Part shown: piece after piece, positions 1-64,000 of the stretch | Layout: every line of letters begins with the position of its first letter | How positions within the stretch are numbered: the stretch's first letter is position 1 | Source of the DNA: Diplonema papillatum | Taxonomy: Eukaryota | Direction of reading: 5' to 3' | DNA: 64,000 nucleotides | Assembly: GCA_030068145.1 (NCBI GenBank) | Contig: JAPJBO010000158.1 | Location: 245,818-309,817, forward strand | Position numbers and translations under genes: made by a program | Notes under the pieces: generated by a model | The model's database searches: none | The model's input: the letters and a program-made list of their open reading frames with translations, nothing else | Told to the model about the DNA's origin: nothing

Positions 1-11329: not shown

Positions 11330-12414
11330 ACCCGACCAGATTCAGATTCTACCATCACACCAGCAGGAAGCAAACCAGAAATAAAAGGGACCCCGCAGCC
11401 AGTGCCCGCGAAAGAAAAGATCCTCGCCGGGGTGCGCGAGCTGATGCGCCGCCGCCGCCGCTACAATGACCAAAAGAACCCGGAAGTGCGAGGGCCAAAA
11501 GCTAGATTGGCGTAAACAGAAAAATGCATTCCAAAAAAAAAATTATCAAACGGCGTGCCAGCATACTTGTCACAGCGAGAAAGGAACGTTGGCAGCGGTT
11601 TAAGCTGAACGCGTACACAGGTCAAATCGCACAATGTCGTGCACTGCACCCGACCAGATTCTACCGTCACTTCAACAGGAAGCAACCCAGCAGTGAAAGG
11701 GACCGCGCAGCCAATGCCCGCGAAAGAAGGATCCTCGCCGGGATGCGCGAGCTGATTTGCCGCCACCGTGTCGACGCGTACCTGGTGCCGCAGGCAGACC
11801 CGTACAACAGCGAGTACGCCCCGGCCGCCTTCGCGCGGGTGCGGGCGCTGTCGGGGTTCACTGGGTCCGCGGGCACGGCGATCGTGACCCAAACGTCGGC
11901 CCACCTGTGGACCGACGCGCGGTGCTGGCAGCAGGCACCCCCCAGGAAACGAGCCCGGCGTGGGACCTGAAGAAGGGTCAGACGTATTCGAAACATGATT
12001 CCCATGAGTCGCCTGCACTGCATTCGATCGAATTCTCAAGCGACCTTCACTCTAAATTAAGAAAGCAAACCGATGGCCACAGCGTATTCAAAAAAAGCAA
12101 ACGACGGCCAGAAGAATCCGAAACATGATTTTTCGTGTTAGAAAACGAGAGAAGCAGAAAAACAAGAAACAAAAAAGAAGACGGAAGAACCAAGAAGAAA
12201 ACGAGCGAGGTCCGCCGAAAGAGAGAAAGAAAGGAGCGCAATCATCAAGAGACGGTTTTACCCAGGAGCAAGCAAATGCAGAGGCGGCAAGTCCATTCGT
12301 GCCACGTACTCACGACGTGAACAGCGAGTATCTAGCACACTTTGAACTGCACGCGGGGCCGGTGACTCGTCACTACCAGATTCTATCTTCACTCCAGCAG
12401 GAAACAAACCAGAA
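11330..12414 (+). pseudogene. Two upstream degenerate tandem copies (about 720 bp period) of aminopeptidase P exon 1
   Basis: The PMPAKEKILAGVRELMRR...VDAYLVPQADP.NSEYAPAAFARVRALSGFTGSAGTAIVTQT..HLWTDAR coding block occurs at 11395-11460 (short), 11690-11960 (frameshifted by +2 nt near ...CAGCAGGCACCCCCC) and intact at 12415-12830. Flanks share ...CCGAAACATGATTTTT and ...CAGATTCTA...CAGCAGGAA.CAAACCAGAAATGAAAGGGACC. Confidence 0.75.
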
Positions 12415-12830
12415 ATGAAAGGGACCGCGCAGCCAATGCCCGCGAAAGAAAAGATCCTCGCCGGGGTGCGCGAGCTGATGCGCCGCCACAGCGTCGACGC
12501 GTACCTGGTGCCGCAGGCGGACCCGCACAACAGCGAGTACGCCCCGGCCGCCTTCGCGCGGGTGCGGGCGCTGTCGGGGTTCACTGGGTCCGCGGGCACG
12601 GCGATCGTGACCCAAACGGAGGCCCACCTGTGGACCGACGCGCGGTACTGGCTGCAGGCGCCCCAGGAAATGAGCCCGGCGTGGGAGCTGAAGAAGGCGT
12701 CGCCCACTAACACGATCCACCAGTGGGCGGAGCAGCTGCCGGAGAACTCGACTATCGGCGTAGACCCCCTCGTGCTCAGCATGCAGGGACATCAGAAGCT
12801 GCAGGACGCAGTCAAAAGCAACAAAGCAAA
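12415..12830 (+). CDS. Xaa-Pro aminopeptidase P (M24B, XPNPEP1-like), exon 1 (creatinase-N-like domain)
   Basis: MKGTAQPMPAKEKILAGVRELMRRHSVDAYLVPQADPHNSEYAPAAFARVRALSGFTGSAGTAIVTQTEAHLWTDARYWLQA... is collinear with the XPNPEP1 N-terminus (...[54 protein letters not shown]). The donor is AA|GTATCC (phase 2). Confidence 0.85.
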
Positions 12831-13278
12831 GTATCCATTTCTTTATTTCTCAATATTACTACCGACACTGGTTTTCGTCGGGAGAAAAAAAATTATTGTA
12901 CCGTACTGTACATTTGTACTGACGGGAACATTTCCGGAACAACGGTTGCACACATGAAAGAGAAAAACGAAGCAAACGAAAAAGTGCTAACACAGGAAAC
13001 CCCCCCACAGAGGTTTATACCCTGTACACGCGAAGAACGAGAAACTTTTGCCTCATCATTTTCATCACCTTATGGTCGGTTGATGCTGATCGTCCGTTGC
13101 TTCGTTTATCAGCGCAAGCCCCAACTCTGGAATGATCCTGGTCTTTGGTGGTATATGCACCGTTTGTTCTGCTTCGTAAGAATGCTTCTGCAGGGAATCG
13201 TTGGTTGACCAAACCTTGAGTCTCTTGTTGTACGAAGCATCGAGCTCAATCAAACCGAGTCGCGTACTGGTGGTTTAA

Positions 13279-13431
13279 GGGGGGTCGAATAATAACACCT
13301 GTGTTATCATTCGATATTTGTCGAATACTGACAAAAGTTCCGGGTAGCCGAACAGTAGCAGGATCAAGTCGGGGTAGTGTTTTTAGGCAACCAGACGCGT
13401 GTCAAATAACTGTTATTATTCGACCACCCCC
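13279..13431. mobile_element. MITE, about 153 bp, within aminopeptidase intron 1
   Basis: Perfect 18 bp TIRs GGGGGTCGAATAATAACA / TGTTATTATTCGACCCCC. Flanked by TTAAG/TTAG. No coding capacity. Confidence 0.7.
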
Positions 13432-13634
13432 TTAGCATCCCAGAAGGAAAGTGGAAAAATAAAGAAGAAACTCTTCTGCATTCTCTGGAAGAAGATGTGA
13501 TGACATCACACATGGACGAAAGGCAGTGTTCTACCCTATGTTAAAACATTGAGTTCGACCAAGAACATCCTCCTCATGCATGAGAGGCAGTGTCCAGCCT
13601 ATGCACTCAAATCACAAATTTCCCCCTCGAACAG

Positions 13635-14850
13635 AGTCGTTCCTATCCGAGAAAACCTTGTCGACGTGCACTGGGCCGATCGGCCACCGCTCCCGACATC
13701 GGAAGTGTACCACTTGGAGGACGAGTTCACGGGCCGGCCTCTGGCCGAGAAGATCGCCGCCGTGAAGGAGCACCTCGACAAGAAAAAGTCCTCGGCGCTC
13801 ATCGTCTCGGCCCTCGACGAGGTCGCCTGGCTGCTCAACCTCCGCGGAAGCGACATCCCGAACACCCCCGTGTTCCTGGCGTACGCCCTCGTCACCAACG
13901 AGGGGAAGGTCACCCTGTTCACGCAGCTCTCGCGGGTGAGCCGCCGGGTGCTCGACAGCGAGGAGTACAAGGCCGTCGTCACATTCCGCGAATACGGCGA
14001 GTTCTTTGATGCGTTCGAGCAGACGCTCGCCGGCTCGCGTGCCTTGGTCGACAGCGCGGTGACGTCCTGGGGGGTGGCGCAGACACTGGAGGCGATCAAG
14101 TGCGAGGCGTTGCACGACAGCTCCTGCGTGGCTAGCGCGAAGGTTAAAAAAAACGCCGTCGAGCAGCAAGGCTTCATCAACTGCCACGTCCGCGACGGAG
14201 TCGCGCTGTGCACGTACTTGAAGTGGCTGGAAGACACGGTCGCAAGCGGGGAGAAGCTCATGGAGATACAAGCGATCTCGCAGCTCCTCAAGTTCCGCGC
14301 GCAGCAGAAGCACTTCAAAGGGGTCTCCTTCGAGACTATCTCCGGGTGCGGGCCGACTGCGGCTGTCATCCACAACCGGCCGTGCCTCGGGACGAACGAC
14401 CACGTCATCGGGACCGACCATATCTACCTCGTCGACTCCGGCGGCCAGTACAAAGACGGCACCACGGACGTCACGCGCACCGTCCACTTTGGAACGCCGA
14501 ACGCCCGCGAAATCGAGGCGTACACCCTCGTGCTGAAGGGGAGCATAGGGATAGCGACCGCCGTGTGGCCCGATGGCGCGTCCGGGTCCGCCTTGGACTC
14601 GCTCGCGCGGCGGGCGCTGTGGAAGCACGGCCTTGACTTCCTGCACGGCACCGGCCACGGCGTCGGGCACTTCCTCGGCGTGCACGAAGGCCCGATCGGC
14701 ATCTCGTCGCGGCCGACAGCGCCCCTGGGCGAGGGCTCTGTCGTGTCGAACGAGCCGGGGTTCTACCTCGACGGCGCCTTCGGCATCCGCATCGAAAACC
14801 TCGAGCTCGTCGTGAAGGCGGCGACCAAGTACCGGTTCAACGACAAGCAG
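13635..14850 (+). CDS. Xaa-Pro aminopeptidase P, exon 2 (linker plus M24 catalytic domain)
   Basis: The acceptor is CGAACAG|A at 13634. ...VVPIRENLVDVHWADRPP...NLRGSDIPNTPVF...VDSGGQYKDGTTDVTRTVHFG...HGTGHGVGHFLGVHEGP...SNEPGFYLDGAFGIRIENLELVV... contains the M24B metal-binding signature (HGTGHGVG, EPG.Y, GIRIEN). The donor is CAG|GTGTGC at 14851. Confidence 0.9.
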
Positions 14851-15370
14851 GTGTGCCTACCCCATCAATTGAGCCGGTCTACCCCCGGCTGACCATAATT
14901 TCTTGTCAGTACTAAAGTACTTTTGGGAATATTGACACGAAGTGTGGCTCCTCGCTGGAAGACTTGTGCAGGTGAACTGATGGGGAAAACACTGTGACAA
15001 CAGCCTCCAGGCGTCATTGCAGTAGGACACTGCAGTCAGGCACGCATTGCTGCTGTGCATTGCAGCAGCGGTTTTCGTTCAATGAGAGGAAAGGAATGAA
15101 TAAATCCGAATAGCAACTTACGATGGGGTGATACCCCAAGGGTACTTTGGACACCCTGCGGGGTCACTCCACCTATCCCAACAACAAAATGTTTCCCCCG
15201 AAGAACCGACACCCTGTATATAGTTTCAAGCCTCGCAGATTCCCTCGGAAAATCCGCGAGACAGCCTACTGCTAGACTGCTGATAGACTGTGATATTTTG
15301 GATTATTTTGATGTTTGAATGCAGAATATCTGTAGCGATTGGCCTGCATTAGCCACCAGATGACTAAAGC

Positions 15371-15867
15371 CCCCCCCCCCCCCCCCCCCCCCCTCGTACT
15401 ATTTAGGTGAAAATCATCAGATATTTCCTGAAAAAGCTAAAAGTACACCCCCCAAACTTTCAGGGTGACTCGTACTATTTAGCCACCATTTAACCACTAT
15501 TTAACCAATATTTAGAACGAGAGAATCGGGGCTCAGCGTCATTTAGAGTGAGGTCTCACTCTAAGTGATGCTGAATGCTTTACTCTTTAGTGACACTGAA
15601 ACGTCACTAAAGGTTAGCTTATTGGGTTTCTGCCGAAATCTTCCGTTTTTCTAATTCTTCTAAGTGACCTGGACGCGCTCTCTGTGCTGGATCTGCATGC
15701 TGATACCTGTCCTTCACCTGCATCAAAGAGAAAACGGAGCGTGAGCTCTTAGCCGGAATTAAAACGTAAAAGTCGTTGCAGCTGGGGGCACCACTTAAAA
15801 CTTTTAAAAAACAACACTCGTACTATTTACCTAAATAGTACGACTGCCTAAATAGTACGAGGGGGGG
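15371..15867. mobile_element. MITE-like non-autonomous DNA element, about 500 bp, AT-rich interior, within aminopeptidase intron 2
   Basis: TIRs C(n)CTCGTACTATTTAGG ... CCTAAATAGTACGAGG(n), with a C23/G7 homopolymer at the ends. There is an internal palindrome CGTACTATTTACCTAAATAGTACG and internal inverted repeats (TCACTAAAGG). Confidence 0.65.
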
Positions 15868-16539
15868 AGCTTTACCTCTTTGATCGTACCGTGTCGTGCT
15901 TCTGGCGTTTGCACTCATTCGAAGCATCGTCCTCGCGCGGTCGCTTTGCGACTCTTCCCTTCCTCGCCGGTTTGCATGCTTCTGCGGCCTTTGCCTTCGG
16001 GCGGCGCTGGGCTTTTCTTCTTCCGTTGGAGGGAGGGTCGTCGTCTCTCGTCTTCGCTTTACCGGCGCTGATGCCTTCCTTGCTGGTGACGGCGTAATTG
16101 GCGGAGCCGGGGCCGGCGCCCGCCCGTCCGCGTCCGGGGTGGAGTTTGCTGCACTTTTCGTGTGTTTTCCTCGAGGTGGTTGGGCTTTGCTCTGTGGTCG
16201 CTGCCGGTCTCGCTGCCTTGCTGCGACGTCCTAGTGGTGCTCGTCCCCCGTTCCTTCGATTCAGCTCCGGGTGTGTCAGGCGCTGGCGAATCCTCGCGCT
16301 TTCTGCGGCGCTGTTGCTCGCGTCGTTGCAATACCCGGTAGCGGTGGTGGTGGCCTCGTTTGCAGCACTGGCCAGGCCGCCGGTTTGCGCAGTCTTCGCA
16401 CGCTGGCATGTCGTGGTCCAGACACCCGTGGTGCGACCCTCCGCAGCACTCTGCGACCGTCACGCACGTCGCGCAGATCGTCATCCAGTGCTTCTTGCAA
16501 AACTTGACGGCCTTCAGATTATATATTGCAACTAATCTG

Positions 16540-16830
16540 TAGTGGTAGTCTGCTGGTAGTCTGCATCGCCGGAGTCGTGGTTATCTATTCGCACGTGACG
16601 TGCAATGCTTTCGCCTCTTCAGCTCGTCTTGATTCTCGTCGCGTTCAGGCGCGCGTTTGGTGCTTCGCTTCTCCTTCGACTGCTCGTCCGGGTTCACCGG
16701 TTGCGCGTCGATAGTTGCTTTCTTACGGCGCGTGGCCGTGTTGTCTTCTGTGGAGTTGCCCGTCGCTTCTTCGTCTCCGCTCTCGCGCGCTGTGATAGAC
16801 AGCAGCAGGAAATAGAGGTGGATCACGGAT
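16540..16830 (-). repeat. Repeat family F copy carrying a conserved small ORF end (…IDAQPVNPDEQSKEKRSTKRAPERDENQDELKRRKHCTSRANR*)
   Basis: Homologous in inverted orientation to 37290-37510, where the + strand encodes ...IDAQLMNLDEQSKENRGTKRAPARDDQDELKRRKHDTSRAKR*. Both copies keep the stop and show mostly conservative substitutions. Confidence 0.5.
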
Positions 16831-17684
16831 TTTCCGAGGAAATCTGCGAGGCTTGGCGAATCTACATGTTTTTAGCCTCATCCCCATGTCGAAGAGACAC
16901 GCTAGAAACTGCCTGGTGGTGGTGCCTCTACATGATCAAGTGTTTCCTAATAGTTTTACGTCGCCGACCATGATGAACGTCGGCCCGTTTAAAATGGCGT
17001 TTTGGGTATTACCGTACTTTGGGTATTGACACCGGCCTGCTCTGACAGATGTATTTTGGCCTTTGAGTTTTTTTCTCAGCCACATGCAATGTGTGAGGAA
17101 ACTGAACCGCCCAAGTAGGACCTTCTGATCTTGATCATTTGTAAAAGAGGGTGCACTTAAAAATCCTGGTGCGAGCAATATTGTGGGCCACCCATCCGAT
17201 GGCACCTCCTGCGGACGATGTGCACCTACGTAGCACCCTCTGGGGACCGATGGACCTGTCTGACCCCCGGCCTGGATCGTGCTTGGCAGCGACCAGCTTC
17301 GACCAGCTGTAGACGTGGCTGAGTCTCTATCTTCCGGGGCCTTCGAACCGTGAAAATGAATGCCGCAGGCGAGGAGGCCCGGAGAAGCAGGGAGGCCGCA
17401 ACAGGCCCGGGCCTCACTTTGATTCCATAGCTACGCCTGTCAAACTGTGCTCGGAGTCGAAAATTGTCGATTGGCGTTTCGAACGAAGACTGCTGCGCCA
17501 CGGTGCGGATAGCAACCTGGCCCGTGAGAGAGTGCGTGCAAAATGCATGCATCATAGTGCTGCACAGTAGGTGGGTGGCTGAACCTCTAACAAAAGCGAA
17601 AAGGCATGCCTCGGAAAAGCCCTTCGAACCCGCATGGCCCACCCCGTTTGATTCAAGTGAAACTTCGACCTTATACACCTTCAG

Positions 17685-17792
17685 TTCCTGACGATGCGAA
17701 CACTGACCATGGCGCCCCTCGAGCCGAAGCTCATCGATGTGTCGCTGCTTTCAGAAGACGAAATTACCTGGGTCAACACATACCACCGAACG
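17685..17792 (+). CDS. Xaa-Pro aminopeptidase P, penultimate exon
   Basis: The acceptor is CCTTCAG|T at 17684. FLTMRTLTMAPLEPKLIDVSLLSEDEITWVNTYHRT matches XPNPEP1 SLTFEPLTLVPIQTKMIDVDSLTDKECDWLNNYHLT. The donor is ACG|GTATGCATCG. A short terminal exon is expected between 17880 and 18010 but is not resolved. Confidence 0.75.
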
Positions 17793-18123
17793 GTATGCAT
17801 CGACGTTTATACTTCGAGCCACTCGTGCAGGTGGTTCCTCGCAACTGCCCGTTTTTTTGTGAAAGGCCCAAAAAAAAAAAAAAACTGCTCGCGGACTTTG
17901 CAAAGAAACGAAGAGACACGATCCGGCACGTGGCGAAACGCGTGAAGGTCCTGTGCGACGACCCGTTAGCGGCACGGTGGTCCTCGCTAGTTTTGAGATA
18001 TCTCGAGTAAATCAGCACTGCGTCTTGTGTGGGGGGCAACGGAAGAGGAAGAAGTGGAAAGAGAAGGGATCGGAGCGGTAGGGAAAAGGGAGAGTGAATG
18101 ACTAACGATATCAACGGAAGGAG

Positions 18124-18124
<1 letters not shown>

Positions 18125-18153
<29 letters not shown>
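18125..18153. repeat. Poly(A) tract (about 29 nt). Other A/T runs lie at 17866-17882, 18251-18266 and 4261-4276.
   Basis: Homopolymers visible in sequence. Confidence 0.9.
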
Positions 18154-18155
<2 letters not shown>

Positions 18156-21119
18156 GCTAACCCAAACAACTTCCGCCGGTAGAGAAACCTCGCCTAAAGA
18201 AATCAACTGCCTTCGGGTAGGCTAGTCTGACACTAGTTGTCGTCGGGAAAAAAAAAAAAAAAATGGGTCTTGAACACAAAAAAAAGCAGACAGAGAGACT
18301 TTAGGGACTTTTTTTTGGTAGGAAAATAAACTTGTTTCTTTGAAGACTAATAATAATCCGAAACGACAGGTTTGCCGCTCCAATCCGTCCAGAGTAACAA
18401 AGTAGCTTGCTTGCACCACTCCATGTGGTCAGCAGCAAGATTAGCAGCTTTCTGGCTTTACCTTTTACTCCAACCAATACGGCGCGAGGCAAACAGAGCA
18501 GGAGCGGTGGACGAGAGTGACAGACACAAGCATAGGAGTGAGGATTTTATTAGTCGTATAAGATCGAAGATCTTAGAAGATTAATACTATTCCGACGAGA
18601 ACTATTCCGACGAATACTATTCCGACGAGAACTAACATGTTGTAACACTTGTACAAAGGTTATTGCGATATTATGAAGAAGTTCGTGGCACACACGAGAA
18701 TCTCTGCATGACCTTTCTACGTTTGCTACGCACCATCAATCTGGCATCACGCAGCAGCAAGGACGAGAGCAGCGAGTACGGAGCAGCGAGACGGGCGAGG
18801 AGGAGAGTATTATTGTCAGGAAGCGCCGTTAAGAGGCCCCCGCGGGGCTGCCGGCGCTGTCCGGGGCTGAGTTCCGAGCCAGCCCAAACTGATTGCATGC
18901 CGAAAATCGCCATTGCGGCGTGCACCCTCCCCAACAACAAACAAAACAAAGCAGACAGTGAAATGGTCGTTTGCCTGGTCGGGTTTCGCTCACGACCGTT
19001 TCCTGAACAATCCTTCACGAAATCCGCGGTTAAATAACCTGGCACCACGCGCTCTTCAAACCCAAGAAACATTTTCCCCAACACCGTCAAGTTCTTCGTA
19101 GTCTGCGCTGGGTGCTCAATGGATCCTACCACACAGGTGCTCGACACGATCTCGAAGAATACCGAGGACGCAGCGCTCAAAAAGTGGCTTGCGGCCAAAT
19201 GCAAGCCCCTGGCTTCGGACGAAAGCGCGAAGAAGCGCCAGCGGACTCAGTAAAAGCATGCCGCCAATGACGACGAGCCTTGTTCTGAGGAAGGCAGCTT
19301 ATCCACGCAGCCGATGGTAGTGCCGCAGCGTCGTTTGTTCAAGACACCCCGTGGTTTTTTTTGAGCCCGCCGACGCCTGCTCGGGTGTTGTTGTAACGCG
19401 TCCGCAGACACCTTACAGCTCGCATCGTGTAGTGTTCAAGCACGGCCAAGAGATGCTGACCGGACGATGCATCACTCTTCGCACCCTTGCTGTTTCCCGC
19501 CTTTTCATTCCCGCCGACGAGCGTTCGGCCTTCTTCACGAGTTGACCAGTGTGTGGTACTTCCATTGCTACTACATGTTCGAAGAATCCAACTCGGTTAA
19601 ACTCCGTGGCCTTAAAACCGTGGGATCTAAATCGGAGTTGCCAACCTCCTCGCGGTGGTCCCCGTCCACGTGTGCAAGCACGGCTAATGGCTAACACGTG
19701 CACAGTGCGCTGCTCAGGGTAGTTGAAGGCCTGTCAGTAGTCCCGAGGGACGATAGTACGGTAGAAAGGAGGGACCTCATCTCGATGGTCGGTGTTAGCA
19801 TTCCACTTCGCTCCGCAAGAAGATGCCGATTAGAATGAGCATGGCCGGATGCGTGGACATAAACTGTGGCGCACCTCCGTTGTTCTCTGGCACCTGCTCT
19901 CGATCGCGGGCACCGAGCCCCTCACTGCTACGGAAGCCCCACCGGAGCTCGCGGCAGACAGAAAGCTCCCGCCGAGCGACCCTCTGCGGTCGAAAGCGAG
20001 GGAGGGCGCAGACCAGAGCCCCCCCTCCCGGACCCCCCGCCGCAACAGCAGAACGTGCATTTTTCTTCTTTGTTTTACCGCGACACCACACCGCAAACCC
20101 GCGCATTTCTTTTTTCTCGCGTCGCGGAAACAGTACAAGGCACACCGGCTGTTTCCATTTTTTTGGTGTTGGCATTTCAAACGTGCATGAAGTCCAACGG
20201 ACAAAAAAGTGTCGCTGCTACAGGCGAAGCCTCCCCCGTTTGCCTGTGCTCGCGCAGCGGGGTTGGTCCTGGCTCGAACAACTGCCCGAACAACCGCTGT
20301 TGACACTCAGGTTCCGCTCAGTCGGTCCTGCAAGGTGTAATTGCTCGCCTCAAAGCTGCCACCGACGAGCTTCTCGTTCGCCGAAAGGGAATGCGTGAAC
20401 ATTCCGCCACCCGGATGCAGGAGATCTGAAGTGGTGACACATTGCCGATCCTGTTGACCATGACCGCGAGACACAGTAGTCTCTTGACGATCTCCGTCTC
20501 ATGTGTAGGTTAGCTTAAAGGACGATGCAGATGGGACCAGCGCCGTGTCGAACCACACAACCATTCCAAGCACGACCTTGCAACCTCTCTCAATTCCAAG
20601 AGGGTTACTTCGTGTATGCGGCTTGCTGCCCTCAACTCGCAGGTGTACCGCCTCACTTTACCCCCTTTTGTATTTCAACGCGCAATCAACGAAAGCTTCG
20701 GCGTCAGTGAGGCTGTACCCCGTGGTTCGGCCACGACTGAGCGCCCTGCCCTAATTGTCTACTTAAGCCCGAGATGATTTGTTTCCCCCTACGCTGCGCT
20801 TTGCTTCCATTCCATCCAAATCGCGTGCAAGGCGCGAACGGTTCTCGGCTGGTGCCGTGGCGCTGCAGGCCGTTGAACACCAGTCGTCGGCAGAACGGGA
20901 CAGTTGAGTTGCAGCTCTTGCCGAACAGATAGAGCCCACATTGCAAGCAAATGCGATCTCGGTGTCGGTCGCAAGAACTGCGGAAATGATAATATGTACT
21001 ACCAAGACACACCATATGCATGACGCTTAGCACTAAACATGCGCAAACTGAATCAATGTTTCATGAAAGAAACCTTTCGACGACGGTGCCAGCGTCGTCT
21101 TTTTGCACCCAGTGGCCGC

Positions 21120-21700
21120 AACTAGCGCCGTGCGGTGTAGGCGCTCGAGTCTGTCGTTCTCTTCTTGAGCTGTGTACGGACCATAGATGCAGGCGATACC
21201 GTCCATGAGAGCCGGCCAGGCGTACGCCATGTAAAGCGCCCGGAGGACGAAGACCCTCAAAACCTGAATCCTCAAGGTTTCACTCTAGAAAACAAGAGGA
21301 CGCTTTACGGGACCAGTGCGGTGTAGGCGCTCGAGTCTGTCATTCTCTTCTTGAGCTGTGTACGGACCATAGATGCAGGCGATACCGTCCATGAGAGCCG
21401 GCCAGGCGTACGCCATGTAAAGCGCCCGGAGGACGAAGACCCTCATTATCCCGAATCCTCAAGCGAGGTTTCACTCTAGAAAACAAGAGTACGCTTTACG
21501 GGACCAGTGCGGTGTAGGCGCTCGAGTCTGTCATTCTCTTCTTGAGCTGTGTACGGACCATAGATGCATAGATGGTGATACCGTCCATGAGAGCCGGCCA
21601 GGCGTACGCCATGTAAAGCGCCCGGAGGACGAAGACCCTCAAAATCCTGAATCCTCAAGCGAGGTTTCACTCTAGAAAACAAGAGGACGCTTTAAGGGAC
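21120..21700. repeat. Tandem repeat, about 185 bp unit x3, with related dispersed motif family C (CCATTCCAAGCACG..CTTGCAA.CCTC / CAGACACTCAGGTTC.GC)
   Basis: Three near-identical units begin GTGCGGTGTAGGCGCTCGAGTCTGTC. Related pieces lie at 20270-20330, 20540-20600, 21700-21960 and 36060-36250. Confidence 0.7.
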
Positions 21701-22221
21701 CAGTGCGGTGTTGAGCACCTATCCATTCCAAGCACGTTCTTGCAATCCTCCCCCCTGAAACCCCCACCGTGTGCTCTAGTAGCGCGGGTGGCCCTGGCTG
21801 TTGACGAGCTACGAACAGCCGCCTGACAATGTCCTTTCTGCAGACACTCAGGTTCTGCGCTGATGGTCCGCCTTAGGTGTCCGTGGCTTAAGGACCGAAA
21901 CATGGGACCGGTGCGGCGATTCGAAGCACGTTCCCGCATCCTCCCCGAAAAGCCCACCGAACGCCACAAGCATGTACTAACTTGAACATCACGAACAACT
22001 CCAATCTGTACGTCCATTATGGTTGTCAGAAACACAAAGCCCCCTGCACGGCACCCTGCCCGATTGGAAGAGCCCCGAGCGTCCGCCGGGGAGTAGTGTT
22101 TCTTGTGAGAACAAGACATTGCACAACAACACCGAAGTTTCAACGCGACCATCCACCAGAAACAACAGGAGAAAATACTTTCGCTCTACAAAGGAGACCG
22201 AAGGAACCAAAGCCACGTGCG

Positions 22222-22852
22222 ATGTCTTTCAAGAACGTCGTTATCGTCGCCGCGAAGAGAACGGCGTTCGGGTCATTCGGTGGCACACTGAAGAACGTGA
22301 CCGCGACTGACCTGGCCGTGATCTCGTCGAAAGCGGCACTCGAGCAAGGCAACGTGAACCCAGATGACATCGACCACGTCATCATGGGCAACGTCTTCCC
22401 TTCATCACCCGACGGTGCTTACCTCTCGAGGCACGTTGGCCTCAAGTCAGGCGTGCCGATCCCGACCCCTGCGCTGAATGTCAACCGTTTGTGTGGAAGT
22501 GGGTTCGAATCAATTATACAAGGAGCCCGCCTCTTGCAGGTCGGCGAGTCGAAGGCAGTCCTCGCGGGAGGCACGGAGAACATGTCGATGTGCCCGCACA
22601 GCATCTACGGCGCACGGGAAGGCAGTGGGCTTGCGTTGGGCCAATCCAAGCTTGTCGACACGCTGTGGGAAGGGCTCACCGACAGCTACAACAACACCCC
22701 CATGGGCCTCACGGCCGAGAACCTCGCCACGCAGTACTCGATCTCCCAGAAAGAAGTCGACGAGTTCTCCGTCCGCTCGCAGAAGCTTCTCGCGGAGGCC
22801 CAGGCAGCCGGCAGACTCGATGAAGAGATCTGCGTGGCCGAAGTGAAAAAGG
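22222..22852 (+). CDS. Acetyl-CoA acetyltransferase (thiolase II), exon 1
   Basis: MSFKNVVIVAAKRTAFGSFGGTLKNVTATDLAVISSKAALEQGNVNPDDIDHVIMGNVF...NRLCGSGFESI... carries the thiolase N-terminal signature with the active-site Cys. The donor is G|GTTTGC (phase 1). Confidence 0.9.
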
Positions 22853-23225
22853 GTTTGCCCCACATCCCCTCCTACTGATTCTTAACCAAAACGTGTTTTA
22901 TCCTTTGATTGAGCACTGGTTCGTCTCACCTTTCCTTCGTTGCGGCTGTGCCAAGCTGCTGTTGTCAGACGCTAGCGTGGGAAAAGTGTCACAGTCGTTG
23001 GGTAGGGGCCCTCATCCGGAGTGTATACCTGGCTCAAAAGCCACGTTCCCGCGCAGACAAAGTCCCTACGATCTTTTCACTCTAAAGAAATTGTTAGCTG
23101 CGATTTACCAGTTTTTGCTCATGCGATTTGACCTGTACGCGTTGAGTTTAAACCGCTGCCAACGTCCGTAGTATGCTCTTCACTGGCTATCGCAAAAAAG
23201 TATGCTGAAAAAAATGCACACACAG

Positions 23226-23572
23226 GAAAGAAGACGATTGAGTTCAAGAAGGACGAACACGGCCGCCCGGATGCGAGCGTTGAGGCGATGGCTAAGTTGC
23301 CGAAGGTGTTCAAGAAGGACGGCGTCGTGCACCCCGCCGCGGCTTCGGGCATCTGCGACGGGGCAAGCAGCGTGATCGTGACGACCGAAGAGTACGCGAA
23401 GGAAAAGGGGTGGACTCCTTTGGCTCGCCTGGTGTCGTTCGGCGTGTCCGGGTGCGATCCGTCCATCATGGGCATCGGCCCCGTCCCGTCCATCAGGCAG
23501 GCCCTTCTGAGAGCCGGGCGCAGCCTCGACGACATGGGCCTCATCGAGATCAACGAAGCATTCGCTCCCCAG
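23226..23572 (+). CDS. Thiolase, exon 2
   Basis: The acceptor is CACACAG|G. (G)KKTIEFKKDEHGRPDASVEAMAKLPKVFKKDGVVHPAAASGICDGASSVIVTTEEYAKEKGWTPLARLVSFGVSGCDPSIMGIGPVPSIRQALLRAGRSLDDMGLIEINEAFAPQ is collinear with ACAT1 (...NASGINDGAAA...GLTPLARIVS...PSIMGIGPIPAI...FEINEAFAA). The donor is CAG|GTATAC. Confidence 0.9.
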
Positions 23573-23592
23573 GTATACCCACCTCGCCGTAA

Positions 23593-26500
23593 AGTTTTTT
23601 TTTTTTTTTTTTTTTGGTAACTGAGGGGAGAAATGCGTGACGCACGACCACAAGCCGGACCAAACTTGTGAGTGAGGGACTGTCCGTTTTTCCGTCGGGA
23701 CTTACCCACTAAAACTCAAAACTCAGAGATTCGAGAGATGCAGAGGGTGCTACCCACGGTTCTCACCGTGTACGCGGCGCGATGGAGGGGCCACCCTCCA
23801 CGCGGGACTTGGCCAGTCCTTGCGCTGTCTGCCGCAGGGGTGCCCGGTGGCTAGCCGGATCTTGCGTCGGAACCCCTGCGCTCGCTGTGGCGCGGCTTGG
23901 CGGTCCCCAATTCCGTTTTTCTACGGTCGTTGGGGTGCCTGGTGATCGTCCAGTCTAGGCGAGTCCGGTTGAACCGGCAGACTGTGGCAAGGGTACGATC
24001 ACGCCGCTCAACTCACTCGGGGAGACACCCTCCACAAGCGACCGGCTTGCGACCGGTCTGGGAGGGTGCCTCGGGTGAGGTTGCTGCTGCACCTGGGTGT
24101 TTTGGGCGCTCTTGCTCAGGCTGGGGTCCTGAAGGCGGGCTTTTTTGGGGCAGAACTTTTCCCCCAGGAGTATGGAGCAGGGGGGGTCTTTTCGCTTCAG
24201 CCGGGGCAGTGGCTGATGGGCGGCGATTATTATTATTTCTGGGGGGGCTGGAGCCTTTTTCGGGGGGGGCGGTGGTGGCTGGTCGTCCCCCGGGGGGCGC
24301 GGTTTTTTCAAGAGTTGTGGGTTGCTCAGTCCCACCGGGGGGTCTTTTCTCTTGAGTGCCTGCGGGTTTGTTTCTGGTGCTGGTGCGTTTTTCGGGGGGA
24401 GTGGCTCTCGTTTTGGGGGAGGTGCCTGCGGGTTTGTTTCGGGTGCTGAGGCGTTTTTCGGGGGGGGGAGCTCTCGTTTTTGGGGGGGTGCCTGCGGGTT
24501 TGTTTCGGATGCTGAGGCGTTTTTCGGGGGGGGGAGCTCTCGTTTTTGGGGGGGTGCCTGTGGGTTTGTTGGTGGTTGGCGTTTTTCGGGGGGCTGGGGG
24601 GTTTTCGCGGCTGCCTGCAGCTTGAGCGCCTGTGTGTGTGGATTGGGGCCTTTTGGTAGCCCTTGCTTTTTTGGTGGGGGTCGACCTTTTCCGGGGGGAT
24701 CCAGGGGCTTCGAGGTGGCCGGGGCGGTCTCCCCCTTGCGGACCTGCGGCTTTGGGGTTTTGGGCGGACGCCCCCGGAGAAGCAAGCAGCCGTCCCGGAA
24801 GACGAGGAGATGCCGGCCTCGGACGGCGCGCAGGCTGACGTCGAGCGACCGAAGGCGACGCGACGGGAAGGCGAAGTCCCCCCTCAACGGCAACACCCCC
24901 AGTGCCACCCGCACCCCCGAAAGAAACAGTAGCACCCCAGCCCCCCCAGCACGCCGCGGCCGGAACGGCAGAGGGAGTGCGGGTGGCTCCCCTGCGCCCA
25001 AGGCAGGCAGGAAAGGCGAACCCCAAGAGGGGACCGAGTCAAGTGGACTCGAGGGCGGGTACAACAGGGAGCGGGATCCGAGGCCCCTCACAGCACCCCC
25101 CTATCCAACACGACACCAACATGCAGGTCGAGGAGGCAGAGGCGACGAGGAAGGCCATCCTCAAGCCACTCGAAGCAGGCACGGCGGGCACGGCGTCGTC
25201 GCGCGACGGCTGGCGATGTGCACCCCCGAGGGCAACCCCGTCCGAGCCGTACAGGCAGAGACAGCGGTCGATGGGGACCAAGCGGGACCCGTTGGGGGTC
25301 GAGGATGGGCCACCCTCGTCTGTCCGGCCGCCGCTGGTGAGCCCCCCCTAGGGGGCACCGCTGGACTTCCCTCCCTGACCCCCGAAGGCCGGTGCAGGAA
25401 GTCGCTCTGCCTAGCAAAAGGGTGGTAGAGCCGAACCCCTCCGCCCCCCTGGGTGTGTGTGTTGGTGGTGGTGGTGTGCATGCCGGGTGCCCTTGGTCCG
25501 GCATGCGTGTGGTCGGTCGTGACGGCTGGCCCGCTACAGCTCGCACTTGACCCGGGTGTGTGGCGCTGGGTGGTGAGGGGGGGAACTCGGGGGATCGGCT
25601 CTACCCCCCCAGTGATCGGCATCACTTCCCCTTGCACCTGCCCCCGAGGGGCAGCTTGGGCGCCGGGCGCTCGTCCCTCATCTCCCTGTTCTCCCTGCCC
25701 CCCCTCCTGTGGTTGTTCGTCATTCGGGGGGGGGAGGGGCGGTGGTCCCTGCGCTGCCGGGGCCTGCGGTCCGCCGGGGGCGCCTCCGCCTCCGCCTTCC
25801 GGGGCGCCGCCGCCGCCTCCGCCGCCGCTCGCGACGCTGCTGCTGCTGTTGCTCCTGCTGCTGCCGCCCCCGCCGCCGCTGCTGCTGCTGCTGCTACTAC
25901 TGCTACTGCTGCTGCTGCTGCTGCCTGCCCCGTCGTCCGTGGAGACTTCGTCCAGCTCGAGTTCACCTTCCTCCACCCTTCGCGCCCCGAGGTGCACGTC
26001 CGCGTTCACGAGGGCGATGCGGGCCACCGCCCTTGCCACCACGAAGCTGAGCCTGTGGAACGCTAGGTGGGAGACCGCCGCGTAGGTCTCCCAGTCGTGC
26101 CTCCTGTGCACTGCGTTCACTAGCGCCCGCAGCTCGGGCAGGGCCGACTCGCCCCAGGCGCCGAAGGTGTCCACCACCATCGGGACCAGCAGCAGGTCCT
26201 GTTGCTCAGGAGCCTCCGCCAGGATGGGGCCGTCGTACGTCCGCCGCTTGACGGCCTCGTACTTCGTGGCCGCCCCACCCTCGGTCTCCGCCGCCTTCTT
26301 CACCGCGTTCGCCTGCAGCGGGAAGGTGATCGCCACGTCGATCAGCCTCCTCTTCTCTCCGCGCGTGTACGCTACGTCGACGCGCTTGTTCCTGTGTGGG
26401 TGTTTTGTGAAGGGCCGGTCCTCTAGGACCGGGCAGAGAAGCGCCTCCCTCGCGAGGGCGCCCACCTCGTTGCGGAGCGCTGTGTGCGCCCGCGTGCGCA

Positions 26501-29500
26501 GCCCCGCGTTGAGGCACGTCAGGGAGTGGTCCCCGAAGCGGTCGGCCTCGGCCGCCCCGCAGAGCCGGCACTCGCGTGCCTGCGGCGCCAGCTGCATCCC
26601 CAGCCGCAACCTCACTGCCACTGTGAGCTCGGCTGGGGACATCCAGAGGTCGTCCGGGGCGTTGTGCGCCCCGTAGAGCCACGTGGAGGCGTGCTTGGCG
26701 GCACAGCTGCGGATCCTCGCCTGGCCCCTGACCCCGACGAGCGGATCCCTCAGCAGGCCCGCCTGCCTGGCCGCGGAGATCTTCCCACTCCATTCCTTCT
26801 GCTTGCGTGGCGCGCCCGCTGCCCCTGCTTGCAGTGAGTCTCTGACCTCGGTCAGGACTTCCGGGTAGAGTGCAAGTCTGGGGCAGGCGAGCGACGCCGC
26901 GCATACGGAGTCCTGTGTGGGTGTGATTTGAAGTGGCCCCCCCCCGGGGGCTCTCGTCAGCAGCGGCAGACCCTTGATGCCCTCCAAGGTCGCCGCCACC
27001 CCTGCCACGGCCGCCGAGTCGGCGCACGAGTGCATCCCTAGGCCGCCCAGCCTCAGGGGCAGCGAGGCCTGCACCCACTCGGTGTCCCCCAGCTCGGCCC
27101 CGAGGGTCCTCGCCAGGGCTCGCCGCATGAAGGTATCCACCCTCCCGTAGTCCGCCACCGGGCCCGTGGCCCGCATGAGGGAGACCACGCAGACGAACCC
27201 CGCGCACGAGTTCAACAGGGCCAGGGCCGTGTGTGGGTCCGGGAGGCTGGCAATGGCTCTTGCCCGCTTTTCGGCCCTGTCCAGGACCTTCGCCACCGCC
27301 TCCCGTACCGCGGCCTCGGACCCACAGGGTGCCCCCAGAATCTCCCAGCTCTCCAGTGAACACCGGGTCATGGCCGCGAACTCGTCCGGCACCCGTTCGC
27401 CCGCGAGACAGACCACCTCGCTCTTCCCTCTATTGAGGTCCATCCCCACCGCGCCCCCCTCCAGCTCGAATGCGGCGAGCCACACGATCAGGTGCTCCCA
27501 TAGCCCCGCCGCGGCTCCATCATCCAGGTAGAACGCTCGCGCGTCCAGCTGGGACACCCGCAACGGGTCCGGTTGTGCTGGGGGGGCCGGCTCCTGTACC
27601 GGGGGGGCTGGTTCCTGTATCGGGGGGGCTGGTACCTGTACCGGGGGGGCTGGGCCCGCCCCTGCCCCGTCCACCTCCATGTCCTGTTCCTGTGGTTGTT
27701 GTTGTTGTTGTTGTTGTTGTTGGGGCTGGGCCGGGGCCAGGGCCCCCTGCGGAATATCATCGGCCCCCAAGGGTGGCAGCCGCTCGGCCAGGGACAAGTC
27801 CACTCTCCGCAGGACCTTCTCCAACACGAGACAGAAGAACAACGGCCCGAGTGGGTCCCCCTGTTGCACTCCGCACTCGGACCAGACCACTTCCTCCCCG
27901 AAGGAAAGCCGTGACCTGCGCCCGTACGCCGCTATCGCGTATGGCAGGAGGCCTGGGGCGCTCTCGGCCACTGCCTGCAAGATGGCCTCCCTGCTCACCT
28001 TGTTAAAGGCGTTCTGCAGGTCCACCTTCAGGATCCCCCGCCCTTGGCCGTCGCGCCGGTACGCCTCTCCCACGCACCGCATCGCGCAGACCATGGCGTC
28101 GGCGCCGGACTTCATCCCGACCCCGGTCTGGCCGCACCTCTCCAGGATGGGCTTGACCGCCTGCACCACGGACTTGTCCCTGGCCAAGATCTTGGCCGCC
28201 ATCCTCCTCAGGACCTCTCCACAGGCGATGGGCCGGAGACCCCCGTCCTTCTTCTCGAGGGCCACTAGCCTGGCCCCAAACCCGTGCGGCCGGGCCTCGT
28301 CCGGGAGGCTCCCGGTGGCGATCCGCGCGATCACCGCCACCAGAGGGGCCCTTATCGGCGAGCCCGGGCTCACCAGGTCCAGCAGGTGCTGCGCCGACAG
28401 CCCTGACGGCCCTGGTGCCGTCCCTCGGGGGAGCGCCCTCAGCGTCTTAATGACGATCCCCCAAGAGACGTCGATCTCCGCGTTCGCCTGTGGTGGTATT
28501 GGGGGGAGGGGGGGTTCTGGCGCCTGTGGGTGTTTTTCCCGCATGACCCCCAGTGTCTCCTCGTTCACTGGGGCCACCTTCGCCGCCGAGAGCGCGGCCA
28601 CCGCCTTCCCGAACCATCGGGCCTTCGTCCTGCGAATGACCTGCTGGACGGTCTTCGCATCCAGCTGGTCGGCGTCCTCCACGTCTGTCGCCAGCCCGAC
28701 GAACCGCCCGATCTGGTTGTCGTCCTCGTCCATCACGAGGAACCGGACCGGGGGCACGCCCGCCTGCCTCCTGCCTGCCGCCACTTCCTGCGCCTCCGTC
28801 CAGAGCTCGCCGAACCTGCCGTGCGCCCAAAGGTGGCAGCGACTCCTCAGGGCGGCCGCCACCTTCTTCCTCCCCCCTCTGCGCGGTTTGAAGAGGACGA
28901 GGGTGGCGAAGGAGTGTAACCGGAGCCACCCGGTTACGCTCCCCGTGGCCGCCAGCTGTAGCGCCTTCGCCAGCTGCGCGGCCACCACCAGCTGCGCATC
29001 CAGCGGGATCCGCTCCAGCTTGGGCACAGCCAGCGCGCTGATCTCCGCGAACGAGAACGGCATCTCCTCCTCGAACGCTGCGTGGGCCGGCCCCGCCGCT
29101 GGGTCGGCTGCCTGGCCTGCCGCCGGGGCCCGGCGTCGGTGGTTGTTGGCCGGTGGTGCCGCCGGGGCTGCGTCCGGGCGGTACGCCCGCGACAGGGGGC
29201 ACATGTTCCTGTGCCTGCCCTGGACTCCCGGCAGGCGCCCGCAGAGGCAGACCGGCGGCGGGGCGGCTGGGGCCGGTGGGGGGGGCGCGGCGGGCCCCGG
29301 GTGCGGTTCGACGCATCCATCCACGGTGAGGTCGTCCCCACCGCGCCCCAGCGATCTCGTTGCGGACCTGTGTGTGTGTCCCCCCTTCCCCTTCCTGTTG
29401 GGTGTCCTTTCTGGGGGTGCCGCGCTCGCCGACGAGCGGCCGAGCGCGCTCAGCCGCCTGAGGTCTTCGGCCGCTTGGCGGGGTTCTCGGCACCAGGGCC

Positions 29501-31100
29501 CGGCCCCTGGGCCTCCCCCATTGGCGCGTCGCTCCCCGGGTCCTTGTGCTCGCCGGGTTGGGGGGGGTCGGCCTCTGGCCGCTGCGACCCCATGAGGACG
29601 TCGCAGCCCGGGGGTCCGGGGGGATCTTTTTTGATGGCAAGGGCGGCGAGGGCGAGGGCGAGGCGGCGCTCCTTGTCCTCTTTCATTTGGGCGAGGGCCT
29701 CTGTGGCCTCCGCCGCCTCCAAGAAGGCGACGTCCCTCCTCCCTTCCCTCTCCCCGACCTGCAGTTGCAGGGATCTGCGAGGCCACTGCCTCGCCTCTTC
29801 GAGGGTGATTCCCTCTCGCTCCCTCCCCTCGCGCGTCATCTGCGCCTTCTGGGCCTCGTACTCCTGGGAGAGTACGAGAGCCCCTGCCGCGTGCGCCCTC
29901 AGCCCAGCCTCCATGTACCGGACGCACGTCCCGTACATGTTCCCCCAGGCCCGGGCCGCCACCTCTGCCCTGTGCATGGCGGAGTGGTGCTCCACCTCTC
30001 CCCGGGTGGCGACCACCGCCCCGCAGCCCGGGCAGACCTCGCCCGCGAAGCCCAGCTCCGTAAGCGCGAGCGGCTCGGACTCGCGCATGGCTGCCCACAG
30101 GGCGGCGGCTTCCGTGAGGGCTGCCCACCGGATGGCGGCCCTCAGCTCCTCCTCCTTGAGCAGGAGCGCCTCCCCGGGGTCGAAGGGGCTGTCCCACCTC
30201 CACTCCGGAGCAGGCTCCGCCGGGGGGGAGGCCCGCTCCGTGGGTGCGGCGGGCGGCTCCGGGAGCTGGCGAGAGAAGGCCCACGGGGCTACAGGGGCGG
30301 CCTGGAACCGGGCGGCGACCGGGGAGGACCCGGTGGCTTGGGGGGGGGAGAAAGTGGAAGACACACCGTCGACTGGCTCCCACCTTCGCGGCAGACGACC
30401 CATCAGCCGTGGGTCCTGCGGGTGCGCCGCCTCGCACGCTGCGTCGTCGCAGCCTTCGATGTCGCACGCAGCGACGTGGCGGTGCCGGCACCCGGCCCGA
30501 CGGCACCCCAAGGCCGTCAGGGCCTCGATGCAGGCCGGTGTGGGCACGTGCCTGAAGCGGCACGGCTGGCGGCTGCATCCGCCGGGCGAGTTGAACTCGC
30601 GGCAGAGGGGGCGGTCCCCCCTGCGGTCCTCCTGCGGCGGGGGCGCTCTCCCGCCGGCCTTCTGCGGTGCAGCCGTCGCTGCCCTTCTCGATGCGGCCTC
30701 TCCGGGCCCCTGTCGTTGCTGTGCGGTCGTCACCGCCTTCGACGTCGGCTTCGATGCCGTCGGCTGCGCGGCTTCCGCCTTCCGCCCCTCGCTGACATGC
30801 GGGGGCTTGCGGCCAGGCGATCCGACTGTTTTCCAGCCGGATCGGGTCATCCTGGGGGGCGCGCGTTGTGTGTGTGTGCGTGGTTCTTTGTGTGTGCGTG
30901 CGGGTGTGTGCGCGTGTTCTTTTTTTTTCGTGCGTGTGTGCGGGGTAGTAGGTGGTGGGGGTAGGTGGTGTGTGAGTTGTTAGCGCGCGTGTGCGAGCTA
31001 GGGGTGAACACAAAGTGCGGGGCTTGCGTCCTACACCGTGCGCCTCTCTAGCTTGCTTCCTTTGTTACCAACTTCCTTTGTTTTCTCCTCCAGGACAACA
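23593..31100 (-). mobile_element. Full-length non-LTR retrotransposon with RT and C-terminal CCHC zinc finger plus restriction-like endonuclease (R2/CRE/NeSL-type architecture) and a poly(A) tail, inserted in thiolase intron 2
   Basis: There is a single 1950-aa ORF at 31013-25161 on the minus strand. RT motifs are present: TAPGPSGLSAQHL, LEKKDGGLRPIACGEV, KVDLQNAFNKV, QQGDPLGPLFFCLVL, YLDDGAAAG, GMDLNRGKSE. Downstream of RT are CRLCGAAEADRFGDHSLTC and RTRAHTALRNEVGALAREAL, then KRVDVAYTRGEKRRLIDVAITFP, which resembles the R2 CCHC plus PD-(D/E)xK region. The 3' UTR is about 1.5 kb and ends in T22 on the + strand at 23593-23614. The 5' boundary is approximate. Confidence 0.8.
24340..24580. repeat. 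Tandem repeat, about 60 bp unit x4, inside the LINE 3' UTR
   Basis: TGCCTGCGGGTTTGTTTC.GGTGCTGAGGCGTTTTTCGGGGGGGGGAGCTCTCGTTTTTGGGGGGG is repeated. This explains the repetitive pseudo-ORFs on both strands. Confidence 0.7.
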
Positions 31101-31517
31101 AACGGAGGCGGAACATGAATGTACCTGGCCTTCCTTTAGCTCCGTGAGGTCGGGAGGAGGAACGGTTTCCGGGGTGCTTTGTTGTCGGCTCGGGTCAGTA
31201 GTCCGGTTGGAAAGCTTCTTTCTGGCTCCTGCCGAGGCCCGAGTTGTTTATCCCGGCCACATGGAAACCCCCGGGACCTCCACCCTTTTTCGCGTTTACA
31301 AACTCACACTTCATTGTTGTCACCATAAAGAAGTTTTTGTTTGTACGTGCCGAGAGGATCAGCCTAGTAGTCAGCGAACGTGATCGTCAAGGTAATCTTT
31401 CTCCCAAATACGCTGCAAGCGCTCTCGTTGTTGCAAATCAATTGCTAGTGCGAAAGCGCTCTCGTTCTTGCAATTAGTAATAAGTTAATGCGAAAAAGGT
31501 CTCTTCAGAGGTTTTAA

Positions 31518-31870
<353 letters not shown>

Positions 31871-31988
31871 AAGCACCGCAACTGAATCGGTCATGTGCCA
31901 GTAGCGAAAGTGACACACCGTGCTCGAAAGACATAGGCGTAAACACTCGATCATGGACTCTGTCTGAAACTACAACAATCACACAGGG

Positions 31989-32105
31989 GCTCGTATCACT
32001 GCGCACTTGGTTTACGCTATGAAACAGAGAAGCGTCGAGTACTCTGTCGGCGCGGCGTGCATCGGTGGAGGTCAGGGTATCGCCGTTGTCTTGCAGGCCA
32101 TCTAA
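31989..32105 (+). CDS. Thiolase, exon 4 (terminal, with stop)
   Basis: The acceptor is CACACAG|GG, with GG completing the phase-1 Gly. ARITAHLVYAMKQRSVEYSVGAACIGGGQGIAVVLQAI* matches the thiolase C-terminus (CIGGG.G.A). Confidence 0.85.
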   Translation, partial: ARITAHLVYAMKQRSVEYSVGAACIGGGQGIAVVLQAI

Positions 32106-32954
32106 AGGCTTCAAGACACTTCGTTTCGGTGCTCAAGCGCTACAATCTTCGGACGGCCCAACAACGTGATCAACACGTGCATGTCTGAAGGCCCGCACAA
32201 CGCGTCATGGGTAAGGTGCCCGGGAACCATGCAAACAGCTTGTATTCGTCCAAGCCACAATCTTGCGGCCTGCGTCCGCCAATCTTGTGGTCGTCTCCAC
32301 TGACCCCATACCGCCCATTCCACCACCGTCACCACTTCACCAACAGGCATGGTAACACGCACTTTTGCGTGCCTATCCAGCACTTCACCGCTTCACTTTA
32401 GGCCACCACTCTGTTTTTCTTTAGCGATAAACAGTACCTGGCTCCCTAGAGAGCATATACCCTACGGAACACACATTTAAAACGAAGCGTTGACAGCGTG
32501 TTCAACCTAAACCGCGCAAGCACAGTATGTCTAGTCACGACGCTGTGAAGGGAAATAGGCTGGCAGGAAAACCGCCTCCAGTTCTTCCTTGCTTCAGCCT
32601 TACACCGCCTCTAAGTTTGTGTGTTGGTGCCCTTAACCACATACAGACGGAGAGTGGGTGTTAATTTTGGGAAAATGAACTTTCAGGGCAAACCTTGGGT
32701 CATACTCAAAAGGGGGTTTCGTAGGTCAAAAACGGGAACCGAAGGGCGCAGTGGAAAGATTTCGTGGCAGATCTTCCAAATGCGCACCTCGACACTGAAT
32801 GAGTACACATGGAAGCCAGGACGGGCCCCGTGCCTCTTGCAGATACTCGCGAATAACTTGTATTAACTACGCCATATGGCGTAGTTCGTTTTCTGTGGTT
32901 AACCTAGGCTACTGCGTACGGCCGCCCTTGGACCTGTTCGCGCACCGCGATAAA

Positions 32955-33100
32955 CCTGCAAGAGGACACTCTTACCATCGGCGAAGGCCGTCCAGGGGAG
33001 CTAGAGGAGAGTGCAAAAAAAAAAAGTAACCTGCAAGAGGACACTCTTACCGTCGGCGAAGGCCGTCCAGGGGAGCCAGAGGAGAATGAAAAAAAAAAGT
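32955..33100. repeat. About 73 bp direct duplication, each unit ending in A10-11
   Basis: CCTGCAAGAGGACACTCTTACC.TCGGCGAAGGCCGTCCAGGGGAGC.AGAGGAGA.TG.AAAAAAAAAAGTAA occurs twice. Confidence 0.6.
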
Positions 33101-33965
33101 AAACGATTGGAACCGTGTTTCGACCGGGGGAATGTTGTGGTATTCGCATGTGGTTTGTTTTTGCTCTGTCTTCAGCCGGGCCGGTAGGCCACGAGGAGAA
33201 ACGGCGGGGCCCTGGAAAGCAGGTCTGTTTGTGGTCGTGTCCCAGGGTGTTCACACCATCTGCCGCGCAAACAGTTCGCCTATCTTGTTGCGCTTCCCCC
33301 GTGTAACTTTTGGTTTCAAAAAGCTGCCTGATGAAGACCGGCGAGTGCCTGGTAGAGACTGAATCCCCAGGGGCGGAGTCTGGCTCACCGGAAGACTTGC
33401 GTAACAGTGCTCCCGCCTTTCCTCCTATCACTACCGCCTGATGCCCCTCGATACCGCCCTGCACGGCTTCTCGCAGAGTGGCGCCAGCACACTGTGCTCG
33501 CTTCCACCTTTACAAGCAATTTAACGACCATCCTGCCGCCGTGAAAGGATTTCCGGAGAAGCGCCTGCGACCCTTGGACAGGGCTTTCGCAAATGAGGAC
33601 GGCCCATCACAAGCAGGCCTTACCACAGCAGTACCGAGAACACAATCGGGGACATTTTCTTTGGGGATTTGGCCGGAAGCTCCGGCTTGTGCGTCCGCAT
33701 GACCGTCGAAGAACTCGTCGTCAGACCTCACGACGCATTGTGTTTCGGTGTGTTGAACATTTGGACCCCCTCAAAAGCGTTTGCCCCAGGGTGCGTCGTC
33801 AGGGAGCCTAGCTCGAAGAAGAAGTATACGCGGACGCTGTGTCGCATAATCTTGTTCGAAAGTTTTTGCCACACACGCGACCCTTGTTTTTGTTATTTTG
33901 GTCTTTTTGTTTTCTTGTTCGAAGACGTCGTCGTATTGATATTGACCGAAAGGGCAACAGTAGTG

Positions 33966-34097
33966 AGCCAATTCACCTACCCCCCCTGAAAGCGACTTGA
34001 GCTCGATTACACTCGATTACGCGTCGATTACACTCGATTACACTCGATTACGATCGATTACAATCGATCAGCTTTTGGTGAATTGGGGGGGTACTGT
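33966..34097. repeat. 12 bp minisatellite (CACTCGATTACA)n bounded by inverted repeats CCAATTCACC...GGTGAATTGG. A related array lies at 35690-35830.
   Basis: Seen in sequence. Both loci end ...GATCAG..GGTGAATTGG. Confidence 0.6.
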
Positions 34098-35399
34098 AAC
34101 AATTGATTAAACACACAGCACTCAGCCAATCCTGATTAGCCGATGCAACGTGTCTATTATCGAGCCTTCTTCTGGGGCTAAAGATGCTGATAGCACGATC
34201 ATCGAATATCGAACAAAAAGAAGCATATTCGTCTGAAAAAAGGATGAGGAAGTTCGGACTGACTTGTGGAAGCAGGTTGTCGAGTGCATAGGGGCTCGGG
34301 TACCCGTTTTCCCGTATTAGCAACCTTTGCAATTTAGCGCAGCTAATACTCGAGCCTTTTGGCATTCCCTGCGGGGCAGTTCCAGGCGATAGGGCAAGCG
34401 CTTGGCAGACACCCTGTCCTCGAAGATGTCAAGTTTCTGTTTGTGGGTTCGATCTCCCTGGCGACAACAAGGCGGTTGAAAACGGAGGCTAATCTCACCT
34501 TTAGGCACTGCAATGTCACGCATGCCATTGTCAGACGCTACCGTCTGGCATTGCGCAATTCGTGCCATAGTCGTTGGGGGTATTGACAAGGGGGTTCAGT
34601 GGACACTCATCTGTTGGCTCCTCGTTACTGCCCACGTAGGTTCCGGGAGGTCTGCTTGGCTGCACGCGGCTTGTGGTGTTGCTTCGTTCTTGAACTTTTT
34701 CTTCGGCTTCATGCGGTTCATCGTCCCGGCCTGCCCCTGGTACACGACTCGTCTCGTCTCCGTAGCTCGTCTATCCTGCTTCACTTCGTGCTTCCATCGA
34801 GCCTACTTGCGCTGTCACATTCCGATGGGTAGTGCGTCTGCGGGAGGAACCTGCCGTTATTGTGGCTGACACACCCTGTCCCTGCGGCCTTCATCGCTGT
34901 CTGCTCTCGTGCGGCCACTGTGGGGCATGATTCCGCCTCGGATCCTCGGTTGTGCTCCTTAGCTGGATCGCTAGCTCGATAAGAAGAGCTGGTGTGTGGG
35001 CACAAGCGAATGTGGTTGCGGTTGCGGGCCGGCCGGCGTGACTGCGAGCAGACAGGCTGCATGCGCGTGGGCCCAATCGCGCCATTCACGCGGTACTCCA
35101 AAGGCCTAATCGGGCCGGGCCGGCACATACAGATTGCGACCGGGGCCAGCGTCGCACCTCGGTCTCGTCCCTTACAGCCGGAGCACGTGGCTCTCCCCAA
35201 GCCTCTGGGAAGGTGGCGGAGCTGGGAAGACGCGAGAGAAACCCAAAGTAGCGGCGGCCGACCTCTGTCTGCAAGCACGTCTCTGGCAGGGCAGTCGGCA
35301 CCAAACGGAGCACAGTACCTCTTCCAAAGCAGTCGGCTGAAGCGGAGCACAGTCAATGGGCATTCAGAGAGTGCAAAGCATGTCTCTTGTAGGGCAGTG

Positions 35400-35575
35400 G
35401 GCAGCGGGCTTTGAGGGAAAGGTCAGCGCGGTAGCGATGACCAGGAGAACACATACAGATGGGTGGGGAGAGGCCTTGGGACTAAGGCGTGACTACCCCC
35501 GTCCCTGTCCCTCCCAGGGCGCCACCCCGAATCTAGCCTGGCTCCACCACGGTGAAGGCCCACACCTGCGGTTTC
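35400..35575 (+). repeat. SINE-like family E copy (about 170 bp, ends in a CT-rich tail)
   Basis: GAAAGGTCAGCGCGGTAGCGATGACCAGGAGAACACATACAG..GGTGGG...CCCCGTCCCTGTCCCTCCCAGGG.GCCACCCCGAATCTAGCCTGG. Homologous to 38444-39030 and 47950-48123. Confidence 0.65.
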
Positions 35576-36689
35576 CGTGCCTCGTATGCTTGTGCTTGGC
35601 ACTTCTTGGGCCAGACAGTGGTCAACATGGTCGCTCATGGGCCAGCCAGGGGTCCACCAGTGGTCGAACCCAAAATACTAGTGTCAATTTCGATCACACT
35701 CGACAACGCTCGACTACACTCTACTACACTCTACTACACTCGATTACACTCTACTACACTCGATTACACTATATTACACTCGATTACGCTCGATCAGGGG
35801 GTGGGTGAATTGGCTCAAGTAGCGCGTTTCCATTTCCTTCCTGTATTTCGCCTCCCCTCCCCCCGTCGTTGTGGGAGCCTACACGCTGGAGTCCAGCCTG
35901 GAGGCTGGAGTTGAAGCTGGAGGCAAAAAGCGGTTCACACCCGTAGTTGCACGCGTTTTGGTTGCAGCACGTCGGCTTTTCGGGTGTGACTCGGACACAC
36001 CCTCTTTAACTCCAGCTTCTGAGGCTTGGACCTCACCGAGTGATCCCCGAGACTGATGTGTCTGTGCTCTCGTAGCATGGGTGGTCCTAGCTGTGCCGAG
36101 CTACGAAGAGCCGCCTGGCAAGCCAGACTCACACCGCTGTCCGGTCTGCAGACACTCAGGTTCCGCGTGGCTTGACGAGCAGCAACACGGTGCAGATAAG
36201 AGGACACCGAGCTGAGCACGTGCCAAGCACGTTCTCTCCCCCCCTTTCCCCCCCGTCTCCTCTCGCATCCATCTTAAGATCTGCTCTTGCTCTTTTTCGT
36301 AGGGGCATCCGGAGTCTGTTGGTCGCCCGCTTGGAGTAGATACAGCTGCCTGATGAGGCCAATAAAAAGGAAGGGCCCTCGCTGTCTACCCTCTCAGCCG
36401 TTCGTTCGCGTTTTGCTTAAAGCCGTCCAGAAACTGAACGAAACGTCGGGTCGTCCGACGTCGCCAGCACGTCCCCCTGGCGTCGTATCAACTCTTCGCC
36501 TAGTGATTGGCCTGCATCCTTCGGGGGAAAACCGTGAACGTAGACTTTCTGCTTTCATTGCCCGATCATTGCCCCGTAGCAAAAATCGTGGAGGCCTCGA
36601 AGTTTAGAAGCGAAATTGAGAAGGGTCGACGGCCTTGGATCGCACAACCGAGGGCTTCGCATAGAGCCCACCGTCCACCAAACTTGACT

Positions 36690-37262
36690 TTTTCTTTTAC
36701 ATAAGCGCCAGCTTGAAAGGAAAGGCTCGACGATGCTGCCCGACAAAGAACAGAAGGGATCCCAAGTGTTGTAACTACCGAACCACGTGTTGAACGGACG
36801 TGAGGTCATGCGGGTCTACCCCTACACGACAAATCACACAAAACAACAGGTCAAAAGTCCTGAGTGAGAAAACAACACACGGTGGTGTAAGCGAAGAACA
36901 AATCAGATTGTGTTTGTATTGTATTTGCCCCTTACCTCTATATTTCCCCTTTCATTCGGAGTCGAAGCAGCTACGTCGAGTATTTTTACATAATCGCCAG
37001 CTTGAGAGGAAATGCTCGACGATGCTGCCCGACAAAGAACAGAAGGCTTCCCAAGTGCTGTAACTACCGAACCACGTTAAACGGACGTGCGGTCATGCGG
37101 GTCTCCCCTGCACGACAAATCACACAAACAACAGGTCGACGTCCTGAGCGAGAGAACAACACACGGTGGAAGAACAAATCAGATCGTGTTTGTATTTGCC
37201 CCTTACCTCTATACTTCCTCCCTTCCATTCGGAGTCGAAGCAGCTACGTCGAGTATTTTGAA
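36690..37262 (+). repeat. Two tandem copies of SINE-like family A (about 285 bp each)
   Basis: Each unit runs TACATAAGCGCCAGCTTGAAAGGAAA.GCTCGACGATGCTGCCCGACAAAGAACAGAAGG...GGAGTCGAAGCAGCTACGTCGAGTATTTT. These produce the artefactual minus-strand ORF at 36555-36809. Confidence 0.75.
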
Positions 37263-37289
37263 CCAATCACACCCTGAAAGCTGTGTAGA

Positions 37290-37510
37290 AGTTCGCTAAT
37301 CGAAGCGCGGCCATTCCCCAAGCGCCACGAAGAAGCAGAAATCGACGCGCAACTGATGAACCTGGACGAGCAGTCGAAGGAGAATAGAGGCACCAAACGC
37401 GCGCCTGCGCGGGACGATCAAGACGAGCTAAAGAGGCGAAAGCATGACACATCACGTGCGAAGAGATAACCGCGCCGCCGGCGATGCAGATTATCGCTTC
37501 AGATTCTTTG
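37290..37510 (+). repeat. Repeat family F copy (inverted relative to 16540-16830) with conserved small ORF end
   Basis: The reverse complement aligns to 16550-16760. The + strand encodes ...EAEIDAQLMNLDEQSKENRGTKRAPARDDQDELKRRKHDTSRAKR*. Confidence 0.5.
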
Positions 37511-37928
37511 CAACTTTCTAACACAAAACTCTTATCGACTTTTTTCTCGACTCCCTCAGTGAAACTGAGAGACACGACGCAACCCGTCTTCAGGTGAAGA
37601 TGGAGCAAAATATTGTCGGCTCCCGAGATACCCCGGTTACGAGCACCTCCCAAATAAGTCGACGTAATCTCCATCCTGCGGTATACTTGTGCTTGCAAAA
37701 AGGGGAAGCGTCGCTGCTCAAGCCAGATACGTACTGGAGTGGTCGGCTGACACCGTTTTGCGCACTTCGAAAACCTAGGCACAAATACAGCTCAAAGCAT
37801 CTGCAGAACAACACTAAAAGCCTCCAGGCAAAAGCCCGTTATCACATTTCTTAGGTTGGGTCGGGCAAGTACCGCCTTCTTTCGCTCCCGGTTGCCGTCG
37901 GCGTAGTCGCGGCTGCACTCGAGGGTGG

Positions 37929-38441
37929 GTGGGGGGAAGGGCGGGGGCGATGAATGACAAGGACAGCCGGAAAGCGCTGAACAGCCAATACCTCTCCCTG
38001 GGGAGGATCATCGTCGACCCCCAGCTCATCGCGAGCCAGATCGTCCTTTTGCAGGGCAGTTTCTACCTGATCCTTTCGTTGTTCTTCTTCGTAACGGAAG
38101 GCATGCTGCATCACCGGACGCGGTTCGAGCTCATCTTCAACGCCCGCATCCTCAGCTTCCACACTGTCGACGGAGTCGTCGGAGTCATGACAAATCTCGT
38201 CGCCTCTCTCGTCGGCTCGTGGACTCTACTTGTCGTGGTGGGCCGGTCGAAACAGTGCCTTGACTTCGCGGCGACCCTCTTCTTTTTCCACTTCATCTTG
38301 TGCTGGAAGTTCTACGGGTTTCCCAGCTACCTGTGGTGGTGTCTTACGCTGATCGATGTGTCGAGCATGACGATTGTTAGCGAGTACCTGTGCATGCGTC
38401 AGGAACTTCGAGAGATCCCAATTCAGGTATATCGCATATAA
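37929..38441 (+). CDS. SYS1: Golgi integral membrane protein SYS1 homolog, single exon
   Basis: VDPQLIASQIVLLQGSFY...GRSKQCLDFAATLFFFHFILCW...MTIVSEYLCMRQELREIP is collinear with human SYS1 (WDPLLILSQIVLMQ...RRGKQCLDFTVTVHFFHLLGCW...GEYLCMRTELKEIP). The start may be the second Met, at 37950. Confidence 0.8.
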   Translation: MGGRAGAMNDKDSRKALNSQYLSLGRIIVDPQLIASQIVLLQGSFYLILSLFFFVTEGMLHHRTRFELIFNARILSFHTVDGVVGVMTNLVASLVGSWTLLVVVGRSKQCLDFAATLFFFHFILCWKFYGFPSYLWWCLTLIDVSSMTIVSEYLCMRQELREIPIQVYRI

Positions 38442-38443
38442 GC

Positions 38444-39030
38444 TGTCTCTCTCTCTCTCGTAAGGTACGTGGTAGGGATGCCAACAAGAACACATTCTGG
38501 TGGGTGGAGACGCCCTGCCTGTACCACCGCCCCTGTCCCTCCCAGGGAGCCACCCCGAATCTCGCCTGGCCCACCTGACGGTGGGGCCACACCCTTTGAG
38601 TTGTTTTACGTGTTCTCTTTCTCTCACTCTCGCTCTTGGAAAGTCAGCGCGATAGCAATGACAGCGAGAACACAAAATGACAAGACGGTGGGACCGGGCC
38701 CTGCGACTGCTAAGGCGTGACAAACCCGCCCCTGTCCCTCCCAGGGAGCCACCCCGAATCGGTGGGCCACACCCTTTGAGTTGTTTTACGTGTTCTCTTT
38801 CTCTCACTCTCGCTCTTGGAAAGTCAGCGCGATAGCGATGACAACGAGAACACAAAAATGACAAGAGGGTGGGACCGGGCCCTGCGACTGGTAAGGCGTG
38901 ACAAACCCGCCCCTGTCCCTCCCAGGGAGCCACCCCCGGATCTCTAGCCTGGCCCACCTGACGGTGGGAGCCAACCTGACGGTGGAGGCCCACACCCTAT
39001 GACTTGTTTTGATGTGTTCTCTCTCTCTAT
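38444..39030 (+). repeat. Array of three SINE-like family E units, each with a CT-rich tail, immediately 3' of the SYS1 stop codon
   Basis: Three consecutive units ...TTGTTTTACGTGTTCTCTTTCTCTCACTCTCGCTCTTGGAAAGTCAGCGCGATAGC.ATGACA.CGAGAACAC..., begun by (CT)7 at 38444. Confidence 0.7.
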
Positions 39031-40547
39031 GACGGTTGCTTGCACCAGGGGTTAAGAACAGCTATTCAAGCAGAGCTCATTGCGCGGAGTGAGCTTCCAT
39101 CTTCGGGTGAGGTGTGCCGCCTGTAAATGCGACGAGCCGACGCCAGTGCAGCTGACAACGGAAGACGAAAATAGCAATCTTGCCAGATCCGTTATCAGTC
39201 CCCCCGAAGGATCCCGCCCCTCCCCCTTCGTATGTGTTCGTGGTGTCGCTCACAGGAGTCTTTTTTGGCTAGTCAAAGTGAGACAAAGAGTGAAAGAGTA
39301 CGTACAGTAGTGAGTAGTGAAGAGAACGAGTGTAGAAGAAGTTGGCGGTAGCACAAACTACCGGGCCAGCGGAGACCACCGCAAAAGATTTCTTACTTTC
39401 CCTTATCCCTCAAAAACAGCACCAATAACAACGACCCTCGGAAAGGAGTCACAGGACCCAAAAGCAGCGTGTCGGCAACTCAGAACTGACGAGTGAAAGT
39501 GACAAGTGGGCCACACTTCGCTTCAGGAATGCCTTAGCGTTTCACTTGCTGCTGTCTTCATGAACTGCGCTACTGCGCTTCGCGTGCGCTTCACTTGATA
39601 GTTGCATTTCTCAGAATGCTTCTGCAATTCACTCATTTCAGACTTTGTGTTGCTAAACCCCCAATGACCTGCTGATTGGTCGTTCGCTGAAACATTCCCA
39701 CAATGAATCGTAAACGTTACCCACTTCAAGCCGTGCACTTAAACACGCATCCACAGAACCCCGACGAGCGGCATGGGCAGCAAGCGAAGATCGTGCAACA
39801 GAAGGAACGCGAACTTGCTAGTCGAGCAGCTGCATCACTGGAGGACGCTCACGACCTTCTCTAGCTGGTCGTTTTTTGAAGGGTGTCTTTCACATCCGCC
39901 TTCGTCACCCCCTCGCATGCTAAGTGAAATGCGGCTAAGCTGCGCAAGGCACCGCGGGTTGGACATTCACCCCAAGTAATCCGCGACCATTGACGGCTTT
40001 CACCGCGGGTCACCGGCATTCCAGTCGCCGCGGCAGTGCCCCCGAGCTTAGTTGACCGACGCGGTTAGTTACCAGTCAGTCTTGCGGCGTGTACATTCGT
40101 TCCTCTTGTTCGTTCCTTTTGTCTAGCCTCCTGTGTTTCCCTCTAATCGTTTGCAGAGGCGCGAGGCTCCTACCGCCGGGTTTGCCTTGCTCTGGCGCAG
40201 CGAGCACACCCTCTTTCCGTAATTCTGCGAATCTGTTGGCGCGTGAGTCTTTTGGGCCGCGCGAGTTTATTCCGTTTTTCACCTTTCCACCTTTTCCGCG
40301 TTTGGAACCGCTGACTTCGCAAAGCAATTGGGACCGTTTAAAGCGAAACGTGCTGAGAACGAAGGGAGCGTGCTTGCCAGTGAAGTCTGGGAGTCAAGTG
40401 GTACGGGTCTCACGACGAAGGAGATTGCTGCGAGGCATCGGGGGAATAACACGAGGCATACCGAGCACCAAGGGATTCGTGCTATCATGCAGGGTCAAAA
40501 CCTTGTGTCTTTTTGGTAAACGCTGCCGCGGGGCCGACTTTTTTTGA

Positions 40548-40850
40548 TTTTTTTTTACATAAGCGCCAGCTTGAAAGGAAATGCTCGACGATGCTGCCCG
40601 ACAAAGAGCAGAAGGGATCCAAAGTGCTGTAACTACCGAACCACGTGTTGAACGGACGTGAGGTCATGCGGGTCTTCCCCTACACCACACAAACACAACA
40701 GGTCAAAAGTCCTGAGTGAGAAAACAACACACGGTGGTGTAGGCGAAGAACAAATCAGATTGTGTTTGTATTGTATTTGCCCCTTACCTCTATATTTCCC
40801 CCCTTCCATTCGGAGTCGAAGCAGATACGTCGAGTATTTTTGCTCAACTT
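40548..40850 (+). repeat. SINE-like family A copy preceded by T9
   Basis: TTTTTTTTTACATAAGCGCCAGCTTGAAAGGAAATGCTCGACGATGCTGCCC...GCAGATACGTCGAGTATTTTT. Confidence 0.75.
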
Positions 40851-41366
40851 CATCAAAAATCACCGCAGTATTTGCTCCATTTTTTTCTAAACCCAAATTT
40901 TGTGCGATAACCAGTAACCACCTTAGTGAGCATACTTCTTGTTGTCTACTTTGTTTTTTTTTTGGGTCTAAACCCCTGTTACCAAAAAGACACACGGTTT
41001 TGACCCTGCATGATACCGAGCACCAAGGGATTCGTGCTATCTGAGAGATGACTTTTTGCTGATCCGTGCATCCAGACGACATATGTTTGGCGTTGACAGT
41101 TCGTCACCAACCGCCTCTACCTTTCTCCGGGTTCCCCTGCGCTCTTGACCTTCAGAACATTGGAATGCGTCGCTGTTCCTTAAGGACGTATGCCGCCCCC
41201 CGCGGCGGCGCAACAAACGCGTTCTATCTGCTGTGACGTAGACACGGAGTGGTAGTCGAAGGCCTGACAATCACACTAATGCATCAAAATTACACACTCA
41301 AGATGGGGACCGCAAGGGGGAAGCAACCACGCTGGAGGCGACTCATCGAGAATCGTCCCCCGCACA

Positions 41367-41686
41367 ATGCACCTCTGCTGGGGGTGCCTGCACCCGTTCA
41401 CTGAACCAACGGTGCAGCAGCTCGACATCCCGGACCAACTCCACGGCGCTTTCGAGGCCCTTCGCATGCACCTGGCCTCACTGAATGATGCCAAGTCGCT
41501 GTCCACAGGGCACCGGTTCAACACACTGACCGCGCAAATTCAGGCATCCCTCGTGCAGCTGATGAAACGTGTCGAGCACGAGTTCACAGAGCAGAGCAGC
41601 ACGATAGCCAGGCTCAAGGCAGAGCGCGAGGTGCTGTTCAACGCCGAATACCTTAATTCTGCAAACGGTATGCCTGCGCCGTTGCT
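41367..41686 (+). CDS. Exon of unknown coiled-coil protein (donor AAC|GGTATGCCTGCG)
   Basis: ORF ...LASLNDAKSLSTGHRFNTLTAQIQASLVQLMKRVEHEFTEQSSTIARLKAEREVLFNAEYLNSAN, followed by a GTATGC-type donor like other introns here. No homolog recognised. Confidence 0.35.
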
Positions 41687-43429
41687 CAGCAGTTGTTTAA
41701 TAAACCACTCAGGTTCCTGTTGTTCGGTGGTCTACTTATCACCGCAACTGCTTTTACCGGCTTTTCGATACCCTACCCACCTCAAATAGTCAGCCGGAGA
41801 CTCGGCTTCTTAAAACTTGAAGTAGTCCACAAGCTGTATCCGACCATGTTCCACCACAGAAAAGAGCGTCGCCGCAGAGATGCCGAAGAGGCAGGGGCAC
41901 GGGGCCAAAGGGCAGCACAAAAGCCACCTGCGGCTGGTGAGCGCGCGCGGGCTCAACGACAACCCGGCCCCCGGCAGGATCGCCCGGACGGACGAGACGA
42001 GGGCTGATTCAGCCGCCGCGCACCCGAAGAGCGAGGAGAAGGGCACCCCGCGGCAGGCGCAGTCCGCGAGCACCTGCGGCGGCGCCGGGGGAACGGGGCT
42101 GCTGCCTGACTGGCCGGTGTCGCTCTCGCGACCGGCGTCTGCCTACGTGTCGAAGGTGCGGTCCGTGTCGCCCGATCTTCGGCCGCTGACGAACAGGTTT
42201 GCGCCTTCAATTTTTTTTGTATAAGCACCTGCTTTGTAGGAAATACTTGAGGAGGCTGCCAGTTGCAAAAGATCAAAGGAGGTAAATGTGCTGTAGCCCA
42301 CACGAAACACAGGTGAATCTGGGTTTAGTGGCGGGCGTAAGCGTTCAACAAAAAAGACCCATTTCGTAGTTGTATTGTTTCTCCCCCTCTAGCCTCCTTC
42401 GAAGTAAACACAAGGCAGCCCCTCGAGTATTTTGTGTCTAACAAATGCAATTTGCCAAGCACAAAAACCGATCGATGGCTCGCCCGACGATCCCTCACTC
42501 CCGTTAGATGAATAGATGAACAGTCCCCGTGAGTGCGCACAAAAAGGAAACCCCAGATCTGTTTTTCATGGCCGGACTTCATCCGAGATAACGAAAAGCA
42601 GAACGTCTCAACTGCTCAAGACGAAAACCTTCCCCTACGCATTTCTTCCTCTGATTCATTCAAATGCGGCCGGAAGGGAAATAAGTCTGAGGGGAACCCC
42701 CGCGAAGGTTCGCGTTTGCACGTCAGAGATTTCATCCTGAGACCGTAGCAAGGCGAGTGGCTGAGAAACCATTCAACAAGCCTGTCCTCATCCATCAAGG
42801 TGATTGCGTGGGGGGATCACGGACTTGGCTCACCCGACGATGACGGAATTGACCACGGGTAAGGACCTCGGGTGCAAGCAGCTTCAATTGACTTGGGCAC
42901 GAGTATCTTTTAGTACTAACAATCTTGTGGGTTGCCCTTCGTGCAGGCTGTAAAACAGCGTGTTTTGGTGGTTGATCAGAATTCCCTGCATATACACAGG
43001 GTGGATACAAGTGGGAAAACAAACAAAACGAAGCGCCTGTCTTTTTTGGATTGCCACACGCGAATGAGATGAACCTTTCTCTCTCTCTCTCTCTTCACAC
43101 TCTCTTACCCGCAGGTTTGGGAAAGAAGTTTATCATCCCGATCGGCCGCAGACAGCAGCACCGATGGCCAACTCGGGATCTGTCACGACTACGTTGATGA
43201 CAAGCTTGTTTCTGGTGACAGAGTCTGTAGTTACTCAGTTGTTTGCGGAGCGAGGCATTCTGTGGTGCCGCTGTCAAGGTATTCATTGTCGTTTTCGAGC
43301 GAGGAAACTCCACATCCCCACCCTTGTGTACCAAGATCGTTGAGCGAATCTGCGAACACGCTGCCAGCGTTCTCTTGCGAGTGTACAATGATTTGTCATG
43401 CTGGTGCTACGTAGCACCATGCTTGTAGG

Positions 43430-43745
43430 TCTGTACATACAACCCACCATCCACTAGCAGCTAGTGTGGTATCGTGGTATGCTGGTGGTATCCACAGCAC
43501 CTACGTCATACCATCACCCCGTAGGTATCAGGGATACGGATTAGGTGGTATATGGTCCTTGGACCATTCCACCATACTCGTGGGTGTACACACAACCCAC
43601 TGGCACCTATCGTGGTATCGTGGTATCGTGGTATCGTGGTATCCACAGCACCTACGTACCATCCACCTCCTCGGTATCAGGGATGCTGAGTAGGTAGCAG
43701 CAGGTCCTCAGGACCACCAACCTACCATCCACTAGCAGCTAGGGC
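43430..43745. repeat. Tandem repeat, about 125 bp x2, with internal (GGTATCGT)n
   Basis: CATCCACTAGCAGCTAG...GGTATCGTGGTATCGTGG...CCACAGCACCTACGT is repeated. Confidence 0.6.
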
Positions 43746-44219
43746 GGTTTGCGAAAAAACCCATGAATCATGACCAGGCTCCCTCGCACCCGCCCGCAGC
43801 TCCGCCATCGCTCCGCTTTGGAAACCGCAGACCATCGCAGCAGATCAGCAGCTATTGTAAGTGAACTATTACGAACAAACAATGAACGCCGTCACCAGGC
43901 AACTGACTGAGCGAATATCGCCGGAAACAACCCCCGCGAACAGGGAGTTCCGTAACGGAGTCGGGAGACGAGCTCGTGGCGTGCGTGACGATAGGACCGA
44001 CAAAGGCGGGGCCGCCGATGCGGAAGTCGACGACGGACGGCGTCGTCGGCGCGACGGTTTGCACGGGGATCGCGATCAACATCGGCACCGACCACCAAGA
44101 CGAGGTGCACGCCGAGCCGGACGCGGAGGCGCGCGACGCGGCGGAGACGGCCGTGCCGGCAGGCCGCCTGGACGCAGCGGCACCCGCGGCGGCGAAATCG
44201 CTGAAGCCCGCGCCTCGGG

Positions 44220-44411
44220 ATGTCGAGTGCAACATGCTCCTGGTGCCCGTGTACCTGCAGTACAAGGCGTTCGCGCGGGTGTCGGTGGGCGTCCTGCAGC
44301 TCATCAACAAAACCGGGGCGGCGGCGGGCGCCTCGTTCTCGGAATCGGACGAAGTCGTGGCCTTGGGCGCTGCCAACATCTTGTCGCACATTCTCAGCAG
44401 CTACAAAGGTG
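44220..44411 (+). CDS. GAF-domain-like exon of an unresolved multi-exon gene
   Basis: ...DVECNMLLVPVYLQYKAFARVSVGVLQLINKTGAAAGASFSESDEVVALGAANILSHILSSYK| then GTGTGT. The pattern (V.GVLQL.NK....F.E.DE..L..LA.Q.A) is typical of the C-terminal half of a GAF domain. The 5' limit and other exons are uncertain. A possible terminal coiled-coil exon is 46365-46643 (...LQAALDELRSELNTIKQQMV...). Confidence 0.4.
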
Positions 44412-44949
44412 TGTGCCGACACCCCCGTTTACGGTGCCGCTGGGCGTGGACGTGGGGTCCCGGCGAGTTCAGGTTTCAAACGCGGGGTCTTCCCCCTTTT
44501 CGGAGGGGCGGGGTTGAATTGTCGGAGCACTCTTTGTATCCACCGCAACGAGCGAAATCGGGGCCGTGTTATCCAGGAATCTTTTTTTGACTGTACGTAA
44601 ATCCGGGGGCGAGGGAATACTCCAACTCGACAAAAAACAATTTGGTGATCGTCTTGGTGGGCGTTGATACGCCCAAACCATTCCTTTCATCCCGCTCGCA
44701 AGTTCGTTAGTTGTTAGGTTGAATTGGCTTCACACTTTCCCTTTGATGTCATGCGTGTTGTGCCTCAGCATTTGGTGATATCTGACCAACCAAGCAAAGG
44801 ACAAGGAGTGTTCGTCACAATTCCCCGTCTGGACTACATGCCGTCCAAAAGGCCCCCTCCGAAGCTGGTGCAATGCTGCCTCTCTCTCCCTGGCGTGTTT
44901 CCCACGAGGGACTGAACATCTGACCTTCTCGAACGCATTTCGTACATTT

Positions 44950-45270
44950 TAACATTTATAAACCAGATTGTCTAATACGCGTTCATTGACACAGCACTGC
45001 GTCCTTTGACGTTGATTGGCACAGCACTGCGTCCTTTGACGTTGATTGGCACAGCACTGCGTCCTTTGACGTTGATTGGCACAGCACTGCGTCCTTTGAC
45101 GTTGATTGGCACAGCACTGCGTCCTTTGACGTTGATTGGCACAGCACTGCGTCCTTTGACGTTCATTAGCACAGCACTGCGTGCCTTTGACGTTGATTGG
45201 CACAGCACTGCGTCCTTTGACGTTCATTGGCACAGCACTGCGTCCTTTGACGTTGTGGTGATCCTGTTCC
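44950..45270. repeat. Tandem repeat, 31 bp unit x about 9 (GCACAGCACTGCGTCCTTTGACGTTGATTGG)
   Basis: Seen in sequence. It yields repetitive pseudo-ORFs on both strands. Confidence 0.8.
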
Positions 45271-47699
45271 AGGTGCGCCAAGAACTTCGGCGCCGCCCAG
45301 TACAGCAGAGGGCCCGCGATGGCCGCAGCAAAAATTGATCAAACATTGCAGGTATCCTTACTCCGGGGCTGAAAAAGGCCTTCGTTCCGAGCTTCATCGC
45401 GTCGAAAACGACTCCTCTCAGCGGGAGGGTGAAGGATGACGACAGAAGTGGTCGTCTGCCGAATTGCATTTTGAGCCATACACCTCCGATGCTGATCCAT
45501 CGTACCGGTGACGTTGGGTTTGTAGCAAAAGCGGAGCTTCTCAAAACGCAACGCGAAGTTACAGTGCACGGCCGAGTGAAAGAGCTGAATCGTTTCCAGT
45601 CTACGCTTGACGTGGCTTGGAAGCAGACGGTTGCATCGTTGGCCGACGCGGAAGGAAAGAAGGTGTATTTTTTTGCCTACTCTTCCTTTCGGTAGGTTTA
45701 GGTTTCTTTTGGGGGATCGGTCCGCAGGTACCAGGGAAAGCCTGGAGCTAACTTTGACTCAACGGATCCAGCTGCTGCCCCATCCCGTTGTGCCTTCGAA
45801 GCTGAGAAAATGGCTGCAAGAGAAGCCCGGGGCTCAGGTTTTTAACAGAGTACGATTTGCCCTTTTCCATCGGCTGGCGCACGCCCATCTGGCGGTCTTG
45901 CCCACCGATCCCCCAGAAGAGAGAGAAGAAGCCCGCTCCTGGTCCAGGAACGTGACGGTCAACCACAACTTGCAAAGCTTGAGTCGGAGGCAGCACAGTG
46001 CCACAACCCCCGTCGTTCTGCCCTGTGACTGACCGTCTCGACGAGGTTGTGTTCAGCGCGAGCGCCAAGCTCCAAGGTGCGCTACGCCTTGATGCTTTAG
46101 TTTGGGAAATTGGTACCACTTGACCCGTGGGCCCGTGGCTCTGCAGTACCGCCGAACACGTGAAGCTTGGCTTCCTGTACCGTCTGTACGGCTGGTCTTC
46201 AGCGCGAGTCCAACGCCCCGCCTTGGTACTTCTGTTTGAAACGTTCTTGATCCGAAGGCCCATGATGCCGGTACTGTGCCGAATTCGCGAAGCTTGGCTT
46301 TGCGTGCTGTGGTTATTTGTATCGTTACACTCTTGACCCGGAGCGAGCTTCTCTCTCTTCTCCGTCGCAGACACAACTCCACAACGACACACAGGCGACC
46401 CTGCAAGCCGCCTTGGACGAGCTTCGATCGGAGCTGAACACGATCAAGCAGCAAATGGTCAGCAACCGGCGTCCGACGTTTTTCACGGAAACCGTCGGCG
46501 GCCTGCCGTCAAGCGCCGTGCCGCAGCCGCCAGCTCGGTCCAATTCGAGACTGCGCAAGTCGTCTCGTCCAATAGCAGCCCGCCCCAGCCCAAGGCGACC
46601 TAGCATGGCACACACATACACCGCGTTTCAATCGTCTGCGTGACGATTCGCCACGCGGGACGGACGGAACGACAGGATTGGATCCTGCGGGATTAGATTG
46701 AACAGCAACTGTCCCCTCACGGTCGGGGCGTGAGTCTCGATATTGTTGCAGGGGGGTCGAACTTAGTTCGGTGGTTACTTGTACACTACCGAACTAAGAA
46801 GAAGTTGTTCGCTGAGAGCGAGCTCTATATGTCTGCATTGCAATGCCCAGACGCTTGCTTTGCAAACAGCGTCGGCGAAACTAAGAACTATGTTTGCTGC
46901 GCTGCCGTTGGAACAGACCCGGGCCTCACTTTGCTTCCAGGAACGACGGCAGCGACATCGACAGCGGCGACGTCGCGAGAACGCACCGAAGAACCCGCGC
47001 ATACACACAGCAACAATCCATCCCTCGCGCGGGGAGGGACGGCCGTGGAACCCTCCCCGGGACGACAAAGGCGGGGGGGAGCTGGGGGCAGGGAAGTAGC
47101 GAAGTTCGCGAACGGTGACCCCTCCGAACAGCTTCTCTTGGCCCTGGCCCACGCCGGATGCCGCAATCCCTGAACCCGGGCGGCGGCGCTTTGGCATGAA
47201 CCAGGCACCTCAAGGGTAGCAGCGCGAGAGGCATCATCCACGCTGCAAGGGCCCACTCATTTATTGCTCCCAGTAACCACGCTGACACACACAGTGTTGC
47301 TCAATTACAATTTGTCGACCAGCTATCCCGAACGAATACATGCAGCACAGTGGGCGCTGACAGTTGAGTTTGGCCAAGAGTTAGACCAAGCCTTGGTCGT
47401 GTCATGTTCCCGACTTCCTCGTGATTACATGAGAAGCGTGCTGGCGCGTTCAACGTTAAATCGGAAATTGCCGTTCTTGTGTTGCGCCAAAAGCCCAAGC
47501 AGCTTTCCAGCTGCGAAGGCAGCAAGTTATGTTCCGTTCCGAAAAACGAAATTGCCCCCTCATCCTCATGCCCTGCGCGTCATCCGAACCCGCGGAACCC
47601 ACGCGGGGCCAGTGCATGCTTTTGTTGGCCTGTGCTAGTCAGAAACAATTCAAGTTCTATCCTTCAGGAATTGACTCCTCATACGAGACGAGAAGGCCG

Positions 47700-47949
47700 C
47701 CGCGTACAACTCGCTGAAGCTGAGCGCAGGAGATCAAGCAGCGGAGAAAGAAGAGGGCCCGCGCGTTACAAGGCGGCGATCCTCCGCGAGACGAGCTCAC
47801 CCGCCGGCCAGAGCGCCCGCTGCAGCACCAACTCCGGTGCCGCCACTCACTGTACGCCCGCCGTAGCAGCACGAAGAGAAGTGAGGAGACCAGAAACTCC
47901 CGGAGAGATGGTCCCTGCACTCCAACTCCTCTCTCTCTCTCTCTCTCGG
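47700..47949 (+). mobile_element. 3' terminal fragment of the (CT)n-tailed LINE family
   Basis: ...AAGAAGAGGGCCCGCGCGTTACAAGGCGGCGATCCTCCGCGAGACGAGCT.ACCCGCCGGCCAGAGCGCCCGCTGCAGCACCAACTCCGGTGC...GAAGAGAAGTGAGGAGACC.GAAACTCCCGGAGAGATGGTCCCTGCACTCCAACTC(CT)n is homologous to 50575-50825. Confidence 0.7.
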
Positions 47950-48123
47950 GAAAGGTCAACGCAGTAGCGGTGACCACGAGAACACATACAGGTGGGTGGG
48001 GAGAGGCCCTGGGACTGCTAAGGCGTGACTAACCCCGTCCCTGTCCCTCCCAGGGAGCCACCCCGGAACTAGCCTAGCCCACCTGACGGTGGGGGCCCAC
48101 CTGACGGTGGAGGCTCACACCCT
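47950..48123 (+). repeat. SINE-like family E copy, directly following a LINE (CT) tail and preceding the long (CT)n tract
   Basis: GGGAAAGGTCAACGCAGTAGCGGTGACCACGAGAACACATACAGGTGGGTGGGGAGAGGCCCTGGGACTGCTAAGGCGTGAC...TTGTTTTGATGTGTT(CT)n. Confidence 0.7.
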
Positions 48124-50825
<2,702 letters not shown>

Positions 50826-51160
50826 TGATAATTGTCACAGGGTTGGTGAAATGAAAGCGAGAATGTGGGGTAAGCCCTGGTTATTAGATTCACGGTTAAA
50901 CGAAGCTAGCGCACAAGGTTTGCCTGATCTCGCACCTACTTTCCGATACCAAATAGATGCTCTATTCAAACTCGGAAAAGGTCGCGTTGGCAGAAACGGT
51001 GAAGATGATAATTGTCACAGGGTTGGTGAAATGAAAGCGAGAATGTGGAATAAAAATCCCTGGATGTGAAACTCAAAGAGCTGAGATCCCGCTGCCTCCG
51101 GGTCTCGCAAAGAATAGCGCTATCAGGAGCGCAAATACAAAACTTCCGAGGTAAACATCC

Positions 51161-53875
51161 TCATGCAACGCAGAACGGGGTCCGGGGCGGCTGGATGCCC
51201 TGCCTGTATGGGTCCCGCGTCCAGACGTCTGCCAGTTGCTCAGCAGTCGGGACCCATACAGTCTCGAGGACACACTGGTGTTCCTCCAAGACGTCGCGGA
51301 CCTGGCACAGGATGAAGTTCCCGAGCTGGGTCTTCGACTTCCAGTTCCTCAAGCAGTTGACGGCGGGCAAGTTGTCGACGAAGATCCTGATCGTCGACAG
51401 CGGAGAGCGAGAAGCCGCGTACGCAATCGCGAACTTCGCCGCCGTCAGCTCAGCGAAGAAGATGTGCTGCGGGACATCCCTCCACGGGCCCCACATCGCC
51501 ATGGAACCCACCAGCCAGGCCCATCCCTGCATGCTGGCGTCGGACCACGCCTCCACGAGGGTGTCCCGTTGCTTCGAGTCGAAAACGACCCACCGGTTGC
51601 CCGACAGACGCCGTCTCACTCCCGCAAGGAACGGAAAAACGTCGTCGCTCACGCGGACCAGCGACTCCCAGCCCAGGGAACCGGTCAGGACCTGGTGCGC
51701 CAGGGTTCCCATCCACGCAAGCACCGGGCTCACCCTGCAGAGCGGCGTGCCCCACACCGTCCACGCCCAAATAGCGGTCCCGACGACCTTCCAAACGCCA
51801 CGCAAAGTCATCCGCGTCGAATCGACCGAGCAAAAGAGGAGGTGCGCCTTCCTCGCCCACTCTTGCTTCAGCCGGTATCTCTTCGCCGCGAGGTCGAACT
51901 CGACTCCCAAGACAACCGGCGTCGAGCTGGGCTCGAGGACGGACTTCTCGTCGTTGACCGTCATGCACACCTTGCGGGCGCGTCGCAGGACTCGGTCGCG
52001 CACAGCGCGAAGCGCGTCCGGACAGTCACCGACGAGGGCCCAGTCGTCGTACCAGACTATCCTATCGTCCCCGGCGGTTTCCGTGATGACCAGCGCAGAG
52101 TCCTGTGCGATCACGGGCGAGAACGACCAGCCCATCGTAAGCCGGCGCCACCGATACAGAGCCACGCCCCCGTCGGGCCTCCTGGTCCGGAGCCCGAAGA
52201 AAGCCGACGTCGACCGTCCCACTGGGAACTGGAAGAAGTAGGACTTCAGGTCGACGACGACTGCGTGCGACTTCGACATCATCTTGGCGATGACCTCGTC
52301 GACACGCAAGAGGCTGAACTTCGGCGGGGGCTCCATCAGCTCGTTCAGCGGGCGGCCATCGACGATGGCACGGGAGTGGTGCTCCCCCTTCTCGACAGCG
52401 AACGCCGGCAGTACGCACTTCAGCGGCTCCGAGCGGGGAACGCGTTCCACAAAGCCGACGCCCTCCAGCGTCACCGCATGGTGCGCAAACGCGTCGCTCT
52501 TCCGACCCGGCACGAGCGGCGTGCCCAGTAGCTTCCGTCGGAAAGCGTGTCCGTCCGTGAGGAGGTCGAGCAGGCTGTGCAACCGGGCTCCGGGCCTGGC
52601 GAGATCCCGGAGCGCACGGAGGTCGATCGGAGGTACCGCCGTGACGTCAAGCGGCTTCGCCGACCTCGGAGCACCGACCGCCGGGACGAGACCTCTGGTT
52701 TCCGGCGGAAGGTATCCGAGGGGGACTGTGGTGGGAGGGTCGTAAAAGTGTGGGTGAAGCCGTAGAAAAAGCCTCCTTCCCCTGAGCAACCTGGATCTCC
52801 GCGATTTCAGGCCCACGACCTGCCGAGGCAAAGAGCCGGCGTCGGGCATGGGGTGTTTCTGTCGCGTCGGGAAACGGCTGTCAAAGAGAGGCGGGTTGGC
52901 TAGTCCCGGGAGGCGCCCTGGAGCACCCGCTGTGCCGACTCCAGGGTCTTCAGGGTGTCGACGGCCGGGCCCTCGACGTAGTACCGGAAGACACTCTTCT
53001 TCCGGTGGCCCGTGACTGCCATCGCGTCGTCCTCGCTCATCGTCTCCCGCAACGCGGTGGCCGCGCCCCTCCGGAAGCTCTTCGTCGAGTAGGACTAGCA
53101 CTTGGTGGTACTCGAGGTCCGGGAACAGCAGGGAGTTCGGACCCGAGATCCCGTCGAGGTGCCGCAGGACGATGCGGGACAGAGGAGCGGCGACGAGTCC
53201 GTACCGCCCCTTGTCTGCCTGGCGCGACTTCTCCCTCCAAATGTCGACGAGGATGGTGGGGGACGGGCCGCGGCGGGACACCGTGAGGTCCCTCTTCCGC
53301 AGGCTCAGAACGGTTTCCGAGCGAGACGCCAGCGTCCACATCAAAGCCTGGGCGGCGGCCGTCGGGAGGTCCTTCTCCGCCTCTGCGGCCACCGCACGCA
53401 TGACGGCCTCCTTCGACGCCGCCACCCCTCGCTTCACCGGCAGCGCCACGGCCATTCTTCGGGCGCCCGTCAACAGCCGTTGCAACCACGGAAGGCGACG
53501 TTGCTGCACGGGCACCCCTTTCGACTCGAGGTGGGCTTGCAGCAGACCGACGTACCTGCCGACCGTCGAGCCGGAAACCTGACGCACGGTGATGAGCCAA
53601 GCCCCCCAGGCAGCGATCTGGTCTGCCAGGCTCTTCGGCGGTGACGGCACCGAGTCCAGAAACAGCTGGAAGCTCGTTAGCACCGTCCGGGTGGCGGTGG
53701 AGTGATGGCGACCGCGCCCGAGCTGCGCGATGTACTGCGCCATCTGGAGGGGGTCGTCGGAGTTCACCCCCGTCTGTCGTGCGGTCTTGACCAAGGCCTT
53801 CGCCTGATCGCTCGCGGTGCCGCTCTCCCACAGACGAGTGTCGAGGAGCCGCCTCGCTCTCGCCGGGTCCATCAA
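51161..53875 (-). CDS. pol ORF of the YR retroelement: tyrosine-recombinase N-terminal half, then RT, then RNase H
   Basis: YR-like: ...SGSTVGRYVGLLQAHL...AAQALMWTLASRSETVLSLRKRDLTVS..ILVDIWREKSRQADKGRYGL...LLFPDL, which shows the Cre-like box I Arg and the K-beta region. RT: VVVDLKSYFFQFPV, YRWRRLTMGWSFSPVIAQ, VWYDDWALVG. RNase H: EAWSDASMQGWAW, FFAELTAAKFAI, VDNLPAVNCL, VWVPTAEQLADVWTR. The YR C-terminal half (HxxR...Y) was not found in frame, so it may be degenerate or frameshifted. Confidence 0.7.
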   Translation of the reverse strand: MMDPARARRLLDTRLWESGTASDQAKALVKTARQTGVNSDDPLQMAQYIAQLGRGRHHSTATRTVLTSFQLFLDSVPSPPKSLADQIAAWGAWLITVRQVSGSTVGRYVGLLQAHLESKGVPVQQRRLPWLQRLLTGARRMAVALPVKRGVAASKEAVMRAVAAEAEKDLPTAAAQALMWTLASRSETVLSLRKRDLTVSRRGPSPTILVDIWREKSRQADKGRYGLVAAPLSRIVLRHLDGISGPNSLLFPDLEYHQVLVLLDEELPEGRGHRVAGDDERGRRDGSHGPPEEECLPVLRRGPGRRHPEDPGVGTAGAPGRLPGLANPPLFDSRFPTRQKHPMPDAGSLPRQVVGLKSRRSRLLRGRRLFLRLHPHFYDPPTTVPLGYLPPETRGLVPAVGAPRSAKPLDVTAVPPIDLRALRDLARPGARLHSLLDLLTDGHAFRRKLLGTPLVPGRKSDAFAHHAVTLEGVGFVERVPRSEPLKCVLPAFAVEKGEHHSRAIVDGRPLNELMEPPPKFSLLRVDEVIAKMMSKSHAVVVDLKSYFFQFPVGRSTSAFFGLRTRRPDGGVALYRWRRLTMGWSFSPVIAQDSALVITETAGDDRIVWYDDWALVGDCPDALRAVRDRVLRRARKVCMTVNDEKSVLEPSSTPVVLGVEFDLAAKRYRLKQEWARKAHLLFCSVDSTRMTLRGVWKVVGTAIWAWTVWGTPLCRVSPVLAWMGTLAHQVLTGSLGWESLVRVSDDVFPFLAGVRRRLSGNRWVVFDSKQRDTLVEAWSDASMQGWAWLVGSMAMWGPWRDVPQHIFFAELTAAKFAIAYAASRSPLSTIRIFVDNLPAVNCLRNWKSKTQLGNFILCQVRDVLEEHQCVLETVWVPTAEQLADVWTRDPYRQGIQPPRTPFCVA

Positions 53876-53926
53876 GGTCTTCGGCCTGGGGGGACCAAAT
53901 CCCAGCCGACTGTTCCACGCCCAACT

Positions 53927-54700
53927 TCATTTGCGGCCCCGGCCGCCCTTGCCCCCCTTTCCCGACGGGGAGCGGGAGCGGGCCGAAGCCCCGGAAGAGC
54001 CCCGACTGGGGGCGCTCCGTTGGCCGCGCGGTTCGTGGGCGTTCCAGCCTCCGCCCCACCCTCGGGCGTGGCTGTTGGCCGCCTTCTCCGCTTTCTCCCA
54101 GTCGGGGTCCTGCTTGCGGCCCCGCATGGTGCGGGCGAACTCGCTCCCCCATCGGGGTCCTCGCCGCGCTCTCCCGTCCAGCTCACGGAGGCGGGTGCCC
54201 ACTTCGAATACGGCGGCCTCGAGGTCGCCCTTCAGCAACTTGCCCAACAGGGCAAGGAGGCTCTTCGCCTCGTGTCCCATGCTGCCTCTCAGCAGCTCTT
54301 CGTGCTCGACCTTCAGTCGAGCCACGAGAAGTTCACGGGCCACCGGGCCCGTCTGACCGAAGTCCAGCCACTTCTTTGGCTGGAGCACGAGCTCGTCGAG
54401 CTCGTCGAGGCCTTCGGCCCCGTCGTCGTCGCTCCCCTCCGATGGGGGCGACACGACGGTCGCCCTCGCCGGCCTCCTCGCCTGGCCTGCCTCGAGCCCG
54501 GCGACTCTCGAGTTGAGCCGCCGGAGCTCCTTTAACACGGCCGCCAGGCCGGGCTCTACCCCCTCGGTGTGTTCTTCTTCTTCTTCTTTCTCCTCTCTTT
54601 CCTCCTCTTCCTCATCTCGTTGCCTTTTCTTGCATGCTTTTTGATGCCCGGTAAGACCTTTCGCATCGAAGGTTCCTCCACAGTGTTCGCAATCAGGCAT
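53927..54700 (-). CDS. gag-like ORF1 of the YR retroelement with C2HC zinc knuckle
   Basis: MPDCEHCGGTFDAKGLTGHQKAC (CX2C...HX4C) is followed by an acidic, coiled-coil-like region. It ends 50 nt upstream of the pol ORF. Confidence 0.55.
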   Translation of the reverse strand: MPDCEHCGGTFDAKGLTGHQKACKKRQRDEEEEEREEKEEEEEHTEGVEPGLAAVLKELRRLNSRVAGLEAGQARRPARATVVSPPSEGSDDDGAEGLDELDELVLQPKKWLDFGQTGPVARELLVARLKVEHEELLRGSMGHEAKSLLALLGKLLKGDLEAAVFEVGTRLRELDGRARRGPRWGSEFARTMRGRKQDPDWEKAEKAANSHARGWGGGWNAHEPRGQRSAPSRGSSGASARSRSPSGKGGKGGRGRK

Positions 54701-54880
54701 TGGGAAGAGGGGGTGTGAGTTGTGTATGGAATAAAAAGAGAATGGAAATAAAATGAAAGCGAGAATGTGGGGTAAGCCCTGGTTATTAGATTCACGGTTA
54801 AACGAAGCTAGCGCACAATGTTTGCCTGATCTCGCACCTACTTTCCGATACCAAATAGATGCTCTATTCAAACTCTCTCT

Positions 54881-55600
54881 CAAGCATCGACGCCATCACC
54901 ATCATTCAGCAAGATGGAGACAGTCTGCGCCAGGAGACCGCTGAAGTGATGCCGTACCTGAGTATCCGCAGGACATACCCTTCGTACAGTCAGGCTGAAC
55001 TTTCCCATCAAGACGCTGGCCCCCGCCATAGGCTGCGTAGACGAGAAGAAGAGGGCACGCGGCGCAGCAAGACGACGAACTCCCGCGAGCCGGACTTGCC
55101 TGCCCGGCGGATACCACGGGCTGGGATACCACGGTGGGATACCACGGGCTGGGATACCACGGTGGGATACCACGGGCTGGGATACCACGGGCTGGGATAC
55201 CACGGGCTGGGGTACCACGGGTGGGATACCACGGGTGGGATACCACGGGCTGGGATACCACGGGCTGGGATACCACGGGTGGGATACCACGGGCTGGGAT
55301 ACCGCAGGCTGGGATACCACGGGTGGGATACCACGTGCTGGGATACCAAGGGCTGGGATACCACGGGTGGATACCACGGGCTGGGATACCACGGGCTGGG
55401 ATACCACGGGCTGGGATACCACGGGCTGGGATACCACCATGGGCTGTACCCACGGCGCCGTCGCCCACCGTGCCGAAGCCGTTCGCCGCTACACGCCTAC
55501 GACGGGACGACTTGCGACCAATTGTAGTACGTGAGGAAGTGAGAGACCGGCACCATCCTGAAGAGATGGTCACTGCACTCTCTCTCTTTCTCATTCCTTT
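54881..55600 (+). mobile_element. Diverged 3' fragment of the (CT)n-tailed LINE family containing an expanded 10 bp minisatellite
   Basis: ...TTTCCCATCAAGACGCTGGCCCCCGCCATAGGCTGCGTAGACGAGAAGAAGAGGGCACGCGGCGC... aligns to 50530-50640 of the longer copy. The tail ...GAAGAGATGGTCACTGCACTCTCTCTCTTTCTC lies at 55560-55590. Confidence 0.6.
55105..55440. repeat. 10 bp minisatellite (GGGATACCAC / GGGCTGGGATACCAC)n, about 33 units
   Basis: Seen in sequence. It produces the repetitive ORFs 54859-55527 (+) and 54880-55594 (-). Confidence 0.9.
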
Positions 55601-55785
55601 TAAACGTGCTGTTACTACAGCGAATAGTTGTCCAGACCTCTTGAGTTCGTGCTGCTCGAGGCGGAGAACCTAACGTAACCCAAAGCAGGACCGACCCCCC
55701 GCCCCCTTCCGCCAGAAAAAGCGAAGAATAAACACAGAACACACGAGACCCTTTAGCTAAAGGATCACATGTAAAGCCGCGTACG

Positions 55786-58257
55786 ATGCGGTTCGTCGGC
55801 CGACTTGTCAACTGTTCGCTGCGCGACACGGATGACGAAATCACGGTGATTCGGAAGCGGGTCGTGCTCCTGACGCTGTTGCTCACGGCGGTTATCTGCG
55901 TGACCGCGTCGCTTTTGCAGATGAACGTGCTGCTGCAGTTCCCGGGATGCGCGCCCCTCGTCGTGGGTTTCATGGCCGCCGGGTGCTTCGTGTACATACT
56001 GCTGACGCGGTCGGGGACTCAGGCGGAAGTGCAAGCCATTCTGATCGGGCTGAACGTCGGAATCCTCCTGCTCGATTGGAACGCGGAGGTGAACTACGGC
56101 GTCCGGTTCTGGCCGATTTTCGTGGTTGTGGCCGACTTGCAAATAATATGCAGACTCGACTGGCGCATGATTGTCGGCAGCACGGTAGGGGTCGTCTGTT
56201 GGATCCTCGTCACGTCGTTGGAGGACTTCACCCGATTCGGACTGTGGGACGTGTCGGCTGACGACAGCTTGTACGACGCGAGAAGAGACGCGGTGCTTAG
56301 TTGCTCGAAGCCTCCTTGCTCAAGCAGTGTGCTCTCGTCGGTGTATACGTGCTTCAGTTCCGTGCTCGTCATTGTGGTCAACCTCCTCGTCACGAAGTCG
56401 CTCGCTGAAAAAGTCAGCGAAAGCGAGGCCATCGTGAAGAACGCAGGGCGCAAGGCAGACTTGGTCGCCCGAGCGCTGGGCATGTTCGACATGGAGCTCG
56501 CGCGGGACCACCTCGAGACCACCCGCGCCTACTCCCTCCCAACGCAGCTGCGCGTCGCGTTGACGAGAATCGTGAGCATCGTGCTGGCGATCAAGCCGTT
56601 CATCCCTTCGGCCGTCATCGAAGAGTGCATGGGCGCGTCTCGCATCGACTTCCACCAACCGAGACTGGAGGACATGCCGGCGACCTGGACGTCGACGTGC
56701 ACCTCGTCCCTTGGGCCGCCTGCTACGCACGACACGCCGGAGGCGTGCATCGTCTTCACCGACATCTTGGCCTCGACGAAAACGTGGGAAGCGGTCCCAG
56801 ACGCGATGCGAAAGGCGTTGAGGCTGCACAACCACGCGATACGCGGCGCGATAGAGGAGTGGTTCGGCTACGAGGTGAAGACGATAGGCGATTCGTTCAT
56901 GGTCGCGTTCGACGACCTGTCGTCCGGCATCAACTTCGGACTCACAGTGCAAGAAGACCTGTTCACTCTGGAGTGGCCGGCGAGCTTGCTAGGAGTCGCG
57001 CAGTGTGCGAGGAGCATCGACGGAGACTGGAATGGGCTGCGGGTCCGCGTTGGTGTCAACTTCGGCGAAGTTGTTGCGGAGCAGAACCCGTTGACGCAGC
57101 GGTTCGACTACTTCGGGCACACCGTCAACAAAGCCGCCAGGCTCGAGGCCAACGGCATTCCGGGGTTCGTTTGCCTGCCCAGCGACCTGTTCGCGGGTGT
57201 TCTGCCGCACTGCCTCAAACCGCACTACGTGGCCCGCAAGCAGTGCCTGACCTTCAAGGGCGTCCAGGGCGTGACGGAAGTCGCGTCGCTGCAGTCGACG
57301 GCCCTGTCGAAGAGGCGGCCTGCCGACGCTCTACCGGAATCCCTGCGAATGCCGTCGGGCAACGTCGCGGGGCCCCCCGAAGCGGCCACGCAGCCGCCGC
57401 CGCCGCCGCCACCGCCGCCGCCGCAGCAACACGTGAATCCGTTCCTCACCGCGTTGGACCCCGCGAAAAAGAAGTTGTCGGCGGTTTCGTGGCCGAGTGC
57501 GTTGGGCGACGCGGAAGTTGGCTCGGCGAGGAACGGCACCGCCGCGGCGCAGCCGGGGCAGGCCAGGATCCTGGGCAGCCTTAGTGCGGTCAGCTTCGCG
57601 CCGGAAGCAGAAGACGGAGCGGATACCTCAAGCCACGACGGTGCGCCGACGCCGGCCGAGCAACAGCCGCGCGGGGCGCGCCGCCCCATGCACCCGCCCG
57701 AACGGCTCAGCCTGGTGCTGGCCGACGACGGCAGCCCCGCGGCGGCGGCGGCGGCGAAAAGCGAGGCGGCGGCGCCCCACGGCGCCGCGCTGCCGGCCGA
57801 CCTGCAGTCGACGCCGCTCCGCGCCAAGGGAACCGGAGGAAGCCCGGCCGCGGCGGTGTCCAGCCATTTTGGCGTCGTTTCGCCGCTCACGACCCTCAGC
57901 TCGTCCGAGAGAGACACCGGCTACAACTTCGCGCAGCAGATCATCCAGCAGATGCAGAGGAGGGCCTCTCCCGCGGAATCAAGCTCCAATTCGTGCTCGT
58001 CGGGATCGGAGGCCAGCGTGAGCGTCATCCGCAAGCGTTTAAACATCAACCCGCTTCGCACCATAGCGCTTAGTCGCAAAGGGCTGATGCAGCACAGCTT
58101 CAGCACGTCGTTCCTCCTCCGAAAGAGCGCCGGTAGCTTCCGCTGCCAAGGCGAGGCTAAAGACGCGGTGTCTACTGCTGCGAGAAGTGACATGGTTTGG
58201 CTTCGCCCCCTTTTTGTCGCCCCAGCGACATGCGATACAGTGTATTGTGAACGCTAA
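55786..58257 (+). CDS. Class III adenylyl/guanylyl cyclase: N-terminal polytopic membrane region, catalytic cyclase-homology domain (CHD), low-complexity Ala/Pro/Ser-rich tail
   Basis: Hydrophobic segments span residues about 20-210. CHD: ACIVFTDILASTKTWEAVPDAMRKALRLHNHAIRGAIEEWFGYEVKTIGDSFMVAF...LRVRVGVNFGEVVAEQNP..QRFDYFGHTVNKAARLEANGIPGFVCLPSD...TFKGVQGV carries the canonical F.DI..(S/F)T...KTIGD..M...RiGi..G.v..GvvG....Y...G..VN.AaR.E motifs. The antisense ORFs 56320-56952 and 57225-57917 are artefacts. Confidence 0.85.
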   Translation: MRFVGRLVNCSLRDTDDEITVIRKRVVLLTLLLTAVICVTASLLQMNVLLQFPGCAPLVVGFMAAGCFVYILLTRSGTQAEVQAILIGLNVGILLLDWNAEVNYGVRFWPIFVVVADLQIICRLDWRMIVGSTVGVVCWILVTSLEDFTRFGLWDVSADDSLYDARRDAVLSCSKPPCSSSVLSSVYTCFSSVLVIVVNLLVTKSLAEKVSESEAIVKNAGRKADLVARALGMFDMELARDHLETTRAYSLPTQLRVALTRIVSIVLAIKPFIPSAVIEECMGASRIDFHQPRLEDMPATWTSTCTSSLGPPATHDTPEACIVFTDILASTKTWEAVPDAMRKALRLHNHAIRGAIEEWFGYEVKTIGDSFMVAFDDLSSGINFGLTVQEDLFTLEWPASLLGVAQCARSIDGDWNGLRVRVGVNFGEVVAEQNPLTQRFDYFGHTVNKAARLEANGIPGFVCLPSDLFAGVLPHCLKPHYVARKQCLTFKGVQGVTEVASLQSTALSKRRPADALPESLRMPSGNVAGPPEAATQPPPPPPPPPPQQHVNPFLTALDPAKKKLSAVSWPSALGDAEVGSARNGTAAAQPGQARILGSLSAVSFAPEAEDGADTSSHDGAPTPAEQQPRGARRPMHPPERLSLVLADDGSPAAAAAAKSEAAAPHGAALPADLQSTPLRAKGTGGSPAAAVSSHFGVVSPLTTLSSSERDTGYNFAQQIIQQMQRRASPAESSSNSCSSGSEASVSVIRKRLNINPLRTIALSRKGLMQHSFSTSFLLRKSAGSFRCQGEAKDAVSTAARSDMVWLRPLFVAPATCDTVYCER

Positions 58258-58391
58258 AAAAGACGTAGACACGCGCGTTTCAGTGGTTCATCCGAACTCC
58301 CAACCTGAAAACGAGACAGGGTAAAAACAAGCGGAGAACGAACAACTGGCACGCACAAACAAAACGAAGCGCCTAAAAGTGTCCAACTGAA

Positions 58392-61300
58392 GAACACCCA
58401 GTGAGGAACACCCAGTGAGGAACACCCAGTGAGGAACACCAAGTGAGGAACACCCAGTGAGGAACACCCAGTGAGGAACACCCAGTGAGGAACACCCAGT
58501 GAGGAACACCCAGTGAGGAACACCCAGTGAGGAACACCCAGTGAGGAACACCCAGTGAGGAACACCCAGTGAGGAACACCCAGTGAGGAACACCCAGTGA
58601 GGAACACCCAGTGAGGAACACCCAGTGAGGAACACCCAGTGAGGAACACCCAGTGAGGAACACCCAGTGAGGAACACCCAGTGAGGAACACCCAGTGAGG
58701 AACACCCAGTGAGGAACACCCAGTGAGGAACACCCAGTGAGGAACACCCAGTGAGGAACACCCAGTGAGGAACACCCAGTGAGGAACACCCAGTGAGGAA
58801 CACCCAGTGAGGAACACCAAGTGAGGAACACCCAGTGAGGAACACCCAGTGAGGAACACCCAGTGAGGAACACCCAGTGAGGAACACCCAGTGAGGAACA
58901 CCCAGTGAGGAACACCAAGTGAGGAACACCCAGTGAGGAACACCAAGTGAGGAACACCCAGTGAGGAACACCCAGTGAGGAACACCCAGTGAGGAACACC
59001 CAGTGAGGAACACCCAGTGAGGAACACCCAGTGAGGAACACCCAGTGAGGAACACCCAGTGAGGAACACCCAGTGAGGAACACCCAGTGAGGAACACCCA
59101 GTGAGGAACACCCAGTGAGGAACACCCAGTGAGGAACACCCAGTGAGGAACACCCAGTGAGGAACACCCAGTGAGGAACACCCAGTGAGGAACACCCAGT
59201 GAGGAACACCCAGTGAGGAACACCCAGTGAGGAACACCCAGTGAGGAACACCCAGTGAGGAACACCCAGTGAGGAACACCCAGTGAGGAACACCCAGTGA
59301 GGAACACCCAGTGAGGAACACCCAGTGAGGAACACCCAGTGAGGAACACCCAGTGAGGAACACCCAGTGAGGAACACCCAGTGAGGAACACCCAGTGAGG
59401 AACACCCAGTGAGGAACACCCAGTGAGGAACACCCAGTGAGGAACACCCAGTGAGGAACACCCAGTGAGGAACACCCAGTGAGGAACACCCAGTGAGGAA
59501 CACCCAGTGAGGAACACCCAGTGAGGAACACCCAGTGAGGAACACCCAGTGAGGAACACCAAGTGAGGAACACCCAGTGAGGAACACCAAGTGAGGAACA
59601 CCCAGTGAGGAACACCCAGTGAGGAACACCCAGTGAGGAACACCCAGTGAGGAACACCCAGTGAGGAACACCCAGTGAGGAACACCCAGTGAGGAACACC
59701 CAGTGAGGAACACCCAGTGAGGAACACCCAGTGAGGAACACCCAGTGAGGAACACCCAGTGAGGAACACCCAGTGAGGAACACCCAGTGAGGAACACCCA
59801 GTGAGGAACACCCAGTGAGGAACACCCAGTGAGGAACACCCAGTGAGGAACACCAAGTGAGGAACACCCAGTGAGGAACACCCAGTGAGGAACACCCAGT
59901 GAGGAACACCAAGTGAGGAACACCCAGTGAGGAACACCCAGTGAGGAACACCCAGTGAGGAACACCCAGTGAGGAACACCCAGTGAGGAACACCCAGTGA
60001 GGAACACCCAGTGAGGAACACCCAGTGAGGAACACCCAGTGAGGAACACCCAGTGAGGAACACCCAGTGAGGAACACCCAGTGAGGAACACCCAGTGAGG
60101 AACACCCAGTGAGGAACACCCAGTGAGGAACACCCAGTGAGGAACACCCAGTGAGGAACACCCAGTGAGGAACACCCAGTGAGGAACACCCAGTGAGGAA
60201 CACCCAGTGAGGAACACCCAGTGAGGAACACCCAGTGAGGAACACCCAGTGAGGAACACCCAGTGAGGAACACCCAGTGAGGAACACCCAGTGAGGAACA
60301 CCCAGTGAGGAACACCCAGTGAGGAACACCCAGTGAGGAACACCCAGTGAGGAACACCCAGTGAGGAACACCCAGTGAGGAACACCCAGTGAGGAACACC
60401 CAGTGAGGAACACCCAGTGAGGAACACCCAGTGAGGAACACCCAGTGAGGAACACCCAGTGAGGAACACCCAGTGAGGAACACCCAGTGAGGAACACCCA
60501 GTGAGGAACACCCAGTGAGGAACACCCAGTGAGGAACACCCAGTGAGGAACACCCAGTGAGGAACACCCAGTGAGGAACACCCAGTGAGGAACACCCAGT
60601 GAGGAACACCCAGTGAGGAACACCCAGTGAGGAACACCCAGTGAGGAACACCCAGTGAGGAACACCCAGTGAGGAACACCCAGTGAGGAACACCCAGTGA
60701 GGAACACCCAGTGAGGAACACCCAGTGAGGAACACCCAGTGAGGAACACCCAGTGAGGAACACCCAGTGAGGAACACCCAGTGAGGAACACCCAGTGAGG
60801 AACACCCAGTGAGGAACACCCAGTGAGGAACACCCAGTGAGGAACACCCAGTGAGGAACACCCAGTGAGGAACACCCAGTGAGGAACACCCAGTGAGGAA
60901 CACCCAGTGAGGAACACCCAGTGAGGAACACCCAGTGAGGAACACCCAGTGAGGAACACCCAGTGAGGAACACCCAGTGAGGAACACCCAGTGAGGAACA
61001 CCCAGTGAGGAACACCCAGTGAGGAACACCCAGTGAGGAACACCCAGTGAGGAACACCCAGTGAGGAACACCCAGTGAGGAACACCCAGTGAGGAACACC
61101 AAGTGAGGAACACCCAGTGAGGAACACCCAGTGAGGAACACCCAGTGAGGAACACCCAGTGAGGAACACCCAGTGAGGAACACCCAGTGAGGAACACCCA
61201 GTGAGGAACACCCAGTGAGGAACACCCAGTGAGGAACACCCAGTGAGGAACACCCAGTGAGGAACACCCAGTGAGGAACACCCAGTGAGGAACACCCAGT

Positions 61301-61912
61301 GAGGAACACCCAGTGAGGAACACCCAGTGAGGAACACCCAGTGAGGAACACCCAGTGAGGAACACCCAGTGAGGAACACCCAGTGAGGAACACCCAGTGA
61401 GGAACACCCAGTGAGGAACACCCAGTGAGGAACACCCAGTGAGGAACACCCAGTGAGGAACACCCAGTGAGGAACACCAAGTGAGGAACACCCAGTGAGG
61501 AACACCCAGTGAGGAACACCCAGTGAGGAACACCCAGTGAGGAACACCCAGTGAGGAACACCAAGTGAGGAACACCCAGTGAGGAACACCCAGTGAGGAA
61601 CACCCAGTGAGGAACACCCAGTGAGGAACACCCAGTGAGGAACACCCAGTGAGGAACACCCAGTGAGGAACACCCAGTGAGGAACACCCAGTGAGGAACA
61701 CCCAGTGAGGAACACCCAGTGAGGAACACCAAGTGAGGAACACCCAGTGAGGAACACCCAGTGAGGAACACCCAGTGAGGAACACCCAGTGAGGAACACC
61801 CAGTGAGGAACACCCAGTGAGGAACACCCAGTGAGGAACACCCAGTGAGGAACACCAAGTGAGGAACACCCAGTGAGGAACACCCAGTGAGGAACACCAA
61901 GTGAAAAACACC
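58392..61912. repeat. Satellite DNA: 14 bp unit CACCCAGTGAGGAA x about 250, with sporadic CACCAAGTGAGGAA variants
   Basis: Perfect periodicity over 3.5 kb. The three about 1200-aa minus-strand ORFs here are pure repeat artefacts. No spacers, so not CRISPR-like. Confidence 0.97.
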
Positions 61913-62009
61913 AATTGAATTTGCGAATTCGGAAGAGAGGTCAGTCCCGCAAAGAAGTAGACGCGACCTGACTTAGCTCCTTCACCAACAGGTCACAACG
62001 GCGTGCATC

Positions 62010-62774
62010 ATGATGCGATTAACACGGGCCGGCTCTGAGCCCGTTGCCGATTTTGTAAACGATGTGATCGAACGAGTACTGCAGTGTCTCGAAAGAAGCG
62101 ACGGCACTCTGCTGGCAGTCGTCGGCAACAGCATTTTGGCAGCCTGGAACATGGCTAAACCCTGCATCCACCACTTCGAGAGCGCCATCCACTTCGCGAC
62201 CATTCTGCTGCAGAATCACGATCAGGATCACCACGAGCTGCGCGTCATGGACGACTGCCTCAACATCGGACTCGCCACAAGCTCTGCTCTGTGCGGTTCT
62301 TTCGGCACCGACAGCCAACGTTTCCTCACGGCTATGGGACCGTGTGTGTCCCTGTGTTGGAATCTTGCCAACACGGCATCCCTCTTGAACGTGACATCGC
62401 TCTACACAATGCCGAACGTGAGTAAGCATTTCTCGTGGCTGTGCGCCGAACACGGGAACAAGCTGCGTCCCGTGGCAAAGAGCAGATGGTGCCGCACCGG
62501 GATCGACGGCGATGACTCCGTATTCATTTTCCAGGTCGAGACGAAGCCAGAGAAGTGGGGAAAGCGCCTCATCCCCGCCACCTGCGACATCAGCAATTCA
62601 ACGGAGGACAACCCTCTCACTCTGTTTCCGTGGAGCAACGCGACCCACTGGAATGAGTTCCTCGCAGGGAACTTGGACGCCATCAAGTCACGCGCGCAAG
62701 AAAATGAGGATCACACCCTCGTGTCCATCCTTGATTGCGTCGGCAGCGACCTCTTTTTGAAACACCAATCCTAG
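62010..62774 (+). CDS. Degenerate second cyclase-homology domain (pseudo-catalytic CHD). Either an exon of the upstream cyclase or a separate gene.
   Basis: ...DGTLLAVVGNSILAAWNMAKPC..ESAIHFATILLQ...HELRVMDDCLNIGLATSSALCGSFGTDSQRFLTAMGPCVSLCWNLANTASLLNVTSLYT...GNKLRPVAKSRWCRTGIDGDDSVFIF is collinear with CHD motifs. GNS replaces the metal-binding GD(S/A). GLATSSALCG replaces GIHSGPVVAG. GPCVSLCWNLAN replaces GDTVNLASRME. A polypyrimidine/AG acceptor (TCCTTCACCAACAG|G) lies at 61977-61991. Confidence 0.6.
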   Translation: MMRLTRAGSEPVADFVNDVIERVLQCLERSDGTLLAVVGNSILAAWNMAKPCIHHFESAIHFATILLQNHDQDHHELRVMDDCLNIGLATSSALCGSFGTDSQRFLTAMGPCVSLCWNLANTASLLNVTSLYTMPNVSKHFSWLCAEHGNKLRPVAKSRWCRTGIDGDDSVFIFQVETKPEKWGKRLIPATCDISNSTEDNPLTLFPWSNATHWNEFLAGNLDAIKSRAQENEDHTLVSILDCVGSDLFLKHQS

Positions 62775-63449
62775 TCTCCACGTCCTAGTCTCCACCCCTC
62801 CTCACTAGTCTTTGTCGTGACTGTGAGCACGATAGGAGATAGAACCTCTCAGGTTTAGGCGACCCTGTCAGTACGCGCAAGCGCCTCTCTTCCCGATGAC
62901 GAGATCACTTGCAAGGCACCAGTACCACCGTTCATACAGCACAGGTCTTCTTGAGGCCAGAACGAAGTTGGTATCTTGGAAGGCCGCTTACGACCAATGC
63001 TCCAAGGGCGTTGAACCTCGAGGCTCGTTACCCACATGCAAATATACTACCACCTTGGTGGTGGAACGGAAAAAGTCAAGCAAGACTACATTCAAAGCGA
63101 GGTGTCGGTCGCAACACTTACAAACTTGGCTACCCGTAGTTAAAGTGTGTAATCATACCTACATCCCTACCCGCCTCGCAGCCTCCATGGTCAACTGGAG
63201 ACCCTAACCGGAAACCACAAAAAATGCTGGAAAAAGTATCGACAGTACGGCACCCTGCCAGCATAATATTATATAATAGATAAAATTCCCGTGTCCTTAT
63301 GCCGCTGTCGGCTCTAGCTTTGCCGCGGGGCCCGAGCGAAGAAATCTGCAGGGGGAGGCGCTATTTCCATATCCGCCTCGCTTCGATTTATTGAGCGCTT
63401 GGAACACCGGCAAGCAAGGAGGAAAAGAAAAAGGGACGCAAACAAACAA

Positions 63450-63560
63450 CGGATCCGGCGCTTCCTCTGTGCGCACTTCCTTCAGTTCTGTTCATCTAAC
63501 GGGAAGTGAGGATGGTACGCAGCCAGCGATCGGGGGTTGTTAACACTTTGCATTTGTTAG
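63450..63560 (+). repeat. Partial family-A 5' region interrupted by a MITE. The continuation resumes at 63819-63850.
   Basis: CGCTTCCTCTGTGCGCACTTCCTTCAGTTCTGTTCATCTAACGGGAAGTGAGGATGGTACGCAGCCAGCGATCGG...CATTTGTTAG aligns to 4984-5100 (...TTTGTTAGACACAAAAA). Confidence 0.6.
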
Positions 63561-63818
63561 CAGTGTTCGCGCTAAGGAAAAAAGCGGCTGATTTCAGCCA
63601 GAAAAAAATCTTGAAAAAGTGACCGGCTGACAATCAGGAAGGTCTGCCGATCAGAAGGTTTGTGCGACAACTGATGATTGATTCACAGCTGATTCCGCTC
63701 CATGGGCGGCATAGCCAAAGCTTACTCTGTTGAAAATCGGCTGATTTTGTGGGAGTCTGCCGGTAAGAAAAAGGCGAAATTTAATCAGCCGGCAAGCCGG
63801 CTGATCGCGCGCACACTG
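63561..63818. mobile_element. MITE, 258 bp, with 12 bp TIRs CAGTGT(T/G)CGCGC and an 8 bp TSD TTTGTTAG (hAT-like), inserted into a family-A repeat
   Basis: TSD TTTGTTAG at 63553-63560 and 63819-63826. The uninterrupted target is visible in the copy at about 5090 (ATTTGTTAGACAC). There are internal palindromic GCCGGCTGAT motifs. Confidence 0.75.
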
Positions 63819-64000
63819 TTTGTTAGACACAAAAAAGGAACCAATGCGTCAACTATTGACACAGTCGGCAGTCACACCCAGCAGAGCAAAAGGTTCCCCC
63901 GAAGAACGGATCTCCGCAAACTCGCAAGGTGGCTCTGTACCTTTCCCGTGAACAGGGCACTTCCAGCTGAGCTGCTGCTTATTGCTGCAATCCGCTCCAG

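Follow-up and report, generated by a model that had tools for sequence, protein, structure and literature searches.

Organization of the locus

The window, i.e. the whole 64,000-nt stretch of DNA analysed here, contains a retroelement that the ORF listing placed at 50826-54883 on the minus strand, an orientation not recognised in the original prediction. Read in the sense direction, it consists of repeat A1, a gag-like ORF, a tyrosine recombinase (YR), RT, RNase H and the repeats B1-A2-B2, and it measures approximately 4.08 kb after subtraction of a nested LINE. The minus-strand ORFs confirmed the predicted order gag-YR-RT-RNase H. The features are as follows.

54751-54875, minus strand: A1, 5′ split direct repeat, 125 nt (124/125 identical to A2)
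53927-54700, minus strand: gag-like ORF, 257 aa from ATG, stop TGA (ORF listing; stop context)
53875-51161, minus strand: fused ORF of 904 codons; the first ~260 residues are the YR N-terminal part, residues ~400-900 RT and RNase H
53096-53872, minus strand: YR residues 1-259, N-terminal domain and first half of the catalytic domain (tblastn 100%; alignment with TATE YRs)
53095, minus strand: point at which 26 nt present in intact copies are deleted (1 nt between two tblastn segments)
52900-53094, minus strand: YR C-terminal half, 64 aa and TAG stop, shifted to frame +1 with respect to the N-terminal half (three-frame translation, tblastn)
51161-52890, minus strand: RT/RNase H coding region (Pfam and PDB profile matches; 99% identical to DIPPA_05988, P0002)
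50974-51048, minus strand: B1, internal copy of the 75-nt repeat B (75/75 identical to reconstituted B2)
50849-50973, minus strand: A2, 3′ copy of repeat A (repeat comparison with A1)
50827-50868, minus strand: B2, first 42 nt, ending at the LINE insertion site GATAA
48548-50826, plus strand: nested 5′-truncated non-LTR (LINE) retrotransposon, not part of the YR element (RVT_1 match from profile position 110 on)
48510-48547, minus strand: B2, last 33 nt (48510-48542) and duplicated GATAA (41-nt exact match to 50971-51011; reconstitution)
48143-48509, unstranded: (CT)186/(GA)186 microsatellite, 3′ flank of the element (TRF)

Seven close protein matches (77-99% identity) were found, all of them D. 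papillatum DIPPA_ proteins in clusters of 2-34 member sequences. The host is therefore Diplonema papillatum, in agreement with the predicted euglenozoan origin, and the element belongs to a multi-copy family. From the analyses below, we conclude that it is very probably a VIPER-like (order DIRS) tyrosine-recombinase retrotransposon, one copy of that family.

Split direct repeats and element ends

The terminal repeats are split direct repeats arranged A1...B1A2B2, as had been anticipated, with a length of 125 nt for repeat A instead of the predicted 150 bp. A1 begins with GAGTTTGAAT, and its final 20 nt, CCACATTCTCGCTTTCATTT, are common to the start of repeat B; the first 20 nt of B2 correspondingly overlap the end of A2. 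B1 directly abuts A2, with TTTTCC meeting GAGTTTG at the junction, and the repeat search reported a partial internal copy at 51006-51053. A 20-mer of the terminal repeat occurred three times, against 0.01 occurrences expected by chance. The repeat search revealed neither inverted repeats at the element ends nor an internal complementary region.

The nested LINE contains an RT domain as well as a CCHC motif and has a (CT)n tail; a 5-bp target-site duplication, GATAA, lies on either side of it (48543-48547 and 50827-50831). Its 3′ end and CT tail recur at 47738-47947. Cutting out the LINE together with one GATAA restores a B2 identical to B1 (75/75), from which it follows that the LINE was inserted inside B2. 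Consequently, the 3′ end of the YR element, which had been predicted to span 50826-54880, is at 48510 instead of 50826, 2.3 kb further left. The insertion of the LINE into the 3′ repeat came after that of the YR element. As A1 and A2 differ at 1/125 nt and B1 and B2 at 0/75, the insertion of the YR element itself is recent.

The microsatellite at the 3′ flank forms the tail of 'X' (47948-48143), a SINE-like repeat of ~200 nt. Other copies of the X family are present in the window at 35415-35563 and 38523-39025. At the 5′ flank just TCTCTC is left (54876-54881). The element is thus bordered by GAGAGA on one side and GAGAGAG on the other, and a target duplication is not discernible in these GA/CT repeats; because both flanks are GA repeats, a short one may be hidden. 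One genomic copy underlies what is said here of the termini, of the apparent lack of a target duplication and of the (GA)n target, so that each of these is a single observation.

Direct terminal repeats are also expected of a Ty3/Gypsy-like LTR retrotransposon, in which the 125-nt repeats would be LTRs and the 'recombinase' a divergent non-enzymatic domain. The GA-repeat flanks could mask the short target duplication of such an element, and the best PDB match of the RT profile is the Ty3 RT. However, the repeats start with GAG and finish with TCC or TTT, lacking the TG...CA ends by which the LTR reading was to be judged, and next to A2 lies an additional, internal B1 copy. The frame-0 ORFs contain neither a protease nor an rve integrase (RVT_1 is their sole Pfam match), the YR has its catalytic residues and significant YR profile matches, and the RT does not fall with Gypsy in trees. 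We regard this explanation as scarcely credible.

The gag-like protein and the split recombinase

The gag-like protein has an N-terminal CX2CX11HX3C zinc knuckle identified by motif search, an acidic/helical middle and a Gly/Arg/Lys-rich tail. Pfam gave a weak zf-C2HC_2 match (E 0.008), and the sole gag homologue found by local search was the N-terminal part of DIPPA_26518 (P0007). No protease domain was detected in the element with Pfam. The YR ATG lies 18 codons past the gag stop, in the frame shared with gag.

The N-terminal half of the YR contains the Arg-I motif (ASRSE) and the beta-hairpin Lys (REKSRQADKGRY). The C-terminal half, thought not to be visible, is in fact present: it lies undamaged at 52903-53094 in the +1 frame, where SYSTKSFRRGAATALRETMSEDDAMAVTGHRKKSVFRYYVEGP...ASRD and the stop were matched at 100% by tblastn. 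It contains KSFRRG (Arg-II, with Lys at the His-II position), GH (His-III) and RYY (nucleophile Tyr). In HMM and MAFFT alignments the catalytic columns R184, K216, R276, H298 and Y307 are kept; in the alignment with TATE YRs, R184, S274, H298 and Y307 are invariant and K216 is near-invariant.

The proposed check with YR profiles did not refute the YR reading. Pfam Phage_integrase did not detect the YR, and neither did a PDB sequence search. Among profiles built from the published DIRS/VIPER/TATE YR alignment, the TATE YR profile scored 36.2 bits, as against at most 13 bits for the DIRS, Ngaro, PAT, Crypton, prokaryotic and Flp profiles, and an all-YR profile scored 34.6 bits over positions 3-156, the whole catalytic domain. 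This is in line with hhalign, which gave 98% (E 1.8e-13) for TATE and 95% (E 2e-8) for pooled non-VIPER YRs, and with phmmer, which matched the YR to the YR region of P0161 (E 4e-10). The AlphaFold model of the YR was poor (pLDDT 59.7), which makes a fold search on it meaningless.

The 26-nt deletion removed SAAKRTLGK, residues 260-268 of the P0007-type YR sequence (DIPPA_26518). It shifts the frame and thereby fuses the N-terminal half of the YR in frame to RT/RNase H, and since it splits the YR gene, the window copy is unable to supply its own recombinase, as had been suspected. The gag and RT/RNase H reading frames of this copy remain open. The original prediction of a pol ORF in which the YR N-terminal half precedes RT-RNase H in frame therefore describes the window copy correctly, but the fusion results from the deletion: the in-frame arrangement reflects damage to this copy and not the design of the family. 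Comparison with P0007 suggests that reinstating the 26 nt would place RT/RNase H in the -1 frame, with an overlap at the YR 3′ end; a search of the window copy for a slippery heptamer was negative.

Were the fusion instead a functional single pol ORF, an uninterrupted frame would be expected, and the 904 codons are indeed uninterrupted; single-ORF relatives also exist, namely the P0014 family of the same genome and some Bodo saltans TATE copies. Such a polyprotein would nevertheless skip the YR half with Arg-II, His-III and the nucleophilic Tyr, which the DNA continues to encode undamaged in frame +1. Furthermore, the nearest intact relative, P0007, reads straight through nine extra residues and stops at its own stop after ASRD, and the gene models of six other copies begin RT/RNase H independently. 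A functional polyprotein is accordingly very unlikely, and we treat the fusion as damage. The native order can be assembled from gag followed by YR in P0007 and YR followed by RT/RNase H in the window copy. In a second D. papillatum family (P0014/P0161), the YR is likewise upstream of RT, in a single ORF.

RT/RNase H and phylogeny

The RT core (~51896-52444) has a YDD box, and the RNase H (~51191-51568) has the invariant D779/E809/D834/D883 (ORF numbering). The RT matched Pfam RVT_1 (E 3e-8), and among PDB profiles the Ty3 RT (E 1.4e-18) was the best match, with HIV RT also found. In RT trees, the window copy and 13 relatives, among them other diplonemids and the prokinetoplastid Papus, formed a clade with 88-99% support. 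This diplonemid-type clade joined kinetoplastid VIPER, TATE and Bodo sequences with 87-98% bootstrap in five analyses, as their sister and not nested inside them; the placement derives from neighbour-joining distance trees, which may be subject to long-branch attraction. In none of the five neighbour-joining analyses did the clade fall with DIRS, Ngaro, PAT, Gypsy or retroviruses. The phylogeny, proposed as a check, thus placed the element with VIPER/TATE and not with Ty3/Gypsy, and together with the TATE YR profile it bears out the predicted proximity to VIPER over canonical DIRS or Ngaro.

Membership of another YR subgroup, that of canonical DIRS-like, Ngaro-like or PAT-like elements, has some points in its favour. 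DIRS-like profiles scored highest in RT-core HMM searches, and the RT-core hhalign scores fail to separate the groups (DIRS-like 158, VIPER-like 151, Gypsy 149); DIRS and Ngaro have the same YDD box, and split direct repeats are common to Ngaro and PAT. In Ngaro and DIRS1, however, the YR is downstream of RT/RNase H, and the PAT order is likewise gag-RT/RH-YR, as opposed to gag-YR-RT/RH here. The gap between the TATE YR profile and those of DIRS, Ngaro and PAT (36 against at most 13 bits), the 0/500 bootstrap replicates in five analyses that grouped the RT with them, and the failure to find inverted terminal repeats or an internal complementary region also argue against this assignment, which we consider unlikely.

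Comparison with known YR retrotransposons

VIPER-like YR retrotransposons comprise VIPER and TATE (Ribeiro et al. 2019, PMC6681497). Their published architecture combines a gag-like ORF with YR and RT/RH ORFs that overlap, and with repeats arranged A1...B1A2B2 (PMC6681497, PMC12278014), and their traits include the absence of a protease, the order gag-YR-RT/RH and the absence of a target-site duplication (PMC6681497). In its gag-like ORF, gene order and repeats, the architecture of the Diplonema element matches that of VIPER/TATE. This type, hitherto described only from trypanosomes and their kin, is here found in the marine protist Diplonema papillatum. The window copy is young but broken, an ordinary mobile element in a new host lineage.

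TATE, the telomere-associated transposable element, is hosted by the kinetoplastids Leishmania (Viannia), Crithidia, Leptomonas and Bodo saltans, whereas the Diplonema element is hosted by a diplonemid. Both have a gag-like ORF, then YR, then RT/RH, with A1...B1-A2-B2 repeats, and the TATE YR is the best profile match of the Diplonema YR (36 bits; hhalign 98%). The YRs of both are without His-II, with PS-IRKG in TATE and KS-FRRG in Diplonema, and both elements adjoin a simple repeat, which for TATE consists of telomeric hexamers. In TATE the YR and RT/RH ORFs overlap, while in the window copy they are fused by the deletion. The Diplonema element is much shorter, with A and B of 125 and 75 nt compared with 381 and 294 nt in L. 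braziliensis. Its RT has YDD where kinetoplastid VIPER/TATE RTs have IDN, the TATE RT being far more derived, and its gag has a zinc knuckle, in contrast to the TATE gag, which is without a clear CH-box.

VIPER, the vestigial interposed retroelement of Trypanosoma cruzi and other trypanosomatids, resembles the Diplonema element in its three-ORF order and type of split direct repeats (A 173 and B 219 nt in T. cruzi), and differs from it in host class. Both gag proteins have a Cys/His zinc motif, spaced CX2CX4HX4C in VIPER and CX2CX11HX3C in Diplonema, and the RT motifs DLKxxFFQ and RLxMGxxxSPxIxQ are alike. The VIPER-proper YR profile matched the window copy weakly (4.8 bits), but reached 29.5 bits for the sister Diplonema family.

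Ngaro and PAT share with the Diplonema element the A1...B1A2B2 split direct repeats and a YR instead of a DDE integrase, but neither its RT nor its YR groups with theirs. Membership of Ngaro/PAT was rejected, as the split direct repeats fit and the gene order does not. DIRS1 of Dictyostelium also encodes a YR and RT/RH, and its RT-core profile similarity is as high as that of VIPER-like elements. DIRS1 is bounded by inverted terminal repeats, contains an internal complementary region and is ordered gag-RT/RH-(MT)-YR, features that were not seen in the Diplonema element.

Proposed life cycle and implications

By analogy with the published scheme for split-direct-repeat elements (Ngaro, PAT, VIPER, TATE), we propose that an RNA would be transcribed from A1 through B2, bound by the gag-like protein and copied into cDNA by the RT/RNase H. 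The internal B1-A2 junction may serve as a template uniting both cDNA ends into a closed circle, whose B2-A1 joint would equal that of B1 and A2 (TTTTCC followed by GAGTTTG). The YR, and not a DDE integrase, would then recombine the circle into the chromosome, in this case into a (GA)n tract, possibly via the shared GAG triplet.

More tentatively, diplonemids and prokinetoplastids could carry a distinct, still-active sister lineage of kinetoplastid VIPER/TATE with an ancestral YxDD box, in which the YR targets (GA)n tracts, e.g. the CT-rich tails of LINE/SINE-like repeats, via a GAG core common to the B-A junction and the target; we hold this to be possible but doubtful. If it is true, VIPER-like elements predate the diplonemid-kinetoplastid split, and the lineage would provide a YR retrotransposon with a simple target site.

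Structure of the element

The retroelement lies on the minus strand, and its sense reading runs from 54875 downwards. Its parts, and the repeats next to and within it, are listed below (YR, tyrosine recombinase; RT, reverse transcriptase; RH, RNase H).

Features of the YR element and its insertion site
54751-54875, minus strand: repeat A1, 125 nt
54700-53927, minus strand: gag-like ORF, 257 aa, stop TGA
53872, minus strand: YR start ATG, 18 codons past the gag stop, gag frame kept
53875-51161, minus strand: 904-codon ORF, from the YR N-terminal half into the RT and the RNase H-like domain
51048-50974, minus strand: repeat B1
50973-50849, minus strand: repeat A2, with the start of B2 next to it
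48548-50826, plus strand: nested LINE, 5'-truncated within its RT, inside B2
48143-48509: (TC)186/(CT)186 microsatellite, 95% pure, forming the tail of the X copy that starts at 47948; the YR element apparently integrated here
47948-48143: SINE-like repeat X, approximately 200 nt, ending ...TTGACTTGTTTTGATGTGTT(CT)n; further copies at 35415-35563 and 38523-39025

The gag-like ORF encodes a zinc knuckle (CX2CX11HX3C) at its N-terminus, followed by a middle part that is acidic/helical and a tail rich in Gly and Arg. The RT was identified by a Pfam RVT_1 match (E 3e-8), and an RT profile of 23 relatives matched the Ty3 RT (4ol8, E 1.4e-18) as well as the HIV and MLV RTs in the PDB. We assign the RNase H-like domain from its invariant D, E, D and D columns (ORF residues 779, 809, 834 and 883), together with weak RVT_3 matches in 2 of the 23 relatives.

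Terminal repeats and nested LINE

Repeat A is 125 nt long, its last 20 nt being the first 20 nt of B, and B1 directly adjoins A2. As first read, 33 nt stood between B1 and A2; another copy of these lies at 48510-48542, 2.4 kb further left and beside the (CT)186 array. They were considered as LINE-derived sequence or as a true spacer, and both readings were rejected: the stretch is the end of repeat B, the second copy of which has been displaced by the LINE. On inserting into the YR element, the LINE duplicated 5 bp, GATAA (48543-48547 and 50827-50831), and removal in silico of the LINE and one GATAA renders B2 equal to B1 over 75/75 nt. The original prediction had placed the edge of the element at 50826, which is where the LINE splits B2; with the LINE nested in B2, the true end lies at 48510 and the element measures 4082 nt without the LINE. 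The A1...B1A2B2 pattern is exactly as reported for VIPER, TATE, Ngaro and PAT elements. Since A1 and A2 differ by one base, and B1 and B2 by none, the YR element inserted recently, and the LINE more recently still.

The nested LINE matches the Pfam RT model from position 110 on only and has a (CT)n tail, as does a related LINE 3' end at 47738-47947; another related 3' end is found at 54994-55089. The 3' ends of this LINE family carry a (CT)n tail instead of poly(A), and the copy at 48548-50826 retains a C-terminal CX2CX7HX4C motif.

Recombinase lesion

The C-terminal half of the YR, described in the original prediction as not visible, is present in the +1 frame at 53094-52903, where three-frame translation reads SYSTKSFRRGAATALRETMSEDDAMAVTGHRKKSVFRYYVEGP...ASRD, followed by a stop. 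By tblastn, YR residues 1-259 lie at 53872-53096 and residues 269-332 at 53094-52903, while the closest relative with an intact YR, DIPPA_26518 (P0007), is uninterrupted across the site (...EYHQVL-SAAKRTLGK-SYSTKSFRRG...). Together these indicate that 26 nt have been lost from the YR gene of the window copy, consistent with the earlier suspicion that this copy is recombinase-defective. The deletion puts the C-terminal half out of frame and, by chance, brings the YR N-terminal half into the RT/RH frame. With the 26 nt restored, RT/RH would overlap the end of YR, from which it would be offset to the -1 frame; in the published VIPER/TATE arrangement, RT/RH likewise overlaps the YR end in a different frame (PMC12278014). 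Frameshifting by -1 at a canonical slippery heptamer was considered and rejected, as no such heptamer occurs in the YR/RT overlap of this copy. Only if an intact sibling provided recombinase in trans could the window copy move.

Identity of the recombinase

The reconstructed YR matched no Pfam family, including Phage_integrase, and gave no match in a PDB sequence search. Failure against YR profiles had been named as grounds for rejecting the element's identity; the Pfam profile indeed fails, whereas YR profiles made from a published alignment match. We conclude that the Pfam and PDB miss is a matter of sensitivity, based on homology within D. papillatum, group HMM scores, profile-profile alignment and conserved catalytic columns. 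The YR is homologous (E 4e-10) to that of P0161/P0014, a second family of D. papillatum in which the YR lies upstream of the RT in a single ORF; just upstream of its RT, one member gives a weak match to Pfam Phage_integrase. Group HMMs were built from the YR alignment of Ribeiro et al. 2019 (supplement 18, transcribed; PMC6681497). The window YR scored 36.2 bits to the HMM of TATE and 34.6 bits to the all-YR profile (positions 3-156), and at most 13 bits to those of DIRS, PAT, Ngaro, Crypton, prokaryotic, Flp and 'uncharacterised' YRs. With hhalign, the Diplonema YR profile aligned to TATE over 129 columns (98%, E 1.8e-13) and to pooled non-VIPER YRs in the Arg-II/His/Tyr region (95%, E 2e-8).

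Aligned by MAFFT with the YRs of TATE, VIPER and Bodo, the YR shows invariant Arg-I (R184), S274, His-III (H298) and Tyr (Y307) columns and a nearly invariant Lys (K216). Arg-II (R276) corresponds to the Arg of TATE and Bodo YRs, whereas VIPER proper has Lys at this position and Arg one position on. At the His-II position the window YR has Lys, and TATE is also non-His there. An AlphaFold2 model of P0007, made from a 28-sequence alignment, had a mean pLDDT of 59.7, with the catalytic core below 50; P0007 itself is 12 residues short around Arg-I. A Foldseek search of the PDB with this low-confidence model returned helical-repeat noise only.

In public databases, well over 100 VIPER recombinase ORFs of T. 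cruzi have misleading names (for example 'trans-sialidase', 'SH3 domain protein', 'MCAK kinesin'). Such misnamed recombinases (P0175-P0291; Trypanosoma cruzi and T. theileri) match the VIPER-like YR profile with E 1e-13 to 1e-23.

Phylogenetic placement of the reverse transcriptase

An exhaustive HMMER search yielded 1499 relatives, the nearest with approximately 30% identity over RT-RH, among them sequences of Diplonema ambulator, Flectonema neradi, the prokinetoplastid Papus ankaliazontas and the second D. papillatum family. The comparison was built on the published RT alignment of Ribeiro et al. 2019 (supplement 16; PMC6681497). RT profile scores were about equal for DIRS-like, VIPER-like and Gypsy RTs and did not discriminate between them. 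In neighbour-joining trees, the window RT and 13 relatives formed one clade (88-99%), which joined kinetoplastid VIPER, TATE and Bodo RTs with 93% support in the main tree; four reruns, using Poisson distance, a stricter column filter, no TATE sequences or the Ribeiro-anchored alignment, gave 87-98%. None of 500 replicates grouped the window clade with DIRS, Ngaro, PAT, Gypsy, caulimoviruses or retroviruses. The RT phylogeny proposed earlier, with DIRS, Ngaro, PAT and VIPER included, thus gives by neighbour-joining a VIPER-like placement and not a Gypsy one. The diplonemid-type RT clade appears to be the sister of the kinetoplastid clade, a position taken from distance trees, in which long-branch attraction is therefore possible. 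The RT box is YDD in the window, whereas it is (I/V)DN in VIPER/TATE and in most of the newly found relatives.

Proteins P0016, P0018, P0019, P0021, P0045 and P0058 belong to several distinct families of the same RT clade, found repeatedly on one set of contigs (0.4-2.7 Mb) from at least one ENA eukaryotic assembly. This suggests another genome rich in elements of this clade.

Host range and significance

All seven close protein matches are hypothetical proteins of Diplonema papillatum (identities of 77-99%; clusters comprising 2-34 member sequences), in agreement with the euglenozoan host originally guessed; the family is a multi-copy one of a diplonemid. Word-indexed protein searches with the pol and with the YR returned D. 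papillatum proteins only, and metagenome scans with protein P0012 and with the B1|A2 junction gave no matches. Look-ups of encoding contigs for proteins P0001, P0002 and P0003 and for the window gag returned no record.

Point for point, the order of the parts and the repeats match those of VIPER/TATE; the YR is nearest to TATE, and the RT clade is the apparent sister of VIPER+TATE. In PMC6681497 and PMC12278014, VIPER-like YR retrotransposons are reported from Kinetoplastida only, and we found no description of diplonemid YR retrotransposons in the literature searched. The D. papillatum genome paper mentions in passing more than 60 ORFs resembling TATE, MULE and Helitron proteins, with the TATE-like ORFs classed under DNA transposons (PMC10161547). 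We conclude that this is a known kind of element in a new host class, and that the VIPER-like group reaches diplonemids. A near-intact diplonemid copy with defined termini widens the range of the group across Euglenozoa and would push back its origin. Ribeiro et al. suspected unsequenced free-living relatives as the source of VIPER/TATE-like contigs in 'bacterial' bins of marine metagenomes (PMC6681497); diplonemids are an obvious candidate and the probable source. The element also offers a compact reference (approximately 4.1 kb, with 125/75-nt repeats) for annotation of the repeat-rich Diplonema genome. Its value lies in annotation and in dating the group; it holds no mechanistic surprise and leaves knowledge of how such elements work unchanged.

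Proposed life cycle and candidate target

To what was observed (the parts and the order in which they lie, the arrangement of the repeats, the homologies, the lesion and the nesting) we add a life cycle inferred from established models of split-direct-repeat elements. Transcription would run from A1 to B2 and be followed by reverse transcription; circle closure would be templated by the internal B1-A2 junction, and integration would be carried out by the YR, without a DDE integrase.

The sense 5' flank reads ...GCTTGAGAGA|GAGTTTG... and the 3' flank ...TTTTCC|GAGAGAG(GA)n; with GA flanks on both sides, the element lies within a (GA)n/(CT)n tract. GAG, common to the start of A and the target, would suit as a short crossover core. 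A preference for (GA)n targets and integration without target duplication are candidate properties, drawn from one genomic copy with both flanks repetitive.

The first approximately 25 nt of repeat X (GGGAAAGGTCAACGCAGTAGCGGTGA) resemble the reverse complement of the 3' end of the YR element (GGAAAAGGTCGCGTTGGCAGAAACGGTGA), a likeness that did not exceed chance in a shuffle test. We considered 47948-47975 as the 3' remnant of another YR element and rejected this reading: its alignment with repeat B did not score above shuffles (30 vs 21.6 +/- 4.1), and the stretch forms the 5' end of the multi-copy family X. Copies of X share 81-91% identity and lie partly in tandem at 38.5-39.0 kb.

Other features of the window

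The nearest apparent host gene, on the strand opposite to the YR element, is an 823-aa ORF (55786-58257, plus strand). Its product has predicted hydrophobic segments near the N-terminus and the catalytic domain of a class III adenylate/guanylate cyclase (Pfam Guanylate_cyc, E 6e-23). Right after this ORF begins a 14-nt satellite, TGAGGAACACCCAG (58388-61912; 3.5 kb, 252 copies, 99% identity), which accounts for the extreme AT skew of 0.58-0.65. A 15-nt unit, GGATACCACGGGCTG, is repeated in tandem at 55109-55437 (22.6 copies, 91% identity), just downstream of a LINE-like 3' fragment. The 6 kb at 24001-30000 have a G+C content of 0.68-0.71, against approximately 0.52-0.60 in the rest of the window.

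Follow-up and report, generated by a model that had tools for sequence, protein, structure and literature searches.

A degenerate second cyclase-homology domain behind a predicted satellite-filled intron in an adenylate cyclase gene of Diplonema papillatum

In nuclear DNA of the marine protist Diplonema papillatum, an open reading frame (ORF) with a class III adenylate cyclase catalytic domain is followed by a long array of a 14-bp repeat, and then by an ORF whose product resembles a cyclase domain that has lost its catalytic residues. Are these two adjacent genes, or two exons of one gene whose intron has filled with satellite, and what might the second domain do? We analysed a window of 64,000 nucleotides, the whole stretch to which the positions below refer. 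A first-pass annotation made from the sequence had offered both readings. The features of the locus are as follows.

55786..58257, + strand: ORF1, 823 aa plus stop (ORF list)
55786..58194, + strand: exon 1, 803 codons, encoding the transmembrane (TM) helices, stalk, CHD1 and linker (from GenBank identity)
58195..58257, + strand: read-through tail of ORF1, 20 codons plus TAA, translated only upon intron retention
58195..61991, + strand: predicted GT-AG intron, phase 0, 3797 nt (junction from exact identity to the GenBank protein)
58388..61912, + strand: 14-bp minisatellite TGAGGAACACCCAG, 252 units (TRF and direct count)
61992..62774, + strand: exon 2, 260 codons plus stop, encoding psiCHD2 and a C-terminal helical tail with a W-x-W...W/Y..F motif
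62010..62774, + strand: ORF2, 254 aa (ORF list)

The GenBank protein KAJ9463444.1 ('Adenylate cyclase', 1063 aa) is the exact translation of 55786-58194 joined to 61992-62774, and it was annotated in the same genome release as the D. papillatum genome of Valach et al. 2023. The exon structure thus matches the annotated protein. We consider ORF1 and ORF2 to be two exons of a single, previously annotated adenylate cyclase gene, with a probability of about 0.85; of the two earlier readings, this is the one that proposed a satellite-invaded intron with an acceptor near 61991, and it agrees with both the exact exons of KAJ9463444.1 and the fused domain order across the family. The first-pass annotation placed the ORF1 stop correctly at 58257, although its length of 824 aa has to be read as 823 aa plus stop. 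Both GC and GC3 fall at 58195: GC3 is 0.80-0.91 in exon 1; it is 0.81 immediately upstream of the donor, 0.38 immediately downstream, and a coding-like 0.72-0.76 in exon 2. The read-through tail of ORF1 is non-coding in composition and has no counterpart among homologues. The alignment with homologues starts at codon 1 of exon 2 (VTTACI), which precedes the ORF2 ATG at 62010, and strand 1 of psiCHD2 (799-811) crosses the exon junction 803|804 in the AF2 model of the whole protein. An alternative first strand within exon 1 (RTIALS, from the full-length MAFFT alignment) was rejected, since the junction-spanning alignment is gap-free up to the next helix and the AF2 model agrees. Splicing of the predicted intron is supported indirectly by the annotated model, the fused homologues and the composition shift, and from these we infer that 58195-61991 is removed from the mRNA. 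An older gene model, EukProt P0002, ends exactly at the donor (...AARSDM). Passages of the genome paper report that, of 319 automatic gene models inspected, 125 were structurally inaccurate, and that tandem repeats were a main source of spurious introns (Valach et al. 2023, BMC Biol 21:99).

The predicted intron lies where a disordered linker gives way to the last domain of the protein. Its donor reads ATG|GTTTGG, and its acceptor AG at 61990-61991, after which exon 2 starts at 61992, is preceded by a branch-like CTGAC and the tract CTCCTTCACCAACAG and followed by |GTC. The ends are GT...AG with consensus-like flanks, the frame is continuous across the junction, and the sites fit the diplonemid splice consensus, (G)/GTATG ... 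CAG (PMC12621601). An Rfam scan found no RNA gene in the intron or nearby. The array makes up 93% of the intron (~3.5 kb), and the non-satellite part is only 272 nt, which is a normal intron size for diplonemids. TRF reported 251.8 copies of TGAGGAACACCCAG with 99% matches and no indels; by direct count, 236 of the 252 units are consensus, 14 carry an identical C>A change (CCAAG), the first is a variant and the last is truncated. Earlier described as a perfect satellite of 250 copies about 140 bp past the stop, the array is indeed present, but it is near-perfect, has 252 units and begins 130 bp after ORF1 ends; the distance of about 100 bp from the array to the next ORF stood, at 97 bp to the ATG at 62010. 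With head-to-tail copies in register and a unit within 11-99 bp it is a minisatellite. Every copy of the unit in the window lies in this array and on the + strand; by chance, 0 matches are expected.

Each unit holds a TGA, one CAG and one GTGAG, so the array has stops in all three + frames and gives the intron ~243 CAG and ~250 GTGAG decoy sites. The ORFs of 1175-1209 aa that run across the array on the - strand were rejected as artefacts; they arise mechanically, since the reverse-complemented unit has no stop codon. Passages of the genome paper list 100,426 tandem arrays in D. papillatum with 2-50-bp units, up to 29.9 kb long and amounting to 6% of the genome, a share that makes a satellite as such ordinary. 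They also report that 41% of the genes bear introns, that repeats and transposable elements (TEs) occur inside introns, and that the median intron is below 1 kb while spliced repeat-rich introns reach 72 kb. Such repeat or TE introns likewise have canonical GT-AG ends and internal repeats, and the 3.8-kb intron does not differ from them qualitatively, being longer than the median and far shorter than the maximum. The 14-bp unit has expanded to 252 copies inside an intron of otherwise ordinary size, likely via slippage or unequal exchange, leaving degenerate units at both edges; the high homogeneity of the array points to a recent expansion. Splicing could be inefficient owing to the decoy sites and the above-median length.

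The protein encoded by the joined exons is laid out as follows.

aa 1-305, exon 1: six transmembrane helices and a helical stalk (AF2 model)
56701..57315, + strand, aa ~306-510: CHD1, class III adenylate cyclase catalytic domain (PF00211, catalytic motifs)
aa ~511-798, exon 1: low-complexity, disordered linker of ~280-290 aa (AF2 disordered stretch 513-795)
61992..62552, + strand, aa ~799-990: psiCHD2 (family profile, AF2 fold)

The six helices form one N-terminal block in the full-length AF2 model (pTM 0.44). CHD1 matches PF00211 over aa 317-464 (E=6e-23, 81.8 bits, against a gathering cut-off of 21.9 bits), and its catalytic hexad D, K, D, D, N, R is complete, with the motifs FTD, VKTIGD, FDYFG and VNKAAR; 117-119 of 119 homologues retain these six. 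The Lys-Asp pair, which implies ATP specificity (PMC6005667), is present. Among solved structures, the closest relatives of CHD1 are the catalytic domains of T. brucei GRESAG4.3 and GRESAG4.1 (E=2e-21), which match in fold as well and whose motifs align with those of CHD1. The linker of KAJ9463444.1 is three times as long as the family median and could conceal a further intron.

The second domain is much harder to recognize. ORF2 alone scored below the PF00211 threshold (14.6 bits vs 21.9; E=0.026). When a profile of the psiCHD2 family (44 sequences) was searched against PDB, however, all 39 matches were class III cyclases (best E=5e-9), and the best match was the C2 domain of human soluble adenylate cyclase (ADCY10). 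The AF2 model of the domain (pLDDT 79, pTM 0.70) gave only cyclase domains among the top 50 Foldseek matches in PDB, with E down to 3e-9 and target-normalised TM scores of 0.63-0.69. Comparing the CHD1 and psiCHD2 profiles directly with hhalign gave a weak match (E=0.05), which we used just to map columns; our claim of homology is based on the fold and on the profile search against PDB. By these two lines, psiCHD2 is a genuine but degenerate cyclase-homology domain. Its hexad positions are occupied by M, A, N, T, S and N, so that all six are substituted, and none of the six catalytic positions is conserved in psiCHD2 across 110 homologues. From CHD1 to psiCHD2, TIGDS becomes VVGNS and TVNKAARLE becomes CVSLCWNLA, which bears out the change of GD to GN and the loss of the N/R motif that had been read from the sequence before. 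Judged by these residues, psiCHD2 is a catalytically dead pseudo-enzyme domain. Other positions are strongly kept: G38 and H61 are invariant in the family, W52, G93 and G116 are found in at least 90% of its members, and exon 2 retains every family-invariant residue.

The order CHD1-psiCHD2 is family-wide in diplonemids. Of 120 homologues, 110 have a domain like that of ORF2 C-terminal to CHD1 on a single chain, the linker between them measuring 94 aa at the median, and the fused order is seen both in complete Trinity-derived (transcript) ORFs of D. japonicum and Rhynchopus humris and in uninterrupted genomic ORFs of 697-708 aa within tandem arrays of other diplonemids. No stand-alone second-domain protein was found among the homologues, for which five short 'second-domain-only' calls were examined. 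All three calls that could be placed on contigs, in other assemblies, sit directly behind a first-domain ORF: a frameshift parts P0133 from CHD1, another, inside CHD1, splits P0188, and P0232 is split off by a GT-AG intron of 320 nt that lies some 10-12 residues from the intron position of KAJ9463444.1 (loci L003, L005 and L004, respectively). Of the other two, P0187 is a 5'-truncated transcript that includes the CHD1 tail, and P0178 starts at the first strand of the second domain. An exhaustive search of representatives with the psiCHD2 profile gave 1318 sequence clusters at E<=1e-10, the named ones all from diplonemids; a prior alignment-based search for psiCHD2 homologues had given no matches. 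Pfam annotates a single PF00211 in each of the 120 listed homologues. The cassette of CHD1, linker and psiCHD2 is joined to varied inputs, namely the six-helix membrane block, ammonium transporters, solute-binding-protein ectodomains, dCache and PA/laminin-G, and has a set of invariant residues of its own (G, H, W-N, Q-R-F). According to passages of the supplement to the genome paper (Valach et al. 2023, BMC Biol 21:99), the ancestor of diplonemids acquired two families of adenylate cyclases, of which one counts as many as 80 members. The searched passages and supplementary files of that paper make no mention of the second, degenerate domain.

How do these data bear on the alternative that the locus holds two genes of one polycistron? 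The first mRNA would then be polyadenylated after 58257, and the AG at 61991 would be a spliced-leader acceptor, yielding a stand-alone 254-aa pseudo-cyclase from the ATG at 62010. The same AG could serve either reaction. Passages of the genome paper state that spliced-leader addition at AG acceptors is common to all Euglenozoa and that genes are co-transcribed; moreover, a stop codon closes ORF1, ORF2 opens with an ATG 18 nt past the acceptor, and P0002 stops at the donor. But the two domains are fused in 110 of 120 relatives, no gene with the second domain alone turned up among the homologues, and the three inspectable short calls are pieces of fused genes (two frameshifts and one intron), which leaves the earlier suggestion of adjacent genes with a free-standing pseudo-cyclase unsupported. 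P0187 likewise includes the CHD1 tail, and at the locus itself the conserved first-strand residues VTTACI precede the ATG and the 20-codon tail is non-coding in composition. We regard two genes as very improbable.

A different objection accepts one gene and holds that the satellite is breaking it, in that decoy sites block or divert splicing, the main product is a truncated cyclase without psiCHD2, and exon 2 is becoming a pseudo-exon. Exon 1 ends in phase 0 and every unit begins with TGA, so use of any array CAG as acceptor would give CAG|TGA, a stop right after ...AARSDM, precisely where P0002 ends; 243 CAG and 250 GTGAG sites are at hand, and the very homogeneous array points to recent expansion. 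Against this, exon 2 is intact over 260 codons with its coding-like GC3 (0.72-0.76), the family-invariant residues and the C-terminal W-rich motif are all kept, the current GenBank model joins both exons, and in D. papillatum repeat-rich introns of up to 72 kb are spliced, according to passages of the genome paper. Breakage of the gene therefore seems quite unlikely to us, and a single gene with two exons is the reading adopted below.

Class III active sites are formed at the interface of a head-to-tail dimer. In mammals C1 and C2 are complementary, with C1 giving the metal-binding aspartates and C2 giving Lys, Asp, Asn and Arg. The spliced mRNA would encode, in order, six TM helices and a stalk, CHD1, a disordered linker of ~290 aa, psiCHD2 and a short helical tail. 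The six catalytic residues are all on CHD1 and none on psiCHD2, so a CHD1:psiCHD2 pair would have no complete active site, and cAMP synthesis would have to come from a CHD1:CHD1 homodimer of two chains. Such a homodimer would make cAMP as in trypanosome and mycobacterial cyclases, the oligomeric state being a prediction from the residues.

An intramolecular pair of the C1/C2 type, in which CHD1 and psiCHD2 of one chain would form one active and one regulatory site, agrees with the tandem order of two cyclase-homology domains and with the best PDB match of the psiCHD2 profile, the C2 domain of human soluble adenylate cyclase. The residues are non-complementary, however: in psiCHD2 the two metal aspartates are gone and so are the Lys, Asp, Asn and Arg, and the full set of six is on CHD1. 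There is also a single 6-TM block, not two as in mammalian transmembrane cyclases (tmAC), and the full-length AF2 model (pTM 0.44, 280-aa disordered linker) superposes on the C1-C2 of AC9 as one domain only (TM 0.34, rmsd 23 A). A Foldseek search of this model against two-domain cyclase chains gave no support for the pair either, and the modelled domain arrangement of KAJ9463444.1 does not match AC9. We hold this pairing to be unlikely, and for catalysis it is already contradicted by the residue states. The earlier description of psiCHD2 as the classic C2-like pseudo-domain of heterodimeric cyclases fails for the same reason, as CHD1 keeps its six residues in 117-119 of 119 homologues and psiCHD2 keeps none.

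Known cyclases share parts of this layout. T. brucei GRESAG4.1 and GRESAG4.3 (PDB 1FX2, 1FX4), also euglenozoan, resemble CHD1 in holding six catalytic residues in one domain, and they need a homodimer for that reason. Unlike KAJ9463444.1 with its six TM helices and psiCHD2, trypanosome cyclases have a large extracellular domain and one TM helix. The receptor-type adenylate cyclases of trypanosomes are not known to have a second cyclase-homology domain. M. tuberculosis Rv1625c/Cya (PDB 7YZK, homodimer) shares the single six-helix block and helical stalk followed by a complete CHD, and a homodimer of this layout would recreate a 12-TM, two-CHD assembly; Rv1625c ends after the CHD, whereas in the diplonemid family the CHD is followed by a long disordered linker and then by a dead CHD. 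Mammalian tmAC, ADCY10 and soluble guanylate cyclase alpha/beta also combine two cyclase-homology domains of which one cannot bind the catalytic metals, and use the degenerate site for regulation. Their halves are complementary and build one joint active site, in contrast to the self-sufficient CHD1 of diplonemids and a psiCHD2 that has lost the six residues; the diplonemid arrangement thus differs from the textbook C1/C2 pair.

psiCHD2 is probably regulatory, a non-catalytic regulatory or dimerisation module. It may pair with itself, forming a conserved degenerate pocket or clamp, or it may cap CHD1 as a tethered auto-inhibitor; we put both forward tentatively and on an equal footing, leaving the rest of the probability to other roles. 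In the full-length AF2 model CHD1 and psiCHD2 are undocked, and the model cannot show a homodimer. For the locus itself little changes, as the gene was already annotated as one and repeat-laden introns are routine in D. papillatum. For the group, the large diplonemid expansion of adenylate cyclases carries a conserved second cyclase-homology domain that Pfam does not detect. In a protist group that ranks among the most abundant in the sea, this domain is a candidate for a pseudo-enzyme that regulates cAMP signalling. A broader, tentative proposal is that psiCHD2 is an undescribed, diplonemid-wide regulatory module of the cassette, either a tethered auto-inhibitor of CHD1 or a sensor of nucleotide or another ligand, and that here the satellite intron with its ~250 decoys could also set the ratio of full-length to psiCHD2-less protein. 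The locus offers a clean test case of how a spliceosome copes with decoy splice sites that are present in hundreds of identical copies within one intron.

The cyclase locus of D. papillatum holds a single annotated gene, in which a minisatellite has inflated an otherwise ordinary intron, the splicing of the junction being predicted. Its two open reading frames and the repeat between them lie where the first-pass annotation had placed them, as the ORF list, TRF and Pfam confirmed:

55786-58257: ORF1, 823 aa
58195-61991: intron of the annotated gene model, phase 0, 3797 nt, with ends ATG/GTTTGG and CTGAC...CTCCTTCACCAACAG/GTC
58388-61912, + strand only: tandem array of the 14-bp unit TGAGGAACACCCAG (TRF: 251.8 copies, 99% matches, no indels)
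62010-62774: ORF2, 254 aa

ORF1 contains a catalytic class III cyclase-homology domain, CHD1, that matches PF00211 at aa 317-464 (Pfam, E=6e-23), while ORF2 alone stays below the threshold of the same model (E=0.026, 14.6 bits vs 21.9). A protein search with ORF1 retrieved 'Adenylate cyclase [Diplonema papillatum]' (GenBank KAJ9463444.1, 1063 aa, 100% identity), which is the exact translation of 55786-58194 joined to 61992-62774; the two ORFs are therefore already annotated as exons of one gene. The diplonemid splice consensus is (G)/GTATG at the 5' site and CAG at the 3' site, with a C/A-rich tract before it (PMC12621601). According to the genome paper, introns occur in 41% of D. papillatum genes and are nearly all GT-AG, with a median length below 1 kb and a minority that are far longer and hold repeats or transposons; the same paper reports that automatic gene models were inaccurate in 125 of 319 inspected cases and that tandem repeats led to spurious introns (PMC10161547). 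The KAJ9463444.1 model is thus no proof by itself. Exon 1 has a GC3 of 0.80-0.91 and exon 2 one of 0.72-0.76, against only 0.38 in the unique intron flanks, and the break in composition falls at the donor.

The first-pass annotation had weighed a single gene with a satellite-invaded intron against two adjacent genes, the second encoding a stand-alone pseudo-cyclase. In 110 of the 120 homologues listed, an ORF2-like domain lies C-terminal to the catalytic domain in the same polypeptide, with a median spacer of 94 aa vs 304 aa in the D. papillatum protein. Complete Trinity transcript-assembly ORFs of Diplonema japonicum and Rhynchopus humris carry both domains fused, as do uninterrupted genomic ORFs of 697-708 aa, and tandem arrays of these stand on long ENA contigs. 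The homologue alignment starts at codon 1 of exon 2 (VTTACI...), six codons 5' of the ORF2 ATG, and the exon 2 reading frame is opened only by a TAG at 61974-61976. The degenerate exon-2 domain, psiCHD2, begins in the AF2 model of the full-length protein with a beta strand at residues 799-811, which crosses the exon junction between residues 803 and 804. An exhaustive psiCHD2 profile search returned a few short gene calls with the second domain only. In all three of those with a readable contig, the call is immediately preceded by a first-domain ORF in the same orientation: frameshifts separate the two in P0133 and P0188, and in the third (P0232) the second domain is split off by a 320-nt GT-AG intron with the textbook donor ATG/GTATGC, about 10-12 residues from the D. 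papillatum intron position. P0187, the fourth such call, is a transcript truncated at its 5' end that includes the end of the first domain. A stand-alone pseudo-cyclase is accordingly unsupported, and the KAJ9463444.1 exon join, the 110 fused homologues of 120 and the GC3 break at the donor argue for one gene with a satellite-invaded intron. The end of exon 1 (58021-58194, aa ~746-803) also holds a weaker look-alike of the psiCHD2 first strand, RKRLNINPLRTIALS, some 45 residues upstream of the junction, which was paired with the homologues' psiCHD2 first strand in the full-length alignment; it could be due to chance or be a remnant of a local exon-end duplication.

The repeat had been described as a perfect 250-copy satellite. 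Direct counting gave 252 units, and the array is near-perfect rather than perfect: 236 units are consensus, 14 share the same C>A change, the first is a variant and the last is truncated. Within the window it is restricted to 58388-61912. The unique part of the intron amounts to only 272 nt, of which 193 nt precede the array and 79 nt follow it, a length usual for diplonemid introns. The units at either edge are degenerate and one variant recurs, a pattern consistent with a short motif having expanded and been homogenised in place. An array of 3.5 kb is unremarkable for D. papillatum, since tandem arrays of 2-50-bp units number 100,426 in the supplement to the genome paper, make up 6% of the genome and reach 29.9 kb (PMC10161547). 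Every unit contains TGA, so all three plus-strand frames of the array have stops, and minus-strand ORFs of 1175-1209 aa run over it only because the reverse-complemented unit lacks a stop codon. A second minisatellite (55109-55437, unit GGATACCACGGGCTG, 22.6 copies, 91% identity) precedes the cyclase start codon by about 350 bp, presumably in the 5' UTR or intergenic DNA.

The array also contains about 243 CAG and 250 GTGAG decoy splice sites. With exon 1 ending in phase 0 and every unit reading CAG/TGA, use of any decoy acceptor would stop translation immediately behind ...AARSDM. P0002 (EukProt EP00659_Diplonema_papillatum_P006542, window 55786-58194), an older model for this gene, ends exactly at the donor with ...AARSDM, the residue expected from such an acceptor, though this could be a coincidence or a contig end. 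P0002 also skips aa 308-401, most of the catalytic core, which is clearly a false intron.

CHD1 has all six residues diagnostic of an active class III cyclase, namely the two metal-binding Asp, the ATP-specifying Lys/Asp and the transition-state Asn and Arg, and these are kept in 117-119 of 119 homologues. Its nearest solved relatives are the catalytic domains of Trypanosoma brucei GRESAG4.3/4.1 (E=2e-21), which are also its best fold matches. By profile and predicted fold, psiCHD2 is a genuine cyclase-homology domain as well. A 44-sequence family profile searched against the PDB matched 39 sequences, only class III cyclases, the best being human soluble adenylate cyclase through its C2 domain (E=5e-9); each of the best 50 Foldseek matches of the psiCHD2 AF2 model (pLDDT 79, pTM 0.70) was a cyclase catalytic domain, the lowest E being 3e-9 and the highest TM 0.69. 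The six catalytic positions of psiCHD2 read M, A, N, T, S and N, and across 110 homologues no conserved catalytic residue was found at them. Invariant or near-invariant residues are G38, H61, W52-N53, G93, G116 and a Q-R-F-V-T motif, and a W-x-W...W/Y..F tail motif is common to the D. papillatum protein and some relatives. Judged from sequence, this pattern is that of a conserved pseudo-enzyme domain rather than a decaying one.

In mammalian C1/C2 cyclases, the catalytic residues are shared out complementarily between the two domains. The first-pass annotation had called the second domain classic C2-like, which is wrong on complementarity, as CHD1 holds all six residues and psiCHD2 keeps none. 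A CHD1:psiCHD2 pair would lack a complete site, and catalysis is therefore predicted to come from the CHD1:CHD1 pair of two chains. The modelled membrane part, one block of six helices with a long helical stalk behind it, fits such pairing and resembles that of the homodimeric M. tuberculosis cyclase Rv1625c. The full-length AF2 model did not dock the two domains like the mammalian AC9 C1-C2 pair (TM 0.34, rmsd 23 A), which speaks weakly against an intramolecular pair given a pTM of 0.44 and a 280-aa disordered linker. We favour a non-catalytic role for psiCHD2, regulatory or in dimerisation. It might pair with itself to form a degenerate pocket or clamp, or alternatively act as a tethered inhibitor that caps CHD1.

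The psiCHD2 profile retrieved 1318 representative clusters at E<=1e-10, mostly 650-900-aa proteins with psiCHD2 close to the C-terminus, and all matches with an organism name are diplonemids. The CHD1-psiCHD2 cassette is further found C-terminal to ammonium transporters, solute-binding-protein ectodomains, PA/laminin-G domains and dCache domains. Three matches (P0122, P0129 and P0134) combine an ammonium-transporter domain with the cassette; in P0129 the transporter domain is the sole Pfam detection at E<=0.01, and one of the three is the D. papillatum protein KAJ9448406.1, whose sole annotation is 'putative ammonium transporter'. In a presumed diplonemid assembly (L001 on ENA ERZ25333236 ctg704, 1.72 Mb, and L002), family members are intronless and head-to-tail; at least four occur in a stretch of 10 kb, and one contig carries dozens of the homologues listed. 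According to the supplement of the genome paper, the diplonemid ancestor acquired two families of adenylate cyclases, one of which has up to 80 members (PMC10161547), and no description of the second, degenerate domain was found in the searchable literature text. A family-wide complete first domain with a fully dead second one is a modestly new variant of the known tandem-cyclase theme.

The cyclase gene is directly preceded by retrotransposon-rich DNA, and the regions between D. papillatum gene clusters are likewise retrotransposon-rich according to the genome paper (PMC10161547). The other features of the window are:

5728-6299, + strand: two adjoining eukaryotic LSU rRNA fragments (Rfam RF02543, model positions 2411-3161 of 3401, 268 and 124 bits)
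7405-9750, + strand: RRM-domain ORF, other host gene or exon
13549-14892, + strand: M24 prolidase/aminopeptidase-P-like ORF, other host gene or exon
21982-22878, + strand: thiolase N-terminal exon, other host gene or exon
25161-31013, - strand: long reverse-transcriptase ORF (PF00078) in a block of ~70% GC
48124-50745, + strand: long reverse-transcriptase ORF (PF00078)
48143-48509: (TC)n microsatellite (186 copies) at the 5' margin of one of the reverse-transcriptase ORFs
51161-53875, - strand: long reverse-transcriptase ORF (PF00078)

The LSU rRNA fragments, far from any complete rDNA unit in this stretch, may represent a pseudogene or a piece of rDNA.
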